The notes under the pieces were generated by a model, which was not told the origin of the DNA, ran no database searches, and worked only from the letters and a program-made list of their open reading frames with translations. The position numbers and the translations under genes are program-made. 64,000 nucleotides of DNA from a virus (lineage: Duplodnaviria; Caudoviricetes). Positions 1-64,000 of the stretch are shown one piece after another; positions within the stretch are counted from its first letter, which is position 1; each line of letters starts with the position of its first letter. Location: the IMG/VR virus record IMGVR_UViG_3300006173_000003, positions 1 to 64,000 of that record, one strand, 5' to 3'.

Positions 1-61
1 AATTATTCCCCTCACTCCTTAATTGGTGAGACTGGATTGCAATGACTAATGAGCTTTTCCC

Positions 62-325
62 TTGCGTAGTACGCTAATCAATCGGCTCGATACCGATGAG
101 GGGACTAAAATGTATAAATTTATGAAAAAAAACATCGACAGAACCGAAGAACTGAGAAACTGGCTAAAAGATCGTAAAGAGCTAAGCATCAATAAGATTG
201 AAGATGCTTCCGGTATCCCTCACGGAACATTGGCAAAATCCTTAATGACCAATCCGAGAAAGCTGCCTTATCATCACTGGGAAGCTCTTGAATGTGTATT
301 AGTTAAATACGGGTGGAAACGATGA
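62..325 (+). CDS. XRE/Cro-like helix-turn-helix protein (real start may be ATG 107)
   Basis: LSINKIEDASGIPHGTLAK has the pattern of an HTH motif; small basic protein. Confidence 0.5.
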   Translation: MRSTLINRLDTDEGTKMYKFMKKNIDRTEELRNWLKDRKELSINKIEDASGIPHGTLAKSLMTNPRKLPYHHWEALECVLVKYGWKR

Positions 326-348
326 AAAAAGCCCCTTATTTAGGGGCT
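325..348 (-). terminator. Rho-independent terminator for the minus-strand lipoprotein gene
   Basis: Stem AGCCCCT/AGGGGCT (330-336/342-348), 5-nt loop, A6 run at 325-330 (U-tract on the minus strand). Confidence 0.75.
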
Positions 349-656
349 ATGATCTGCACGTATTTTTTGTTAACCTGCTGATATCTATAGGAATGTATTG
401 CGTTTGGGACCTTTAGGGTGTCTGTTTGGATCTTCATGGCCCAGAGGGTGTCTGTATGCCAGAACCCCACCGTGGAACTACTGTCTACCGGAAGGAAGGT
501 GCGGGTAGTCTGGTAGATTCCAGTGAACAGGAATGGCCCCTGAACGGAGTCTTTATAGACTACCTGAACGCTGTCCAGATTGGGGATGAATTTAACGGAG
601 GGGTGTCCGCAGGAAATCAAGGCGACGACAGCCAGAAGAGAACAAATTTGCTTCAT
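336..656 (-). CDS. Small lipoprotein
   Basis: From ATG 656: MKQICSLLAVVALISC, a basic N-terminus, hydrophobic core and lipobox Cys. Confidence 0.75.
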   Translation of the reverse strand: MKQICSLLAVVALISCGHPSVKFIPNLDSVQVVYKDSVQGPFLFTGIYQTTRTFLPVDSSSTVGFWHTDTLWAMKIQTDTLKVPNAIHSYRYQQVNKKYVQIIAPK

Positions 657-692
657 GTTGGGATTTTTTATTTGCCCGAAGGTCTGGAATAA

Positions 693-724
693 TTTACGAT
701 TTACCAAATAAACGTTTATCTTTG
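693..724 (+). promoter_or_regulatory. Bacteroidota sigma70-type promoter
   Basis: TATCTTTG at 717-724 (TAnnTTTG consensus), TTTA 20 nt upstream, ATG at 747. Confidence 0.6.
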
Positions 725-746
725 GGTGAAATAAAAAAAACAAGTC

Positions 747-1142
747 ATGGGGTGTCTTAACTGTGGTAAGGATTTGATTCAAATTACAGGCAAAAGGGCT
801 AAAACATTTTGCAGCGTGACGTGTCGGTCTAATTACTGGCAGAAGAAAAACAGGGACAGGAAGGGGACCGGAAAGGCGGGACGTCCCAAAAAAGGAACGC
901 CGAAGATTTCAACTGTTGAAAAAGACTTTCCGAACGTAGTATGGCATCCGGATGTTCACGATGCGATGATGGCCGATGCTAAACAAACTGGCGTTAAGAT
1001 AGCCATACAAGTTCCGAAAAAAGATCTAAAAAAGTACTCAGAAGAATCTTTCATGGGGCATCCAATACCCAAGGGGTTAAAGGGAATTGAATTATCTATT
1101 TGGAAGGCTGAAATTAAAGAAAATGGCATACACAAAGGCTGA
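747..1142 (+). CDS. Zn-finger DNA-binding protein with an AT-hook-like motif
   Basis: CLNC...FCSVTC treble-clef pattern followed by KAGRPKK. Confidence 0.55.
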   Translation: MGCLNCGKDLIQITGKRAKTFCSVTCRSNYWQKKNRDRKGTGKAGRPKKGTPKISTVEKDFPNVVWHPDVHDAMMADAKQTGVKIAIQVPKKDLKKYSEESFMGHPIPKGLKGIELSIWKAEIKENGIHKG

Positions 1143-1335
1143 GTGGAAGCAAGAGGAAGAGGCTAATTATTTTGCCAACTGTCTCTTAATGCCACGAGAA
1201 ATGTTTGTGGAAGAGTTTTTAAAGCATAAATCCATTTTAGAAGAAGATAGGGTTAAGATATTGGCAAAAGCATTTGATGTTCCGGATTGGGCTGTCATTA
1301 ACCGGATACGAGAATTAAAAAACGATCTTCGATAA
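1123..1335 (+). CDS. Stand-alone C-terminal fragment of an ImmA/IrrE (M78)-like protein
   Basis: EEEANYFANCLLMP...LAKAFDV matches the IrrE C-terminal motif; no HExxH present. Confidence 0.6.
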   Translation: MAYTKAEWKQEEEANYFANCLLMPREMFVEEFLKHKSILEEDRVKILAKAFDVPDWAVINRIRELKNDLR

Positions 1336-1355
1336 CTATTAAACTTAAATAGTCT

Positions 1356-1769
1356 ATGCATTCATTATTGACAGAAGAAAGATACATGGTAAGAGTCGAA
1401 ATGCCTACTTTTAAAGATAAAATTGGGGACGTAGTATTAGAACAAACATACTCTGGGTTTTGGCTTAAAGATTGGCCTGCTATCTACAGAAAGATGGAAT
1501 GGTGGGAACATAGGCGTCCGGACGAAATGCCCCAATTAGTAAAGAAAGTTAGTGATAAGGACGGGTATCATAGAAAAGACGACGTGTTTTATGTGTCAGC
1601 ATGGCTATACAATCCCCCAAACCTTGTGGCTACAAAACATGCTTCAGGCGGTCGATGGGTAGCGCAAATAGCTGGGGGACATTTTTACAATGCCGCATGT
1701 CTTATTCCCATCACCGAGGCGCAGTACTCCGAAACACCAAATGAAAATAAACCATCTGTTGGAAATTAA
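1356..1769 (+). CDS. Hypothetical protein
   Basis: 137-aa ORF in a tightly packed rightward block. Confidence 0.6.
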   Translation: MHSLLTEERYMVRVEMPTFKDKIGDVVLEQTYSGFWLKDWPAIYRKMEWWEHRRPDEMPQLVKKVSDKDGYHRKDDVFYVSAWLYNPPNLVATKHASGGRWVAQIAGGHFYNAACLIPITEAQYSETPNENKPSVGN

Positions 1770-1778
1770 TCTTAACCA

Positions 1779-2030
1779 ATGAACCAGCAGATAATAGATA
1801 TTTTACAATCAATGGGGGATAATGCGTTAAAGGTGGCCGAAATCATGAAGCCGCCAACGGATGAAGGACTAACAAATATCCTTAGAACAATGGACGATAT
1901 AGAGGTATATGGGATTTATAAATGGGGATCAAAACGGGGACGAAAATTAGCAAAAGAAGAATGTCTTCGCCGTGGTCTCATAACCCCCAACTTTTTTATA
2001 TGGCTATATCAAAAATACTTTAACCAATGA
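1779..2030 (+). CDS. Hypothetical protein
   Basis: 83-aa ORF, co-oriented with neighbours. Confidence 0.55.
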   Translation: MNQQIIDILQSMGDNALKVAEIMKPPTDEGLTNILRTMDDIEVYGIYKWGSKRGRKLAKEECLRRGLITPNFFIWLYQKYFNQ

Positions 2031-2185
2031 ATACTATTGTAGCATATCAAAGTAATGGGAATTGCAACTTAATAGATGAAAAACAACATCATTATTGGAT
2101 ACGAATGCCATTTCTTTTTCTATCCGCAGAATGTAAGTGGATATTTTATCAACCAGTAGCCCGCTGGATAATTAAACTTAAATAA
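2027..2185 (+). CDS. Small hypothetical protein (52 aa, not in the ORF track)
   Basis: ATGA overlap with the upstream stop; fills the gap to 2187. Confidence 0.45.
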   Translation: MNTIVAYQSNGNCNLIDEKQHHYWIRMPFLFLSAECKWIFYQPVARWIIKLK

Positions 2186-2186
2186 T

Positions 2187-2534
2187 ATGGCAATTAGCCC
2201 ATTAGAAATAATGAAGCATTCGATTCTCTGTCATGAGGGTAAAACAAAAGTAGTCGTCGCCATAGGAGACTACATACAGTTTTCTGATGCTAAGGTATGG
2301 ATCGGGGGAAGCATGGTGGAGGGGGAGCCCATTTCAGAATTGTGGCTTGAACGATTCGATTTCAAGAAAATGGATCAAGACGTTTGGAGTAACGGGAATT
2401 TAGATATAGTATTAGGGAACAATTTTTTTACCAGTCCACTATCTCGAAGAACATTTCAATATTGTCATCAACTTCAAATGCTTCATTATACCATAGTTGG
2501 AGAACACCTTAAACTACCTAAAATTAAAAAGTAA
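2187..2534 (+). CDS. Hypothetical protein
   Basis: 115-aa ORF; resembles the 3327-3701 product (F..F.....HQLQ/HQAQN tail). Confidence 0.6.
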   Translation: MAISPLEIMKHSILCHEGKTKVVVAIGDYIQFSDAKVWIGGSMVEGEPISELWLERFDFKKMDQDVWSNGNLDIVLGNNFFTSPLSRRTFQYCHQLQMLHYTIVGEHLKLPKIKK

Positions 2535-2787
2535 AATGGCTAGAGACGAAAGGCTAACGTTCTTCCGGAATAGAGTCGGAAGGCGAGTTTATAGGACTTG
2601 GCTCCCTGGTGGATCAAAAGCCGATGAAAGGGTTCACCGGGAGGGTCAGATTATATTCAACCGATACCATGCCGAGTGGCTTTACGAACGGGAACGAGCA
2701 TGGAGAAATCTAGGATTCAATGTGGTATATTTCGGATCTGTTTCGGAAAGAAACAAAGCCGAAGACGTTGATGTTATTTTAGCCTGA
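2497..2787 (+). CDS. Hypothetical basic protein (probable start at MARDER, about 2536)
   Basis: Last ORF of the rightward block. Confidence 0.55.
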   Translation: MENTLNYLKLKSKMARDERLTFFRNRVGRRVYRTWLPGGSKADERVHREGQIIFNRYHAEWLYERERAWRNLGFNVVYFGSVSERNKAEDVDVILA

Positions 2788-2793
2788 GAACTA

Positions 2794-3003
2794 TTAAATT
2801 GGTAAGATAACACTAGAAGATTGTTTCCCTTGATTTCTCCTGATTGCTTCTACTCGTTCAATACATTCTCAGGAACAAGCATGGATTGGCGTCGTTTCTT
2901 TTTCCGGTAGTCTTTCAAACCACTGAACGGGCTTAGACCAATAATGTCCATTGTGAGCCGCAGGAAGTTCTTTCTCACATCCATCGCATTTACAGTACAT
3001 CAT
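2794..3003 (-). pseudogene. Zn-ribbon protein gene interrupted by an in-frame TGA
   Basis: Hand translation MMYCKCDGCEK...HACS*ECIERVEAIRRNQGKQSSSVILPI; TGA at 2869-2871 falls inside a CxxxC motif. Confidence 0.55.
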
Positions 3004-3004
3004 A

Positions 3005-3319
3005 TTACTTTCTTATTAGAGTGTATTTTTTAGCCCATTCATCCACAATATCAGGACGTGGGAACCGGAATGCTCCGCCAGTCATATCGTTCCTGATTTC
3101 ATCCCATAGTACATCTTGATTGGGTTCTTCGGATGGGGTTTCATCTAGCCATTTTATTTGATCATATGGATAATAATTCAGGTTGACATTATCCTGAAAT
3201 GATTCTTGCCCATGTTGTCTTTGACCCAAGGAATACATCTCTGGGCCTCCGTCACATATTTTGATGGGCAATTCCCAATAATGATTGGGTAATCTATCTA
3301 CGGCTTTAATCCAAGGCAT
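3005..3319 (-). CDS. Hypothetical protein (DUF551-like N-terminus)
   Basis: MPWIKAVDRLP resembles the common phage W.sv.drLP start. Confidence 0.6.
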   Translation of the reverse strand: MPWIKAVDRLPNHYWELPIKICDGGPEMYSLGQRQHGQESFQDNVNLNYYPYDQIKWLDETPSEEPNQDVLWDEIRNDMTGGAFRFPRPDIVDEWAKKYTLIRK

Positions 3320-3326
3320 AAGTATA

Positions 3327-3701
3327 TTATTGTTTAATTGTTAGGTTTTTCCCAGTTTTACAATAAAACCAATTCTGAGCTTGATGTAAATACAACATTG
3401 GGTAATCATGATATCTACATCCTTCATTATCTATGAACCCAAAATGGTCTAATGAAAATGAAAATCCTTCCATTTCGAAATCCCACCATACTCCCCCCGT
3501 CCATCGACAATCCATTTTATTTAACCACTCGGCAGTCAATGGGATGCTATAAAGTCCGTAATTACCGCCCATATCTGGATGGTCGAAGGCATGTAGGTCA
3601 TTTATTCTGATTGCGTGAACTTCTCCATGTCGGTTATAGACTAGGTTGTCCAGCATCAATCCAATAGGTGATGAAATCTTGTGGTCTTTAAAATCGGTCA
3701 T
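3327..3701 (-). CDS. Hypothetical protein
   Basis: 124-aa ORF; IPLTAEWL and LHQAQN motifs are typical of small Bacteroidota phage proteins. Confidence 0.6.
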   Translation of the reverse strand: MTDFKDHKISSPIGLMLDNLVYNRHGEVHAIRINDLHAFDHPDMGGNYGLYSIPLTAEWLNKMDCRWTGGVWWDFEMEGFSFSLDHFGFIDNEGCRYHDYPMLYLHQAQNWFYCKTGKNLTIKQ

Positions 3702-3777
3702 TTTATTGTTTTATTTACGTTAACGTGGCATGAGATTCGCGGTATTTAAGTATTTTACAGTCAAATTCCACATATTT

Positions 3778-4332
3778 ATGGATCTTTTTCACGACAAAGA
3801 GCTAAAAGAAGACAAGGACATTATCCAACATCTTCTTAGGAACGAACAGCGGTTCCAGGAAAATGAAAAACGCTCTTTAGAAAATGAGGAACGAATGTTA
3901 AAAATAATTGACAAGTTACTTCCAAAACACCCTGTTAACGATTTTATTATCACTTCTTTACGCGTAACTAAAATATCAATTGACAATTTAAAAATCCAAG
4001 GACAAATTATGTTAGTAACATTCGGCAAAGCACAAAAAGTAACTCAGACAGTAACGGGCTTCAATGCAGCGCTTCAGGCGGTTCCTCTTGGCCATTTATC
4101 CGGCCTTACCGCGACCATCGACAACACTGCCGTTGCAGCAGTGGGAACAATTGACCCCGTAAATCAGACAGTGGATATTTTAGGCGTCTCCGATGGCACC
4201 TACAATATCACCTACTCCGGCGTGAACGATCTGGGCGCTACAGTAACCTTCACCGAAGGCGGAACTATCGCAGATGTAGATAACGTTATCACGTCGCTAC
4301 AGACCACGTCTTCTACCCCTGTTGCTCAGTAG
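3778..4332 (+). CDS. Coiled-coil plus Ig-like (Big_2-like) protein with a probable second in-frame start at 4009
   Basis: Charged helical N-terminal part, then TATIDNTAVAAV...GVSDGTYNITYS; GC content and codon usage shift at 4009. Confidence 0.6.
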   Translation: MDLFHDKELKEDKDIIQHLLRNEQRFQENEKRSLENEERMLKIIDKLLPKHPVNDFIITSLRVTKISIDNLKIQGQIMLVTFGKAQKVTQTVTGFNAALQAVPLGHLSGLTATIDNTAVAAVGTIDPVNQTVDILGVSDGTYNITYSGVNDLGATVTFTEGGTIADVDNVITSLQTTSSTPVAQ

Positions 4333-4351
4333 TCTTACCCACTACACTGAA

Positions 4352-4558
4352 TCACTTAGCCTCTTCTTCAGAAGGGGCTTCTTTTTTAATCCTATGTTCA
4401 AGACAGTCAATGTAATATGCTACATATAATGCCGAACCAGTAGCGACTATAGCGGATATTAAGGCCACAAGATTATTATGCGCTTGCTTTGCTTCAGCAA
4501 GCATAGATCCTCCAGAAAGAATGAGAAGAAGGCATATAGGTATTAGTGCTTTTTTCAT
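4352..4558 (-). CDS. Small membrane protein
   Basis: MKKALIPICLLLILSGG signal-like start plus a second hydrophobic segment. Confidence 0.6.
   Translation of the reverse strand: MKKALIPICLLLILSGGSMLAEAKQAHNNLVALISAIVATGSALYVAYYIDCLEHRIKKEAPSEEEAK
4358..4387 (+). terminator. Rho-independent terminator
   Basis: AGCCTCTTC/GAAGGGGCT stem, TTCA loop, TCTTTTTT tail, directly after the stop at 4332. Confidence 0.75.
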
Positions 4559-4585
4559 TATTTACTCTTTTATATGATTTAATGT

Positions 4586-4999
4586 TTACCAGAAATGAAC
4601 TACGCCATAAATAGGATATTCTTTCATTTTATCTCCAAAGCCTCCAATAACAAGCGTAGTTAAATCCTGTGTGATATCGCTGTATAATATCGAATATATT
4701 CCCCTCTCTGTTTCGTACATATATACAACGACCCCTGCACTATCCATGAAAATAAATGGTTTCTGTGTTTTAAACCTTTCGCTTTTAATGACTTTCCCTG
4801 TCTGTAATACAGAGCCCCCAATAACTATATCTTTGTATACGACTGAATCATGAAATCCCCAATCGATATGCCCTTTCCCTTTAGGGTTGTCTGTGGAAAA
4901 TAAATAACTATGCTGAATATCTCTAGGTTGTTTTACTTTAAATTGCCCATTACTGAATATAGCAGACAGCAAAAGGGTTATTGTTAATGTGTATTTCAT
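4586..4999 (-). CDS. Secreted protein with a Sec signal peptide
   Basis: MKYTLTITLLLSAIFSNG-Q; a Gln after the predicted cleavage site is typical of Bacteroidota. Confidence 0.65.
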   Translation of the reverse strand: MKYTLTITLLLSAIFSNGQFKVKQPRDIQHSYLFSTDNPKGKGHIDWGFHDSVVYKDIVIGGSVLQTGKVIKSERFKTQKPFIFMDSAGVVVYMYETERGIYSILYSDITQDLTTLVIGGFGDKMKEYPIYGVVHFW

Positions 5000-5013
5000 T
5001 TTATGTGATTTTA

Positions 5014-5316
5014 TTAATCCCATTTACTGGCGTATTTTCTATATACAGACAGGCTATCCTGCGCTTGTTTTCTCATGTGAAGCTCTACGTTTAAACATAT
5101 ACTATCTACTTTTATTTTTATGCCTTCGTGTAGTATTTTGTCTATTCGTAGAGTACTTTTACTCACTTCATCTTGCCAATAACAATAGGTAATCCATTCA
5201 ATTGGTCCATCATAATCCAGATATGCTTCATAGGAGCCCTTCTTATGTCCATCTGGATAGTAATCACTATGACAAGACACAAGGAATAAGATAAGCAAAC
5301 CGAATAATAGTTTTAT
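5014..5316 (-). CDS. Lipoprotein (probable ATA start at 5316)
   Basis: (M)KLLFGLLILFLVSC lipobox when read from the ATA that overlaps the upstream TAA. Confidence 0.55.
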   Translation of the reverse strand: MKLLFGLLILFLVSCHSDYYPDGHKKGSYEAYLDYDGPIEWITYCYWQDEVSKSTLRIDKILHEGIKIKVDSICLNVELHMRKQAQDSLSVYRKYASKWD

Positions 5317-5525
5317 TTCTTTTTATTTAAACTGTTTTGTAAAAATTGTTCTCGTTGGTTAATTAGGGAATCCATCTCCTGCCGATTTCGACATATTACT
5401 TCTCCCCACTTCCATCCAGTGGGGACTTTCTCCCAATTTACGCCCCTATAGGCATAGAACCACTGTCCCTTTCCTTTTTCGAAGGCTCTTCCAATATCTC
5501 CTTTTATAGGGAACTCGTCATTCAT
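5313..5525 (-). CDS. Hypothetical protein
   Basis: 70-aa ORF with overlaps that chain it into the leftward operon. Confidence 0.55.
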   Translation of the reverse strand: MNDEFPIKGDIGRAFEKGKGQWFYAYRGVNWEKVPTGWKWGEVICRNRQEMDSLINQREQFLQNSLNKKK

Positions 5526-5707
5526 ACCGGTATAATTTCAGTTGGTAAAGTTGTGTTTTTGTCTCTGAATGATTCAGCCTCTTGTTCTGAATGGAATTCC
5601 ACTGCGTTGTCTCTTCTTTGACTCCAATACGCGAGTAGTTTTTGGGTTCCCGGCAAAGCTCCCATATAATGAATCTTAGAATCTATTTTGGCGGTTATGA
5701 TATACAT
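5522..5707 (-). CDS. Hypothetical protein
   Basis: 61-aa ORF with an ATGA overlap. Confidence 0.55.
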   Translation of the reverse strand: MYIITAKIDSKIHYMGALPGTQKLLAYWSQRRDNAVEFHSEQEAESFRDKNTTLPTEIIPV

Positions 5708-5711
5708 AAGA

Positions 5712-5861
5712 TTATCTGTTTTTCGTTGAATCCTTGGCCCATCTCATGTTTTCAGTTCCATCAAAATATTCCCAATGTCCAGTGTCTTTCTTAAGAGGAG
5801 GGATAGACTTTCTCTGCGGACAACAGGATACAATCAGTAAGACAATGAATAAGTATTTCAT
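5712..5861 (-). CDS. Small lipoprotein (49 aa)
   Basis: MKYLFIVLLIVSCC lipobox; ATG overlaps the TGA of the upstream gene. Confidence 0.65.
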   Translation of the reverse strand: MKYLFIVLLIVSCCPQRKSIPPLKKDTGHWEYFDGTENMRWAKDSTKNR

Positions 5862-6604
5862 TTTAAAAAGTTTTTCCATACCTCCAACATTCGACTGTAC
5901 AGCAAATGTAGTTTCCTGGTATGTTTGTTTATTATAGTTTCTCGATCTGTTCCGGTCCTGCAATTGTCGAAGAAAGGAAATGGAGTTCGCTCGTATCTGT
6001 AGGTTCGTCCAAGGCCCTCTGCAATGGCAAGTAAAGAAGATTGAGTGCCAGTAAAATATTTGGCACCACGAATTAAATACGCTGCTTGTAGATAGTCGTC
6101 ACATTGCTTCCACCAAATTCTGTTATCTCCATATTTCTCAGAAAACTCTGCGTACTCCTCAAACAGTCCTAGAAACCAGATATCCGTGTCAATGTTTTCT
6201 TTTAAAAATCTCAACTCTTTCTTATATGAAAAAATCTTATCACGATATCTTTGGGTAACATTTATGACAGAATAGTCCATCCACCAAAGAGCGGGCTCAG
6301 GTAAAGTAAGCCATCCATCCTTATACTTTATCTTCACATCTAAAACCTTTGCAAACGCTTCACAAATATGCATTCCTTCCTCGATTACATAACTAAATTT
6401 AGAGAGATTTATAAACCCAGCAGGAAGACCATCTAGCTCATGAAAGAACCCAGTTATACCCGGCTGCACCTCGATAAGCGGCTTCAAGACTAAGTATTGT
6501 TCCATGGGTATTCCAGTATAAATAGCTCCTCCTCCATGTGCTTGTATTGCTGGAAGACTATAGATGATATCTCCCATTGCTCTATAGATGTAATAGTTAT
6601 TCAC
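5858..6604 (-). CDS. GT-B glycosyltransferase, family 9 (heptosyltransferase)-like
   Basis: N-terminal MGDIIYSLPAI and C-terminal LQAAYLIRGAKYFTGTQSSLLAIAEGLG match GT9 patterns; probable GTG start at 6604. Confidence 0.65.
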   Translation of the reverse strand: MNNYYIYRAMGDIIYSLPAIQAHGGGAIYTGIPMEQYLVLKPLIEVQPGITGFFHELDGLPAGFINLSKFSYVIEEGMHICEAFAKVLDVKIKYKDGWLTLPEPALWWMDYSVINVTQRYRDKIFSYKKELRFLKENIDTDIWFLGLFEEYAEFSEKYGDNRIWWKQCDDYLQAAYLIRGAKYFTGTQSSLLAIAEGLGRTYRYERTPFPFFDNCRTGTDRETIINKHTRKLHLLYSRMLEVWKNFLK

Positions 6605-6977
6605 TGGATTGTTTTGTGTTAAGCGTATTATACCATTTGACAAAATCAACGACAGCTTCATACGTTGCCAAAAGTTTTGTTTCTGCTACCTTCTTTATTT
6701 TATAAGTAGAGCCACTTCCAATTGTACGAATAACTTCCACAGGATCATAATAGTTCCAGATCATGCAACTTTTACCGTTTATCGAGACATAAACTTTATC
6801 TATATGGTCAGTTGCCAGAGACTCTATCTTTTCTACTACCATTATCAAGTGATTCCAGTTGGCGTGATAGCCCAATTTTGACATTTCCCATATATCCATA
6901 TCTTCAAACTTAGAATGAATATATCCCATAAAATCCGCTATCATGGTATTGTTCGATATTATTTCTTCCGCTTCCAT
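6597..6977 (-). CDS. Conserved-type hypothetical phage protein
   Basis: IADFMG...YHANWNHLIMVVEKIE motif. Confidence 0.65.
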   Translation of the reverse strand: MEAEEIISNNTMIADFMGYIHSKFEDMDIWEMSKLGYHANWNHLIMVVEKIESLATDHIDKVYVSINGKSCMIWNYYDPVEVIRTIGSGSTYKIKKVAETKLLATYEAVVDFVKWYNTLNTKQSSE

Positions 6978-6994
6978 ATATATAATTAGTTAAT

Positions 6995-7189
6995 TTATAG
7001 ATCTGGTTCAATATCTAACACCCTAATGAGTTCTCCGCAGGAATATTCTCCAGTCCCAATATATTTATTTCCATCACCGTCGACGCCATATACCTCCCAT
7101 GTTTCGGACCGCTCGTCAACATCTGAATCCATTAAAGTTTTTTGATTCCAATCTATTTCGGGATACAACTTGGTGGCCTTTGTTTTCAT
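6995..7189 (-). CDS. Small acidic hypothetical protein
   Basis: 64-aa ORF. Confidence 0.55.
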   Translation of the reverse strand: MKTKATKLYPEIDWNQKTLMDSDVDERSETWEVYGVDGDGNKYIGTGEYSCGELIRVLDIEPDL

Positions 7190-7208
7190 TTACCTAATAT
7201 TTAATGAT

Positions 7209-7439
7209 TTAGAATATCCCGTTAATTTTAGCCCACTCTTTATTAGGGTATTGGGGATGTGAGAAGTCAGAATAAAGACTAATCTTCCATATGGTTTGTA
7301 TTTCGTCATCACCAATCCACATCCCAGCGTCTATGCATGTCGGGTCGGAAACACAAACTAAATTTCCTGAAATATGCTCCACCGAAAGTATGGCTCCCCA
7401 ATTAGTCACGCATCTTATGCAAGAATAACTTCCTCTCAT
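7209..7439 (-). CDS. Hypothetical protein
   Basis: 76-aa ORF overlapping the ninG stop. Confidence 0.45.
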   Translation of the reverse strand: MRGSYSCIRCVTNWGAILSVEHISGNLVCVSDPTCIDAGMWIGDDEIQTIWKISLYSDFSHPQYPNKEWAKINGIF

Positions 7440-8011
7440 AATTTCATCGGTTTTGTTTTACGCATTTTATTTACCAATCTACTGTAGTGGGAGATAAGAC
7501 CTTTTATTTCGGATACTCCGTAGTTGTATTCCATTCTGGCCTGCTCTTCTAAGTATTCTACACCTCCAGACCTATCTTTTTCTATGATGTTTCCAAAATG
7601 TGGGCTATAAGAACTAAGAAGGCCCCCTTCGTTTTTATTGCAGGAATGACAGCTTGGGAGACAGTTTTCTTCTAAAAATCTGGTGTTTTTATGTACTCGT
7701 GGAATATAATGACAGCACTCCATATCAGTCCAATAATACCCCCTTCCACATCCGAGGCAACCGCAGTATCCATTTTCGTCCGACGCTTTTAGTCTTATAT
7801 ATTGACTAAATACAACATCCAGATCATCAATTACAGTGGACAGGGTTTCATTTTGCTGCAATTCCTGTTCTTCGAATTTAGCGGCAGACTTCATTCTTAT
7901 GCCAGACCAATAATGAGTGGGGCATAATTTTTTAGTCAGCGGTCCTTTATATGTACACCCCGGATGTTCGCATTGTCCTTTCTTCTGACGAATAGTAGAT
8001 CCGTATCCCAT
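7436..8011 (-). CDS. ninG: NinG/Rap-family recombination endonuclease
   Basis: LDVVFSQYIRL...CLGCG...CCHYIPR...TRF.EEN...C.SCN signature, with an extra N-terminal CxxxxC...CxxH finger. Confidence 0.8.
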   Translation of the reverse strand: MGYGSTIRQKKGQCEHPGCTYKGPLTKKLCPTHYWSGIRMKSAAKFEEQELQQNETLSTVIDDLDVVFSQYIRLKASDENGYCGCLGCGRGYYWTDMECCHYIPRVHKNTRFLEENCLPSCHSCNKNEGGLLSSYSPHFGNIIEKDRSGGVEYLEEQARMEYNYGVSEIKGLISHYSRLVNKMRKTKPMKL

Positions 8012-8178
8012 TATTTATTCCCCTTTTTCTTTTTATCGATTACCGGTTCAGCATGATCCATGAGAACCTTTTCCATATAATTCTTGACAGTTCTGTTATC
8101 TTTTTCTCCAAGAACTATCAGCTTATCGACAACCGTCTCAGGCAAGTCGATGTTTTTTCGGATTATTTTCTTCCCCAT
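8011..8178 (-). CDS. Ribbon-helix-helix (CopG/Arc-like) repressor
   Basis: RKNIDLPETVVDKLIVLGEKDNRTVKNYMEKVL fits the RHH pattern; ATG 8178. Confidence 0.7.
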   Translation of the reverse strand: MGKKIIRKNIDLPETVVDKLIVLGEKDNRTVKNYMEKVLMDHAEPVIDKKKKGNK

Positions 8179-8189
8179 GACGTAAAAGT

Positions 8190-8230
8190 AAATATTATTT
8201 GTGTAATACAAAATATTATTTCTACATTTG
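8190..8230 (+). promoter_or_regulatory. Rightward promoter and operator in a divergent control region
   Basis: TTTG (8198)-N21-TACATTTG (8223); palindrome TTTGT-N5-ACAAA at 8198-8212; direct repeat AAATATTATTT at 8190 and 8211. Confidence 0.8.
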
Positions 8231-8239
8231 ATAAAAAAT

Positions 8240-8473
8240 ATGTCGGAATATAAATTTATAGGAGAAGAGATAACCGTATTCCATACATTTGGAGAATGGG
8301 TAAATAAGGCCAGTAGCAGGATCGGCGGATTTCCGAGATATCAAAAAGTGATATGTCTTGATAAAAATGGAAATGTATGTACCGGTGGTGAAGATTTTCA
8401 ATATGCCCTGGATAATGATCTATTTCCAGTAACAGCATACCTTTTAACTCGATCTTCAGAAGCAAACAAATAG
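8240..8473 (+). CDS. Conserved-type hypothetical phage protein
   Basis: First ORF after the promoter; F.EWVNKA...CLDK.G..C..G.DF motif. Confidence 0.65.
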   Translation: MSEYKFIGEEITVFHTFGEWVNKASSRIGGFPRYQKVICLDKNGNVCTGGEDFQYALDNDLFPVTAYLLTRSSEANK

Positions 8474-8476
8474 ATA

Positions 8477-8824
8477 ATGAATAAGAAAACAATTCTTTGC
8501 TTTTCTCTATTGAAAGGAGATGTCATTAATGTTAGCAATAGTCTTAAACTTTGCGGGTTAAGCAATCCAGCCCGAGAAATTCCAAGACAGGTAGAGAAGC
8601 CTTTTGGAGTAGAGGTCAGTCGTGTTAAAAAAGAGACGATAGATCAATACGGAAACTACTGCACTTATGATGACTATAGACTTAATACTTCTGAACATAA
8701 TTTGGCAGGGATCGAAAAAATGAAGGCGTATGTTAAAAAGAATATGTCCTCTCGAGCGGTTCCAAAAACAGAGGAGCAAGCAAAAATATACAGGCAAACG
8801 AGTATGTGGTTAGAATCACTTTAA
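8477..8824 (+). CDS. Winged-helix (HTH_39-like) protein
   Basis: LLKGDVINVSNSLKLCGLSNPAREI...VEVSR...DYRL. Confidence 0.5.
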   Translation: MNKKTILCFSLLKGDVINVSNSLKLCGLSNPAREIPRQVEKPFGVEVSRVKKETIDQYGNYCTYDDYRLNTSEHNLAGIEKMKAYVKKNMSSRAVPKTEEQAKIYRQTSMWLESL

Positions 8825-8827
8825 TAT

Positions 8828-9109
8828 ATGCAGCAGAATAAATTTTTAGTAAGCAGCGAATCCCTTCGTCGAATGTTCAATAATTTAGGTCAAAAGACTA
8901 AGTATGAATTTGAGGTAACAAAAAATTTATTGCAATGTCAAGGAGAATCAGTAGGCATAGAAGCCCAGTTAAAAGATTCAACTGTTTTTGATTTAACGTA
9001 CGAACAATTCGAAAGACTTCGTAAAATCCTATTCCAGTTGACCGACCAGCCCATACTTATCGCAATAGATACAAGCGGTTGGGTATTTTTAAAAGATTGT
9101 ATTATATGA
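8828..9109 (+). CDS. Single-domain protein resembling domain I of the Bacteroidota beta sliding clamp
   Basis: KFLVSSESL...EFEVTKNLL...LRKILFQLTDQPILIAI parallels the DnaN N-terminal pattern KFIVSS..L...L.ILK..PEQPL.F. Confidence 0.5.
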   Translation: MQQNKFLVSSESLRRMFNNLGQKTKYEFEVTKNLLQCQGESVGIEAQLKDSTVFDLTYEQFERLRKILFQLTDQPILIAIDTSGWVFLKDCII

Positions 9110-9483
9110 GTTGTCCAGCCTGGGAAGACTGTAATAAGAAGTCTTGCATGGAAAACGAGCAGTGTGTGAATAAGGAGTACTGGAATAGTGCGTCTGGACT
9201 CATTCATAGACAAACCATAAGGAAAGATAAGGAATCCGACAAAAAAGATACTGTTGATGGGCACAACCCATGTCCCAAAGGGGAAAGCAAGTTCTGTAAT
9301 AAGCGAACCACTTGTGAGTTCTTGGGTCAGTGCATCTTCACTATATCAGCCGTTAAGGGCAACAAGGCACTTATTAAGGCCCTATCTGGAAAGAAAAGCA
9401 TGAAGCAAGTCATAGAAGTCTTTGCCAAGCACAATCCAAAGCCCATGATATCCTATTATCCAAATTTAAAAAATAAAAAATGA
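9106..9483 (+). CDS. Cys-rich protein with two 4-Cys repeats
   Basis: CPAWEDCNKKSC...C and CPK...CNKRTTC...C. Confidence 0.55.
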   Translation: MSCPAWEDCNKKSCMENEQCVNKEYWNSASGLIHRQTIRKDKESDKKDTVDGHNPCPKGESKFCNKRTTCEFLGQCIFTISAVKGNKALIKALSGKKSMKQVIEVFAKHNPKPMISYYPNLKNKK

Positions 9484-10118
9484 GAGAAATAAAATTCAAA
9501 GCTTGGTATGCGGGCAACGAGAAAGAAAACGGAGGATGGATTCAGGGATTTAATATGGTAAACTTCCATTCCTACTACAACAAGGGGTCAGAGCCAAATA
9601 TTTATCGTTATAGTAAAGAATGGAAGTTAAGTGAAATATCCCTCTGTCAATTTACTGGATTATACGATTGTACAAAATGGGAGGAGCTTTCTGAAAAGAA
9701 CAGGAGTGTTGTAAAAAAAGAAGAGTGGAATGGGTTTCCAATATATGAGGGGGATATTCTTAAAATTAGACGCCCATTCCGGTTAACACAAACGCATTAT
9801 GGGAATAATATTCCCCAAGGAAGCTATACGGAACCTCTCGAACCAGCCATAAAAGAGGAGTTCCTTTCTGTTTCATTCCACGGCGGTTGTTTCGTCATCG
9901 GAGATCCTTCACTAGGCGATTTACTTTGTTGGCAACTTGGTTCCTATGATAAAGAATCTGCTATTGAATTGTTCCGGTCCGCTGAATGGGAGGGAGAAGA
10001 TGGAGACTTAGCGTACCTGCTTGATAATTACAAGTTTGATTCAGAAAAAGAGCTATTAAACTCACTCGGAACTAGAGTTGTTGGAAATATCTATCAAACC
10101 CCAGAACTTTTAAAATAA
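9480..10118 (+). CDS. yopX: YopX-family protein
   Basis: MREIKFKAW, QFTGLYD, IYEGDIL, VVGNIYQTPELL. Confidence 0.9.
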   Translation: MREIKFKAWYAGNEKENGGWIQGFNMVNFHSYYNKGSEPNIYRYSKEWKLSEISLCQFTGLYDCTKWEELSEKNRSVVKKEEWNGFPIYEGDILKIRRPFRLTQTHYGNNIPQGSYTEPLEPAIKEEFLSVSFHGGCFVIGDPSLGDLLCWQLGSYDKESAIELFRSAEWEGEDGDLAYLLDNYKFDSEKELLNSLGTRVVGNIYQTPELLK

Positions 10119-10140
10119 TACCAACCAGTATTAAAAAAGA

Positions 10141-10173
10141 TTTGGTAATAACATTTATCTAGTCGTATCTTAG
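10141..10173 (+). promoter_or_regulatory. Promoter of the replication operon
   Basis: TTTG (10141)-N21-TATCTTAG (10166), one mismatch to TAnnTTTG. Confidence 0.6.
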
Positions 10174-10234
10174 TCCTCATGTTTTTATTTAAAGCTCACT
10201 CATATGCAAAATCATAAGTTTACATAAGTATCAT

Positions 10235-10336
10235 TCTGTTTGTCTGGTCCGCAAAACAGAGGTCTAAATATTTTTTGGCGAAAGCTGAAATAAGAAGTAG
10301 CCCCCGCGAGGACCAGTCGCGGGGCTTTTCTATTTT
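10235..10336 (+). ncRNA. Structured leader with three hairpins, the last terminator-like
   Basis: Hairpin 10235-10260 (loop contains CTGGTCC), GAAA-tetraloop hairpin near 10273-10290, GC-rich stem 10299-10326 with loop GGACCAG followed by TTTCTATTTT. Confidence 0.6.
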
Positions 10337-10366
10337 ATACCTGTCCTATGCTTTACTAACCCTGAA

Positions 10367-10930
10367 TTGAATGAGAGAATGGCAAAGGAATCTTTCTGGT
10401 TTAAACACGATTACAACGCTAGGAGCGATAAAGAATTGGTCAAAGTCCGAATGAGAATGGGGTTGGCTGGTATCGGATTATACTGGTGCATCGTTGAAAT
10501 GTTATACGAAGAAGGTGGCTATCTATTACGAACCGAATACGAACGTATTTCGTTCGAATTACAAACGAAAAACGAATGTATTACGGAATTAATAGAATCG
10601 TACGCTCTATTCCAGTACGACGACAAACGGTTTTGGTCTACGTCTGTTCTTTCAAGATTAGCCACCAGAAAGGAAAAGAGCGAGAAAGCACGAGATTCAA
10701 TCAATGCAAGATGGAGCAATACGAACGTATCAGTTTCGAATTACGACAACGATACTAAGAGAGGAGAAAAGAAGAGAAGAGAAAAGAGCAGGGGGGTTAG
10801 GTTTTCGGAAGACAGATTATCTGTAATTTTTGAAGATGGATCAAGCCAGAAATTAGGGCTAGGGCAACTTCAACGGATAAAAGAGGGAGAATATCAACCA
10901 CATTACATCGAACAAGGAAAAATTGAATAG
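10367..10930 (+). CDS. Phage replication initiator / replisome organiser, DUF4373-like
   Basis: WFKHDYNARSDKELV.VRM.MG..G.GLYWCIVEMLYE motif, KRGEKKRREKS linker, immediately upstream of the primase-helicase. Confidence 0.75.
   Translation: MNERMAKESFWFKHDYNARSDKELVKVRMRMGLAGIGLYWCIVEMLYEEGGYLLRTEYERISFELQTKNECITELIESYALFQYDDKRFWSTSVLSRLATRKEKSEKARDSINARWSNTNVSVSNYDNDTKRGEKKRREKSRGVRFSEDRLSVIFEDGSSQKLGLGQLQRIKEGEYQPHYIEQGKIE
10536..10744 (+). repeat. 27-bp imperfect direct repeats (candidate iterons/origin)
   Basis: AATACGAACGTATnnnnTTCGAATTAC at 10536-10562 and 10718-10744, 23/27 identical. Confidence 0.7.
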
Positions 10931-10932
10931 GT

Positions 10933-12816
10933 ATGTACTACGACAAATTATACGATTTAGGTATAAAATTGACGCGACGGTCTGGAAACGAAAAGTGTTT
11001 TTGCCCCATTTGCCATGATGGAAGAAAGAATAAAAAAGATCGATCACTTTCTGTAAATATCACTACCGGGGAATATAAGTGTCATAATCCAGGTTGTGAT
11101 TTTAAGGGAAATGTGAGGGCTATGGAACGGAAAAGAAACGAAAAAAAATACGAAAGGCCCCCACAAGATATTATCAAATCTATTCAACTTCAAGAAAAAG
11201 CTGAACGGTGGTTTGGTTCACGCGGAATTTCTAAAAAGACGTTGGAGAAGTTTATGATTTTTAGCAGGGAAGAATATATGCCCCAAACGAGCAAAAAAGA
11301 ACATTGCATTTGCTTTCCTTATTTTCGAGATGGAAGTCTCATAAATATAAAATTCAGAACAGGTGCCAAGCATTTTAAAATGGTCAAGGATGGAGAACTT
11401 ATTCTATTCAATTTAAATACTATTGGAGATAAGAAGTTTTGCATTATTACAGAAGGTGAGATAGATTGCATGAGTTTGTATGAATCAGGTTTCGGTGCTG
11501 ACCCAATACCGGATGAAACGACGGGAGAATTGACTAACGAAAAATATAGCAAATGGTGCCAAGTTTCTGTCCCCAATGGCGCTGCAATCGGCAATCAAAA
11601 ATTAGACTATCTGGATAATTGCGCCGAATGGCTAGTGAGTATTGAAGAGTTTGTTTTAGCCACGGATGGGGATGCAGCGGGCGAACAATTAAAAATGGAA
11701 CTTATAAGACGTTTAGGTGTTGAAAGGTGCCGAGTTATTTCTTATCCTATTGAAGAATGTGTTCCTCTCGACAATGGATTAAAGCGCCGATGTAAAGATA
11801 TGAATGAAGTTTTAATGTATCTTGGTAAGGAAGTTGTTGTCAATGTTATAAATAATTCAGAATCCATACCTGTTGATGGCATTTACTATGTGGAAGATAT
11901 ATTCCCCTCGATGCTAGAGAATTTTAAAAACGGGATACAGTTAGCCCCTAAGACATACTTTGGTGAAATGGATGATTTTTTTAGGTGGAAGAAGGGAGAA
12001 ATAAACTTGATTGTGGGTCATGCAAATCATGGGAAAACTACCTTAGTTCTTCAAATGATGCTTACAAAAAGCGTATATGATGATTGGAAATGGGCAATAT
12101 TTAGCCCAGAAAATTATCCCGCCTCTGATTTTTACGATGACCTGATTGAAATGTATATTGGTAAATGGTTAGATAAAATGACAGAGGATGAATACATAGA
12201 AGGTGCTATGTTTGTAGATAAACATATATTTTATGTTTATCCAGACGATGGGCATGATATTCATTCCATCAATGAGAAGTTCAGATATCTTGTTCTAAAA
12301 AAAGGCATAGACGGAGTTTTGGTAGATCCGTTCAACCAGTTGGATCATGTTCAGAAACCATATCAGAGAGAGGATCAATATTTATCTGAAACACTTAAAG
12401 ATGTAAAGCGGTTTGCTTTACTGAATGGAATATCTTACAACATAGTTGCCCATCCTGTTAAGCAACAAAGGGATCAAGATAAGTCTATTCCTCCTGTAGA
12501 TATGTATGACATAGCAGGAGGAGCAATGTGGGCCAACAAAACAGATAATATAATTTCATACTATAGGCCAAATCATCATACTAATAAAACAAGTCCAGAA
12601 GTTGTTGTTTATCTTCAGAAAGTAAAGAGGCGAAGGACTGGAGGGAAGCCAGGGGAATTTAATATTAGAATGGATTGGGAAATAAAAAGATTTGTAGATC
12701 CTATAAGTAGAATACCCTTTTTAAACCCAAAGCGTATTGTTCAAACAGATGTGTCTAGGTCTGGTCGATTACCATATTTCGATGACACAAATCTTTTGGA
12801 TGAGTTACCGTTTTAG
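10933..12816 (+). CDS. Bifunctional primase-helicase (T7 gp4/Twinkle-like)
   Basis: Zn finger CPIC...CHNPGC; TOPRIM TEGEID and ATDGD; Walker A GHANHGKT; Walker B LVDPFNQ; IVAHP. Confidence 0.9.
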   Translation: MYYDKLYDLGIKLTRRSGNEKCFCPICHDGRKNKKDRSLSVNITTGEYKCHNPGCDFKGNVRAMERKRNEKKYERPPQDIIKSIQLQEKAERWFGSRGISKKTLEKFMIFSREEYMPQTSKKEHCICFPYFRDGSLINIKFRTGAKHFKMVKDGELILFNLNTIGDKKFCIITEGEIDCMSLYESGFGADPIPDETTGELTNEKYSKWCQVSVPNGAAIGNQKLDYLDNCAEWLVSIEEFVLATDGDAAGEQLKMELIRRLGVERCRVISYPIEECVPLDNGLKRRCKDMNEVLMYLGKEVVVNVINNSESIPVDGIYYVEDIFPSMLENFKNGIQLAPKTYFGEMDDFFRWKKGEINLIVGHANHGKTTLVLQMMLTKSVYDDWKWAIFSPENYPASDFYDDLIEMYIGKWLDKMTEDEYIEGAMFVDKHIFYVYPDDGHDIHSINEKFRYLVLKKGIDGVLVDPFNQLDHVQKPYQREDQYLSETLKDVKRFALLNGISYNIVAHPVKQQRDQDKSIPPVDMYDIAGGAMWANKTDNIISYYRPNHHTNKTSPEVVVYLQKVKRRRTGGKPGEFNIRMDWEIKRFVDPISRIPFLNPKRIVQTDVSRSGRLPYFDDTNLLDELPF

Positions 12817-12840
12817 TAAAAATTAAAATTAGAACAGATT

Positions 12841-13185
12841 ATGACTAAGGGAAAAAAAGAAAAGAAGCCAGCCGAATTATATTGGCAGAAGTTTATTGAA
12901 ACTTACTTTGAATTTACAAAGTCTAAGTTTTCGGAATTGCCATCATTTGATGGAAGCGCACCCAGAGACCTTCGAACGATAGTTCAGGCTCTTCGTAAAC
13001 GTGCGGAAGATGCTGGAGTTGAATGGACAGAAGAAGTAGCATTATCAAGATTTAAGACGTTCTTGGAATTCTCATTTTCCGATTGGTGGCTGAGTGAAAA
13101 TTGGATGTTACAGAATATCAACCGACAAAAAGATAAAATATTTTTTAAGGCAGCTAAGAATAAGAACAATAATGAGATGCAATAA
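12841..13185 (+). CDS. Hypothetical replication-associated protein
   Basis: 114-aa helical ORF in the replication operon. Confidence 0.6.
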   Translation: MTKGKKEKKPAELYWQKFIETYFEFTKSKFSELPSFDGSAPRDLRTIVQALRKRAEDAGVEWTEEVALSRFKTFLEFSFSDWWLSENWMLQNINRQKDKIFFKAAKNKNNNEMQ

Positions 13186-13480
13186 TTGTTTTGACGAAAG
13201 CGTTTTGGTCTTTCCTGTAATTCCAGGTAAATATTTTTCATGTCCTAATTGCAGTGTAACGTATGCTAAAGATAGGACGGGAATAGCTTTCATTTTAGAT
13301 GAAGAAGTATATTTGAGGCCCTTATATTCTGCCGCGGAAGGGAGATTGTTTGTGATAAAGGGTATTTACATAATGGAAGAATGTGAGTCCGGAAGGATGA
13401 TACATGTCTTCGACAAAATAACTGGTAAGCCTTTCAAATCAGTATTAGATACAAATTGGTTAATAAAAATTAAAAAGTAA
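13172..13480 (+). CDS. Zn-ribbon protein
   Basis: CNNC...CPNC from ATG 13172. Confidence 0.55.
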   Translation: MRCNNCFDESVLVFPVIPGKYFSCPNCSVTYAKDRTGIAFILDEEVYLRPLYSAAEGRLFVIKGIYIMEECESGRMIHVFDKITGKPFKSVLDTNWLIKIKK

Positions 13481-13483
13481 ATT

Positions 13484-13843
13484 ATGAATCAGCTTTTTTT
13501 CGGTAGTATTTGCCTTACAGACTTAATCGAGTTAGCAAAGAAAAAACACTCTGCTTTTACCAAAGGGAATAACGGGAAAATTTACGCTTCGGTGAACGTA
13601 TGGCTTAATGACAAGACGGATAAGTTTGGGAACATTATGTCCGTACAAGTGAATCCGACAAAAGAAATGAAGGACTTAGAAGACAGGGTTTATATTGGTA
13701 ACCTTAAGCAGTCGGATGGACCCAAGCCAATATCAGATAAAGATGCCAATGACTTGGACGTAGACATAGACGCTCCTACGTATCAAAAACCACCTACGGA
13801 TAGTGCTAATATTTCCGAACCAATTGATGATTTACCCTTTTAA
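13484..13843 (+). CDS. Single-stranded DNA-binding-like protein
   Basis: Small beta-rich protein (GSICLTD, NGKIY..VNVW, YIGN) ending in the acidic DDLPF tail. Confidence 0.65.
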   Translation: MNQLFFGSICLTDLIELAKKKHSAFTKGNNGKIYASVNVWLNDKTDKFGNIMSVQVNPTKEMKDLEDRVYIGNLKQSDGPKPISDKDANDLDVDIDAPTYQKPPTDSANISEPIDDLPF

Positions 13844-13853
13844 AATATTCAAT

Positions 13854-14222
13854 ATGGGAAAATATCTAACAGTTGAAGAGAGGTTGAAAGTCCTCGAACT
13901 AAAAAAACAAGGGATGCAGCAAAAGAACATTGCCAAGGTAATAGGCCGGTCTCCATCTGCCGTATCTTACCTTATCAACAAAGGAGAATATTCTGTACTA
14001 AGAATGAAAGTAGATGCAGAAGTACCTCAAAAGACAAAGGACGCGGAACGACCTCCGGAGAAAGACCTGTCTTCTTTACCAGATACCGTTCTTTTCAAAC
14101 ACGTAAACTGGGCTATACCCATACTTATAGTCATTGTTATTGGGGTGTCTTCATGTGCTTCAAAGAGAAAAATTCAACATGATCCACATCCAATTTTAAA
14201 TATGAAAGGAAGGGTACTATGA
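13854..14222 (+). CDS. HTH protein with a C-terminal hydrophobic segment and lipobox-like motif
   Basis: LTVEERLKVLELKKQGMQQKNIAKVIGRSPSAVS (HTH), then WAIPILIVIVIGVSSC. Confidence 0.6.
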   Translation: MGKYLTVEERLKVLELKKQGMQQKNIAKVIGRSPSAVSYLINKGEYSVLRMKVDAEVPQKTKDAERPPEKDLSSLPDTVLFKHVNWAIPILIVIVIGVSSCASKRKIQHDPHPILNMKGRVL

Positions 14223-14392
14223 AGCTAATTATAGTTGGAGTTATATTTTTCTATTCCTGCTGTCCTTCCAGAGATCCGAAAACTGGAAAATTTTGGACAA
14301 GTGAGCATGTATGGAAGAGAATGGTAGCCAGAAACTTTAACCACTGTAAAATTTACTATGACCGATTTGATAACCCAATACCTTACAAGTAA
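14219..14392 (+). CDS. Small lipoprotein (57 aa, not in the ORF track)
   Basis: MKLIIVGVIFFYSCC; overlaps both neighbours (ATGA and TAATG). Confidence 0.6.
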   Translation: MKLIIVGVIFFYSCCPSRDPKTGKFWTSEHVWKRMVARNFNHCKIYYDRFDNPIPYK

Positions 14393-15036
14393 TGTGGACT
14401 AATTTCTTTTCTCGGATAGTTTTGATAAATCTTCGCAGCAGGCCGGATAGACTTATAGAAAGTTCATTGGAATTAAAACGGCACAAGATACCATTTGAAG
14501 TGGTCAATGGCATAAAGAACGAAAACGGGCAGCAAGGAATATCAGATACGTTGAGGGGGCTATTCCGGAACTCCCTTGATGCCGGACATCGTAATTTATT
14601 GGTATTCGAGGATGATGTCCAAATGGTAGTAGAACCAGAGGAATTTGAACGAGTAATGGATTTGGCCTTAATTGAACTTCCATATAACTATGATATGCTG
14701 TACCTGGGGGCTAATTTACCTAACCCCAGAAGAGTATCCGAATATTCCGCCCATTTGCTGAGAACAATTCGTGCTCTTGCTCTTCATGCTGTAGCCTATA
14801 GTCGCCGTGGAATGGAAGAAATACTTTCACTGGAACCACGGTTGCCTATTGACCTCCAAATAGCTGAGGAGATCAACACGGCAGGAGGTTCATTCGTAAC
14901 CTATCCCCTACTTTGTACTCAGAAAGAATCGTTCTCAGATATCGAAAAGAGACCTACAAACTATGCCTGCTTCATTGAAGACCGATACAAGGAAGTAGAA
15001 AAATATTTGGGATTATCTAAAAGTTCCTTACCTTAG
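14392..15036 (+). CDS. Glycosyltransferase family 25
   Basis: INLRSRPDR, LVFEDD, DMLYLG, ALHAVAYS, LCTQ. Confidence 0.85.
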   Translation: MWTNFFSRIVLINLRSRPDRLIESSLELKRHKIPFEVVNGIKNENGQQGISDTLRGLFRNSLDAGHRNLLVFEDDVQMVVEPEEFERVMDLALIELPYNYDMLYLGANLPNPRRVSEYSAHLLRTIRALALHAVAYSRRGMEEILSLEPRLPIDLQIAEEINTAGGSFVTYPLLCTQKESFSDIEKRPTNYACFIEDRYKEVEKYLGLSKSSLP

Positions 15037-15040
15037 CACT

Positions 15041-15167
15041 GCTTCAGAAAACCTCAATGTAACAAATTTATCATTTTTCTTTTTTAAGATAGAGAGTTAC
15101 CGCAGGTTGAATTCTTGATGTTTTACGACGTTAGGTTTTCTGAAGCCCCTGCGGTAACTCTTTTTTA
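15041..15167 (+). promoter_or_regulatory. Two interleaved perfect 14-bp inverted repeats ending in a U-tract (attenuator, pseudoknot or invertible element)
   Basis: A 15041-15054 pairs with A' 15133-15146; B 15093-15106 pairs with B' 15148-15161; T run follows; ATG at 15171. Confidence 0.7.
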
Positions 15168-15170
15168 TTT

Positions 15171-15863
15171 ATGAAACTATCTCTCGCCATAACTAACTTC
15201 AATAGGTATGATCTGCTGCTTAAATCCTTTGAGCAAATGGTGGATGATTCTAGGATTTCAGAAATAATAATTTACGACGATGCGAGTGACTGGGATGTTC
15301 AGGAGTCCCTAAGAGAATTAGTGAAGGGATTCCCCGACAAAGTAAAACTTTTCCTTGGAGTAAAAAATGTCGGCATGAGCCGAGCAAAAAGAAACGCCAT
15401 TTCGTTATGCGAAAATGAATTTGCGATTATCCTAGACTCAGACAACGTTATATCCCCGTCATATATCGATGCACTGGAAGGATTCTTCTGGGACGACGGA
15501 ACGATTATGATGCCGGAGATGGCGGCTCCTAATTTTGACTATCGGGCGTTCTCTGGCGTAACATTCGATTCAAGCAACGTGAACGAGTATTTGGATAGGC
15601 CGCTATTCGAAGCCCTACTAAATACGTCGAATTATGTAGTTCCTGTTTTGGAATATTTGAAAGTCTATCAGGAAGACAAAACAGTAAAAGAAACAGACAC
15701 AGTTCACTTCGCATACCATTGGCTGAGAAATGGATACCAGTTTAAGGTAATTGAAGGACTCCGGTATGATCATCTTGTACATCCTGATAGCGGCTGGTTA
15801 AAGAACGCTTCATACAACTCAGCAAGAGGAAAACAAACTATTGAACAAATACGGGCGCTATGA
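15171..15863 (+). CDS. Glycosyltransferase family 2 (GT-A)
   Basis: LAITNFNR, IIYDDAS, NVGMSRAKRNAI, IILDSDN. Confidence 0.85.
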   Translation: MKLSLAITNFNRYDLLLKSFEQMVDDSRISEIIIYDDASDWDVQESLRELVKGFPDKVKLFLGVKNVGMSRAKRNAISLCENEFAIILDSDNVISPSYIDALEGFFWDDGTIMMPEMAAPNFDYRAFSGVTFDSSNVNEYLDRPLFEALLNTSNYVVPVLEYLKVYQEDKTVKETDTVHFAYHWLRNGYQFKVIEGLRYDHLVHPDSGWLKNASYNSARGKQTIEQIRAL

Positions 15864-16612
15864 TCTACAACAGGCTCCTTGGCGGATTAGGCAATCAACT
15901 TTTCCAACACGCATGCGCGATTGGATTGAGTAAAAAATGGGGTATGGATTACTGCGCACCTTCGGAGTCTATTAATCCAAACGTGTGGCCCGCATATAAG
16001 CTCCCCGGATTGAACTACTGTAAGGAGGGTGTCGTTACTGCTGTATTTTATAAAGAACCTACCCATGCCTTTCACGAAATACCCTTTCACCCAAATATTA
16101 TCCTTGAAGGATATTGGCAGTCGTACAAGAGGTTCGACTTCTGTAGAGAAGAGGTTATGAAGGCTTTTGGATTCGATGACCTCGATTGCAACTACGGGAC
16201 CGTAGGGTTGCAAATAAGAAGGGGAGACTATTTAAAGTTTCCTCTACATCACCCCGTTGTTACGTTGGAATATATTCGAATGGCAGCAGAGAAGATAAAA
16301 GGGGATTACGAATTTTTGGTCTTTACTGACGACGAAGAATGGGCGAAAGAGAACATTACTTCTGAGTTGCTGGGGGATAGGTATTTTGAAATAATCGAAA
16401 AGGGAGATGCGCTGAATGATTTGACGTATCTGGCAATGTGCGAGAAGCATATAATTTCAAACTCCACGTACGGATGGTGGGGCGCGTGGTTAAGCAATAG
16501 CACGAATAAGCAAGTTGTAACCCCATCAGAGGATAATTGGTTTGGAGAAAGGAATAAGCATCTATCCGTGGCTGATCTTTTATTGCCTGAATGGGAACGA
16601 ATAAAATTTTAA
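15860..16612 (+). CDS. Alpha-1,2-fucosyltransferase, glycosyltransferase family 11
   Basis: GGLGNQLFQ, EGYWQS, QIRRGDY, VFTDD, IISNSTYGWWGAWL. Confidence 0.9.
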   Translation: MIYNRLLGGLGNQLFQHACAIGLSKKWGMDYCAPSESINPNVWPAYKLPGLNYCKEGVVTAVFYKEPTHAFHEIPFHPNIILEGYWQSYKRFDFCREEVMKAFGFDDLDCNYGTVGLQIRRGDYLKFPLHHPVVTLEYIRMAAEKIKGDYEFLVFTDDEEWAKENITSELLGDRYFEIIEKGDALNDLTYLAMCEKHIISNSTYGWWGAWLSNSTNKQVVTPSEDNWFGERNKHLSVADLLLPEWERIKF

Positions 16613-16614
16613 TC

Positions 16615-16836
16615 ATGCCGATAACAGAAGTGGAATGGAGGAAATATTCCGAAAAGCAATATCCTCTTGGGAAGATTTCACAAAAAAGGAAAATTGTTAG
16701 GTGTAGTAAGCCGGATACGGCTTGGTACAAGGATATGATTGGTCAGGTGGTTGACGTTCATTATTTCGTTACATTCGGAGCGTGGACAACGGACGGAAAA
16801 TATATTGATTACTATGATTTATCAAATCCATTGTAA
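16615..16836 (+). CDS. Hypothetical protein (SH3-like beta pattern)
   Basis: 73-aa ORF inside the glycan cluster. Confidence 0.5.
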   Translation: MPITEVEWRKYSEKQYPLGKISQKRKIVRCSKPDTAWYKDMIGQVVDVHYFVTFGAWTTDGKYIDYYDLSNPL

Positions 16837-17379
16837 ATGACACTTCAACAACTAGCGGATAAGTACGGGAGCGACAAAAGTGGAACTAATGGTCACGGGT
16901 ACATACAGTACTATGAAAAACACCTTCCGGCTGAATGCGACTCTCTGCTTGAAATTGGAATACTTAGAGGCGGAAGCATGAGGATGTGGAAGGAGTATCT
17001 GCCAAACACCCGGCTGTATGGCGCTGACCTGTTCATTGAACATCCAGAGCCAAAGATAGAAGGAGTAGAATGGTTTAAAGCTAATCAACTTGATCATGAG
17101 TTCCTTTACCACGTAAGGAACGACGTAAAGCCACAGGTGATTATTGAAGATTGCTCTCATAACTGCCGGGATCAAATCGTGACATTTTTTTCTTTGATAG
17201 GGTCGTGCGAACTATATGTACTCGAAGATGCCCACACGGCAGCGGAAGAGTTTTACAGGCAAGGATTGCCATTCGAAGCAACAATGCTGGGCATGATGAA
17301 GTCCGGAAGCTTCCCGTTCGAATTTGACCTTTATGATGATAAAATTGCGTTCATAAAAAATAAAGTAAAATGCTCTTAA
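16837..17379 (+). CDS. Class I SAM-dependent (sugar O-)methyltransferase
   Basis: KYGSDK..HGY...Y, LLEIGI..GGS.RMW, IIEDCSH, YVLED. Confidence 0.8.
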   Translation: MTLQQLADKYGSDKSGTNGHGYIQYYEKHLPAECDSLLEIGILRGGSMRMWKEYLPNTRLYGADLFIEHPEPKIEGVEWFKANQLDHEFLYHVRNDVKPQVIIEDCSHNCRDQIVTFFSLIGSCELYVLEDAHTAAEEFYRQGLPFEATMLGMMKSGSFPFEFDLYDDKIAFIKNKVKCS

Positions 17380-18002
17380 ACTTCACTGAAATATTAAAAA
17401 AGTATCAAATTAAACCAAAGGCTGTTATTGTTGTAGGCGGACATTGGGGGGAAGAACACAACGACTACTTGTCCAATGGAATTAGCCGGATGGTATACAT
17501 TGAACCATGCGCCAAGGCGTTTGCAGAATTGAAGCGCCGATTTCAGTTTGCCAGTAACGTGAAGTTGTTCAACCTTGCCTGCGGAGATGAAACTGGGCAA
17601 TCGATTATGTACACCGGAGACAATACTGTCAATCATGGGCAGAGCAATAGCTTGCTTAAACCGGCCAAACACAAAGAAATTCACCCAACGGTTTTGTTCA
17701 CAGATGAAGAAACCGTTGATGTTGATCTGCTGGACAACTTGGGATTGGCCAACAAGGGGTATGATTTATTGGTGATGGACGCTCAGGGATATGAAGGGTA
17801 TGTACTACGAGGTGGCAAGGAAACATTGAAACAAATAAACTGGGTCTATTCCGAGATCAATTTTGACAGCGTGTACGAAAATTGCACACAAGCCGAAGAA
17901 TTGGACGCCTTATTGTCTGACTTTGAAAGGGTAGAAACAGGAACAAAGGTCGGCGGCATGTGGTCGGATGCTTTTTATATTCGCAAATCCCTGCTTAAAT
18001 GA
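17370..18002 (+). CDS. FkbM-family methyltransferase
   Basis: VGGHWGEE, IEP, VDLLD, LVMDAQGYEGYVLRG, EIN. Confidence 0.9.
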   Translation: MLLNFTEILKKYQIKPKAVIVVGGHWGEEHNDYLSNGISRMVYIEPCAKAFAELKRRFQFASNVKLFNLACGDETGQSIMYTGDNTVNHGQSNSLLKPAKHKEIHPTVLFTDEETVDVDLLDNLGLANKGYDLLVMDAQGYEGYVLRGGKETLKQINWVYSEINFDSVYENCTQAEELDALLSDFERVETGTKVGGMWSDAFYIRKSLLK

Positions 18003-18841
18003 TACGAGTACCAGACGAATTTAGGCCAGTAGAGAAGCATCGGTATCCCGCCGACAACCTTTGTCCATTTGAAGAGTGGTATGCTCAAAATCATCCTCCA
18101 GATGTTAATGGAAGAGAGTATTTGGGGGTAATGTGGACGGGATATTATAAGAACCATAGCTACGGCAACGATAAGGCGGCTATCGAAAGGCTTCAAGGAT
18201 GGCTCGATTCCCTGTCGACGGATAAAAAGTACTACGCAGTGTGCCAATACGACAATGGCCCGCTGAATGACCTGTCTCATTTGGATGTGAAATTGTTTTG
18301 CATGTCTGGGGGGCCGGAAGGATTTATTCCCATACCGCTTGTTTGCTCTCCCCATCCCTATAAATTCCCAGAAGTTGAAAAGGATATCCTGTGTTCTTTT
18401 ATTGGTAGGTTGACGGACCCGATCAGAAACGAAATAGTAATGTGGGGGAATGGAAGAAAGGATTGTTACGTAACCGCCGCCCCCCATCCACTAGAAGCCT
18501 ATTGTAAAATTCTAGCAAGGTCTAAGTTTGTCTTAGCTCCGCGTGGGTTCGGTCCGTCCTCTTTTCGCGTTTGCGAGGCGTTGCAGTATGGAGCAATGCC
18601 CTTCTTGTTCGGGAATCATGGAGATGTTATATTCGAGACAAAGGTTCTTCTGTTTTTTCAAACCTATTCGGATTGGTATGATCCGGATCATCACCATGAT
18701 CTTGAAAAATATCTGACAGAGAAGCAGAAAGAAATTGACCGAAGCCATATAGGAGCAACATATAGCATGTTTTACACATTTGGGGGCGTCAGATCTTACA
18801 TCATTCACCAATTGACGTATGGAGATACATTGCATTCATGA
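17999..18841 (+). CDS. Exostosin-like glycosyltransferase (GT47)
   Basis: KDILCSFIG, SKFVLAPRGFGPSSFRVCEALQYGAMP. Confidence 0.85.
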   Translation: MIRVPDEFRPVEKHRYPADNLCPFEEWYAQNHPPDVNGREYLGVMWTGYYKNHSYGNDKAAIERLQGWLDSLSTDKKYYAVCQYDNGPLNDLSHLDVKLFCMSGGPEGFIPIPLVCSPHPYKFPEVEKDILCSFIGRLTDPIRNEIVMWGNGRKDCYVTAAPHPLEAYCKILARSKFVLAPRGFGPSSFRVCEALQYGAMPFLFGNHGDVIFETKVLLFFQTYSDWYDPDHHHDLEKYLTEKQKEIDRSHIGATYSMFYTFGGVRSYIIHQLTYGDTLHS

Positions 18842-19412
18842 TAAAAAAAGAGCGGATCGGTTCGATCTACTGCAAAAAGAGATAACTACCCAAGGATTAA
18901 CCGTCCGGTACTGGCCTGCTATAAAAGATCCCCTTAATAGATCGTTTGTAGGGATATCCCAAGCCCATAAGCAGATAGTAAGGTGGGCGGCAACAGAAGG
19001 ACTCCCGGAGGTCTGTATCATGGAGGATGACTGTTATTTCTTCGCACCAGGAGCATGGGATTACTACCTGAGCCAGAAGCCAGAAGACTTTGATCTTTAT
19101 CTGGGAGGGGTATTCCACGGGCTAAATGAGGACAATACAGCAACCGACTACTGTGGGAACACTCTATACATTGTTCATTCCCGATTCTACGCCACGTTTT
19201 TGGATACCAATGAGCTAAACCATCTTGATCGGGCGCTTGCCGGAAAGGGGCGTTATGTAGTCTGTGACCCGATGGTTGTAAGCCAGCATGGAGGCTTTTC
19301 GGACAATAAATTGCGCCACGATAGCTATGAAAGGTACTTGGTAGGCAAAAGATTGTTCGGCGGAGTGAAGTATGACCGCATAAACGTCGATAAATCAATA
19401 AAAAATCCGTAA
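18819..19412 (+). CDS. Glycosyltransferase family 25
   Basis: GISQAHKQI, CIMEDD, FDLYLGG, YIVH. Confidence 0.8.
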   Translation: MEIHCIHDKKRADRFDLLQKEITTQGLTVRYWPAIKDPLNRSFVGISQAHKQIVRWAATEGLPEVCIMEDDCYFFAPGAWDYYLSQKPEDFDLYLGGVFHGLNEDNTATDYCGNTLYIVHSRFYATFLDTNELNHLDRALAGKGRYVVCDPMVVSQHGGFSDNKLRHDSYERYLVGKRLFGGVKYDRINVDKSIKNP

Positions 19413-19426
19413 ATTAATCGGATAAC

Positions 19427-20230
19427 ATGCCCAATACTTTAATTGATCCAATTTTAAATGATGTGGTTTATAGCCTCCTTTACGGTGCATCATATGAAGA
19501 AAAAAGAGGTTTAAAGGGGAAATATCTTCGGGCAGCGATGAGCGGAGAGAAAGCTAAACGCTTTTGCGCTAACAGTACCAGAGAAGAAAAGGAGTATCTT
19601 TTAGCTCACTTTGGGATCAGGTTTTTCTATGTGTTTTCCAAAAATGGAGTTGGATTTGCAAAAATAAAGGGACTCTTAGCCCAATTTGATAATGGTAAAA
19701 GGGTTGCTGCACTAAAGGATATTGCCGAACAGGGTATTTTCGTAACATCAGATAAAGAGGTTGTTCGGGGGCTGGGGATTATGGCGCAGTCTATTCATCA
19801 TCATTCCTATTTCCTAAACCTAGAATTCGTCCGGCAGGGATACCACATACAGAAATGGAAGAAGCATAGTACTAATAATCAGGACATTGCTGCTAGGGAA
19901 GCGGACGAAAGTGCTAAATTAGTGGCCAGTACGTTATTAAGCGGCTGTATTACTATGGATTACGTCGAGGGACTGTCTGGTATCTCGCCTACGGCAATGA
20001 AGATATTGCTGCATCTTTATTCGTTAAGCCATACTTATGTCCCCGATCAGGTATTGTATGACAGATTTGCCGGAGCCTTCAATAAAACAAAGTATCGGTA
20101 CGCTATAAAAGCCTTATTGAAGGAAGACCTGATTATCCAACATGGCCCGAAGCTTAAGAGAGAGATTACTATCACTTCCGCAGGCGTGAAACACGTCAAT
20201 AATTTCATGGATTCTGCTATGAAAATTTGA
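19427..20230 (+). CDS. Probable transcription regulator with a C-terminal MarR-like winged helix
   Basis: GISPTAMKILLHLY...IKALLKEDLI...ITITSAG. Confidence 0.55.
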   Translation: MPNTLIDPILNDVVYSLLYGASYEEKRGLKGKYLRAAMSGEKAKRFCANSTREEKEYLLAHFGIRFFYVFSKNGVGFAKIKGLLAQFDNGKRVAALKDIAEQGIFVTSDKEVVRGLGIMAQSIHHHSYFLNLEFVRQGYHIQKWKKHSTNNQDIAAREADESAKLVASTLLSGCITMDYVEGLSGISPTAMKILLHLYSLSHTYVPDQVLYDRFAGAFNKTKYRYAIKALLKEDLIIQHGPKLKREITITSAGVKHVNNFMDSAMKI

Positions 20231-20273
20231 TATTTGTGATTCATGGAACGTATCGTGGAACAAAATGTAAGTT

Positions 20274-20450
20274 ATGCCAGCAAGATTCTTCAAAAAACCT
20301 CCAAAAACAACCTGCTCTAAATGCGGGAATCCGATTGATCGAAATGGCAGATATTGTAAATCCTGTCATAAAGAGTATATGCGAGCCCAAAGAAGGAAAC
20401 AGCGGGCAGAACTGGAAGAATTGAGAAATTTTAAAATGACACATGTATGA
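20274..20450 (+). CDS. Small double-CxxC Zn-ribbon protein (58 aa, not in the ORF track)
   Basis: MPARFFKKPPKTTCSKCGNPIDRNGRYCKSCHKEYMR...; ATGA overlap with 20447. The listed 20227-20424 ORF is a different frame. Confidence 0.65.
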   Translation: MPARFFKKPPKTTCSKCGNPIDRNGRYCKSCHKEYMRAQRRKQRAELEELRNFKMTHV

Positions 20451-21064
20451 GTCTGTTGGAATTTATCATAACGTTTATTGGATTGTGCCTTATATCTTCA
20501 TTTGCTATTTACGGATTCTACACTGTCAGTCGCGGAGAATGGCAACTGACGCCAGACGGAAAATATAAGAAAACAGGGATGATTTTCAAATATTGGAGCT
20601 TATTTTGGGAACAATATAGAAGGAGTCGAACTATAATTTATAGTGGCGATTCGTTGGAAAAAAAATATATTCTTTTGTGTAAGACGTATCCAGGAATCTC
20701 TGAAAATTTGAGACTAACTACGGGAGGGCTTCGCAATGTTAACAAACTGATTACTGGAGCACAGGTTAAATTAATTGAAGATTTATTACTTTGTAAAAGT
20801 CAATGGGACGAGGATGTTCTGATTTTAACCACTGAGGTTCCGGTTTATGACTGGCCTGAATGGCTTCAAAAACCTATATCGTCCTGCCCCCCCTGTATGA
20901 CATCGGTTTACGGAACACCTATCTGGCTTCTGTTTCTGAAACTCCAAAAAGACGCCTTTTCTTGGACAAACTACCCAATTACCGGGGAAATATCGTTTGG
21001 ATTGATTTTTTTATTAACTTTAGTGTGCATTGTGTCTTTTTTGCATAAACAGTTAAAATTCTGA
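20447..21064 (+). CDS. Membrane protein with CxxC (DUF1360-like)
   Basis: About three hydrophobic segments; WLQKPISSCPPCMTSVYG. Confidence 0.6.
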   Translation: MSLLEFIITFIGLCLISSFAIYGFYTVSRGEWQLTPDGKYKKTGMIFKYWSLFWEQYRRSRTIIYSGDSLEKKYILLCKTYPGISENLRLTTGGLRNVNKLITGAQVKLIEDLLLCKSQWDEDVLILTTEVPVYDWPEWLQKPISSCPPCMTSVYGTPIWLLFLKLQKDAFSWTNYPITGEISFGLIFLLTLVCIVSFLHKQLKF

Positions 21065-21069
21065 ATGGT

Positions 21070-21249
21070 ATGTCAACACCTTGTATCCCTTGCGGACAAA
21101 GCGCCGCCAACATGCAGGCCCCGCCACGTCAACAGCCGCAACCACCACAGCAGGCCCCGGCCCAAAGCGTAATCGCACCCAACAACGTCACTACAGTAGC
21201 CAATCCAAGGATGGCAAGGCCCCGTCACTTTTACAATGGAACGAAGTAA
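21070..21249 (+). CDS. Small CxxC, Pro/Gln-rich protein (59 aa, not in the ORF track)
   Basis: MSTPCIPCGQSAANMQAPPRQQPQPPQQAP...; fills the gap exactly. Confidence 0.6.
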   Translation: MSTPCIPCGQSAANMQAPPRQQPQPPQQAPAQSVIAPNNVTTVANPRMARPRHFYNGTK

Positions 21250-21924
21250 TTGGGCCAGCCAATCGACATAGTAGCTCAAAGGGCAATGGACTTGCACCTG
21301 GGAAATTTCAGATCGAACAGTGATTTTTTTGATCTGAGTGATTATGCCTACTATGTAGGCGCGGAAGTAGCCGATCTTTTCCGTCAGGAGTACATGCAAA
21401 AATACGGAGAGCTTCGGCAGGAAAAGAGCGATTCAATGGTAGAGTTCGATCCGACATGGTTAAACGAAAAAGAGTTGGATGTGGAGATAAAAGACGGTCG
21501 ATACTTTGCCAAACTGGATTTCGGTTTCATGAATTTTCCATATGATGCGCAGTCTACCGGCATACAGTCAGTAATTTCCATTACACCGAACTACGGGAAG
21601 GAATTGCAGCGCGTGACGCTCAATCAGGTTTGGCAACTACAATACATCCCAGCGACCAATGAAATATTTTTTCAGCCAGAGAAAACAAGGCTGAATATTT
21701 TCAAGTACGGAACGGCCAACACCAACAAGATAAAAGTTTTTTACATCCCGGCCATCAGTGAAGATATGGAAGTGCCAGATGGTCTTGTCGAGTTGGCAAT
21801 AACGAACACCATCAGTAAGATGAAGGGACTGCTGCAAGGAAATGTGGTGAAGAAGTCCATAGACGGCAACATCAACCGGGTCATGGAAACTGAAATTGAT
21901 AAAGATCAACTCAAACAACATTGA
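21250..21924 (+). CDS. Putative head-tail connector / ring protein
   Basis: 224 aa, TTG start, first gene of the tail/ejection block. Confidence 0.5.
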   Translation: MGQPIDIVAQRAMDLHLGNFRSNSDFFDLSDYAYYVGAEVADLFRQEYMQKYGELRQEKSDSMVEFDPTWLNEKELDVEIKDGRYFAKLDFGFMNFPYDAQSTGIQSVISITPNYGKELQRVTLNQVWQLQYIPATNEIFFQPEKTRLNIFKYGTANTNKIKVFYIPAISEDMEVPDGLVELAITNTISKMKGLLQGNVVKKSIDGNINRVMETEIDKDQLKQH

Positions 21925-23060
21925 TCGATACTGAATCCATAGCGAAGAATATAACTCTAGCCGATGGGCTGAATGAATATCTGGCCCTGCGTCAAATAGA
22001 CAAGCGGAAGTACTATCCGATGTACTTAATCTCTGCTAAGCAGACATGGAAGGAAATGTTCGAGGGGACTATTTATGTGATGACCTCTGTGTGGAAGACA
22101 GTAAAGGCCGGAGATCCGTATCCATATGTTGACGTTCCCAGGGATGCGCAGCGGATTTTTTCAGTAGGTATAGAAGATCATTGTGGCGATATAAAGACGC
22201 TGTACTATAACAATAGGATGAATATCATCCCTAAACCTACTGAAAAAAAATGCGGGTGTACTGATTGTGATTGTGGCGGGATGTGTGAAGAAGTCAATTC
22301 CACCATTCTAACTACGAAAGTCCTGTTCAATATTTCGGGGGTAGATTACGTGGAAAAAACGTACCTAAAATATTGTTCGAATGGGGATATGATCGAATAT
22401 AAGGAAACGCCTGTCAAAAAGTACAACGACTTTAAAGGGGATGGGGGGGATTTTAATAATGACTACGGGTCGGACTACTCTGGAGGAAGCTCTGCTTTCC
22501 CTAACTTCACTATCGTTACTAACACGACGCAAAGAAAGATTTGCAGCCTTCAAACGAAACCATGTGGATGCCCAGTTGACTCGTCGGAGAACGAACACAT
22601 TCTTTTGGAATCCTGCGGATGCTTTCTTCCCTTCTTTGGTCGTCATAGAAAACAACATTGCGATAAGTTTCTTGCAGACACAAACACTTCGGAATACGGC
22701 TCAGTAAAAATAAGTGAATGTGGGAGTAAGATTTATTTCCAGCCGGGACACAAAAACCACCACCACCACCATAGAGACCATAAAAGGATTCCAGATTTCC
22801 TTTTGGTCATATATCAGACAGGCGGGGAGCCAAAGAACATTACGGAACAGGTGATGATTCCAGACGTGGCCGCATATAAGAATTGCTTATGGACCGGAAT
22901 TGACTGGCAATCAAAACGGTTTAACAATAAATATCCGGCCAACGAAAAGCAGTTGGCCAAGTATCAATATAACGATGCGTCAAACGGTTTAGTAGGATAC
23001 CTTAACCCGTTAAACATGGCAGACCTTGCAGATATGCAGGATTTGCCCCATAAATGGTGA
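21921..23060 (+). CDS. Putative tail ring protein with Cys- and His-rich insertions
   Basis: 379 aa; CGCTDCDC, CGC repeats, HKNHHHHHRDH; position in the tail block. Confidence 0.5.
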   Translation: MIDTESIAKNITLADGLNEYLALRQIDKRKYYPMYLISAKQTWKEMFEGTIYVMTSVWKTVKAGDPYPYVDVPRDAQRIFSVGIEDHCGDIKTLYYNNRMNIIPKPTEKKCGCTDCDCGGMCEEVNSTILTTKVLFNISGVDYVEKTYLKYCSNGDMIEYKETPVKKYNDFKGDGGDFNNDYGSDYSGGSSAFPNFTIVTNTTQRKICSLQTKPCGCPVDSSENEHILLESCGCFLPFFGRHRKQHCDKFLADTNTSEYGSVKISECGSKIYFQPGHKNHHHHHRDHKRIPDFLLVIYQTGGEPKNITEQVMIPDVAAYKNCLWTGIDWQSKRFNNKYPANEKQLAKYQYNDASNGLVGYLNPLNMADLADMQDLPHKW

Positions 23061-23647
23061 TTATGGAAAACAAAACGTGGGATGAACAGATGATAGAGCA
23101 AGCAAGGGAAGATATATCCCTTTTTGGAAATCGTATGCTCAGCATCCCCGCCATTCCATCCAAAACAATGGATGAACAAATCGACGAATTGGAGGCTCTG
23201 GTTATTAAAGAAGGAAATCTCGTTGATTGTCCATTGAGGCACGTATTTACCCCCGGCCTGTACACTCGAACCATTCTCATGGAAGAGGGAGCACTGGTCA
23301 CTAGCATGGTTCACAAAGAAGAGCATCAATACATCATCTCAAAAGGTACGGCCCTCGTGAAAATAGGTGATGGGGAGTGGCAGTCATTGTCAGCGCCATA
23401 TGTGGGCGTAACACAAGCGGGGACACGTCGTGTTTTGTATATCGAAAGCACCTGCATTTGGACTAGCATCCATCGTACTGACATACAGCCGATAAATGAC
23501 TCGAAAGAAGCATTTGACTTGGCGGTTGATGCAGTGGAGGAAGAAATATATATCAAGAGAGAAAATCCCCTATTGGGCGGGTTTTTAAAAGGGAATAAAA
23601 TAATTAAAACTATTGAAAAATGGCCGGATGGGCAAGCGCAGCAATAG
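23054..23647 (+). CDS. Cupin-fold protein
   Basis: RHVFTPGLYTR...VTSMVHKEEH...GTRR metal-binding cupin pattern. Confidence 0.7.
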   Translation: MVIMENKTWDEQMIEQAREDISLFGNRMLSIPAIPSKTMDEQIDELEALVIKEGNLVDCPLRHVFTPGLYTRTILMEEGALVTSMVHKEEHQYIISKGTALVKIGDGEWQSLSAPYVGVTQAGTRRVLYIESTCIWTSIHRTDIQPINDSKEAFDLAVDAVEEEIYIKRENPLLGGFLKGNKIIKTIEKWPDGQAQQ

Positions 23648-24336
23648 GGCTGGGAACATTTGCTTACGGGCTTTACAACAAAGGTAAGGCTAATAAAAAA
23701 GCAGCCGAGCTTCAGGCAAGTCGCCCAAAGCTACAGGATTCCCAGTATCTAAAAGATCAGTTATCATTAGCTGAAAGCAACCTAAGCACGGGGATGTCCG
23801 CAGAGTCCAAAAATGCCTATGAAACAGATTTGGATAAAAGTCTTTCTACGTCGCTTTCGACAGTTTTGAAGGGTGGGGGTAGCGTCAATAATATAAGCGA
23901 ACTTCTTTCTTCGGACCAGCAGGGGCGTCAACGGTTGGCAATGATGAAAGATAATCTTCGGTTGGCAAACATAGATCGATTGACAAGAGCACAAGACGCA
24001 GAAGAACAATTCAGGCAAGAACAATTCCAGGTGAACAGCGATGCTCCTTGGAAGGATGCCGCGCAAGCTAATGCGCAGGCTAAGCAAAGCGCAGAAAATA
24101 CGATGTGGAGCGGAATTGGCATGGCCGGTTCTGGGGTGTTAAAAGGATTAGAGGGGGCCAGGTCGGCAGCCTCTTATGCCAGCGCACTGAATCCCGGTGC
24201 AAGCAATCCAAATAACGTTTCCACTGCCTCGACTGCCGGAGGGTATTCTAATCCTGCCGGTCAGTATTCGACACTTAATCCTAACACAAGCGGTCCGTCA
24301 CTGGTTGACACCCTCTTGGAAAATCCAAACGGGTAA
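23620..24336 (+). CDS. Putative small ejection (core) protein
   Basis: Gly/Ala-rich N-terminus AGWASAAIGLG, Q/A-rich coiled coil, first of three genes of increasing size. Confidence 0.6.
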   Translation: MAGWASAAIGLGTFAYGLYNKGKANKKAAELQASRPKLQDSQYLKDQLSLAESNLSTGMSAESKNAYETDLDKSLSTSLSTVLKGGGSVNNISELLSSDQQGRQRLAMMKDNLRLANIDRLTRAQDAEEQFRQEQFQVNSDAPWKDAAQANAQAKQSAENTMWSGIGMAGSGVLKGLEGARSAASYASALNPGASNPNNVSTASTAGGYSNPAGQYSTLNPNTSGPSLVDTLLENPNG

Positions 24337-26012
24337 TGGCAGGAAGCTCCATAGTAAACTATACTGGGAATGCCGGTCTTGGTGTTGGTTCAAATCCAAG
24401 CATACCAGCATCAACCCCTAACGATAATCTAAAGATAATCGCAGACACCTCTCGCGATATCATGCTACTTGACTCTGAGCGAAACATGAAATTGTTCCAA
24501 CAGAAGATTCAAGAAAGGAATCAGCTAACAAATCTCATTCTTCAAAACCAAGTATCAACAAAAGATATCAGTGACGAGTATCTTCCAAAATTTCTTGATG
24601 TAAAAAAAGATGTAGAGAAAGCCTACAATGAATGGGGCGGAAATCCTAATGATATCAAAGGGTTCAAAAAATATCAAGATACAGTCACTCACCTACAAGA
24701 CTATGCGGCTCACGCTCAGACCAACACGGCCCAAATACAAAAACTCAAACAGGAACGCGCTGCCGAAACACTTCCGTGGAAACAAAAGGCTCTTGATAAG
24801 TGGATCGATGAACAGCAGAGTAAAACAAAGAAAGATCCTTGGGCCTTAGTTGATCCGTATCAGAATCTTTTTAGTTTTAGTATTGATCCTATTTTAAAGT
24901 TGTACAAAACAGGGACGGGGACTTCTTATTCTCCCGATGGTCTTTTTAAATACGAAGACACCTATGGTGATTTTGTTGCTACATTGAAAAGCGCACAGAA
25001 TGAATATTTAAACCACGGGGAGCCCTCAGAAGATATGCGCCAGTTTTTGGGTCAAGTAGACGCATATGACCCACTTCAAAAAAGACAATTCATCCAGTCC
25101 ATAAATGGTCAGCTAGAGAAGTACAACCAGGAGAGAAGGCTTCAGCCGGGACAAGCCGAATATGCTGATCCTATTGATCTTGTTACCGGACCGGATGGGC
25201 AATATCACATAAAGGCTGACCCGGCGACATTCGCTGCCAAATACGCGCTTGCTAATCAAGAGAAATACACCACTAGGACGCCTGTATTCAACAAAGATTT
25301 GGCTGCATATGGATTGAATAAAGAAAAGTTGGCTCTGCAAGGAAAGAAACTTGGAATAGAGGCATCTAAGGCGGGGGCGTATGTTCGCAACCTGAATGCT
25401 AAGACTGAAAAATTCCTTCGTGAAAACAAGGATCAATCTACGCAGATTGAGCACCAATATCAAGATTTCATTGACAATATCAAGCCGCGTGGTATTGCCG
25501 AAACAGACAAGAAGACCAAGCAGCAGACGGGTACACTTGACGCTATATTCGTGGATAATTTACCCGCAAGTTATCAATACATCAGCGGCCCTATAGTGGC
25601 TATGAGAAATACAATGGACAAATCCGGAAAAATAACAAGCAGTACTCCGACCGGAAAGGTCACAGTCGGTAAGTTGGAACCATTTAAGGCAAAAGACGGA
25701 AGACAGTATTATATCCCCCGATATGTCAACCCGCAGACAGGAGACAGGGTTTCTTTGGATTCCGATATGCTTAAATCAAATTACAAAGAAAGCCGAAAGG
25801 CTGGATTTTCTGGATCATATGATGATTATGTTCGTACCTTGTTAAAAAAAGGAGGGCTGGAAATGGTGCTACAAGGGGCTAACGGTACAGCAAATTATAC
25901 ATCCATGTATCAATCTGCCAAGGCCCTCAACAACGAAGGCTCTAAGAAAGGACAGGAAAATATTGAAAACCCTCCGCAAGACGCAGATTCGGACGTAAAT
26001 ATAGAACAGTAA
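24336..26012 (+). CDS. Putative ejection (core) protein
   Basis: 558 aa, helical, between the small and giant ejection-like genes. Confidence 0.55.
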   Translation: MAGSSIVNYTGNAGLGVGSNPSIPASTPNDNLKIIADTSRDIMLLDSERNMKLFQQKIQERNQLTNLILQNQVSTKDISDEYLPKFLDVKKDVEKAYNEWGGNPNDIKGFKKYQDTVTHLQDYAAHAQTNTAQIQKLKQERAAETLPWKQKALDKWIDEQQSKTKKDPWALVDPYQNLFSFSIDPILKLYKTGTGTSYSPDGLFKYEDTYGDFVATLKSAQNEYLNHGEPSEDMRQFLGQVDAYDPLQKRQFIQSINGQLEKYNQERRLQPGQAEYADPIDLVTGPDGQYHIKADPATFAAKYALANQEKYTTRTPVFNKDLAAYGLNKEKLALQGKKLGIEASKAGAYVRNLNAKTEKFLRENKDQSTQIEHQYQDFIDNIKPRGIAETDKKTKQQTGTLDAIFVDNLPASYQYISGPIVAMRNTMDKSGKITSSTPTGKVTVGKLEPFKAKDGRQYYIPRYVNPQTGDRVSLDSDMLKSNYKESRKAGFSGSYDDYVRTLLKKGGLEMVLQGANGTANYTSMYQSAKALNNEGSKKGQENIENPPQDADSDVNIEQ

Positions 26013-29000
26013 TGGGAAAGTCAGTAAGAAGTAATAACCCTTTTGTACTGGGTGCGGAAGACTCCGATCAAATACCAGTAAAGCAGCAGCCACAACAGCA
26101 GCCGAACAATCCTTTTGTCTTAGGCGCACAAGACTCTCACTATGTAAAAAAAAAAGCTGGTGGCGACGGTTCTGCCTCCGATACTTCCCATACTCCATCC
26201 GAATCTCCAGAACAAGCCGCTAAAGCATTTCAGGATAAGACGCTAACCAAACAGTCTGTAGACGTATTGGCTGATACAGACGCCGGAAAGAAAGCTGGCC
26301 TTAACAATATGTCCCCCGATGCCAGGGAAGTGTTTGCGCAAGCTCATAATGGCCCAAAGAAGTCGGATCTTGTTCAGTCTGTGACAGGGATACTTGATAC
26401 CTATTTCCCAAAAAGCCTAGACCCTGCGCAGAATAAAAAGACCTTCGACATGAAGCAGGCCATATTACAGGGCAATCAGGATGCTATCATAGGAACAAGG
26501 GACAATCTTATTCAAGGATTGCAAAAAAAGATTGATCAGAGAAAGAACGAGATATACCGACCTTTGCCGGGAACTCTTGGAGCGAAACAGTATTCCGACG
26601 CCCTATTGGAAGCGGACGCTACAATACAACAGTTAAAGGCTCAGCAGAAAAAAGTAACCGATTCGTTCAATGAGTACGGTAAGCAGTCGTTGGTAAGTAG
26701 TAAGGACATGGAGGCGTGGCTGAAATTAGATGCCGAACACCCAAACATCCAAACGAGTATCGCTTCCGAAAAACTGGGAAAGGCAGTCGAAGAAAAATAT
26801 GGCATCGAACGTGAAACCCCCAACAAGGAACACGACCGAATGGCTTCAGGTATGCGCCTTATCATGCAAAGTCTTCAAATGGATGTTAATGAGGCATTGG
26901 CTTATGGCATTCCTACTAAGAACCCGGAACTTCTAAAAAAGGCTCAGGATAAAATAGCCACACTGGCCCGGTATCGGGATATGTATGAAAAGCTGGATAC
27001 AGAACAATTCCCAGACGTTGGCTTAGATAAAACTGCCCGTTTTTTAGGAGATATTATAGCTGAAAAACACCCAAACAAGCTCATTCGCACCGCGGCTGAT
27101 GTAAGAGAAGCGGGGAAGATAGCCAACGAACGGAATCCGGGGTTCATGGATAAGTACGGGAAGTTTGTAGAGACTGCGGCCCAAAAGCAAGATCAGGGAA
27201 CATTTATTCCCCGTGGTGGTGGAGTGATTAATGAATTTGTGGGAGGCGTGATATCTGCGTCCGCAAGAAATGCCCTTGACCTTCTGAAATGGAAGGCCAG
27301 AGCCGGTACTTTGTCGGAGACAGATAAGACCGACTTGTCAAGGGAAACGTCTCCGGGCCTGAGAGGGACAACCCAATCCGGAACGGAAACAACCAAAATA
27401 ACCTACGACAAGGAAGGGAAGGCGTATCGGGAACTCCCCAACGAAAACTACAGCACCCTACCTTGGAATAACTTCTTCCGTTTTGCAGGAGAAAGTGCGC
27501 CGGGGCTGGCTGAGTTTATAGCCGCCGAGGGAACGGCAAAAGTGGCAACCGAGGCACTTTCTTTTGGAAGGGCCGGTGCTGCAACGAAACAGTTTGCTGG
27601 ATTACTTGGAGCCACTTACTTAACAAGCTATAACAGCAATAGAGAGTTTGCAGATGCTAACATTGACGATAAAACATCCACAGGTGAGGCAAAAAAGATC
27701 GTATTAGCTAACCTTCTTACGGTGGCAAATGCTGGGGTTTTTCATGCATTGGGTGCATCTCCATCTAAACTTGTAGAAAAAGCAATATCTAAAGCTGTAA
27801 CTCCTGACGTGCTTGAAGTGCTGGAAAAGAACTCGTGGGAACAATTGAGTCAGAAAACCGCAGAAAAATTATTGAAGGATAAAATACTCCCTCGCGCAAA
27901 GGCTATCGTCCAAAAGTTCGGAGAAAATTTAGAAGGAGGAGCAAAGATGGGGGCCGCGTCCGTAATCGATCAAAAGATACATGATCTGGCCGGGGTGATG
28001 ACTAATACAAACTATAGGCCATCCACGGTAGAAGACAATGCCCGTTCTTTTGTGCAGCAGGCTCTACTTATGACTGTTGTTGGGTTGCCAGGAATGATCT
28101 CTTCCGGGGCCATGCCGCATACTACCAGGGAAGCGCTTCATGAGGCTGGACTATATGGACCTCAATACATCGACCAAATAAATGAGCGAGTACAGAATGG
28201 GGACTTAGACCCGGTAAAGGCCAACGGCATGATTGCCATGATAAAAACCATGCATGAAGAGTTGGGAAAAGCAGCCAAGGAAACCAACGACGACGGAACC
28301 CCTTTAACAATCCATCAGCAGCGTGATTTAGCCATAGCTAACTTTCGGAAGAGAGCCGCTGCGTCTATGGAAGAACAGGGATTGCCTGTTTCAAAAGAAG
28401 GGGCTGAGTCTGAGGCGGACAAAGACATCAAAAACATCAAGCAGCAAAATAATTGGCAGAACATTGAAGACACCCCTACCTTTAAATCCATAAAAGAACA
28501 GCAGGGGAAAGCGTTAGAGAGTTCGCTAAGGAACAAGGAAGACGTACAAAACGCATTAGATAATGATAAATCATTAACCGATAAGCAGAGAAATAATTTA
28601 GAAAAAGCAATAGAGAATATTGACGAATATATAGAGATGTTTAAATCTCAAAAACCAGTTGAATCTTTATCTGATATAGATCCCACTGCCCGATATTATT
28701 ACGAGAAAGACGGAAAAATAGTATTGGAGAGTGGAAGCGATCTTATTCACCATTTAGAAACAGGAGACATTTATGAAAAAGAGAAGCCTGACAATAAAAA
28801 AACACCCACTGAAAAAACCGAAAATACTGAAGTTAAAGGCAAAGATGCCGAAGATAAAAAAACATCCGCTATAGCGCAACCCGTTTCTGAAAAAGGGAAA
28901 GCGGCCATAAAAGAGGCGAATGAAAGGGAAAAAGAAGTAGAAGATGCCGGTTTTAATTTTTTGACCCAAGAAGATGATGGAGAGTTTTATAATAAAAACA

Positions 29001-32000
29001 GAAAATATGAGTCAGATGAGGTGCCAATAGGAATGGTTGGTCTGAAAGAAGAGGAACAGGGGAAGGGATTGGGAACCCTTGCATATATTTTGAAAGGAGA
29101 GGAATACTTGAAACAAGGAAGACATCTTGTGTCCGACGCCCCTCATATTCCCGAGGCTCGAACTGATCAGGCGACAGGTGTTTGGAAAAAACTGGTAAAG
29201 CTTGGACTCGCTACCGAAACAAGCCCAGGGAGTTATCGATATGGAGGGGAAAGGGAGGGTACTTCCGAATCTGGAAAGTATAAGCCCAACATCAGGGATG
29301 ACTACTTTGCTAAAGCGGACTTCTTTACTCCAGAAGAAAAAAAGAAGTTTGAAACTCTGGATGACGATGGGAAGGATAAAATGATTGATGACAAGAGGGC
29401 TGAATTAAAGTCGGCAAAACATTCTGATGAGGAACCGAACAATCTGAGTGCGCAAGATGAACAGGCGGCAAGGGAAGCCGACGCCAATATTTCAAAGCAA
29501 CTACAAGCAAGTTATGACAGACTTATAGCATCCGGAACGGACCCTAGCGATCCAGAAATGAAACGGTTGCAAGAACGAATAGAATCTCTTTCACCAAAAA
29601 CAGAAACCGATGGCAATGTCAAAACAGAGCAAAGCGGCGATAGCCAAAAAGAAGGTGTCTCCGAAGGTAAAGAAAGCGGCCAAGAAAGCGAAGGCCCAGA
29701 CAAAAAAGGGGATGTATTAACTCCCGAATCAGAGACGGGTGCGGCAAAGCCTCCGGAGGATAAACCCGCACCCACCCCTGAAAACTCTTCCCCAATAGTA
29801 GGAATAAGGGATTCTATCGTCAACGCAGACCGTATCCATAAAGGATTAGAGCCATTGGTTAAAGAATTTACCCGACATTGGCAGGATAACTGGAATCAGA
29901 TTAAAAAGAACATTCGGAAAGGATTTAGCCCGCGTAAATTCATTGAAGATACAGCCGCAAAGATAGCCAGGGAAGACAAGGATAACCAAGGGCGAAAATC
30001 AAAAAAGAGAACAACGTTTAGCGATTATGATTATGCGACGCTACTTTTTGATCGACTGGATATTCAAAACAATATAGCCAGAGCCGATGATGTATTAAGG
30101 GATGCGAAAGAAAAAGGAGACATGGGATCTGAAACAGCCGCTCAACAACTTCTGGATCGATATAACGAGCAGTTAATGCAAAATGACATTGTAGGTCGTC
30201 GCATGAAATCGGAAAGCGGTCGAGCCTTATCTGCTATCCAGATGATGACAAAAATGGATGGAGAATTGGTAAATTGGACTCGCGACCTTGCTAATTTGTA
30301 TCATGGAACGATGCCCGATGTCCTTAAAACTTTCGTTGAACGTATAGAAAAGGATTACAAACAGAAGACCGAAGAACTTCGACAACACTATGAATCCCTG
30401 TTACAAAAAGCTGCCGAAGATGCTTTCACAAAATGGCAAGAGGATGCCACAAAAACAAAAAAAACAGACAAGCCGACAAAAACGGTAAAAACTCAGGGCA
30501 AAGAATTGGCCGATAAAATAAGGGGGTTACGGGATAAACTTGGAACCAATAAGCGTGATTCCTTGCAGTCCAATATATTTGGGTTGCCTATTGCCATTGC
30601 CGACAGCGCATTAGTCACAATAGCCAATTTGGTAGAAGGGGGAGCTAAGTTGATAGATGCTATTAATGAGGCCCTGAAAGATGTTAAATTTGATAACGAA
30701 AAAGATAGGGATGCCTTCATTTCCCATCTTCAAAACACCGAAGACCCGGAATCCGAACAGGCTAAAAGGGCAAACAGCATTGAAAATATAAAAAGTATTG
30801 CAAAAGAACAGGGTGTAACCACGCTTCCCCCAGAGGCCAATAAAGACTTACAAAGTTTAATGAAGTCCTACATAAAAGACGGAGTCAAGTCGTTGGATGA
30901 ATTGGTTAAAAAAACGATGGAAGACATTAAAGGCGACCTTCCAGATGTTGAAGAAAGGGATGTGCGGGATGCTTTTTCTGGTTACGGGCCTAAGCCTGAC
31001 GGAGAATCTAAAATGAAGTCAGATTTAGCCAAACTTAAAGAACAGTCACGTAAGGTTTCTGAATACCAAGATTTACTTCAAAAGCCTGCCGGGGAAACGC
31101 TAGCACAAGAGGCAAGGCGTCTGGAAAAGGCCCGTAAGTTAGCTGATGAAGTAAATGGGTACATGCGTGAAATGGGTATCGAGCAAGAGCCGCCTCCGAC
31201 TACACCAGAAGCTAAAAAGGCACTAGCACTAGAGAAATCTAAGGCCAGAATGAAGTCTGTGATAGAAGGTTTGAATAAGCAAATATTGGCCGGTGAACGC
31301 AAGGAACGAAATGGCATTACTCCTGATAGGGAATTGTCTGTTCTTAAATCTGAACGCGATCGGTTGTCTAAGCAGTTGGATGAAATCGAAAAAGCAAAAG
31401 TATCTCCCGAAGAAAAAATAAAGCAGACCGTAGATGCTTTAAATCGGCAGATACTAAATTACGAAAGACAAATAAGAGAAGGAGTAGACCTTATGAAGCC
31501 AAAAGAAGAACGCCCTTCGACCAAACAAATAGAACAACTTCGTAAGAGAAAGAATGAGCTTAAAAAGGAGGTAGAAGGCATACGTAGGGATACAGACCCA
31601 AATTATGATCCTCAAAAAAGAGCATTGGAAGATTATAACGAAGGACTGCAAAAAAGAGCATGGGAATTGGAAGATAAGATAGAAAACAAGGATTACGCCG
31701 AACCAGAACCACCAAATAAAGTAGATTTCTCAAAGGATAAAAAATCTATTGAATTGGAATCCAATATCAGGAAATTGGAAGCTAACTTTTATGCGGCAAG
31801 AAAGGCAGGAGAACTAATAAATAGGTCTTGGTTACAGAAAGCAATGTCATTCTTAGCCTCACTTAAACGATCTTTTGTATTATCCAGGATATCGACTTTC
31901 GGACGGCTTGTTGCTGCTGACTTTTGGTCTAATGCGGTGTTCTCCCCATTGGAATCCGTGTCCGGGACTGGTCAATATTTGGGAACAAAAATAGGCTTTG

Positions 32001-33274
32001 CTAAAAAACTATCCCAACAAGCTGATAGATATGGAGTTTCAACCAAAGGAGATTTAGGCGCAATATGGAAAGGAGAGGTGGCGGCTATCAAGGCTCTTGG
32101 AAGCCCACAAACGTGGAAAGATTTTGTAAGCGATGCAAAGAATGGCTATAGTGAATTGACATTAATGTATGCGGAACATCAACACATAGGCGTGCCTAAA
32201 GAATTAAGAGACCATTGGCAAACAATAGAACATGGATTGGAGGTCATAGGAAGGACTCACGGAGCAGTGAAAGGAATTTCCAAAAGGATGGAGTTCATGC
32301 GGTCATATGTGATTAGAAAAGAGGCAGCGAGAAGAAAAGGCGCTGACGTGGATAATCCTGTGATTCAGGCTTCAATAGGAGCAATGGCGTACAAGGACGC
32401 GCTGAGACACATATTGATGGAAGACAACATGGCCTCTAAAGGGTACGCATGGGTAATTGACAAACTCGAAAAACAAGGTCTTGCCTCTCAATTTCTGGCT
32501 CTGGGGATGAAAGAATTGATGCCTATCGTCAAAATACCTACCAATCTCGTGTTAAATGCAGTAAGGGGAGCCGTTGGTACTCCTTTGGCCGGGGGAATGA
32601 TTGCTTTTAGGGGCCTTGTAGAAGTAATGAGTAAGGGAAACAGCGAATGGGGCATAAGCAAATTGACGCCAGAGCAATCCGACGCTTTGTTACGTAACCT
32701 ACGTAAAGGTAATGTTGGCATGGCCTTAATGATAGCCGGATTCGTCGCTCCCAATATGTTTGGCGCTGCTCATTATTATCAAAAAGGATCAGAACAGCCA
32801 GAAGGATTAGCAGAAGGAGAAGTTAATTTCTTTGGAGTGACCGTCCCTCGTTGGCTGGCTGATAATCCTTACTTAGTCACTATGAAAATAGGGGCATCTT
32901 TACGTAGCGCGTTTGATTACTATACTGACGAGAAGGATCAATCGTTTGCCAAGGCTGGGGCTAATGCGTTAATCCACACAATGGCCGGAGCAGCAGAAGA
33001 AACACCTTTGATTGGCTCCCCGGCTCAATTATATCAAGCCGCCACTGGATATGGAGGCGATTATTTCTGGTATAATTTCGTTAAGGGAACTGCTGAACCC
33101 GGACTGCTTCAAGAAATCGCTGAGGATACGGATAATACAGAAAACAATTTAAGGAACGTAATATTCGGGGATTTTATAAAACCAAGTCCCAGAATTAAGA
33201 GAAAACCATCATCCATTGGAGAGGCATTAGAAACAGGACTTCCAGGGGCCAGAGAAAACGTGGAAGAAAAATAA
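26012..33274 (+). CDS. Giant ejection/polyvalent protein (2420 aa) with a GNAT-like domain
   Basis: Extensive coiled coils; IGMVGLKEEEQGKGLGTLAY motif near 29020-29090; C-terminal hydrophobic helices. Confidence 0.7.
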   Translation: MGKSVRSNNPFVLGAEDSDQIPVKQQPQQQPNNPFVLGAQDSHYVKKKAGGDGSASDTSHTPSESPEQAAKAFQDKTLTKQSVDVLADTDAGKKAGLNNMSPDAREVFAQAHNGPKKSDLVQSVTGILDTYFPKSLDPAQNKKTFDMKQAILQGNQDAIIGTRDNLIQGLQKKIDQRKNEIYRPLPGTLGAKQYSDALLEADATIQQLKAQQKKVTDSFNEYGKQSLVSSKDMEAWLKLDAEHPNIQTSIASEKLGKAVEEKYGIERETPNKEHDRMASGMRLIMQSLQMDVNEALAYGIPTKNPELLKKAQDKIATLARYRDMYEKLDTEQFPDVGLDKTARFLGDIIAEKHPNKLIRTAADVREAGKIANERNPGFMDKYGKFVETAAQKQDQGTFIPRGGGVINEFVGGVISASARNALDLLKWKARAGTLSETDKTDLSRETSPGLRGTTQSGTETTKITYDKEGKAYRELPNENYSTLPWNNFFRFAGESAPGLAEFIAAEGTAKVATEALSFGRAGAATKQFAGLLGATYLTSYNSNREFADANIDDKTSTGEAKKIVLANLLTVANAGVFHALGASPSKLVEKAISKAVTPDVLEVLEKNSWEQLSQKTAEKLLKDKILPRAKAIVQKFGENLEGGAKMGAASVIDQKIHDLAGVMTNTNYRPSTVEDNARSFVQQALLMTVVGLPGMISSGAMPHTTREALHEAGLYGPQYIDQINERVQNGDLDPVKANGMIAMIKTMHEELGKAAKETNDDGTPLTIHQQRDLAIANFRKRAAASMEEQGLPVSKEGAESEADKDIKNIKQQNNWQNIEDTPTFKSIKEQQGKALESSLRNKEDVQNALDNDKSLTDKQRNNLEKAIENIDEYIEMFKSQKPVESLSDIDPTARYYYEKDGKIVLESGSDLIHHLETGDIYEKEKPDNKKTPTEKTENTEVKGKDAEDKKTSAIAQPVSEKGKAAIKEANEREKEVEDAGFNFLTQEDDGEFYNKNRKYESDEVPIGMVGLKEEEQGKGLGTLAYILKGEEYLKQGRHLVSDAPHIPEARTDQATGVWKKLVKLGLATETSPGSYRYGGEREGTSESGKYKPNIRDDYFAKADFFTPEEKKKFETLDDDGKDKMIDDKRAELKSAKHSDEEPNNLSAQDEQAAREADANISKQLQASYDRLIASGTDPSDPEMKRLQERIESLSPKTETDGNVKTEQSGDSQKEGVSEGKESGQESEGPDKKGDVLTPESETGAAKPPEDKPAPTPENSSPIVGIRDSIVNADRIHKGLEPLVKEFTRHWQDNWNQIKKNIRKGFSPRKFIEDTAAKIAREDKDNQGRKSKKRTTFSDYDYATLLFDRLDIQNNIARADDVLRDAKEKGDMGSETAAQQLLDRYNEQLMQNDIVGRRMKSESGRALSAIQMMTKMDGELVNWTRDLANLYHGTMPDVLKTFVERIEKDYKQKTEELRQHYESLLQKAAEDAFTKWQEDATKTKKTDKPTKTVKTQGKELADKIRGLRDKLGTNKRDSLQSNIFGLPIAIADSALVTIANLVEGGAKLIDAINEALKDVKFDNEKDRDAFISHLQNTEDPESEQAKRANSIENIKSIAKEQGVTTLPPEANKDLQSLMKSYIKDGVKSLDELVKKTMEDIKGDLPDVEERDVRDAFSGYGPKPDGESKMKSDLAKLKEQSRKVSEYQDLLQKPAGETLAQEARRLEKARKLADEVNGYMREMGIEQEPPPTTPEAKKALALEKSKARMKSVIEGLNKQILAGERKERNGITPDRELSVLKSERDRLSKQLDEIEKAKVSPEEKIKQTVDALNRQILNYERQIREGVDLMKPKEERPSTKQIEQLRKRKNELKKEVEGIRRDTDPNYDPQKRALEDYNEGLQKRAWELEDKIENKDYAEPEPPNKVDFSKDKKSIELESNIRKLEANFYAARKAGELINRSWLQKAMSFLASLKRSFVLSRISTFGRLVAADFWSNAVFSPLESVSGTGQYLGTKIGFAKKLSQQADRYGVSTKGDLGAIWKGEVAAIKALGSPQTWKDFVSDAKNGYSELTLMYAEHQHIGVPKELRDHWQTIEHGLEVIGRTHGAVKGISKRMEFMRSYVIRKEAARRKGADVDNPVIQASIGAMAYKDALRHILMEDNMASKGYAWVIDKLEKQGLASQFLALGMKELMPIVKIPTNLVLNAVRGAVGTPLAGGMIAFRGLVEVMSKGNSEWGISKLTPEQSDALLRNLRKGNVGMALMIAGFVAPNMFGAAHYYQKGSEQPEGLAEGEVNFFGVTVPRWLADNPYLVTMKIGASLRSAFDYYTDEKDQSFAKAGANALIHTMAGAAEETPLIGSPAQLYQAATGYGGDYFWYNFVKGTAEPGLLQEIAEDTDNTENNLRNVIFGDFIKPSPRIKRKPSSIGEALETGLPGARENVEEK

Positions 33275-33278
33275 AAGC

Positions 33279-33854
33279 ATGATACTACTATCAGCACATA
33301 AAGATACTATAAAGAATAACTACCAACTTCGGTATGAAAAAGGAGAGTTTATAGGATTGTTGGATAATTGGATAGGGGTATTTATTACGAACCTACTTAT
33401 TTTTGATGATCCTAATATCGCAAGACTTGAAAAAGATGGAGAGATTAGAATATTTATGGGGGATAGCGAAGAATGGGGAACAATTACTCCGCTACCCCAT
33501 TTAGATGATAAAGATATTGTGTTGGTTATAGATGTAGAGACTGGCAAAAAGTACGACAAATACGACTTGGCGTTTGTTAATATATCTGGATTTCCAAAGA
33601 AGGAAATAAGAGGTCTTTGTGATCATTTAAAATGGGAAGGATTTTCAGTTTTGAGTAAGTTTTATGATGGGGATAGGAATAATGAGGATGAGGCATGGCA
33701 ATGGAGAAAGAAGGGGGTTAGAGTTATAAGTATAGTTATCCCTTGTAATGATGCCGGGAAAACAGGATGGCACGTGGACAATTGCACCATTTCGTATGAA
33801 AAAGTGGTTGTTTGTAAGGAAGCCATAAAAAGAGTAATAAATTATTTGTTATGA
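33279..33854 (+). CDS. Zn-dependent exopeptidase (M28/M20-like fold)
   Basis: SAHKD, LLDN, SEEWG, VIDV, WH: the complete metal-ligand set. Confidence 0.75.
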   Translation: MILLSAHKDTIKNNYQLRYEKGEFIGLLDNWIGVFITNLLIFDDPNIARLEKDGEIRIFMGDSEEWGTITPLPHLDDKDIVLVIDVETGKKYDKYDLAFVNISGFPKKEIRGLCDHLKWEGFSVLSKFYDGDRNNEDEAWQWRKKGVRVISIVIPCNDAGKTGWHVDNCTISYEKVVVCKEAIKRVINYLL

Positions 33855-34051
33855 ATCTTTGTAATGGGAGAGTGTCGATAATCGATGACCCAGAGGTTGG
33901 TGGACGGGTCATTTTAACATTTTACCCCGACAATAAACCGATTCATTATAGTGTGTCATATTGGGATTTGAAAGAGTTGCTTGAGAAGTCAAATTCATCT
34001 ATTAAACTAATAGATAGCAAATTCACTTTAACGGAAAATCATGGAAATTAA
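33851..34051 (+). CDS. Hypothetical protein
   Basis: 66-aa ORF overlapping both neighbours. Confidence 0.5.
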   Translation: MNLCNGRVSIIDDPEVGGRVILTFYPDNKPIHYSVSYWDLKELLEKSNSSIKLIDSKFTLTENHGN

Positions 34052-35324
34052 TTTGAAAGACAAAACAGTTTTAGTTTTCGATTATGGCGGATTCGTTGAA
34101 GTGGCTATTCGTTTGTCCAGAGACTTTGGCCGTGTGTTATATTATTGTCCATACGAAAGCGAGTTTATGAAGCATCAGCCATATATAATTGGCGATGGCA
34201 TACCATCAGTGGAAAGGGTGAATAACATATGGGATTATTACCATGAAGTAGACTTATTTGTGTTTACTGATTTGCATCAAGGGCCATTTCAAGATTGGCT
34301 TAGAGAACATGGGAAATTAGTGTTTGGCGCTGGTCGTGGCGAGGATATGGAATTGTATAGAGATAGAATGAAGTCCCTTCAGAGAGAAATAGGATTACCT
34401 GTAAATGAACATTGGATTGTAGAGGGGCTGGATAATTTGAAAACCTTGTTGGAACCAATGGAAGACGTGTGGGTAAAAACAAATTTATTCAGGGGAGACG
34501 GAGAGACATGGCACTATATAAATAAACAATTAAGTGAAGAAAAATTGATAGAGCTAGAGGATTCCTTAGGAGCCAACAGGGACAACGTTATATTTGTGGT
34601 AGAGCAGTCTATTAAAGATTGCGTTGAAGCCGCTTATGATGGATTTGCCATTAATGGGCTGTATACCCGGATATGCCCTGTTGGGTTGGAAATAAAGGAC
34701 GAAGCGTACATAATGAAGTTGGTGGAATATGATAAAATACCCAAACCACTGAAAGATGTAACAGATAAATTAGCTCCGATATTCAGAGAATATAACTACA
34801 GGGGAGACTATGGCAATGAGGTAAAAATACTTAAAGACGGAACTGGATATTTATTGGACCAAACAACACGATGCCCCTCACCGCCAACTAGCATAAAGAT
34901 AGAAATAATTGAAAACTATAGTCAGTGTGTATATCTGATTGCAATGGGGATGGTTCCTGAAATAAGGTATAAATACAAATATGGGTGTCAAGTATCCATA
35001 AAGAGTGATTGGGCCAAGGCAAAGCCGCAGCCGGTTTATTTCCCGGAAAAATATAAAGACTTTGTTAAGTTAAAAAATTTATACATTGATAAGGATGGGG
35101 TTTATAAATATATACCCAAAAAAGATTTAGAAACTGATTACGCTGGTGCAGAAGGAATAGGAGCGGTTGTTGGGCTGGGAAATACCTTAGAAGAAGCTCA
35201 AGGTATGTGTAAAAAAATAGCAAAAGAGGTAAAAGGGTATGGTATATACATCGAGTCTCATACCCTTGATGCGGCTCAAAAGGAATTAGACAAGTTAACA
35301 AAGTTTGGAATAAAATTATTTTAA
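34041..35324 (+). CDS. ATP-grasp amide ligase, PurD (GAR synthetase)-like
   Basis: FGAG..E.MELYR..MK, VWVKT, VVEQ, YRGD, LLDQTTRCPSP. Confidence 0.75.
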   Translation: MEINLKDKTVLVFDYGGFVEVAIRLSRDFGRVLYYCPYESEFMKHQPYIIGDGIPSVERVNNIWDYYHEVDLFVFTDLHQGPFQDWLREHGKLVFGAGRGEDMELYRDRMKSLQREIGLPVNEHWIVEGLDNLKTLLEPMEDVWVKTNLFRGDGETWHYINKQLSEEKLIELEDSLGANRDNVIFVVEQSIKDCVEAAYDGFAINGLYTRICPVGLEIKDEAYIMKLVEYDKIPKPLKDVTDKLAPIFREYNYRGDYGNEVKILKDGTGYLLDQTTRCPSPPTSIKIEIIENYSQCVYLIAMGMVPEIRYKYKYGCQVSIKSDWAKAKPQPVYFPEKYKDFVKLKNLYIDKDGVYKYIPKKDLETDYAGAEGIGAVVGLGNTLEEAQGMCKKIAKEVKGYGIYIESHTLDAAQKELDKLTKFGIKLF

Positions 35325-35325
35325 T

Positions 35326-35496
35326 ATGCCACTAAAAAAAGCTCATGGCAGAGGTAAAAAGGCGGTGCAATCTGCTGTATCTGCCAATATAAGAGAGTTG
35401 TATCATGCAAATGATAGTAAACCATCCGGAAAGAAAAGATCGGCGGCTCAGATTAAGGCTATTGCCTATTCCGCTGCTAAAAAGAAGAAAAAGTAA
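35326..35496 (+). CDS. Small very basic protein (56 aa, not in the ORF track)
   Basis: MPLKKAHGRGKKAVQSAVSANIRELYH...AIAYSAAKKKKK, a type often seen next to terminase genes. Confidence 0.7.
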   Translation: MPLKKAHGRGKKAVQSAVSANIRELYHANDSKPSGKKRSAAQIKAIAYSAAKKKKK

Positions 35497-36092
35497 TGGT
35501 AAATATATTTTCGGAAGTAGTCAACTTTGATGGAGTAAACTTTCAGGATCACCTAAAGAGGCTTAATGTCTTCCACCTGTTCGATAAGATATTTACAAGT
35601 CCCTTATTTGATGATAATAAAGTTCAAATAAAAGTCATTCAATATATAGCATATTCTCATTCAACGGAAAGCCAGAAACTAAGCCTTGGAGGGGACAGAA
35701 GAAAAGAGTGTGCCAGGATATTCAAAGAATTGGAACTAGATGATAAATACTATGAGCCAGTGGTTATGTTGGCAAGTAGAGATGTCCTTGATTGCGCACA
35801 AGCATGGATGAAGCATAAGGACAACCGTCAGATCGAATACCTTTTTACACTTGAAAACGCCTATATGCAGCAGCAGAAGGCGTCTTTGGAGATGTTGAAG
35901 AAATCAGATGGACTAACGGTTGACTATAATCAAAAGATGGATTGTATTTTGCATATGACTGACCTTAAAAAAATGATTAAGGAGGCCGAATCGGAGCTTC
36001 AACAGAACGACATTAAGTTGAAAGAGGCGCATCAGGAGGTCAAAAAGGCAGCAGCCAAATTTACTATAAGTCCGGAAAATTTTGCAAAATAA
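35496..36092 (+). CDS. Putative terminase small subunit
   Basis: 198 aa with a C-terminal coiled coil, directly upstream of TerL. Confidence 0.5.
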   Translation: MVNIFSEVVNFDGVNFQDHLKRLNVFHLFDKIFTSPLFDDNKVQIKVIQYIAYSHSTESQKLSLGGDRRKECARIFKELELDDKYYEPVVMLASRDVLDCAQAWMKHKDNRQIEYLFTLENAYMQQQKASLEMLKKSDGLTVDYNQKMDCILHMTDLKKMIKEAESELQQNDIKLKEAHQEVKKAAAKFTISPENFAK

Positions 36093-38318
36093 ATGGGTAA
36101 ACTGATTCAAATATGGGAACATGCGGTAACAATTCCTGAGCCAAAGGACAAAAGAGATATTCTTTTCTTTGACCAAAAAGACCCGTATTGGATAAGGGAA
36201 GAGGCCCTGAGTGATTATCGGGATATCTTCTGGAATTTTGTTCCCAGGCACACAAAGTTGTATCAGTCGGCAACGCTTTATGATCAGGACGGTGTTTTGA
36301 TTTCCCTTAACAAAGATGACAGTGATTATGTGGTGAGAACATATGAGCGAGAAATGTATCGACGCACATATGGGGTTCACGTAAAGATGGGTAAGGAAAT
36401 AGTCTGGTTGACCGGAGATCATTGGTTCATATTAGCACACTGCAAAACGAAAAGGCCAGATAAAAAATCTGACTATTTTGACTTTAGGAAGTTTCAGGCT
36501 AAATTCCTTATGTTGCTATGGTATGTGAACTTTCATCCGTGGGCAGAAGGAGGAGTATTCAGCAAGGCAAAAAAAACCGGGATAACAAATCTGATGTGGC
36601 TTTATTATTTAAACAAAGCCACAATGACTAAGAATGTGAACCTCGGAAATATGAATATCGACTTAGATAAGGGGGCAAAAACATTTAGGGACCATTTTCT
36701 GTACGCCTATCATGGTCTTCCTATGTCATTAAAGCCGCAAATAAAAAGTCTTACGGAGAGAGAAGGGAAAGTTGTTTTCGGTCAACAGTTTACTAATTCA
36801 AAAAAAGCCAGATTAATTCAATCCGATGCCGATAGCGAACTAGGAACATCCGTAATGTGTGTCCCTACTATGATGCAGGCGTTTGACGTTGACGTGTTTT
36901 CTGATACATGGTACGATGAATTTGTTAAACCAAAGCAGGACTTCGGAGAGATATATAGGTCTAATGAGGCTGCAACAAACTTGCAAGACACGTCCATCGG
37001 GAAAAGATGGCTAACATCGTATACGCCAGAAGAATCAGGCCCCTCTTTTTATTCTGGGAAGCAGATATTTTATGATTCAGAGCTTTCGACGATGAATAAG
37101 CCGGGGAATAAGGGGAAAACAACCAGCCGGATGATTTGCGCCCACATTCCCGCATACGAATCTTGGTCGTCTTCTTTCGATAAGTATGGAGAGTGTAACG
37201 AAAAAGACGCAATGGAGAAAATAAAAGACGGTAGGGATAGGTTACGTGGACGCCCAAGAGAATTACAAGCGGAAGTTCGTCGTTATGCCAATACTAAAAA
37301 AGAAGCATGGTCGGTAGGTGGTATTGGTAGTGTGTTTGACAACATGAGACTGGGCTCACTGCTATCCGAAATAGAATCAGAAGAAAGGGATATCACAGGT
37401 AATATGTATGTGGAGGGTGATTTGAAATGGGAAAATGAAATATGGAACATACAAGCGTCCCGACGTCGGAAGGGGGAATTTTGCCGACTTAGATTTGTTC
37501 CTTTATCGGAAGATGAAAAAGAAAAAGGTGAATCCGGAAAGTTCAGGATGTACTACGATATACCAAGAGACCATCAAAATCTAGCGTTGAAATTTGGTAA
37601 AGATGAGTGGGGGTGCTTAATCCCACCCAGTAAATTTCCTTACGTTTTAGGTGGAGATCCGACATCATATGCTAGTGCTTCTGAGACAATAGAGGGGTCT
37701 AAAAATGGAGGATACGTGTTTAGTATGCCAGATGAATTGACCGATGCTCGGATGCGTAGAGTTGCCTCAAAAATAATGATTATTGAATATTTCGACCGGC
37801 CAGAGTCGCCGGACGAGGCTTTTAACGATTATCTTAAATTGATATTGTATACTGGGGCTTTGGCAAATATTGAAGCCAACCAGTCCTACGTATGTACCCG
37901 GTTGATGGAAGAGGGGCTGGGTCGGTTCATGCTGGTGAAGGATGAAAATGGGATTGTCACTCTTTGGAAGCGATGGATGGGGCTGGCGCATGAATCTGAA
38001 AAGTCCTATAAGTTCATACGTACAACGGCCAACGCTGACAGCAAAGACATGCTCGAAACAATTGTCCGGCTGATAAAAGCGTACTTTGAGAAGCCAGCAG
38101 AAGGTGGAAAGGACTATGGGGCTACCTTTAAATCGGCAAGAGCAATTAACCAGTTGATGAACGTGGACATAACAAATACAAAGGTGTTTGACTTGTTCAT
38201 GGCACTGGGGTATGCCCTTTTTGGGGTGGAATATTATCAGGATATCCTCTTATCTGAGCAATCCGAAGAGCAAGACCCGGAAAACATATCCAGCGTACTT
38301 TCAGCCTTTGAATTGTAA
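36093..38318 (+). CDS. terL: Terminase large subunit
   Basis: Variant Walker A SKAKKTG, Walker B WYDE, nuclease motifs GGDPT, NIEAN, DLFMA. Confidence 0.85.
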   Translation: MGKLIQIWEHAVTIPEPKDKRDILFFDQKDPYWIREEALSDYRDIFWNFVPRHTKLYQSATLYDQDGVLISLNKDDSDYVVRTYEREMYRRTYGVHVKMGKEIVWLTGDHWFILAHCKTKRPDKKSDYFDFRKFQAKFLMLLWYVNFHPWAEGGVFSKAKKTGITNLMWLYYLNKATMTKNVNLGNMNIDLDKGAKTFRDHFLYAYHGLPMSLKPQIKSLTEREGKVVFGQQFTNSKKARLIQSDADSELGTSVMCVPTMMQAFDVDVFSDTWYDEFVKPKQDFGEIYRSNEAATNLQDTSIGKRWLTSYTPEESGPSFYSGKQIFYDSELSTMNKPGNKGKTTSRMICAHIPAYESWSSSFDKYGECNEKDAMEKIKDGRDRLRGRPRELQAEVRRYANTKKEAWSVGGIGSVFDNMRLGSLLSEIESEERDITGNMYVEGDLKWENEIWNIQASRRRKGEFCRLRFVPLSEDEKEKGESGKFRMYYDIPRDHQNLALKFGKDEWGCLIPPSKFPYVLGGDPTSYASASETIEGSKNGGYVFSMPDELTDARMRRVASKIMIIEYFDRPESPDEAFNDYLKLILYTGALANIEANQSYVCTRLMEEGLGRFMLVKDENGIVTLWKRWMGLAHESEKSYKFIRTTANADSKDMLETIVRLIKAYFEKPAEGGKDYGATFKSARAINQLMNVDITNTKVFDLFMALGYALFGVEYYQDILLSEQSEEQDPENISSVLSAFEL

Positions 38319-38335
38319 TAAATTTGGTAGATTTG
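38307..38335 (+). promoter_or_regulatory. Host-type promoter upstream of the tail stabilisation gene
   Basis: TTTG (38307)-N17-TAGATTTG (38328), plus TAAATTTG at 38319. Confidence 0.6.
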
Positions 38336-38353
38336 GAATAAATACGTAAATAA

Positions 38354-41300
38354 ATGGGATTTGGGCAGAAATACATTGGCCGGAGAATCGATCTTGATAG
38401 CCATGAATCGCTGTGTGGCCCAGACGTTTGCCGCTATATAAAAAATCTTATATATTCCATCGAAGATACCAGTACGGAAGCCGTAGGCCAAGGATCACAA
38501 ACAGGGGTATATAAGCCGCTGCGAAGTAATTTTGTGTACGTAGATGACTTCACCCTTCCGGACGGAGACAATCACCCCATAGGACGGTATAGCGTCAAAG
38601 AACTAAAGCAGGTATTTTTCTTCAACTACAATAGCAAAGGAAACCACGGAGTCTACAGGATAAATGGATCAGATCGGTCCATAGATACAGTATATGTAGG
38701 CCCAGCATTAAATTTTGTACTGAACCCGGAGAATTTTATCCACTTTGGTGCTTGCTGGTTGGAAATAGTAAGTGTCGCAGACCCCGTAACGGGAGAGAAG
38801 GTAAACCGTACTTTTTTGTTTTTCACGAGAGGGATAGGAGATCAGTGTTTTATATCTGTGGAGGATGCCATTGCGACAAAAGGATTTAATGCCACATTGT
38901 TTCCATATTTCCAAGGTGATTATGATCCCAAGATACTTATCAGTATGGCATCTCCAACGCCCGATGATTGCATAGAAATATCTGAAGTTCCCTTGGATCA
39001 AACATCCGTTCAATTAAGCAACAACCTCCTTTATAATACATGGCAATTCAGGATTAGAACACTGGACGTATGGGGTAGGCCCTCTGAATATGGCATTATC
39101 TCAGATATGTACATTCCAGGGGGAGGCGGATGTATTCAAGCGTCAACAAATCTGCCCCGTTGTCTTGATCTGTCTTTTGATGCTCCGCCTCCGCATATAA
39201 ACCAAATAGAGGTTGCCTATCGAAACTGTAACAATACTCAATGGTATTTGGCCGACACATTGGACTTGTATAACGGGTCTCAATTAGGAGAATGGTGGAC
39301 GCGCCAACGAAATCCAAAGATAAATTACGATAGTAATACCGGGAAAATAACCTATCGATTCTGTGCTGAACAAGGATGTGACCCGATAGGGCAAGACTTG
39401 ACAAACAGAATAGAAAACCCCATTCCAAGAGTCTCTGAAGCTGTAACTAAGATCGGATCTGCTATCGCCCTATCGAATAACAAAGATGGATTCCTGCCAT
39501 TTTCTCAGGATTTAAAGGATAAGTTCAAGTTTACCGTAACTCCCGCCAGTCAGACCACAAATGCAGCCAGAAACATAGAAATATTCGTAGAAATATACAA
39601 TCCATATCTTGGACAGAACGAGCCTATTTATCAAGGCATACTCACCGGAAATACTAAGTTTTATGGGTTTGGAAGTTTTGGATTTGGTCCTTTTAATGGT
39701 GGTGTACAAAACACTATACCCGGAGGTCTTTTCGCCAAATACAAGCAGTATTTTGTAAATCCAAACCAACAAGGATTAATAGGATATTTGGCCGGAACGG
39801 GAGCCTATGTTGTAAGTGAACAGTATGCAATGGATGTTTCCGGTAATCTGACTAAGGTCACTGATTTTTCCACATTAAAGAGGGACCCATCCAATCCCGT
39901 CCGCTGGTTTCAGAAGTTTACCTTCTCCAACCTGAGTGCCCAAACATACATCTTTCGAATTATCTCGCCGCAATCTGACCCAACAGTAGACCCAAATTAT
40001 ACTAAGACCAGCACTTACTTGAAGGGATCATTTAGTTTCAATATCAACAATCCTTCCAATCCTGTAAATCACAATAACACCGTAGACGATGCAAAGGAAT
40101 TAGTAATAAATGTGTGCAATTCCAATTACAGCACACTGACCGATAACAGAATGCTGGTTATCTACGATCTTACCCCAAGCTGTGCAGTTCGGGCTGGGTA
40201 TGTAAAAACAACAGCGGACACTACGAAAGACCCAATAGGGATAGAATTAGCTCACATAGATAATAGCAACCCGGCAAAAATCGATAGTCATTATACAGAC
40301 CATAATGGATTTTTCTTTGTTGCGTCTGACGCATCCGGTCATGGATCAACATACCACATAAGCGGATACTACAACTGTAAGTATTCTGACTTTACCGGAG
40401 GGATTGATACCGGAAGTTCAAGCGGCTTAGTGGTAAATAACTTCTACCTCGACAATGATGTTTATCTTCCGAATTACGCTATCCAACCATGTAATTACAT
40501 TTTAATAAAGGGACGGGTTTTGATATGCGGTACGGATGTTGGAGTGCCAAATGTAGGGGTCGTATTATCAAGGGGGGGGCTGGCAACAACAGACAATGAC
40601 GGTAATTTTACGATTATTGCACACGATGACTGCAATGGGCCGAATGCTAATTTTATCAGTCAGTCAAAAAGAAACGACAACCTTTACTTCATAACAAGCG
40701 CCTGTTCCTTTACCGATTGTAACGGGGGGTGTATTGCGCCGATATCTGTAAGTATATCCAAATGCGTAGTCTGTTCCGATAGGACTGTGACCGTATCGGA
40801 TACATCGGTCATGTTTGTATCCCTGAGAGGTCTTTTGAGCGGCGGTACATACCCGGTTGGAATAACTGGGTGGGACTGGGCAGACAGGCCAACGTTTGTT
40901 CAGGATTTGGGGAACATAACCATCCCTTCCATTTATGAGACCAAATCGTTTGCCCCATCTGTTTTGTCCCTACAGATAGATCCGTCTGCTGTATTTCCTG
41001 ATGAGATCGATCACATATCGTTCTTCATAGGTGACGAATCAAGCATAGCAGACTATGTGACATGGATAGTAGATAGCGTGGTATTCGTAGATAATACCGG
41101 ACTGGAAAACGACACGGCCCCAACCCAGATAAAAATATTTTACGCCAGCCTTATAGAGTATAACAAGCAGAACAATTACAACACGACGGTAAACTGGGCA
41201 TTCCTGGCAACCGCTGCCGGAACTACAACTCAAACTCCGGTGACAACGGATAGGGTTCAGTTCTTGGTTAATGGGGATGGAACTTTCTTTGATAAGAATA

Positions 41301-42901
41301 TCGTGTCTCTGGTAAAATACGATCAGGCGGGGCAGTATTTCTTAATAAACTACACCCCAGACTTAGCGAATCTGAAAGCGAATGCTCGTATAAGATTATT
41401 TAGGCCCAAGCAGTGTACGACAACGGCTCCTTATTTCGAACTTTGCTCTACCATAAAGATCGTAAATGGTCATGCACAGACTAACAGTGTTGTTCTGAAT
41501 GCATACGATACCTATTACATCAACAGGGGATTAATACCGGTACCTGTGGCTCAAGATACTAACCCCGTAACATTTGTGAACCAACCAAGGCTTCAAGGAC
41601 TTCCATTCGAACATAACAGCCCTTCGGACTTTTGGGGTCAAGGATGCCATAACATAGGCCGAGCAAACTCAAAGAATCCACAGGAAACGATCATATACAA
41701 CAAAGATCAGATAGCATTGAGCGGTGCGTTGTCTCCAACCGGTCTGCTGAATTTTCTGTGTTACTTTGATGATGCTCAAAAGTTTTCCTTTACGGACAAT
41801 CCTTTAAACGGGATAACTGCGGTATTGCCCTATGGTGTTATATTGTTAGTAATAGGGCAGGCAGATCACTTTGTAATAGGATTCAACGATAACATTATGA
41901 GGGTAGATGCCAATGGTCAGATTATTGTACCTAGTGCGCAGGACAAATTCGGACAGCCACAGGGAAAATTGACACCTAAGTGGGGATGTCTTGTATTCGA
42001 TAAAAATACCATATATGAAAAGAACGGGTTGGTTCATTGGCTGGATACCGCCAAAGGATATTTGATCCAGCACAACTACGTAAACGCGGAACAGGTTACT
42101 CAATTTGATCCGAAAAGAGGGATACCAGGAGGCGTGGATAGCTGGATAAGACCAAAGATAAAAGAAGTTCAAAACTTCAACTTAAAAAACGGAAATATCA
42201 GATACTTTCACGGGATAGTCAACATGCAGGGGACTGAATATCTACTCACCGATTTTACCATTGGCAGTACGCAGACGGTAAACGATTCAAGAGGGGTAGA
42301 TGTGTCGCTGAATGAAACAATGACTATGGGGATTTTTTCCAGATTTTGGAAAGGGTCGTACGGGTTCACTCCTGCATTGTACGCAGAGTTGGAGGGAGAG
42401 ATAGATTCCCAACAATTATTCTCTTTTGTAAAAGGAATTCCAAATGGTCACTATGATGAAATAGAGCAGCAATCATATGGTCAAATGTACGGCAAGTCTC
42501 TGGTTAGAGTAATTGAACCAGTAATGGCTATCGATAATATGAGAAATAAGAAGCCATTGTCAATAGGGGTCATGTGTAAAGAGAGCCAATATTTCGCAGA
42601 CCGCGTTATAAGCTCTACCGGACAGCAGACAAGGATGTTGTTGGCCGCGTGGATTCAAGCGTCATTTGGCTGGTTCGCTCCTTTCTATTGCGATCTGAAT
42701 ACCCCATTTGATCCCAACAGATCAAATCAGACAAAAGAAAATGTACTTTTGGATGGAAATATGCTAATCGGTACGTGGGTGAAGGTGAGATTAATAGGCA
42801 ACCCGATGAATGATACGTCCTATAGCGAACTACAGGGAAATACGATATCTGTCATGGCTGATGTAACTAATCTTGAAACTCAAACTAAACAGAATGGGTG
42901 A
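38354..42901 (+). CDS. Tail stabilisation / muzzle (nozzle) protein with large insertions
   Basis: 1515 aa, beta-rich, size and position as in crAss-like phages; C-terminal WFAPFYCD block. Confidence 0.65.
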   Translation: MGFGQKYIGRRIDLDSHESLCGPDVCRYIKNLIYSIEDTSTEAVGQGSQTGVYKPLRSNFVYVDDFTLPDGDNHPIGRYSVKELKQVFFFNYNSKGNHGVYRINGSDRSIDTVYVGPALNFVLNPENFIHFGACWLEIVSVADPVTGEKVNRTFLFFTRGIGDQCFISVEDAIATKGFNATLFPYFQGDYDPKILISMASPTPDDCIEISEVPLDQTSVQLSNNLLYNTWQFRIRTLDVWGRPSEYGIISDMYIPGGGGCIQASTNLPRCLDLSFDAPPPHINQIEVAYRNCNNTQWYLADTLDLYNGSQLGEWWTRQRNPKINYDSNTGKITYRFCAEQGCDPIGQDLTNRIENPIPRVSEAVTKIGSAIALSNNKDGFLPFSQDLKDKFKFTVTPASQTTNAARNIEIFVEIYNPYLGQNEPIYQGILTGNTKFYGFGSFGFGPFNGGVQNTIPGGLFAKYKQYFVNPNQQGLIGYLAGTGAYVVSEQYAMDVSGNLTKVTDFSTLKRDPSNPVRWFQKFTFSNLSAQTYIFRIISPQSDPTVDPNYTKTSTYLKGSFSFNINNPSNPVNHNNTVDDAKELVINVCNSNYSTLTDNRMLVIYDLTPSCAVRAGYVKTTADTTKDPIGIELAHIDNSNPAKIDSHYTDHNGFFFVASDASGHGSTYHISGYYNCKYSDFTGGIDTGSSSGLVVNNFYLDNDVYLPNYAIQPCNYILIKGRVLICGTDVGVPNVGVVLSRGGLATTDNDGNFTIIAHDDCNGPNANFISQSKRNDNLYFITSACSFTDCNGGCIAPISVSISKCVVCSDRTVTVSDTSVMFVSLRGLLSGGTYPVGITGWDWADRPTFVQDLGNITIPSIYETKSFAPSVLSLQIDPSAVFPDEIDHISFFIGDESSIADYVTWIVDSVVFVDNTGLENDTAPTQIKIFYASLIEYNKQNNYNTTVNWAFLATAAGTTTQTPVTTDRVQFLVNGDGTFFDKNIVSLVKYDQAGQYFLINYTPDLANLKANARIRLFRPKQCTTTAPYFELCSTIKIVNGHAQTNSVVLNAYDTYYINRGLIPVPVAQDTNPVTFVNQPRLQGLPFEHNSPSDFWGQGCHNIGRANSKNPQETIIYNKDQIALSGALSPTGLLNFLCYFDDAQKFSFTDNPLNGITAVLPYGVILLVIGQADHFVIGFNDNIMRVDANGQIIVPSAQDKFGQPQGKLTPKWGCLVFDKNTIYEKNGLVHWLDTAKGYLIQHNYVNAEQVTQFDPKRGIPGGVDSWIRPKIKEVQNFNLKNGNIRYFHGIVNMQGTEYLLTDFTIGSTQTVNDSRGVDVSLNETMTMGIFSRFWKGSYGFTPALYAELEGEIDSQQLFSFVKGIPNGHYDEIEQQSYGQMYGKSLVRVIEPVMAIDNMRNKKPLSIGVMCKESQYFADRVISSTGQQTRMLLAAWIQASFGWFAPFYCDLNTPFDPNRSNQTKENVLLDGNMLIGTWVKVRLIGNPMNDTSYSELQGNTISVMADVTNLETQTKQNG

Positions 42902-43472
42902 TTATACGGCTAATTTTACCGCTCTCTTAACAGGGCATCTTGGCATAAACCCAAATAGTGGTGGAGGGGAAGGAGGAAAGTCTGGGAGTGTTCCTTCTGT
43001 TCCTGAAAATTTCAAGCCATTAACGGCTCCTGAAAGAACTGAATGGAATAATTTTCTTAACTTTCTTGAAAAGAAGGGAGTAGGCGGCAGTAAAGAACTA
43101 GATAAAAAAGACCAATCGCTAGGGTTAAAATACATTGACGAATACAGGAAGTCTAACCCGGATACATTCATAAATAAGGATGCCATTTCCAGAATACAGT
43201 ATGATCAATATTTGCTTAGGAAAGGAGATAGCTACCCAACCCTTAGCAAAGATGAATTACAGCAATTGAGGTCTGGATTGAATCCGTCTTTCTTAGCTAG
43301 AGACGTATCTGATACTGACGGATGGCTTGGAAGTATTACATCAAGGCTATATTATCCGCAGGCAAGAAGGGGAGATAATATTGGCAATCACTATAATTTT
43401 GGAACTGATTTCGAGTCATACGTAAAGGGAAGAACAGACCCATCTTTAAACGAAAAATACAGAGAAAAATAA
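42894..43472 (+). CDS. Hypothetical protein
   Basis: 192 aa from ATG 42894. Confidence 0.6.
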   Translation: MGDYTANFTALLTGHLGINPNSGGGEGGKSGSVPSVPENFKPLTAPERTEWNNFLNFLEKKGVGGSKELDKKDQSLGLKYIDEYRKSNPDTFINKDAISRIQYDQYLLRKGDSYPTLSKDELQQLRSGLNPSFLARDVSDTDGWLGSITSRLYYPQARRGDNIGNHYNFGTDFESYVKGRTDPSLNEKYREK

Positions 43473-44575
43473 TGTTACCGTTAACCATAAAGAAGCTGAA
43501 ATTCCCAGGTAATGGAAATATACTTGCTCCGATAGTCGTTGACCTATATATAAAAGGGTACTACCAGCCAGATAGCTCATATTCTTTAATCGAAGCAAAT
43601 GTAAATGTTGGTGTAGACGGAACTATTTTGTCTTCTCCGCTTCCTTCGGTACTAATTGACCCATCACAATATCACGTCTTAAAAGCCGTCAACGATTTGT
43701 GTAGTTTTGAATATGCGCAAGAAGTTAGGCTAAATCCGTATTGTCAAACTGGTTATATTTTATCAGCAGATAGCTCATATTGTTACACGATGAGCGAAGT
43801 GCCTGCTACGCCCCCTACAAATTCTCAAAACGCCGTTAGCGTAAGTGGCCCCAACAATTACTATTACGGGATATTTGGCACGTTAATATTTAATCCCGGA
43901 TATAACATCAATGGCACGGGCTCTTTTACTCAAATACCATACACCAATGCTTTTTGGGTAAACGGAGCAGGATACCCGGCACATCCAAGCGCAAGTAATA
44001 ACGCAGGGCCACTTAATAGATCGGGGGTATGGAGTACTACGGTAGCTAGTCCACAAACAATTGGGTTTTCTGTTTGCGTAACGCTTGCGTCAGATGGAGT
44101 TTATTACGTCGGTTTTGGATGCGACGATTTTGGGCAGATAAATATAGACGGAGTGACGGTAGTGTCTCAGGACAGAACAGCCCTGAAAGCATACATACAA
44201 GCCAACGGATATCCATATCCAGTCGGTCTTGATCCTAATCAGGTTACATTCAACTTTTGGTACATATATCCCGTTTCGCTGACTTCTGGAACACACGTAA
44301 TTGAAATAATCGGCAACAACACATCAGGAACAGTTGCGGGGGCCGCAGACATCGGTTGTGAGGTTTACAACATGACGCCTTCGGCTATTGCCAGTGTCAC
44401 TTCTTATGCCGCAATGGGGGCGGGTCTGGTATTCTCTTCTAAGGATTTTGTGGGGATGCCTATACAGGTGGGATCTGGCGGCATAGGTTTTTCCTGTCCG
44501 TCGGGGTATTCGTTAAAGTTGTGCGATAGCCCTCCGTCCTGTGTAAGATTAGTAACGACTCCCGTTCTGTATTAG
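43472..44575 (+). CDS. Virion protein with a PA14-like sugar-binding domain
   Basis: GCDDFGQINIDG..VV...VSLTSGTHVIEI. Confidence 0.55.
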   Translation: MLPLTIKKLKFPGNGNILAPIVVDLYIKGYYQPDSSYSLIEANVNVGVDGTILSSPLPSVLIDPSQYHVLKAVNDLCSFEYAQEVRLNPYCQTGYILSADSSYCYTMSEVPATPPTNSQNAVSVSGPNNYYYGIFGTLIFNPGYNINGTGSFTQIPYTNAFWVNGAGYPAHPSASNNAGPLNRSGVWSTTVASPQTIGFSVCVTLASDGVYYVGFGCDDFGQINIDGVTVVSQDRTALKAYIQANGYPYPVGLDPNQVTFNFWYIYPVSLTSGTHVIEIIGNNTSGTVAGAADIGCEVYNMTPSAIASVTSYAAMGAGLVFSSKDFVGMPIQVGSGGIGFSCPSGYSLKLCDSPPSCVRLVTTPVLY

Positions 44576-45417
44576 AGAACCGCATTCATGTATTTGGTCT
44601 CAGAGATGATATATTCTTTTCCCATAAATTCTACCTGCATGTAACAAGCGATGTTAAGGGTATATATTGAGTCTCCGGGGCGAAGGTTTAACTCAGGATT
44701 GGCGGCGGCTACCGTATGGCATTCGGAAACGACAGTGTTGATCTGCTTGGACATTTTTTCATTCTCCTGTTCCAAGGTTTTGATCTCAGGAGCCACACGT
44801 TGGAACATATCCGGGAATTGGAGCCATCTGGAGAGTTTTTTTATCTTCTCTGTATTTTCGGCCATTTTAGCTGTTAATTCTTCCCGCGTCTTTGTCCGTT
44901 CCTTGGCAATCACAATTCCGTGTCCAGCCTGCTTGAATGCGATATTTGTTACGAAGTTAGGCAATCCGGCTACCGGAAGATTGAAATCTTCCATATCGCT
45001 TTCCATTGCCTTTTCGACTTCCAAAAATATATAGTCCTTGTTGGGAATTATTTTTTCTCCATCCCAAATGCCGAAAGTCAAGTTGCGGTCCCCATTGTGT
45101 TCGAAGGCGGTTACTATGTAATAATTCCAGTCTTCATCTTGATCGATGAAAAAGAATTTCTTTTTGTTTGTAGTCTCCTTATGTTCGGTAAAATGGTGAG
45201 TGATCAGGATATCTCCCTTTTTAGCCTCCGGGAAATATTCGTGTGCTTTCTTGCCGATTGCTACTATTTCCCCGCACTGCATTCCTCTTTTCATAAAAGT
45301 AAATTCCAGAGGGTAGTAAAGAATCCCTATTTTTTCAAGTCTTTCCCTCTGGGCTTGCTTGGGGATGCGGATCATAAAAAAGGGGGGCATTACCTGCTTA
45401 ATCTGAGGGGTTGGCAT
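44572..45417 (-). CDS. GroES-like co-chaperonin domain protein
   Basis: GEIVAIGKK...KKGDILI and a second VAAANPELNLRPGDSI module; ATG 45417. Confidence 0.55.
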   Translation of the reverse strand: MPTPQIKQVMPPFFMIRIPKQAQRERLEKIGILYYPLEFTFMKRGMQCGEIVAIGKKAHEYFPEAKKGDILITHHFTEHKETTNKKKFFFIDQDEDWNYYIVTAFEHNGDRNLTFGIWDGEKIIPNKDYIFLEVEKAMESDMEDFNLPVAGLPNFVTNIAFKQAGHGIVIAKERTKTREELTAKMAENTEKIKKLSRWLQFPDMFQRVAPEIKTLEQENEKMSKQINTVVSECHTVAAANPELNLRPGDSIYTLNIACYMQVEFMGKEYIISETKYMNAVL

Positions 45418-45425
45418 ACGAAGTG

Positions 45426-45455
45426 TTTGATTTTTAACGAAATTAACTAAATTTG
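45426..45455 (+). promoter_or_regulatory. Promoter of the portal gene (divergent region)
   Basis: TTTG (45426)-N18-TAAATTTG (45448). Confidence 0.65.
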
Positions 45456-45472
45456 GATAAATTCCCACTATT

Positions 45473-47902
45473 ATGTATGGTCCTAGTTATGAGTTGTACC
45501 GCACCATAGACGCAAGTAAGAAGGATGCAGTTTGGGGCGACCTCTGCGTCACGATTTGCCGCAGGGACTGGCGGCCCCTCATAAATCAATCCCGGTGCAG
45601 GGAAAACAAAAGGTACTTAGACTCCATGCAGTCTTTGGAGGACATAATGAATAGGTTTAAAGATAAAAAATTCAAAGAAAGTCTTAATTGGGACCCGCTG
45701 GGAATTTGGGAGCCATTTAAAAATACTCTTGTTGAGGATATTCTAAAAAATCCACCGAAGGCCGAATTGAAAGCTACAGACGCATCGGCCATAACCGACC
45801 GAAAGAAAGACCTGTCCCTTCTCAGAAACAGAAAAATCATAGAAGGAGATATATCCAAATACCAGCAACAGGTTGGCCTCCCCGGATACAAATATGAACA
45901 TAAAAACTTCAAAGGGAATGTCGAAGAATTTGATAGTCTTCATTTGGACGAGAATGATCCCGAAGATTTGACTTTTTATGAACAGAATCTACAACGACTT
46001 AACTACGAAATATCCGGGCAGTCAATTGTTAATAATGTTCTTAAATCGTGCAGATTCGATGAAGACATAGCAATGAAAACGGTAAGGGATATCCTTGCTG
46101 TCAAAGCGCTATGCATTCAGGTTTATGTGGATAAAATGACTGGCGAGATAAAAACAAGATATCTATATCCAGAAACATTCTACGGGATATTCGGAGACTC
46201 CGGGGATGGCAGAAATGACATAGCTTTAGGGTGGGTAGACAATATATCTGTTAACGAATGGCTTCAATTGGTAGGAGACGAATTCAACTGGGATCGGGAT
46301 TGGAGAAAACTTCTTTGGGCCATCAACTACTGCGGTAACACTAAATACACTGGATTTATCCGTAACAACACTCCGTATGATTGTTTTGGCCAAAGAGAAT
46401 GGATGAGCGAAGGCGGCATAGGTGGTGTAACGCAGAGTAATCTAATTGAATGGACAATGGCCTTCAATTATCAAGTTAATTGCGGTTATATCGAGTGGAA
46501 AACAATTGAGGCTACCTCTACTTTTGTCACCCACGACACAAGAGAAGGATACGCCTTTCAGGATATTCCTTATCATATAGAGCTTGAGGAACAGCAAAAA
46601 CTTGATGGGTACAGTAAAACGAGCAAATACCAGCAGCAGACATACGGAAGTTATTTCATATCCACCACAGCAGTATCTCAGTGGATTTTTGGTTTCGGAA
46701 AGGTATACTATCAAACATTGGAGGGAGCCAATGACGAATATTCTTCCGGAACACTACGATACTACCTCATGGAAGGACGCAGCGCCGTTGAGCTTTCCAA
46801 GCCATATATAAGACTAGCCAATCATTGCTTTTATAAGATGCTCTGGTGCATTGATAAGGCAAAGCCGGAGGCGAGAGAATACGTCTACGAAGAGTTGATT
46901 CAAATTGCTAAGGGCATGCAGCGAATGACTCCGCAGACGGGAAATGCTAAGGCCCCCAAACTGGATAACATATTACGGGATACCATAGCCTTCATGGAAG
47001 AAAATCTGGTGAACATCAGGGCCTACCCGCAAGTGGAAGGCCGACCCGTTATGCAGCTTCACCCATTGGAAGGGAAACGAAACGGGGTAGATCCGGTTGC
47101 TCTTACGTTTCAGGCTATCCTCACATGGGCCACCCAAATGGTTTCTCAGTCTATCGGAGTTAATCCAATGCGCGTAGGAGCTAACCCGCCCGCCAGGGAA
47201 AGCGGAAAGACGGAAATGAATACCATTGAGTATTCCATCAACGCAACAAGCTATATCTATCGGATGCAGCAGAACGTGAAGATGAAAACGGCAACCACTA
47301 TTCTAAATATCACTCAGGATATAATAAAATTCAAAGACTCCATTCCCTATAAATGGCTTCTGACTATAATGGGGAATGAGACATTTAACGGGCTGTTTAA
47401 TATCGACGACTATGCGGCACATCGGTTCGGCATGTTTATACGCGACTACAACGCTACCGCAGAAAAACAACGTATAACCCAAGCTGCCGACATTGCTCTT
47501 ACGAAAGGAGAATTGTCTTTCGACCAATGGGTAATGGTTACTCAGGTGGAAGACTTCAAAATGGCCGCAAAAATGCTGTCTCTGTACAAGAGCAAGAAAG
47601 AAAAAAGAGAAAGGAAGCAGAAGTTGCAAGAATTAAAAATCGCCCAACAGACACAGGCTGAAGCGCACAAGCAAGAAATGGAGCGTATTGTCACAAAAGG
47701 GAAACTGGATATCGAAAAAGCCAAACAAGAGAAAGAAGGGTTTATTGCCGCTGCGCAGATACAAGCAGATAGCCGGATAAAGGTTAAGGAGATTACTGTT
47801 GAATCGGAAGGAGATAAACAGGCAGCAAAAGCTACTGCCTCTAATGAAATAAATACTAAAAAAGAGGATTTAAAAGAGCAAGCCCCATTCGCTAAGACGT
47901 AA
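45473..47902 (+). CDS. Portal protein
   Basis: 809 aa, upstream of scaffold and capsid; GVNP.R.G...RES and K/E/Q-rich C-terminal tail of podovirus portals. Confidence 0.8.
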   Translation: MYGPSYELYRTIDASKKDAVWGDLCVTICRRDWRPLINQSRCRENKRYLDSMQSLEDIMNRFKDKKFKESLNWDPLGIWEPFKNTLVEDILKNPPKAELKATDASAITDRKKDLSLLRNRKIIEGDISKYQQQVGLPGYKYEHKNFKGNVEEFDSLHLDENDPEDLTFYEQNLQRLNYEISGQSIVNNVLKSCRFDEDIAMKTVRDILAVKALCIQVYVDKMTGEIKTRYLYPETFYGIFGDSGDGRNDIALGWVDNISVNEWLQLVGDEFNWDRDWRKLLWAINYCGNTKYTGFIRNNTPYDCFGQREWMSEGGIGGVTQSNLIEWTMAFNYQVNCGYIEWKTIEATSTFVTHDTREGYAFQDIPYHIELEEQQKLDGYSKTSKYQQQTYGSYFISTTAVSQWIFGFGKVYYQTLEGANDEYSSGTLRYYLMEGRSAVELSKPYIRLANHCFYKMLWCIDKAKPEAREYVYEELIQIAKGMQRMTPQTGNAKAPKLDNILRDTIAFMEENLVNIRAYPQVEGRPVMQLHPLEGKRNGVDPVALTFQAILTWATQMVSQSIGVNPMRVGANPPARESGKTEMNTIEYSINATSYIYRMQQNVKMKTATTILNITQDIIKFKDSIPYKWLLTIMGNETFNGLFNIDDYAAHRFGMFIRDYNATAEKQRITQAADIALTKGELSFDQWVMVTQVEDFKMAAKMLSLYKSKKEKRERKQKLQELKIAQQTQAEAHKQEMERIVTKGKLDIEKAKQEKEGFIAAAQIQADSRIKVKEITVESEGDKQAAKATASNEINTKKEDLKEQAPFAKT

Positions 47903-48197
47903 TCAATCTTGAAATAATAAACTCATCTACAACGGATGCGACTGGGCGTTGCATCCGTTTTGCTATTTGGGAAAGAGCATCGTACGTTTCCTGATCCATG
48001 AAACAATTTCTTTTTATTCTCTTTCCCATAGCTGGAGTGATACAGATGGGGCATTCATCAAACTTGGACTTCATTTTCTGTAGTTCAGATCTCATCAATG
48101 AATTGAAGTCCCTCTTTTTTAGCTCAGTCGCTTTGGCGTCAAGCGCAGCCCACTCTGCTTCCGTTCGGGATAACTGTACACGTTTTGGGGTTTTCAT
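47892..48197 (-). CDS. Tandem ribbon-helix-helix regulator
   Basis: KRVQLSRTEAEWAALD... and RNCFMDQETYDALSQIAKRMQRPVASVV. Confidence 0.55.
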   Translation of the reverse strand: MKTPKRVQLSRTEAEWAALDAKATELKKRDFNSLMRSELQKMKSKFDECPICITPAMGKRIKRNCFMDQETYDALSQIAKRMQRPVASVVDEFIISRLITS

Positions 48198-48265
48198 TCC
48201 ACAAATTACATCTTTTTTTGGAGCTATAAATACTGGTATTCAAAAAAACGGACTATAAAGAAAAC

Positions 48266-48273
48266 TACATTTG
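48266..48273 (+). promoter_or_regulatory. -7 promoter element for the scaffold-capsid operon
   Basis: TACATTTG ending 21 nt before ATG 48294. Confidence 0.5.
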
Positions 48274-48293
48274 AACTGAAAATCATAAAATTC

Positions 48294-49361
48294 ATGAGTT
48301 TAGAGGCGATAAACAACATGCGGAAATTACAGGGACTTGAACCCTTGACCGAACTTCCAAAAGAGGGAGGAGCCGCAGACGCTAAAACTCCGGAACAGAT
48401 TGAAGCCGAAAGGCTGGCCGCAGAAGCGAAGGCAAAAACGGAAAACCAAAATAATTCCACTGAAACGGAATTGAGCGACGAACAATTGCTCAAGCAGTTG
48501 GAAAAGAGAGGGATAACCGCAAAATCCTTTGAAGAACTAAAAACTCCCCCCACTCCGCCTGACCCAGCTAAATTAGCCGAACAGAGAGAGGCTGAAGAGT
48601 TGGCTTATGGGCTTAGCAAGGGCCTTTTCAATAAAAAAGAATATGACGGGTTCGTTGCAGATACGAACAATGCACAGAATCTCGTTTTCGCGCAATACCA
48701 CGCAGAAGCCAAGGCCGAAGACCCCGAACTGACCGACGAAGAAATTCAATTGGAGTTCGAATCGAAATATGGTCTGGATGCTGAACCTGGGACTCGCAAG
48801 CACAAGCGTGGTGTAAAAGAGATCAACACCATTGCTGAATCTCTCCTGAAACAGAAATATGGGAAAATTTATGAAGCTAAATCTTCCTTTACTGGATACG
48901 AAAAACAAGCTCAGGCCGAAAGGTCCGATAAGGCCAAACTTGAAGCCGGTCTCCCCGTCTTTAATAAAGACCTTGAAGAAGTTTTCGGACAGTTGAAGAA
49001 AATCCCCATTAAGTTTTCAGATACAGAAAGCGTTGAAGTTGATGCTTTGCAGTCTGGGCTGGATGAACTGAAGGAGATGATGCTGAAACCGGATAATGCC
49101 AAAAAAGAGGTTCTTTCCGGATACACAAAAGAAGAATTGAAAGAGCGGATGTTCGCTGCCTTTTTGTACAGAAATTTCCCAGCCATTGCAAAAGAAGTCG
49201 CCAATCAGCACTTGATGAAACATGCTGCGGGAACAAAGGGTATTCCCCTGTTAGGAGGAAAGACAAGGAAAGACGGGGAAGGAGATTTGGTTCCTACCGA
49301 GGCCCAGAAAGTTCTTATCGAGTTGCATAAAAAACACAATCAGCCTGCAACTGCAAATTAA
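48294..49361 (+). CDS. Capsid scaffolding protein
   Basis: Acidic, helical, directly upstream of the major capsid protein. Confidence 0.65.
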   Translation: MSLEAINNMRKLQGLEPLTELPKEGGAADAKTPEQIEAERLAAEAKAKTENQNNSTETELSDEQLLKQLEKRGITAKSFEELKTPPTPPDPAKLAEQREAEELAYGLSKGLFNKKEYDGFVADTNNAQNLVFAQYHAEAKAEDPELTDEEIQLEFESKYGLDAEPGTRKHKRGVKEINTIAESLLKQKYGKIYEAKSSFTGYEKQAQAERSDKAKLEAGLPVFNKDLEEVFGQLKKIPIKFSDTESVEVDALQSGLDELKEMMLKPDNAKKEVLSGYTKEELKERMFAAFLYRNFPAIAKEVANQHLMKHAAGTKGIPLLGGKTRKDGEGDLVPTEAQKVLIELHKKHNQPATAN

Positions 49362-49387
49362 AACCACAAAAAGAATAAACGTTTAAT

Positions 49388-50926
49388 ATGGCTATCCCAA
49401 TTTACTCAAACCGGCCCCGATTTTCGACCAAGCAGCAAACGCTTGATCAAATCCTGACGATTGACAAGTTCAACGCCATGACTCAATCGGCGCTGGAAAC
49501 TACTTCCGGGAATAACATCACCCCCGCTCAGGCCGCTTTGTATGGCGACCCAAACATGGGGACGACCTTCCGGCAAAATGTAGTCCACCAAGTAATCAAC
49601 CTATCGGGTAGCCCTATTGACCTTAACTTCTTTATGGCTGCGTTTGGCTCTCAGGAAAAAATGGTAGACACGAAAAGGTTCTGGAATCATTACATGGGTG
49701 ATACTTCCTTAAATCTGTATCCGGCCAACTCTGCAACCGCTGCTGGTCCTGGTCAGCCACTTGTGTTTCAGGTGTTAAAGCAGAACCACGGATCAAACGG
49801 TACGTTGACCTTCGCCGGTCAGGGATATTCCTTCTGGGATAAGGATAACATGATTGAAGGCATCATTACCAACGTTGACCCAACAATTCCTTTTGCCAAT
49901 AAGGTAACGGTTATCCCGACAGACGCAACAGTAACTCTTTCTGTAACTGCAAACAGCCCATACCTCATTACACCTGCCCGTAGGGTCGGGGGGTTAAGCC
50001 AGCAGCAGATCACTAACCAGATGTCCTCTATTGGATATTCTCAGGAAGTAAACTTCCTGCGTGTTCGTAGGGACTGGAAAGTGGCTATTGACCTGCTTCG
50101 TTCTTACAGGGACAAGATTCAATACCCCGTTATCTATGACATCAACGGTAATCCAATGGATAGCTGGGATGTGTACGAAGCAATGGAAGCCAGAGAGGGT
50201 CTACGTATGGCGCTCAACCTCGCCTCGTGGATCGGCACTCCGACCACAAACCAGTCCCTCATTACCGGAGCAAACGCTGTCATCGACGGAGATCATACAG
50301 GCTTCTACGGTATGCTGCCTTCCATCAAATTTGGCGGAGGTGTAGTATATGACTTCCCGCAGAGTATCGGTTTTGACTTCGAAGCAGACGGGGAACCTCT
50401 GTTCTTATGGCAGGATAGCCGGAAGCAGACTACCCGGTTCATGTGTAAGCATGGTCTTGCCTTCGACTTCACAAAGAACGACCGGTCAAACAAGCTCGTA
50501 GCCAATACGCAGGTAGGGTCTACCGTGTACGAAGCCTACAAGCGTCTGGAAGGAATGGATTCTTCCTACAAGACTGGTCTCGCAAAAATGGGTATCAACT
50601 CTTACAAATACAATTCCTTCGAGCTTGACTTCATGCTCTGGGGCGCGCTGTCCGATCAGCGTTACGCTGGTTCTGATTACTTCAGCAACCTTTGCGTAAT
50701 GATCCCAGCAGAAGGCGCTCGTGAAGGCGGTCGCCAGATCAATCCAATGGAGTTCTACCAGTACGGTCAGAACGGTTGGACAGGCGATTACGAAGAGTTC
50801 TATGTAGACAACCGGACCCAGACAATCGCAGAAGACTCTATCCAAGGGTTCTGTGCTCAATCCCTGGCATTCGCAATGCACGGTCCGGATCTGTTCATTT
50901 TGTTAAACCCTGTAAAGGCTGCATAA
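49388..50926 (+). CDS. Major capsid protein
   Basis: 512 aa, strongest high-expression codon bias in the window, follows portal and scaffold. Confidence 0.8.
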   Translation: MAIPIYSNRPRFSTKQQTLDQILTIDKFNAMTQSALETTSGNNITPAQAALYGDPNMGTTFRQNVVHQVINLSGSPIDLNFFMAAFGSQEKMVDTKRFWNHYMGDTSLNLYPANSATAAGPGQPLVFQVLKQNHGSNGTLTFAGQGYSFWDKDNMIEGIITNVDPTIPFANKVTVIPTDATVTLSVTANSPYLITPARRVGGLSQQQITNQMSSIGYSQEVNFLRVRRDWKVAIDLLRSYRDKIQYPVIYDINGNPMDSWDVYEAMEAREGLRMALNLASWIGTPTTNQSLITGANAVIDGDHTGFYGMLPSIKFGGGVVYDFPQSIGFDFEADGEPLFLWQDSRKQTTRFMCKHGLAFDFTKNDRSNKLVANTQVGSTVYEAYKRLEGMDSSYKTGLAKMGINSYKYNSFELDFMLWGALSDQRYAGSDYFSNLCVMIPAEGAREGGRQINPMEFYQYGQNGWTGDYEEFYVDNRTQTIAEDSIQGFCAQSLAFAMHGPDLFILLNPVKAA

Positions 50927-50927
50927 C

Positions 50928-51878
50928 ATGGCAAAAAAAGAAGAAATCGGGTTCGACTCAGAAGAGGTCAAAGAAGAAAAGGCCCCTGTCCTATACATTG
51001 AACTATTCGACCGTAGAGGTAGTGGGTTCATATTGGATGACGGGAACCGGGGGACACAAAAACAGACAGAGATCGACTGTCCCACTGCTGAGTTTATCCC
51101 GAATTTTGGGTTTCGCCGGGGTGTTAAAAAAGTAAATGGTAAGGAAGTGTTCTACAACGAACAAATCCGGTACATAAAAGAGCAGACGGAAATATCTGTC
51201 GAAAAGCAAAAGGAATTGGGTATTGTCCGCTCCCGAGCAGGGAAAGAGGATATGATCGAAGTAAAGAAAGGTAGTTTTACCGTTGCCAAAGAAGGCTCTT
51301 TCATCGGCTTATATGACTACCTGATGGAGTCTTTCTACAATGCCGATAACCCTGATCGTAGCTCTACTGCAACGAAGATATATCGGGTCATTAAGCTAGG
51401 TGAGGAAGAAGAAGGTATGAACGAGGACGATATCTTAATGGCTGATGCAATTAAGTTGGTGGCTAAATTTTACCAAAAAGTTGGCAAAAATAAGTTCACC
51501 TATAACGAGGAAAAGATCAACGCCCTCTGCGAATTGTTTACCATTTTTGCCGAAACGATGCCAGGTAAGATCGCCGCTCTGAACGGTCTGGCTAAGATCG
51601 ATCCCAAAACCTTCCTTGAAAAAGCGGCCAAGTTCGAACAGGTCACTATTACTGAGATTGCTCAGGCCCTTCAACTGAACGTCATCCAGATCAAAGATAA
51701 TGTTCTCCAGTACGTAGACAAGGAGAAAATCATCCTTAGTTTTGGAACCGCCAAGTTGAGCCGGGAGAAACAAATCGAAAAAGCAGCCGACCTCCTGCAT
51801 ACCCCGGAACTGAAAGCAGCATACGAAGAACTGCAATTAGAACTGGAGATTGCTCAGGAAAAACAGTTAAAATCGTAA
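50928..51878 (+). CDS. Conserved capsid-module protein
   Basis: 316 aa directly after the capsid gene, as in crAss-like gene order. Confidence 0.55.
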   Translation: MAKKEEIGFDSEEVKEEKAPVLYIELFDRRGSGFILDDGNRGTQKQTEIDCPTAEFIPNFGFRRGVKKVNGKEVFYNEQIRYIKEQTEISVEKQKELGIVRSRAGKEDMIEVKKGSFTVAKEGSFIGLYDYLMESFYNADNPDRSSTATKIYRVIKLGEEEEGMNEDDILMADAIKLVAKFYQKVGKNKFTYNEEKINALCELFTIFAETMPGKIAALNGLAKIDPKTFLEKAAKFEQVTITEIAQALQLNVIQIKDNVLQYVDKEKIILSFGTAKLSREKQIEKAADLLHTPELKAAYEELQLELEIAQEKQLKS

Positions 51879-51899
51879 CTAATTTAAAATAGAAATTCA

Positions 51900-52622
51900 A
51901 TGCCAGCTTACATTCCAGCACTTGTCGTACAAAAAAACAACAGTGTCTTTATTGCAACAACGGGAGTAACTGTCCAAAAAAGCGGCGGCGCTGAAATTTT
52001 GGCCGGCGTGGGCCTCTCTACTGAGATACCAACAGCGGACGATGGCGGTGTTCCTGACGGGGATTACTGGGCGCTACCAGTAAATGACAGCGGCATTGTA
52101 ACCTCATTCCATTATCTGCCATACAATGCAAATGATCCTATCGGAAGCATTAAGCCCAATGCACAGGCTTTTGCTGTTTGCCGGATCATGAACACCAAAG
52201 CTAGTGATTACTGGTATATTGTCGGAACGGTGGCTCAATACATCACAGCCAATGGCGGCGCAGCGTTACCAACTACTATTTCGGCTCTTGTTGCTCCCTG
52301 CCAGGGTCTTGGAGAATGGAATGTCAATAAAAAGTACTTTGCTATTTTGGCCCTTCCGGCCCTTGGCCCTGTTAATGATCGATATTTTCCGTATGGATAC
52401 TTCAATGGAGTTGCGTTGCCTGCCGCTTCGAATGCTGGCTATACTACGCCGGCCACGTTGCTGACGTTTCTGAATGCTAACTGGACAAATGTCGGTAGCC
52501 CCGTATCTCAGATTACATGGACGGTATCTGCGGATAATCTGACACTGATGGGAGAAGAAAACAATGGAGTCGGAACGGATATTTTCTGTGGAGCGGTCGT
52601 TGCTATTAATCCATCTTTGTAA
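51900..52622 (+). CDS. Putative capsid decoration protein (paralog 1)
   Basis: Colinear motif sharing with 52634-53338. Confidence 0.55.
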   Translation: MPAYIPALVVQKNNSVFIATTGVTVQKSGGAEILAGVGLSTEIPTADDGGVPDGDYWALPVNDSGIVTSFHYLPYNANDPIGSIKPNAQAFAVCRIMNTKASDYWYIVGTVAQYITANGGAALPTTISALVAPCQGLGEWNVNKKYFAILALPALGPVNDRYFPYGYFNGVALPAASNAGYTTPATLLTFLNANWTNVGSPVSQITWTVSADNLTLMGEENNGVGTDIFCGAVVAINPSL

Positions 52623-52633
52623 TCTTATTTTGA

Positions 52634-53338
52634 ATGGCGTTTCAGATACCTAATGCGTTAATTCCCTGCTATGTCATTCAAATGAATAATACCTTATTCA
52701 TTGAGGGCGATCAGATTAAGGGAAGGATATTGGAGATACCATGCAAGAACGATTTTATCGATGATCCTAATTATTGGGCTGTTCCGATAAAAGATGCTGG
52801 TATTTTTACGACCATTGAGTATATACCGGTAGCTTTATCTCCCAACCCACCCACCTTTGATAGCTTCAATGTGTTTAGGGTAAGGGACAAACTTTCTGGA
52901 TATTTTTGGTGGATATATGGGACACAGCAGAATTTCGTAAGTTCTTGTTCTACTTGTTGCGGAGCCGGGGCGATACCAATGCCCAATACAACAGTTGGCG
53001 GCGTAGTTATATCAATAGCTCCTTGTGATACGATGGATATTGTGAATACAGCAGGTGTGCCTTATTCTAGGACGGCTCTTCCTGATTTGGTTGGTAGCGA
53101 GACATATTTTCCATATGGAGCGTACAACAACGTAGCGTTGCCAGCAGCCAGCGGGTCAGGATATCCGGACACAACAACTCTCCTGACCTTTTTGAATACG
53201 AGTTGGAAGAATGTCGGTAGTCCGAACGCAAATTTCACATGGACACTATCTGCCGACGGAATAACATTGACCGCCACCGGTGGTTTTGCAGGAGACTCGC
53301 TGTGTGTCGTTATCGCAACGGTCGGGACATCGGCGTAA
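52634..53338 (+). CDS. Putative capsid decoration protein (paralog 2)
   Basis: YWA.P..D.GI.T, YFPYG..N.VALPAAS, TLLTFLN..W.NVGSP, TWT.SAD shared with paralog 1. Confidence 0.55.
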   Translation: MAFQIPNALIPCYVIQMNNTLFIEGDQIKGRILEIPCKNDFIDDPNYWAVPIKDAGIFTTIEYIPVALSPNPPTFDSFNVFRVRDKLSGYFWWIYGTQQNFVSSCSTCCGAGAIPMPNTTVGGVVISIAPCDTMDIVNTAGVPYSRTALPDLVGSETYFPYGAYNNVALPAASGSGYPDTTTLLTFLNTSWKNVGSPNANFTWTLSADGITLTATGGFAGDSLCVVIATVGTSA

Positions 53339-53380
53339 AGACATAAAAAATTCCTCCGCTGCGAGGGTTAGTAATACCAG

Positions 53381-53411
53381 AGGGGGCAGTTCGTAAGGAT
53401 TGGCCCCTTTT
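53381..53411 (+). terminator. Terminator of the capsid operon
   Basis: AGGGGGCAGTTC-GTAA-GGATTGGCCCCT followed by TTT; GNRA loop. Confidence 0.75.
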
Positions 53412-53425
53412 AAATTAAATAGGAA

Positions 53426-55567
53426 ATGATTATCAACGGGTCGCCTGATATCAGCTTATTGTCACTCCAAGCAACTTGGGATATCTCAGGAACTTTGCCT
53501 GCTATCACCCTCGTGAATCAATCCCAAGGACCCAATCTTGGCAACTTGACCACATGGTTTGTTGTATCCTCCCCTACGCAGACTCTTATTCACGAAGGAT
53601 CGCAAACAACTCCGGATATTACAGGTAATTGGACAAACTATTCTTTGACTGACTCTTGGCCCCGTCCGTTTAATCAGATAGAGTTTTCTGGTGCTCCATA
53701 TTCATTGACCATTTACATAATGGACAGCATAGGGAATATTTACAGCGATAATTATCTGGCTGTAATTTGCCGACCTTCAGGGAATACAAACCTTTCAAAA
53801 AACTTCTACGGGATATCCAATACAGACGTTCAGGTTCAATGCCAGCAGGCGAGACTTTATTTTCAGGATCAGACAAACACGTCTTACCAGGGGCTACCTG
53901 GGACACTTGTTTCCTCTGTCCTTCGACTGGTATACCCGATAGACGAAACGGGTAATATACCGGCCCCATTTGTTATAACCAATTTTTCATCCGCTGCGGC
54001 TCCCATAAGCTACAGTTCTGATAATTACCAGTTTCAAACACAACTGGTATATGACTACGACTTTGGAAACGGAATTCATGTAAGGATAAGATACCAGACG
54101 ATAAATCCAAAGAACGGGGTTAGTTATATCACTTTCCCGGTTCTGTGCAACATCGATTTATCTCCTCTTGTATGCGAATATGAAAAATTGGTTGATAGTA
54201 TAGAAAGTGGCTCTTGTGTCAACGTACAAGATGCGGAAAGAAAGTTGATGTTGATCAATCCAAAATTTGCTATGGTGGTCATGGGATTGATGCAGCCACT
54301 TACAGGCATCGATGTTCCGGGGTTGATATCTGAGATTGAAACCATAGGAGGATTTACCTGTGACTGCTGTAATGCGCCTACTGGAATTATCCCACAAACC
54401 TCTTCCGTCATCGACGGATATTCTTTTCAGATAGTACCCGTTTGTGGGGATATAACAGGAACAGTTCAGGTGACGGGAACAAACGTTCAACTTTTACTAT
54501 CGGACAAGACTTACAACTTTGTCATAAGCGGTTCGTCTCCTACTGCCGCATTTGCCATAACTCCGGCTACCGTAGGGTGCGTAAAGACTTATTCATTCAA
54601 TGTCGATCTGGTTACTCTAAGTACGGATTTATTGAATACCATAAAGACCGACGCCGGACTAGTTAACCTGTTCAACAGCATAGTAACCGGAGGATCTGCT
54701 GGACTCATAGCGGCAGACGGTAAGTGCGTGTATCAATCTTCGTCAACATTTAATTACACGTTCACCCTTTCTAATATACCGATATCGACAACATTTGCAA
54801 TACTTAGTCAGCTAACAGTAGGAGCGTCCGTTCAGAGCCTTAGTTTCTCGTTCAATCTGACCAATCTTCCGGCGCTTCAATCTTATTTGAATGGCCTTGG
54901 TCTTGGAACTTTTGTGGTCACTAACCCATCGGGACAGACCGTACAGATAGCCAGTTCCGACAACTCGAATATCCTGTCCTCTATGGTGTATGGGATATCA
55001 TCTACTAATTTTATTGCTACCCAGTCTTCAAATGCGTCAGGATACACGCCAATACCGGCAAATCAGGTAATCCAATTCATCATAAACTATTTATGCGGAC
55101 TTACCGATGGGCAGATAATAACCTCTCAGGATTATACCATTTCTTTTATAGGGAATAATGGTCAACCTCAGCAAGTAGTTTTTGGTAAAGGAAGTACATT
55201 GGCCGCATTCCTTGCCGAATTAGTAAGCCTTCAGGGGCAAACAGTGCAGAATATAGGGAATAATCTATCCGTAAGCTGCGATAGTTTGAAGAACGCATTT
55301 CCTGTTTCTCAGACACCCATAACAGCGACCGATTTCTTATACATAACGAGGGGAGGAGAATGCAGTCGAGGAAACTTTTTAGATGTGTTTAATTACATGC
55401 TTACCTCTGGAATTACAAATGCTACTACCAAGGCCGCTTTCTGTGCATTTGTATCGTCTTGTGGGGCCGGTATGACATGCGACGGATACAGCTTTTTTGA
55501 CACTTTCGTGACAATATTCGACACTAGCTGTCCTAGTATCGTCGGTATTTCGTATCAACTTAATTAG
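53426..55567 (+). CDS. Cys-rich virion structural protein
   Basis: 713 aa, S/T/N-rich beta content, CDCC motif. Confidence 0.55.
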   Translation: MIINGSPDISLLSLQATWDISGTLPAITLVNQSQGPNLGNLTTWFVVSSPTQTLIHEGSQTTPDITGNWTNYSLTDSWPRPFNQIEFSGAPYSLTIYIMDSIGNIYSDNYLAVICRPSGNTNLSKNFYGISNTDVQVQCQQARLYFQDQTNTSYQGLPGTLVSSVLRLVYPIDETGNIPAPFVITNFSSAAAPISYSSDNYQFQTQLVYDYDFGNGIHVRIRYQTINPKNGVSYITFPVLCNIDLSPLVCEYEKLVDSIESGSCVNVQDAERKLMLINPKFAMVVMGLMQPLTGIDVPGLISEIETIGGFTCDCCNAPTGIIPQTSSVIDGYSFQIVPVCGDITGTVQVTGTNVQLLLSDKTYNFVISGSSPTAAFAITPATVGCVKTYSFNVDLVTLSTDLLNTIKTDAGLVNLFNSIVTGGSAGLIAADGKCVYQSSSTFNYTFTLSNIPISTTFAILSQLTVGASVQSLSFSFNLTNLPALQSYLNGLGLGTFVVTNPSGQTVQIASSDNSNILSSMVYGISSTNFIATQSSNASGYTPIPANQVIQFIINYLCGLTDGQIITSQDYTISFIGNNGQPQQVVFGKGSTLAAFLAELVSLQGQTVQNIGNNLSVSCDSLKNAFPVSQTPITATDFLYITRGGECSRGNFLDVFNYMLTSGITNATTKAAFCAFVSSCGAGMTCDGYSFFDTFVTIFDTSCPSIVGISYQLN

Positions 55568-55571
55568 TAAT

Positions 55572-56210
55572 ATGAATAGAAGGAAACATAATATTGGCGA
55601 TAAGTTTGGCAGGCTGACAATATCTAAAATTCTTCCTAACCGAATTGTGGAAGCAGAGTGCGAATGCGGCAAAGTGAAGGAGTATCATTTTAACAACATT
55701 ACCTCTGGGAAGACATCTTCTTGTGGTTGCTATAATTCAGAGCTTAATTTTAAGCATGGCGGATGCGCTCACCCGCTATACACTGTTTGGGAGGGAATAT
55801 GCCAGAGGTGTTATAGTAAAAATCACCAAAACTATAAAAACTATGGAGGGAAGGGGGTTACTATGTGTAATGAATGGAAAGAAGATTTCGGGTCGTTTAA
55901 AAAATGGGCATTGGATAATGGATGGAAGAAGGGATTGAAGGTGGATAAAGATATTAAGGCCCCCAAAACAGGTCCAAAAATATACTCACCAGATCATTGT
56001 TCTATAATAACTCATCAAGAGAATTTAAGAAATAAGGTAGACAATAAAATAATAGAATACAACGGCGTTTCTTTGTGTTTAACCGAATGGTCTGAAGTAT
56101 TGGGAATAAAATACTGTTGTTTGAGAGCTAGAATAGATAGGGGCTGGGACACAGAGCGGGCTTTCACAAAACAAAATTTTACTCATAATCAAAAAAGAAA
56201 GGTTGCGTAA
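55572..56210 (+). mobile_element. Free-standing HNH-type homing endonuclease-like gene
   Basis: KFGRLTI, CECG, TSSCGC, QRCY...YGGKGV.MC.EW, YSPDHC, WSEVLGI; more AT-rich than its flanks. Confidence 0.75.
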
Positions 56211-56212
56211 AA

Positions 56213-56470
56213 ATGGCTACAGGATTTACGATAGAAAAAGTTGACTATTCTAATATTCCTTCGGGGGTAATAACGTGGACTTTCGAATTTAAATTATTCA
56301 GCGCGACCTCGTATACGCTGATAAGCAATTCGGCTCTTGTGAACACGGATGGAACGCTGTTGTCTCCGCTTCCTGTAACTGGATTAACAGCCGGGCAGTT
56401 GTATTACATTCGGGGATCAGCGAATTGTACTAGTCCGGTCGAAACGTTTTTGCAAATGGTTCAAACCTAA
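56213..56470 (+). CDS. Small FN3/Ig-like structural protein
   Basis: VTGLTAGQLYYIR, an FN3-like strand motif. Confidence 0.55.
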   Translation: MATGFTIEKVDYSNIPSGVITWTFEFKLFSATSYTLISNSALVNTDGTLLSPLPVTGLTAGQLYYIRGSANCTSPVETFLQMVQT

Positions 56471-56476
56471 TATATT

Positions 56477-57544
56477 ATGTCGATAAATTTGTCCGTTAAC
56501 TTAGGGGTGCCAGCGGGAGTAAGCACAAACAGCATATCTTACGCTAGGATAGACAATTTGGCTCCGGGACAATCTCCTGTGTTTACAAATGCAGGAAACT
56601 TTAATACTTTTCCTGCAACTATTGCGACCAATATCCCAGCAGGGCAATATCAGATTCAGGCGGTCCCCGTATACCCAGATGGAAGGGTATGCACCCCAAC
56701 GATTCAAACAACTCAGGGATGTCCGGGTCTCATTTCTATTACAGCATCTTTGAATAATAATGTAATTGTCGTCAACTATGTTGCCCCATCAACGGCACCA
56801 AAAGTAAGGATCACTATAGACTATCCAAATGGAGGTAGCTCTGTAGCCAACTATGTAAATGACGGGAATCCTATTTCTGTTGGTATCCCTTCCGGACTGT
56901 TCGGAACGTATTCTGTTTTTGGTCAGTCGGTTTGTGACGAAGGAAGTGGTTTTTATAGTCCCAACTCTTCCACTGTGACGCTGAGTAATTCTCAAACTAT
57001 TTCAGGGAGCTTCTTCCTTGGAAATACGATTAGCGCTGCCTGCGGAGCGGCTGCAACCACTCTTTATTCGAATGGGGCAGCTATCCCTGGCGTTCAGTTG
57101 TTCTTAGATAACACTCTTACGACGCCTGTTACTGGATACTTGTTCGCCTTATACAATGGTATAATATACAACCTTGATAATACGACCGGAGTGTTGGGGT
57201 CTGATTCCGGACAGTCTTGTAGTCCAACGGTCATTATACAGAACAGTCTTACGTTTATGAACCTGAGCGCCGTGGTTGGAATATCTGGGTTCATATATTC
57301 CCCATCCAGCGGGCAGAATACACAGACCGGATCTCATGGGGCGTTTACGGGTAGCATAACGGTTGGATGGAATGGAAACGTTCCCTCTACCCCAGCCTTC
57401 AGTATGGTATTGAAGAAAAACGGGATACAGACGGGATGCAACAACTTCCCTACAGGAAGCGGAAGTTCCTCCTTTGTTTTTGCAAGCGATACCTATTTGT
57501 CAACAGACATTATTCAAATATCTTGTTCAACTGGTTCTTGTTAA
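56477..57544 (+). CDS. Beta-rich structural protein
   Basis: 355 aa, S/T/G-rich, several Cys pairs. Confidence 0.55.
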   Translation: MSINLSVNLGVPAGVSTNSISYARIDNLAPGQSPVFTNAGNFNTFPATIATNIPAGQYQIQAVPVYPDGRVCTPTIQTTQGCPGLISITASLNNNVIVVNYVAPSTAPKVRITIDYPNGGSSVANYVNDGNPISVGIPSGLFGTYSVFGQSVCDEGSGFYSPNSSTVTLSNSQTISGSFFLGNTISAACGAAATTLYSNGAAIPGVQLFLDNTLTTPVTGYLFALYNGIIYNLDNTTGVLGSDSGQSCSPTVIIQNSLTFMNLSAVVGISGFIYSPSSGQNTQTGSHGAFTGSITVGWNGNVPSTPAFSMVLKKNGIQTGCNNFPTGSGSSSFVFASDTYLSTDIIQISCSTGSC

Positions 57545-57546
57545 TT

Positions 57547-58326
57547 ATGATTGACGTATACGACTTATATCAGAGCTTTTGCAGTACATACAATTTGTAC
57601 TTAGGCGGATGGTTTCGACCTAACACCGATTTTTTGCAAAAATGCAATGATATAAGTAAGGAGTTGTGGGTAAAGTGGACGGAAGAAGCAGAGAAATCTC
57701 AGGAAGCAAAAGATAATCTTTTGCCATTTCTTGTTTCTAAGAATATCATAGTATCCAATAAGGGACCGTATGGAACTTTTCCAATCCCAAAAGATGAAGA
57801 GAAGCCATATGGAAGGTTTTCGGCAGCTAGGATCATTGTTTCGGGAAAACATTGTGTTCCTTGCAAAGAGGTAGACGGAGGCAGGTGTTCTAATGGTGAT
57901 TTTACCAGCTCGGAACAATTGGCCGAAGATTATTACAATACAATTGAGCAAACAGATGTTGATCTTGTCGATAATCAGAAATGGGGAGCTTGTAATTCTC
58001 ACTTGACTAAAAAACCTTCTCTTAAAAAGCCAAAGATGAGGCAGATAGACGATGGATTTCAGGTTGCTCCAAGGGAGGTTAGCGTTATAGTATTGGATTA
58101 TTACAGGCCACCAAAAGAGGCAACGTTTGTGTATGATAAGAGTCCGGGTAATGAACAAACTGGGGCTGGGGATATGATAATCTATGATCAGAAAAATAGC
58201 CAACCATTAGAATGGCCTTTTAATATAAGAGAAGAGTTTTTGAATCGTTTGGGACAGGCTTATGGAACTTTTACAAAGGATCAGTTTCTTAGCCAATTTT
58301 CAGCACAACAAAAAGCAGCAAGCTAA
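57547..58326 (+). CDS. Putative tail ring/tubular protein (start at ATG 57547, not 57367)
   Basis: MIDVYDLY...; VLDYYRPPKEA.F.Y...L.W pattern of ring proteins. Confidence 0.55.
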   Translation: MIDVYDLYQSFCSTYNLYLGGWFRPNTDFLQKCNDISKELWVKWTEEAEKSQEAKDNLLPFLVSKNIIVSNKGPYGTFPIPKDEEKPYGRFSAARIIVSGKHCVPCKEVDGGRCSNGDFTSSEQLAEDYYNTIEQTDVDLVDNQKWGACNSHLTKKPSLKKPKMRQIDDGFQVAPREVSVIVLDYYRPPKEATFVYDKSPGNEQTGAGDMIIYDQKNSQPLEWPFNIREEFLNRLGQAYGTFTKDQFLSQFSAQQKAAS

Positions 58327-59087
58327 TGCCTAGTCAAGATTTTACCACATTGCAGCAATTGTTAAACTATACTAATACGTACTTCGTTACCAATGGGGTT
58401 AATTCCATCACCGGAGACGAAGGGAATAATATATTGAATGGGTTCGGAAAGTTTATTCAGTCGTACACAATGAATAACGGGTTGGCCGGAATATCTTCTA
58501 GTAGCGGCGTCGTTCCTTTGTCTAAGCCTGTAACTATATTTTCAGTTGCTCCGACTTCGTTTAATTGGACCGACAATGTTCAACAAGAGTATTATATCGT
58601 AAACGCCACTGGTGTTGCCATAAATGCGACATCGGGATATTCCTTTGTGGATGCATATGGGACAACGCAGACATCCATTGCGGCTAGGGATTCGGTACAT
58701 ATTGCTAAGGCGACGAATGGGACATGGTATAGAATAAACAACGTTTCCGGGTCTGCATCTGGCGGATTGCCTCCGATGACTGGTAATGCAGGAAAAGGTC
58801 TGTTCACCGATGGAACAAGCGCGTTTTGGGGAGATAATGTTCTCCAGATACCAGCAGGAGACGCAAATTATACCGATGCTACAACATGGGTAAATGGAAG
58901 TAGCTATAATCTGGTGCTTCCGAGTCCTCATTTCTTGCTGTTTTGGAACGAGACCAACAGATTCTTGCTAAGAAATATAAGTCCAGTCGAGTACGGATAT
59001 GTAACAAATGGGTTTAAAGTTTTTGTTCCGGGATTTGACGGATCAAATTCAAATGTATTTTTATTATTCAAAGGAGCAACTTCGTAA
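58326..59087 (+). CDS. Tail fibre anchor / collar protein
   Basis: FVTNGVNSITG..N.IL N-terminus; PMTGNAGKGLFTDGTSAFW fibre motif. Confidence 0.6.
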   Translation: MPSQDFTTLQQLLNYTNTYFVTNGVNSITGDEGNNILNGFGKFIQSYTMNNGLAGISSSSGVVPLSKPVTIFSVAPTSFNWTDNVQQEYYIVNATGVAINATSGYSFVDAYGTTQTSIAARDSVHIAKATNGTWYRINNVSGSASGGLPPMTGNAGKGLFTDGTSAFWGDNVLQIPAGDANYTDATTWVNGSSYNLVLPSPHFLLFWNETNRFLLRNISPVEYGYVTNGFKVFVPGFDGSNSNVFLLFKGATS

Positions 59088-59089
59088 GC

Positions 59090-62000
59090 ATGAAAAAAAT
59101 ATTATTCATAGTAGGTCTTCTGATCGGTTTTCAGGTTGCTTTTTCGCAATCCAGCCCTACCTTTTTGCCTCCAAGGTCATCTGCTACAACTACGGTTCAG
59201 GATTCCAGACTTAGAGCGTTGCTGACATTTTATTATCCACATACGCATGGATTAACGTTAAACGGAGGGTTGGATACTTTGGGAGCCGTTATATACGAAG
59301 ACAGCAGTGGGCACGTCTGGTATAGAGACACTATTCCTGCTGGGGGGCATAGATGGAGAATGATGTTGAGTTTTGGAGATCCAACAGGGGGAGTATCTTC
59401 TTTCAATACAAGAACCGGAGCCGTAACGCTTACGTCTGGTGACGTGATTACAGCGCTTACTTATACTCCAATAAATCCCAATGGAACATCGTCTCAGTAC
59501 ATAGCAGGAGATGGATCAAAAGTTACCTTCCCGACTATACCAGAGCAAATAAATATTACTGATGCTGGTCTCTTTGTTCATTCTGGAAGCTATCCAAATT
59601 ATACGTTTACCGGGAATACTCCTACGCAGCAACAGGTTTTTACTCAGGGATCTACCCTTAATCAAAATAACTTCTGGGTAACAGGAGCGAATGTTTTAGG
59701 AATGACCGGGACGGCAGCTTTCGGATTGCCTACGGGAAGCACATCGCAACGCCCATCGTCTGCCGGAGTAGGATATTTCAGATACAATACCGATAGCGCT
59801 TCAACAGAAACATATAATGGAAGTCAGTGGATTAAAACGGGTACAGGAACGGCCATAACAGGGGTTACAAGTTTCAATACAAGGACGGGTGCTGTTACTT
59901 TGAACTCCTCTGATGTTACAACCGCATTGGCTTTTACGCCATATAATTCCACCAATCCGGCTGGCTATATTTCTAATATAACTGGAAAAATAATTAATGG
60001 AGCCAATATAGTCATAACCGGAAGCGGAACCGGTGTTGATCCATATGTAATCATCGGAACTGGTGGTGGGGGAGGTGGGGGGAATACCAATTCAAATATT
60101 GGATCGGGGTATAGGTTTGCGGTTCCCAACACCAACAGTATAAAAACTTTATTCTGTTCAGGATGTACGTTGGATAGCACCACGAATGCCAATGCTCTTA
60201 CATTAACGGTAACTGGGGGTAGTGGAATTACCCAATTAACAGGGGATGGAACCGCTGGGCCAGGATCGGGAAGCCAGGCATTTACTTTAACGACCGTCAA
60301 TAGTAATGTAGGAACTTTTGGAAGTGCATCATCGGTTCCTGTTTTTGTCGTCAATGGAAAGGGTCTTGTGACCGGCGTAACGAATACATCAATTCAGATA
60401 ACTGAATCTCAGGTAACGAATTTAACAACAGATTTGGCTGGCAAGCAACCAACTGGAAATTATATAACTGGGATTACTGGAGATGTTGTCGCCACTGGCC
60501 CCGGATCGGTAGCCTCTACAATTCAAGCAAACGCGGTAACTACAGGAAAAATAAATAATAACGCTGTTACCTATGCAAAATTTCAAGCCTCTTCTCAAGC
60601 TGCTTTATTGGGGACAAATGCTGCCGGAAATTTTGGAGAAATAACGTTGGGGACTGGATTGTCTTTTAGCGGCTCAGTTTTAAATGCAACAGGGGGAGGG
60701 TCTCAGACATTAACGTATACTCAGCTTGCTCTCAATAACACACTGTCTATTAGTGGGGGTAATACCCAGACATTTCTTGTAGCTACCCACGCTTTGGCAG
60801 GGTTAATGGATTCTGCATCAAAAGCCGTTGTAGACAGCTTGCGCCTTAGAACTTATACTTTTCCTTCTGGCAGCGGATTGACGGCAGGAGGAGGATTCTC
60901 TCCATTATTCACCAATACGGTAACTGGGTCTACTCTTAATTTTGTTGCCTCCAATGCTGCTGCTAATTCTGCTTTTGGAAATTTTACTGGATCACCAGCG
61001 CCGGCAGCATTTGGGAAACTTCCCCTTGCAGCAATGGCTACAGGAACAGCCAATACTCTAATAGGATATGATGGGTCTGGTAATCCTTCGGGAATAACAG
61101 TGGGCTCCGGATTGTCGCTGGTTAGCGGTACATTAAGCTCTACAGCAGGAGGAGGTAGTGTTACAAGCGTAGGACTCGCATTGCCCGCTAGTTTATTTGC
61201 TGTTTCTGGTTCCCCCGTCACCGGTGCGGGAACTTTAACCGGTTCATTCAATACTCAAAACGCAGGATTCGTTTTAGTGAGCGATTCGGTAAATAATGGT
61301 CAAGTGCCTACCATGCGTCATCTTGTGGTTAAAGACCTTCCAGTATTTAGCCCGTGGCCCGCAGAGGCTCCAATGGGAACCATATACAGTAAATCAGCAT
61401 GGTCATTGCCGGTCACAGATTTTATTCCCGGACCAATAGCTCAGCTAACATATGCAATCAGCACAGAAGGTTATTTAAATGTTACAGGTCCATCCGCAGT
61501 AACGTTTAACAACTATGCTAGAGTGTTACAGCAAAGACCGACCCAGCTACCCAGATTTACGGAGACTGTCGTTTTTAAAATGCTGACCACTCCTGCCGCT
61601 GGAACGGTAGGATTTGGAATAGGCATTAAACAAAACAATGGAGCCATTGGAGATTTCACGGCATATGTCAATACGACAAATAGCGGATCTTCTGGCTTTC
61701 TTACCATCGTTCGTTCAGACGGTAGCGTTACTTATCAGAGTGGGTCCAGTTCAAATACTGTACACTTGAATGATGTCATGCAATTAAAGGTTGTGTATGC
61801 CGACTCCGTTGTAACGGCTTTTTTGACTAATATAACTACTGGTATTACGTCTACTCCATTAGTATGGACAAATACCATCCCAAGTGCTGTTAGTCCTCTT
61901 TTTACGGATTGTAGTTTTTCTTTTACACCATTTGGGCCAGCCACATACCAAATCCAATCCTATACTATTACCTCTGAAACCATTAGGAATGCAAATATGA

Positions 62001-64000
62001 TTTTCATTGGGGACTCAAAGACCCAAGGATTTAAGGCTAATTTTTTCAATGGTAGATTCGGGTGGCAAATGGGACAGTCTTTCCCGTCTGCTGTAATTTG
62101 GGCTGGAGGTTCCAATAAAACTACTGATGTCCTTCTGCAAATGGACGAATTGTCCCAATTGAACGGAGCCAATATTTTTATGAGTCTTGGATCGAATGAT
62201 ATTCGGGGAGGAGCTACAGTGACAGCAACAATGATTAACTATAACAGAATAGTTAATATGCTCCGCGCCTATGGTGCCAACGTATATCACATGGTATTCC
62301 CAGAAGACTCTACGTCTACTGGAGTTGGATTAACAGCGCTGAAGAATGCAATACTAGCAACATACCCTACAACATATATAGACACATGGGACACGCTTTC
62401 TACAGCAGGAAATAATATTTTAAGAGCCGCTTACCAAGGAGATGCCGTACATCCAAATCAGGCCGGTAATGATGCCATAGTCCGAGCAATTAATGCCAGT
62501 GGATTTGGTAAAGTAATTGCTACAAATAGGAAATCGGCCTATAGAATCACTGATGGTAATATTAAATTCAACGGAGACAGTTTATTCTTATTCCCCATTG
62601 ACAAAAACACAAATTATGTAAACCACTGGACAAGCAATGGTAGTTTTACAACTGGATTATTGCAGGACAATGGAATTGTATCCGGAGCCTCTGCCTCTCC
62701 ATTGGCCCCAGTAGCCAACACCATATTTAATGTTAATGGAGTGCTGGGTATTCAGGGAACAAGTGGTGGAATTTTGTTTTCAGGTAGAGACAACGCAGAT
62801 CAAACAATAGGAGAGGCGGCTATTTTTTGCTCAAATTATGCTATTCGGTATTTTGCCAATGGAGTCCAGACATTCTCTGTAGATTCCGCAGGAAGAGCAG
62901 CGATAGGCAATGTGGCTGTAGGCAATGGAGTAAATGCGTTCTTGTCTATAAGCCCTGGTCTTGCCGCTAGACCCCCTCTTAGATTTACTGTTAATGGGTC
63001 GGTGCTAACATCAACCCCACAGGCAGGCGCATTAGAGGTATTAGTTGATAGCCTTTATTTTACAGGGAATAATGGTACAAGGAACAAAATATGGCCACAA
63101 TCCGCAAGTGGAGGTAATCCATTTGCAGACAACACCGCATTGGTAAAGAATAATGCAGACAACACAAAATTGCTAATCTTAAGCGCTGCATCCATTTCCA
63201 CAGCAACCACAAGGACGGCAACCTTCCCAGATGCAAATATCACTGTAGCAGATAAATTAAGCCCTTTAAGCCAATTCGCTTCTACCACATCTGCTCAATT
63301 ACTTGGAGTCATTTCAGACGAAACAGGGACCGGATCATTGGTATTTGGGACATCTCCAACTATTGCTACACCCCTCTTCACTGGATTAACAAGTTCAGGA
63401 GCCAATGACTCAGTTCTTACTGTTGATCCTACCACTGGGCAATTACATAGAAGATCTGGGGCTTTCAATTTATTCTTCGCAAACGGATTGACAGCAGCAG
63501 GAGGGGATAGTGCATATTGGGGAGGAACTTTAAATCAGCCCACTACCATTTCTGGAGCCGGATTCCCTGTATCGTTGGGGACTTCGGGAAGCAACTTAGG
63601 AGGTCTATCTATTACAGGTGGAAAGTATAACAGTGCGCAAGGGTCTCAAATATTAGGTGTGGCCTCGACCATAAATAATGCTATAACAGCAGGTAGCGGG
63701 AACGTTACCAATTTTTCTGCATACGCTTTCTTGGCCCCCACGATTACTAGTACGAATACTTCGGTTACTTATACAACTCCATCCACTTTATATATTGACA
63801 ATGCCCCAACGCTAAGCACAAATTCTTCTGCAACTGGGAGGGTGTATGCATTAAATGTAAACGCAGGAATAAATCACTTTGGATTAGGGCCTGCTAATGT
63901 TACTGCTCTTTTTGATGGTTGTGTATTTGTAGGAAATGCAACTATAACCGGAAACACATTGTTAGGCATTGGACCTTCAACTGCTACTCAAACAGCGGTT
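59090..64000 (+). CDS. Very large tail-fibre/spike-like protein with an N-terminal Sec signal peptide and an SGNH hydrolase domain (at least 1637 aa, runs off the window, not in the ORF track)
   Basis: Frame open by hand translation from ATG 59090 to 64000; MKKILFIVGLLIGFQVAFS-Q; fibre motifs SFNTRTGAVTL x2, LPTGSTSQRP, SDETGTGSLVFGTSPT; GDS/GSND/DAVHP at about 61990-62495. Confidence 0.85.
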   Translation, partial: MKKILFIVGLLIGFQVAFSQSSPTFLPPRSSATTTVQDSRLRALLTFYYPHTHGLTLNGGLDTLGAVIYEDSSGHVWYRDTIPAGGHRWRMMLSFGDPTGGVSSFNTRTGAVTLTSGDVITALTYTPINPNGTSSQYIAGDGSKVTFPTIPEQINITDAGLFVHSGSYPNYTFTGNTPTQQQVFTQGSTLNQNNFWVTGANVLGMTGTAAFGLPTGSTSQRPSSAGVGYFRYNTDSASTETYNGSQWIKTGTGTAITGVTSFNTRTGAVTLNSSDVTTALAFTPYNSTNPAGYISNITGKIINGANIVITGSGTGVDPYVIIGTGGGGGGGNTNSNIGSGYRFAVPNTNSIKTLFCSGCTLDSTTNANALTLTVTGGSGITQLTGDGTAGPGSGSQAFTLTTVNSNVGTFGSASSVPVFVVNGKGLVTGVTNTSIQITESQVTNLTTDLAGKQPTGNYITGITGDVVATGPGSVASTIQANAVTTGKINNNAVTYAKFQASSQAALLGTNAAGNFGEITLGTGLSFSGSVLNATGGGSQTLTYTQLALNNTLSISGGNTQTFLVATHALAGLMDSASKAVVDSLRLRTYTFPSGSGLTAGGGFSPLFTNTVTGSTLNFVASNAAANSAFGNFTGSPAPAAFGKLPLAAMATGTANTLIGYDGSGNPSGITVGSGLSLVSGTLSSTAGGGSVTSVGLALPASLFAVSGSPVTGAGTLTGSFNTQNAGFVLVSDSVNNGQVPTMRHLVVKDLPVFSPWPAEAPMGTIYSKSAWSLPVTDFIPGPIAQLTYAISTEGYLNVTGPSAVTFNNYARVLQQRPTQLPRFTETVVFKMLTTPAAGTVGFGIGIKQNNGAIGDFTAYVNTTNSGSSGFLTIVRSDGSVTYQSGSSSNTVHLNDVMQLKVVYADSVVTAFLTNITTGITSTPLVWTNTIPSAVSPLFTDCSFSFTPFGPATYQIQSYTITSETIRNANMIFIGDSKTQGFKANFFNGRFGWQMGQSFPSAVIWAGGSNKTTDVLLQMDELSQLNGANIFMSLGSNDIRGGATVTATMINYNRIVNMLRAYGANVYHMVFPEDSTSTGVGLTALKNAILATYPTTYIDTWDTLSTAGNNILRAAYQGDAVHPNQAGNDAIVRAINASGFGKVIATNRKSAYRITDGNIKFNGDSLFLFPIDKNTNYVNHWTSNGSFTTGLLQDNGIVSGASASPLAPVANTIFNVNGVLGIQGTSGGILFSGRDNADQTIGEAAIFCSNYAIRYFANGVQTFSVDSAGRAAIGNVAVGNGVNAFLSISPGLAARPPLRFTVNGSVLTSTPQAGALEVLVDSLYFTGNNGTRNKIWPQSASGGNPFADNTALVKNNADNTKLLILSAASISTATTRTATFPDANITVADKLSPLSQFASTTSAQLLGVISDETGTGSLVFGTSPTIATPLFTGLTSSGANDSVLTVDPTTGQLHRRSGAFNLFFANGLTAAGGDSAYWGGTLNQPTTISGAGFPVSLGTSGSNLGGLSITGGKYNSAQGSQILGVASTINNAITAGSGNVTNFSAYAFLAPTITSTNTSVTYTTPSTLYIDNAPTLSTNSSATGRVYALNVNAGINHFGLGPANVTALFDGCVFVGNATITGNTLLGIGPSTATQTAV

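Follow-up and report, generated by a model that had tools for sequence, protein, structure and literature searches.

A fibre-like gene with an export-type leader ends the structural module

The window analyzed here, a stretch of 64,000 nucleotides, belongs to a 73-kb viral contig that encodes a terminase and a primase-helicase and is 68% complete by CheckV. On the plus strand at 59090..64000 it contains a fibre-like open reading frame that continues past the window end to contig position 64396 and encodes 1768 amino acids in full. The ORF begins 3 nt past the stop codon of the gene before it, which also belongs to the structural module. Among the large genes of that module the ORF comes last, ahead of a holin-like gene and the lysis genes, the same location at the end of the structural module as in crAss001. 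No second fibre-like gene was seen on the part of the genome that the contig covers.

The first 19 residues (59090..59146) have the features of a Sec/SPase I-type signal peptide: they start with MKK, contain a hydrophobic core and end in AFS, with Gln at position +1. M1, K2 and K3 are invariant across 15 homologues, Gln20 is invariant in our alignment A1, and [AGSC]-Q is found at the leader end in 41 of 42 signal-bearing homologues. Gln directly after the leader cleavage site is the Q-rule of Bacteroidetes (PMC5837995). Signal peptides were called from sequence features only, by our own hydrophobicity heuristic, which misfires occasionally and flagged a few cytoplasmic proteins (e.g., a 715-aa structural protein in the relative L089). 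By this heuristic, the fibre is predicted to be exported by a canonical n-h-c leader followed by Gln20; both export and cleavage are inferred. The Q-rule leaders also give indirect support to a host among the Bacteroidota, as do the terminase, whose nearest relatives are in Flavobacterium and Maribacter phages (25% identity), and DUF5907 repeat modules that also occur in proteins of Flavobacterium, Pedobacter and Segetibacter. Because no prophage relative is known, the host itself cannot be assigned.

The leader is followed by a conserved N-terminal domain (approximately residues 20-270; 59147..59899) in which the invariant columns of A1 cluster, and which is likely the attachment end. With this domain as the query, relatives were found in JGI/ENA metagenomes; the scan gave no match in 185,579 species genomes and none in IMG/VR. 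Residues 377-754 (60218..61351) form a module that tblastn also found in signal-less fibres of other phages (IMG/VR contigs L001-L017). In most of the L001-L017 fibres with this module, a signal peptide is missing and the glycosylation motif described below is not in excess. An SGNH/GDSL esterase domain spans residues 972-1128 (62003..62473; Pfam PF13472, E=4e-14, 53.8 bits against a cut-off of 32.9), and reading of the sequence found esterase blocks I, II, III and V all present, as GDS, G, GSND and DAVH. The last 469 residues had no Pfam match at E<0.01, a type IX secretion C-terminal sorting domain of the Por_Secre_tail type included, and the C-termini in the fibre family are of several unrelated kinds.

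When the fibre was compared with 50,697 phage records by tblastn, the only match was 39 residues long, and homology to an annotated tail fibre spans only 2% of the 1768-aa protein. Sequence searches with the fibre gave no match in the PDB, and in PHROGs only families of unknown function and no named match. Some of its modules are common to signal-less fibres with collagen-like and S74-chaperone domains. From the gene position and this module homology we infer that the protein is a virion fibre; for its presence in the virion, also an inference, the sole support is by analogy with the MS-supported, leader-bearing virion proteins of the Cellulophaga phages phi10:1 and phi18:3. The upstream neighbor, a signal-less gene of 253 aa (58326..59087, plus strand), has 1 copy of the motif compared to 0.76 expected. 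In L087, L089/L090 and L091, homologous N-termini are encoded just before the fibre, and the gene in relatives is always immediately 5' of a signal-bearing fibre. Its product is a candidate for an adaptor on the particle.

The fibre has an excess of O-glycosylation sequons

The motif of the general O-glycosylation system of Bacteroidota is D-(S/T)-(A/I/L/V/M/T) (Veith et al. 2022, PMC8729774; Hoffmanns et al. 2025, PMC12871550). The initial annotation of this DNA had counted 15 such sequons by hand in the fibre, and had taken as a premise that the system acts only on exported proteins; both papers state that its action is restricted to the outside of the cytoplasm. Translation of 59090-63997 returned exactly these 15 sites, with none missed and none extra. 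All lie on the plus strand. D62-T-L (59273..59281) and D80-T-I (59327..59335) are kept as sequons in 14 of 14 aligned homologues, and at D235-S-A (59792..59800) the Asp is present in 14 of 14 and the sequon in 11; these three positionally conserved sites are all in the N-terminal domain. Conservation of D62 and D80, which are located amid invariant His and Gly, could instead be structural. Outside these three, the positions of the sites turn over while their density is maintained. The sequon is found in 5 of 13 aligned homologues at D362-S-T (60173..60181), 2 of 8 at D574-S-A (60809..60817), 3 of 9 at D582-S-L (60833..60841), 2 of 7 at D905-S-V (61802..61810), 3 of 12 at D1440-S-V (63407..63415), and 5 of 13 at D1473-S-A (63506..63514), which is the last one; the position of D732-S-V (61283..61291) is not conserved. 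D1073-S-T (62306..62314) and D1101-T-L (62390..62398) are within the esterase domain, in which GDS-K is not a sequon, and the remaining sites are D1163-S-L (62576..62584), D1265-S-A (62882..62890) and D1320-S-L (63047..63055). The final 295 residues of the fibre have no sequon, and across the enriched fibre family sequons are at background density in the C-terminal 150 aa.

The numbers of Asp residues (about 53) and of sites expected from composition (about 5) in the initial annotation were also accurate. The part of the fibre within the window has 53 Asp and a composition-based expectation of 5.5 sequons, and residue shuffles of it likewise gave a mean of 5.5 (sd 2.2; P=1.5e-4 for 15). The full-length protein (contig 59090-64396) has 59 Asp and still 15 sequons, with none beyond the window. 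The excess withstood the shuffle test that had been proposed for the full protein: residue shuffles gave 6.08 ± 2.31 sequons and reached 15 in 37 of 50,000 cases (P=7e-4), and dipeptide-preserving shuffles gave a mean of 8.2 and reached 15 in 6 of 5,000 (P=1.2e-3). As the excess survived both types of shuffle, we rejected an artefact of composition. Each step of the motif contributed, with Ser or Thr after 20 of the 59 Asp residues (binomial P=0.05) and A/L/V/I/M/T at the third position in 15 of these 20 (P=0.005). Read in reverse order, as [ALVIMT]-[ST]-D, the motif was at chance (7 compared to 6.1). Inflation by internal repeats was rejected, as the 15 sequons have 15 distinct local contexts and do not lie in internal repeats. 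Based on the shuffles, both motif steps, the reverse motif and the distinct contexts, we conclude that the enrichment is real and approximately 2.5-fold. The fibre alone gives a significance of ~1e-3, and the comparative data described below make it far stronger. The density of sequons is 0.85 per 100 aa in the fibre and about 1 per 100 in its family.

Enrichment in signal-bearing homologues follows the published motif preferences

We assembled a comparison set of 78 homologues, in which signal-bearing refers to a Bacteroidota-type signal peptide. The first IMG/VR scan with the fibre gave mainly signal-less fibres of other phages, which were usable as controls only; the signal-bearing homologues (n = 41) came from Logan and ENA. 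These 41 were enriched, with 685 sequons compared to 239 expected (O/E 2.87). Equal enrichment in signal-less fibres would have refuted the initial annotation, and 30 signal-less homologues were not enriched (158 compared to 214; O/E 0.74). Because the homologues are related, the pooled P values overstate independence. We also counted only non-redundant sequence, that is, sequence without alignment to an earlier protein. The excess persisted (235 compared to 77.8 over 20,740 residues, P~1e-46; 32 of 35 proteins above expectation), and inflation by homologous copies was rejected.

Specificity was assessed at each position of the motif. At position 1, Asp alone was enriched (2.87), with Glu at 0.56 and Asn at 0.88. 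Ser (4.1) exceeded Thr (1.9) at position 2. Position 3 was enriched for L (4.0), I (3.5), V (3.3), T (2.25), A (2.15), M (2.0) and S (1.75), and for Cys (2.9, from 7 sites only), and D, E, H, P, Q, N, Y and W were at 0-0.5. The reverse motif was at 0.79. Glycoproteomic data indicate a slight preference for Ser and, at the third position, the order L, I, V, T, A, S, M (PMC12871550); the ranking at position 3 in the fibre family is nearly the same as this published order. The enrichment thus mirrors the specificity of O-glycosylation at each position, and within this phage it is confined to proteins of the exported type, which supports the reading of these sites as glycosylation sites.

Exported proteins of Bacteroidota do not share this enrichment in general; we rejected that possibility using 400-kb samples from two genomes as a host baseline. 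Signal-bearing Pedobacter and Flavobacterium proteins had O/E of 0.97 and 0.93, only one of 151 was as extreme as the fibre, and exported proteins of the two genomes had 0.27 sequons per 100 aa.

Exported-type proteins of this phage and of other phages

The same difference was found between the proteins of this phage. ORFs of the exported type had 42 sequons compared to 12.6 expected, with 27% of their Asp residues in sequons, and the remaining ORFs had 44 compared to 47.9, with 3.8% (Fisher odds ratio 9.3, P=8e-19). The exported set was still enriched without the fibre (27 compared to 6.5). It includes a small lipoprotein-like ORF on the minus strand (336..656) with a leader ending in LISC and 4 sequons among 6 Asp. 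Two other small minus-strand ORFs are similar: one at 4586..4999 has a signal peptide ending in SNG, then Q, and 2 sequons compared to ~0.5 expected, and one at 5014..5298 is lipoprotein-like, with a leader ending in LVSC and 2 sequons compared to 0.3. A lysis protein of 223 aa carries 8 sequons; tblastn of this protein against phage records gave no match. In the syntenic relatives L087-L091, signal-peptide-type ORFs had 119 sequons compared to 39 expected and the rest 14 compared to 21.5, and the contrast between exported and other proteins was the same in IMG/VR contigs G003, G005, G006, G009 and G010. In crAss001, a phage of Bacteroides intestinalis, gp27 has 4 sequons compared to 0.4 expected.

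Leader-bearing late proteins are also found in cultured Cellulophaga phages. Gp091-094 of phi10:1 (KC821618) and gp085-087 of phi18:3 (KC821620) all have Q-rule leaders and are annotated as structural from MS/MS proteomics. By analogy, these two phages would provide a precedent for signal-bearing proteins in virions. As in the phage studied here, three to five consecutive, large, late, leader-bearing proteins close the structural module. Unlike the fibre, these proteins are sequon-poor (5 compared to 13.6 expected in phi10:1; 3 compared to 10.0 in phi18:3), phi46:3 is likewise depleted (3 compared to 16.1), and the leader-bearing proteins have no detectable sequence similarity to the fibre. 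Signal-bearing fibres of contigs L003 and L007 also had no enrichment. Because of these two and the depletion in the cultured Cellulophaga phages, sequon enrichment cannot be taken as a rule among phage fibres that are exported.

Proposed export, glycosylation and assembly of the fibre

Given its export signal and a number of sequons 2.5 times that expected by chance, the fibre probably leaves the cytoplasm by export and is sugar-coated outside it. The explanation that we favor, and consider likely, is that the 1768-aa protein is the distal host-recognition fibre of an uncultured tailed phage of Bacteroidota and that it is exported, O-glycosylated at many sites and joined to the particle. What we observed comprises the sites, the excess of them over expectation, the specificity of that excess for proteins with a signal peptide and its agreement with the known preferences of the enzyme system; there are no experimental data on export, cleavage or glycans for these phage proteins, and the steps that follow are inferred. 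The fibre would be made with a host-type Sec signal peptide, and its cleavage would expose a Gln N-terminus. In the periplasm, the glycan of the host's general O-glycosylation system would be added to Ser or Thr at many of the 15 sites, although the occupancy of any site is an inference. Selection, for a presumed benefit in stability or from a glycan coat, would hold the density of sites at ~2.5-3 times chance along the shaft and the enzyme part, and the last ~150 residues, presumed to be the receptor-binding tip, would be left at background. Other exported late proteins (RCC1/PKD, beta-helix and a signal-anchored protein of the lysis module) would be treated alike. The glycosylated fibre might then join the particle by its N-terminal domain once lysis mixes periplasm and cytoplasm; the time of attachment is inferred and the route is unexplained.

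In a different explanation, the exported, sequon-rich proteins could be glycosylated without being part of the virion. They would then be periplasmic or secreted phage enzymes (an esterase, a beta-helix depolymerase and an RCC1/PKD binder). Such enzymes could alter the envelope of the infected cell, with a role in release or superinfection exclusion, or could work in free form once the cell has lysed. Sequon-rich host proteins are associated with the periplasm and inner membrane, and abundant surface proteins avoid the motif (PMC8729774). The leader-bearing proteins with MS support as parts of Cellulophaga virions are sequon-poor, and no assembly route from cytoplasm to periplasm is known. We nonetheless think a role outside the virion unlikely, though it deserves to be kept in mind, because the gene has the tail-fibre location at the end of the structural module before lysis, as in crAss001, and encodes a conserved N-terminal domain next to a conserved upstream partner gene. 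Its modules are shared with signal-less collagen-like/S74-chaperone fibres and an annotated tail fibre, and no alternative fibre-like gene was seen on the 73-kb contig, 68% complete by CheckV.

Explanations without glycosylation fare worse. An excess of D-S/T-hydrophobic could reflect a folding motif such as an Asx turn, a strand or helix cap or a metal site, and D62 and D80 are indeed embedded in an invariant His/Gly-rich domain, and the motif recurs in a helix-cap-like manner in the helical 223-aa protein. We regard this as improbable. Folds that are unrelated to one another show the excess (fibre repeats, SGNH, beta-helix and a helical anchor protein), whereas neither the signal-less homologues with shared fibre modules (O/E 0.74) nor the cytoplasmic structural proteins of these phages (O/E about 1.0) do. 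The residue preferences also agree with the glycoproteomic motif at each of the three positions, down to the intolerance of Glu at position 1. We rejected a motif specific to one fold. Chance, or the composition of a protein rich in Thr, Ser, Ala and Leu, has even less to recommend it. The P value for the single protein is only ~1e-3 and many features were scanned at the first stage, but the excess survives residue and dipeptide-preserving shuffles and was replicated in non-redundant sequence (P~1e-46), with the reverse motif and neighboring residue classes at or below chance.

Relation to known systems

To our knowledge, tailed-phage particles are held to be built wholly in the cytoplasm, and we know of no tailed-phage protein that is glycosylated by the host in the periplasm. 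We found no description of such an export-glycosylation route for any tailed phage. Structural proteins of mycobacteriophages are reportedly glycosylated by phage-encoded glycosyltransferases; the capsid and tail-tube proteins are said to be modified in the cytoplasm, without a leader and without a host sequon. That route is cytoplasmic, whereas the fibre described here would use Sec export and then a host periplasmic transferase. SGNH-esterase tailspikes and fibres, such as gp63.1 of phage G7C, deacetylate surface polysaccharide receptors. Like these, our fibre has an SGNH domain with four catalytic blocks inside a long fibre protein. Unlike them it bears a signal peptide; esterase fibres of the gp63.1 type, as far as we know, have none and fold in the cytoplasm.

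Phage genes obeying the leader rule of the host phylum are also found in Porphyromonas gingivalis prophages, which encode proteins with Q-rule signal peptides (Matrishin et al. 2023, PMC10367356), interpreted as adaptation to the host secretion system. Unlike the fibre, those proteins are small, of unknown function and thought to alter the host surface; fibres are not involved, and the paper makes no mention of glycosylation (PMC10367356). The fibre resembles O-glycosylation substrates in its Sec leader, its Gln at +1, the three-residue motif, the matching residue preferences and the predicted location of its sites in soluble non-cytoplasmic parts. It differs from the host substrates in being phage-encoded and tail-fibre-like, with 3-4 times the motif density of exported proteins in two genomes of the host phylum. 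It is still open what the Bacteroidota O-glycan does and which enzymes serve as its transferase and ligase, and a recent review mentions phages nowhere (PMC12871550). Fibres with one sequon per 100 residues, and the 223-aa protein, would, if exported and glycosylated, offer high-density substrates for studying these questions. Enrichment of 3-fold here and depletion to 0.3-fold in Cellulophaga phages are opposite regimes, which would show that selection acts on the motif in phage proteins that are exported. If our explanation is correct, some of the host-recognition apparatus completes its maturation in a compartment other than the cytoplasm and bears a host-made, possibly phage-edited glycan, which has consequences for host range, particle stability and the production or engineering of Bacteroidota phages in foreign hosts.

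A glycosyltransferase cassette is shared with other phages

A cassette at 14392..19412 (plus strand) encodes, by Pfam, GT25-like, GT2, GT11, FkbM methyltransferase and GT47-like proteins, all without signal peptides, and might serve to tailor the glycan. Scanning with GT11 as a single protein gave no match, and relatives of the cassette were found with a methyltransferase alignment instead. GT2 had no match in phi10:1, phi18:3 or phi46:3, and GT11 had none in phi10:1, the only one of the three searched with it. The cassette is nearly the sole part shared between this phage (G000) and five other phage contigs, which represent at least two other backbones and also have sequon-rich, signal-bearing fibres. 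Indeed, all contigs with both the cassette and the fibre region have such fibres; G003 was ascertained via its fibre, not via the cassette, and this co-occurrence leaves out the contigs of the 41 Logan/ENA signal-bearing homologues.

A more speculative possibility, which we hold only tentatively and on balance doubt, is that this mobile cassette rewrites the outer O-glycan. Its cytoplasmic GT2, GT11, FkbM and GT47-like enzymes might edit the outer part of the host's lipid-linked O-glycan, and an unidentified host periplasmic transferase would put the phage-tailored glycan on sequon-dense, Sec-exported fibres. The receptor-binding tip would be left bare, and the glycan-coated fibre would join the particle from outside the cytoplasm. 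Phages with exported fibres and no cassette, such as the Cellulophaga phages, would purge the sequon. A fibre coated in this way would have its analogue in the glycan shields on the spikes of eukaryotic viruses.

Sequon excess in the fibre

The fibre-like ORF (contig 59090-64396, + strand; 1768 aa) continues past the end of the window. It is encoded on a linear contig of 73,438 bp, a single IMG/VR virus record with a CheckV completeness of 68%, whose first 64 kb are the window. Genes for a large terminase and a primase-helicase are also present on this contig, and beyond them it is very divergent. The sole Pfam match of the fibre is an SGNH/GDSL esterase domain (aa 972-1128), with all four SGNH catalytic blocks readable in the sequence. 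Its N-terminus is a Sec leader of textbook type: MKK, a 13-residue hydrophobic core, AFS, and then Gln. Signal-peptide calls throughout this work were heuristic.

We counted matches to D-[ST]-[ALVIMT], the sequon of the Bacteroidota O-glycosylation system. The fibre has 15, at exactly the positions listed in the initial annotation, whose estimates of about 53 Asp and about 5 expected sites also hold (53 and 5.5 for the part of the fibre in the window). The excess survives shuffling of the full-length protein, which gave 6.08 ± 2.31 sites when residues were shuffled (P = 7e-4) and a mean of 8.2 when dipeptides were preserved (P = 1.2e-3). Asp is followed by Ser or Thr in 20 of 59 cases in the full fibre (P = 0.05), and 15 of these 20 pairs have A, L, V, I, M or T in third place (P = 0.005). 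The reverse motif is at chance level. Taken on its own, the fibre has a 2.5-fold excess that is solid, not overwhelming; chance is a poorly supported explanation for it.

Confinement to leader-bearing proteins

ORFs were called across the whole contig and classed by their N-termini. Nine have a signal peptide, lipoprotein box or signal anchor. These are the fibre (15 sequons observed vs 6.1 expected from composition; counts below are given in the same way), an RCC1-like propeller with a PKD domain (contig 64835-66508; 3 vs 2.0), a right-handed beta-helix protein (66505-68409; 7 vs 2.2), a 223-aa protein with a signal anchor, encoded after a holin-like gene (68790-69461; 8 vs 0.7), and five small ORFs (9 vs about 1.6, derived from the set total) whose N-termini are signal peptides, lipoprotein boxes or anchors. 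Together they have 42 vs 12.6 sequons, with 27% of Asp in sequons; the remaining ORFs, a pool from which five small membrane-protein-like ORFs were left out, have 44 vs 47.9 and 3.8% (odds ratio 9.3, P = 8e-19). Without the fibre, the exported-type set still has 27 vs 6.5. There was no enrichment in large signal-less ORFs of the phage (a 2420-aa ORF, 4 vs 6.8; a 1515-aa ORF, 6 vs 5.1; the terminase, 0 vs 2.0).

Among 5.8 billion proteins searched, 78 were homologous to the fibre, with mosaic similarity. A Bacteroidota-type leader is present in 41 of them, which have 685 vs 239 sequons and per-protein ratios from 1.8 to 5.7. In contrast, the 30 without a leader, the signal-less control that the initial annotation had proposed, are not enriched (158 vs 214). 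The homologues are related to one another, a caveat on these pooled counts. When only sequence that could not be aligned to any earlier protein was counted (20,740 residues), there were 235 vs 77.8 sequons (P ~ 1e-46), and 32 of 35 proteins were above expectation. The leader ends in [AGSC]-Gln, the Bacteroidetes Q-rule (PMC5837995), in 41 of 42 homologues. Three signal-bearing homologues with Q-rule-type leaders are depleted (5 vs 32.9 in total), among them a chromosomal Flavobacterium repeat protein (0 vs 8.9).

On the chromosome of Flavobacterium sp. XS2P39, two genes in tandem (L019:6524-11494 and 11515-16560) code for signal-peptide-bearing DUF5907-repeat proteins of about 1650 aa. The first has no sequons among 69 Asp, with 8.9 expected, and the second has 6 vs 11, consistent with the reported avoidance of the motif by surface proteins.

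Residue preferences and position along the fibre

In the signal-bearing family, the ratio of observed to expected sites at the first position was 2.87 for Asp, 0.56 for Glu and 0.88 for Asn. At the second position it was 4.1 for Ser and 1.9 for Thr, and at the third it was 4.0 for L, 3.5 for I, 3.3 for V, 2.9 for Cys (7 sites), 2.25 for T, 2.15 for A, 2.0 for M and 1.75 for S, with D, E, H, P, Q, N, Y and W disfavoured (0-0.5). This pattern was absent from the signal-less homologues. A 2025 review of glycoproteomes reports a slight preference for Ser, a third-position order of L, I, V, T, A, S, M with occasional Cys, Gly and Phe, and no tolerance of Glu in place of Asp (PMC12871550). Of the evidence here, this three-position match argues most strongly that the excess follows the glycosylation machinery, not the fold, and an explanation by a structural motif is poorly supported.

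In an alignment of 15 close homologues, sequons are present at D62 and D80 in 14 of 14 and at D235 in 11 of 14. The other sequons are not conserved in position, and there are still 11-24 per homologue, whichever modules it carries. Sequon density stays level, at about 30% of Asp, until the last tenth of the proteins, where it drops to 7%. In the 41 signal-bearing homologues, 15 vs 19.9 sequons lie in the C-terminal 150 residues and 685 vs 222.8 in the rest (3.07 times expectation). The last 295 residues of the query fibre are sequon-free (its C-terminal 150 aa are at contig 63947-64396). With one representative per tip cluster, there were 3 sequons where about 9.5 are expected at the body rate (P = 0.015). 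Because the tips are partly homologous, this is only suggestive that tips may be spared.

Comparison with host proteins

We applied the same code to 400 kb each of one Pedobacter and one Flavobacterium genome. Signal-bearing proteins were at 0.97 and 0.93 of expectation, respectively, so by these two samples the excess is not simply a general trait of exported Bacteroidota proteins; cytoplasmic proteins were at 0.88 and 1.14. Exported proteins were over-dispersed (chi-square per df of 1.6-1.9, compared with 0.6-1.0 for cytoplasmic proteins), consistent with selection both for and against the motif. Of 151 exported host proteins, just one deviated as far as the fibre. Veith et al. (PMC8729774) found glycosylation on most proteins of the periplasm and inner membrane and no motif in abundant surface proteins, in agreement with the three depleted Q-rule homologues. 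An overall enrichment has been reported for non-cytoplasmic Bacteroidota proteins (PMC12871550). We did not see it in the Pedobacter and Flavobacterium samples, so any general effect is small beside the 2.5-3-fold excess here.

A glycosyltransferase cassette

The phage has GT25-like, GT2, GT11, FkbM methyltransferase and GT47-like genes (window 14392-19412), none with a leader. The cassette is also on five other IMG/VR phage contigs, G003 (13137-20401), G005, G006, G009 and G010, at 36-45% identity. By tblastn it makes up 5-7 of the 6-8 genes common to those contigs and this phage, with nearly nothing else shared, and judged from this distribution the GT2, GT11, FkbM and GT47-like genes behave as a mobile module. 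Leader-bearing fibres on the five contigs have from 8 vs 3.3 to 17 vs 5.5 sequons, and wherever the fibre region is present the cassette occurs on the same contig as such sequon-rich fibres; G003 was ascertained through its fibre, not the cassette. Cytoplasmic-type ORFs in IMG/VR contigs are at 0.98-0.99 of expectation. There was no GT2 match in the five Cellulophaga phages searched (phi10:1, phi18:3, phi19:2, phi46:3 and phi38:1) or in crAss001, Panino and elemoA. The GT11 search, which among cultured phages covered phi10:1 and phi14:2 alone, gave no match in either.

In host O-glycans the outer part is species-specific and is made by a glycosyltransferase locus, and methylation and acetylation are common; the transferase and ligase are still unidentified (PMC12871550). 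The cassette is therefore plausibly linked to sequon-rich fibres, but the support comes from about three lineages.

Proposed pathway and virion incorporation

The motif excess, its confinement to leader-bearing proteins and its residue profile are demonstrated here, by wholly computational evidence. We infer that the fibre would be exported by Sec and cleaved before Gln20, and that a host glycan, perhaps edited by the phage, would then be transferred to many sequons in the periplasm. The fibre could gain stability, for example, or a coat of glycans that covers the shaft and enzyme part and leaves the tip bare. Its conserved N-terminal domain would dock it onto the particle once the compartments mix at lysis.

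In the main rival reading, the protein is likewise exported and glycosylated and is not part of the virion. In Cellulophaga phages phi10:1 (gp091-094) and phi18:3 (gp085-087), consecutive late proteins carry Q-rule leaders and are marked in GenBank as structural from MS/MS proteomics, so leader-bearing proteins can reach virions. Such late proteins are strongly depleted of sequons in phi10:1 (KC821618 41847-48878; 5 vs 13.6), phi18:3 (KC821620 32891-38583; 3 vs 10.0) and phi46:3 (KC821622 30343-38945; 3 vs 16.1), and sequon content is thus non-neutral either way. The three phages together have 11 vs about 40, the opposite of the fibre family.

Full-text literature searches found no paper on phage proteins as substrates of Bacteroidota O-glycosylation. 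Q-rule leaders are known on P. gingivalis phage proteins, with glycosylation unmentioned there (PMC10367356).

Relatives and lysis-module proteins

Syntenic relatives from metagenomes (L087, L089/L090 and L091) share the upstream structural module and have 3-5 consecutive leader-bearing late proteins. Pooled, their signal-peptide-type ORFs have 119 vs 39 sequons and the rest 14 vs 21.5.

The 223-aa protein (+ strand, outside the window; locus L018:9790-10461) has a C-terminal DUF6808 and directly follows a 2-TM holin-like ORF; sequons account for 8 of the 14 Asp. Each of its 26 homologues has 7-8 sequons, in conserved places (194 vs 22 in all), and four of the sites are shared by 24 of 24 members, which are 46-70% identical. 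The protein is a candidate glycosylated spanin-like lysis protein. The gene caller set the start too far downstream, so that its 194-aa version lacks the anchor.

Cultured Bacteroidota phages encode, in the lysis module or close to it, a sequon-rich protein of about 200 aa with a signal anchor: crAss001 gp27 (MH675552 25093-25695; 4 vs 0.4), Panino (6 vs 1.2), elemoA (3 vs 0.8), phi38:1 (3 vs 0.3) and phi14:2 (4 vs 0.6). With these proteins, it could be tested in a cultured system whether a host O-glycosylates a protein of its phage.

The ORF that separates the fibre from the next leader-bearing protein (contig 64406-64834, + strand; 142 aa) has a membrane anchor at its N-terminus and may be a periplasmic assembly helper. 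A small leader-bearing counterpart is in the same place in L091 (11924-12310), and a similar ORF lies two genes past the fibre in L090 (15284-15541). A minus-strand cluster of small leader- or lipoprotein-type ORFs near the contig start (window 336-656, 4352-4558, 4586-4999 and 5014-5298), three of the four with 2-4 sequons each, may be accessory genes that modify the surface or periplasm.
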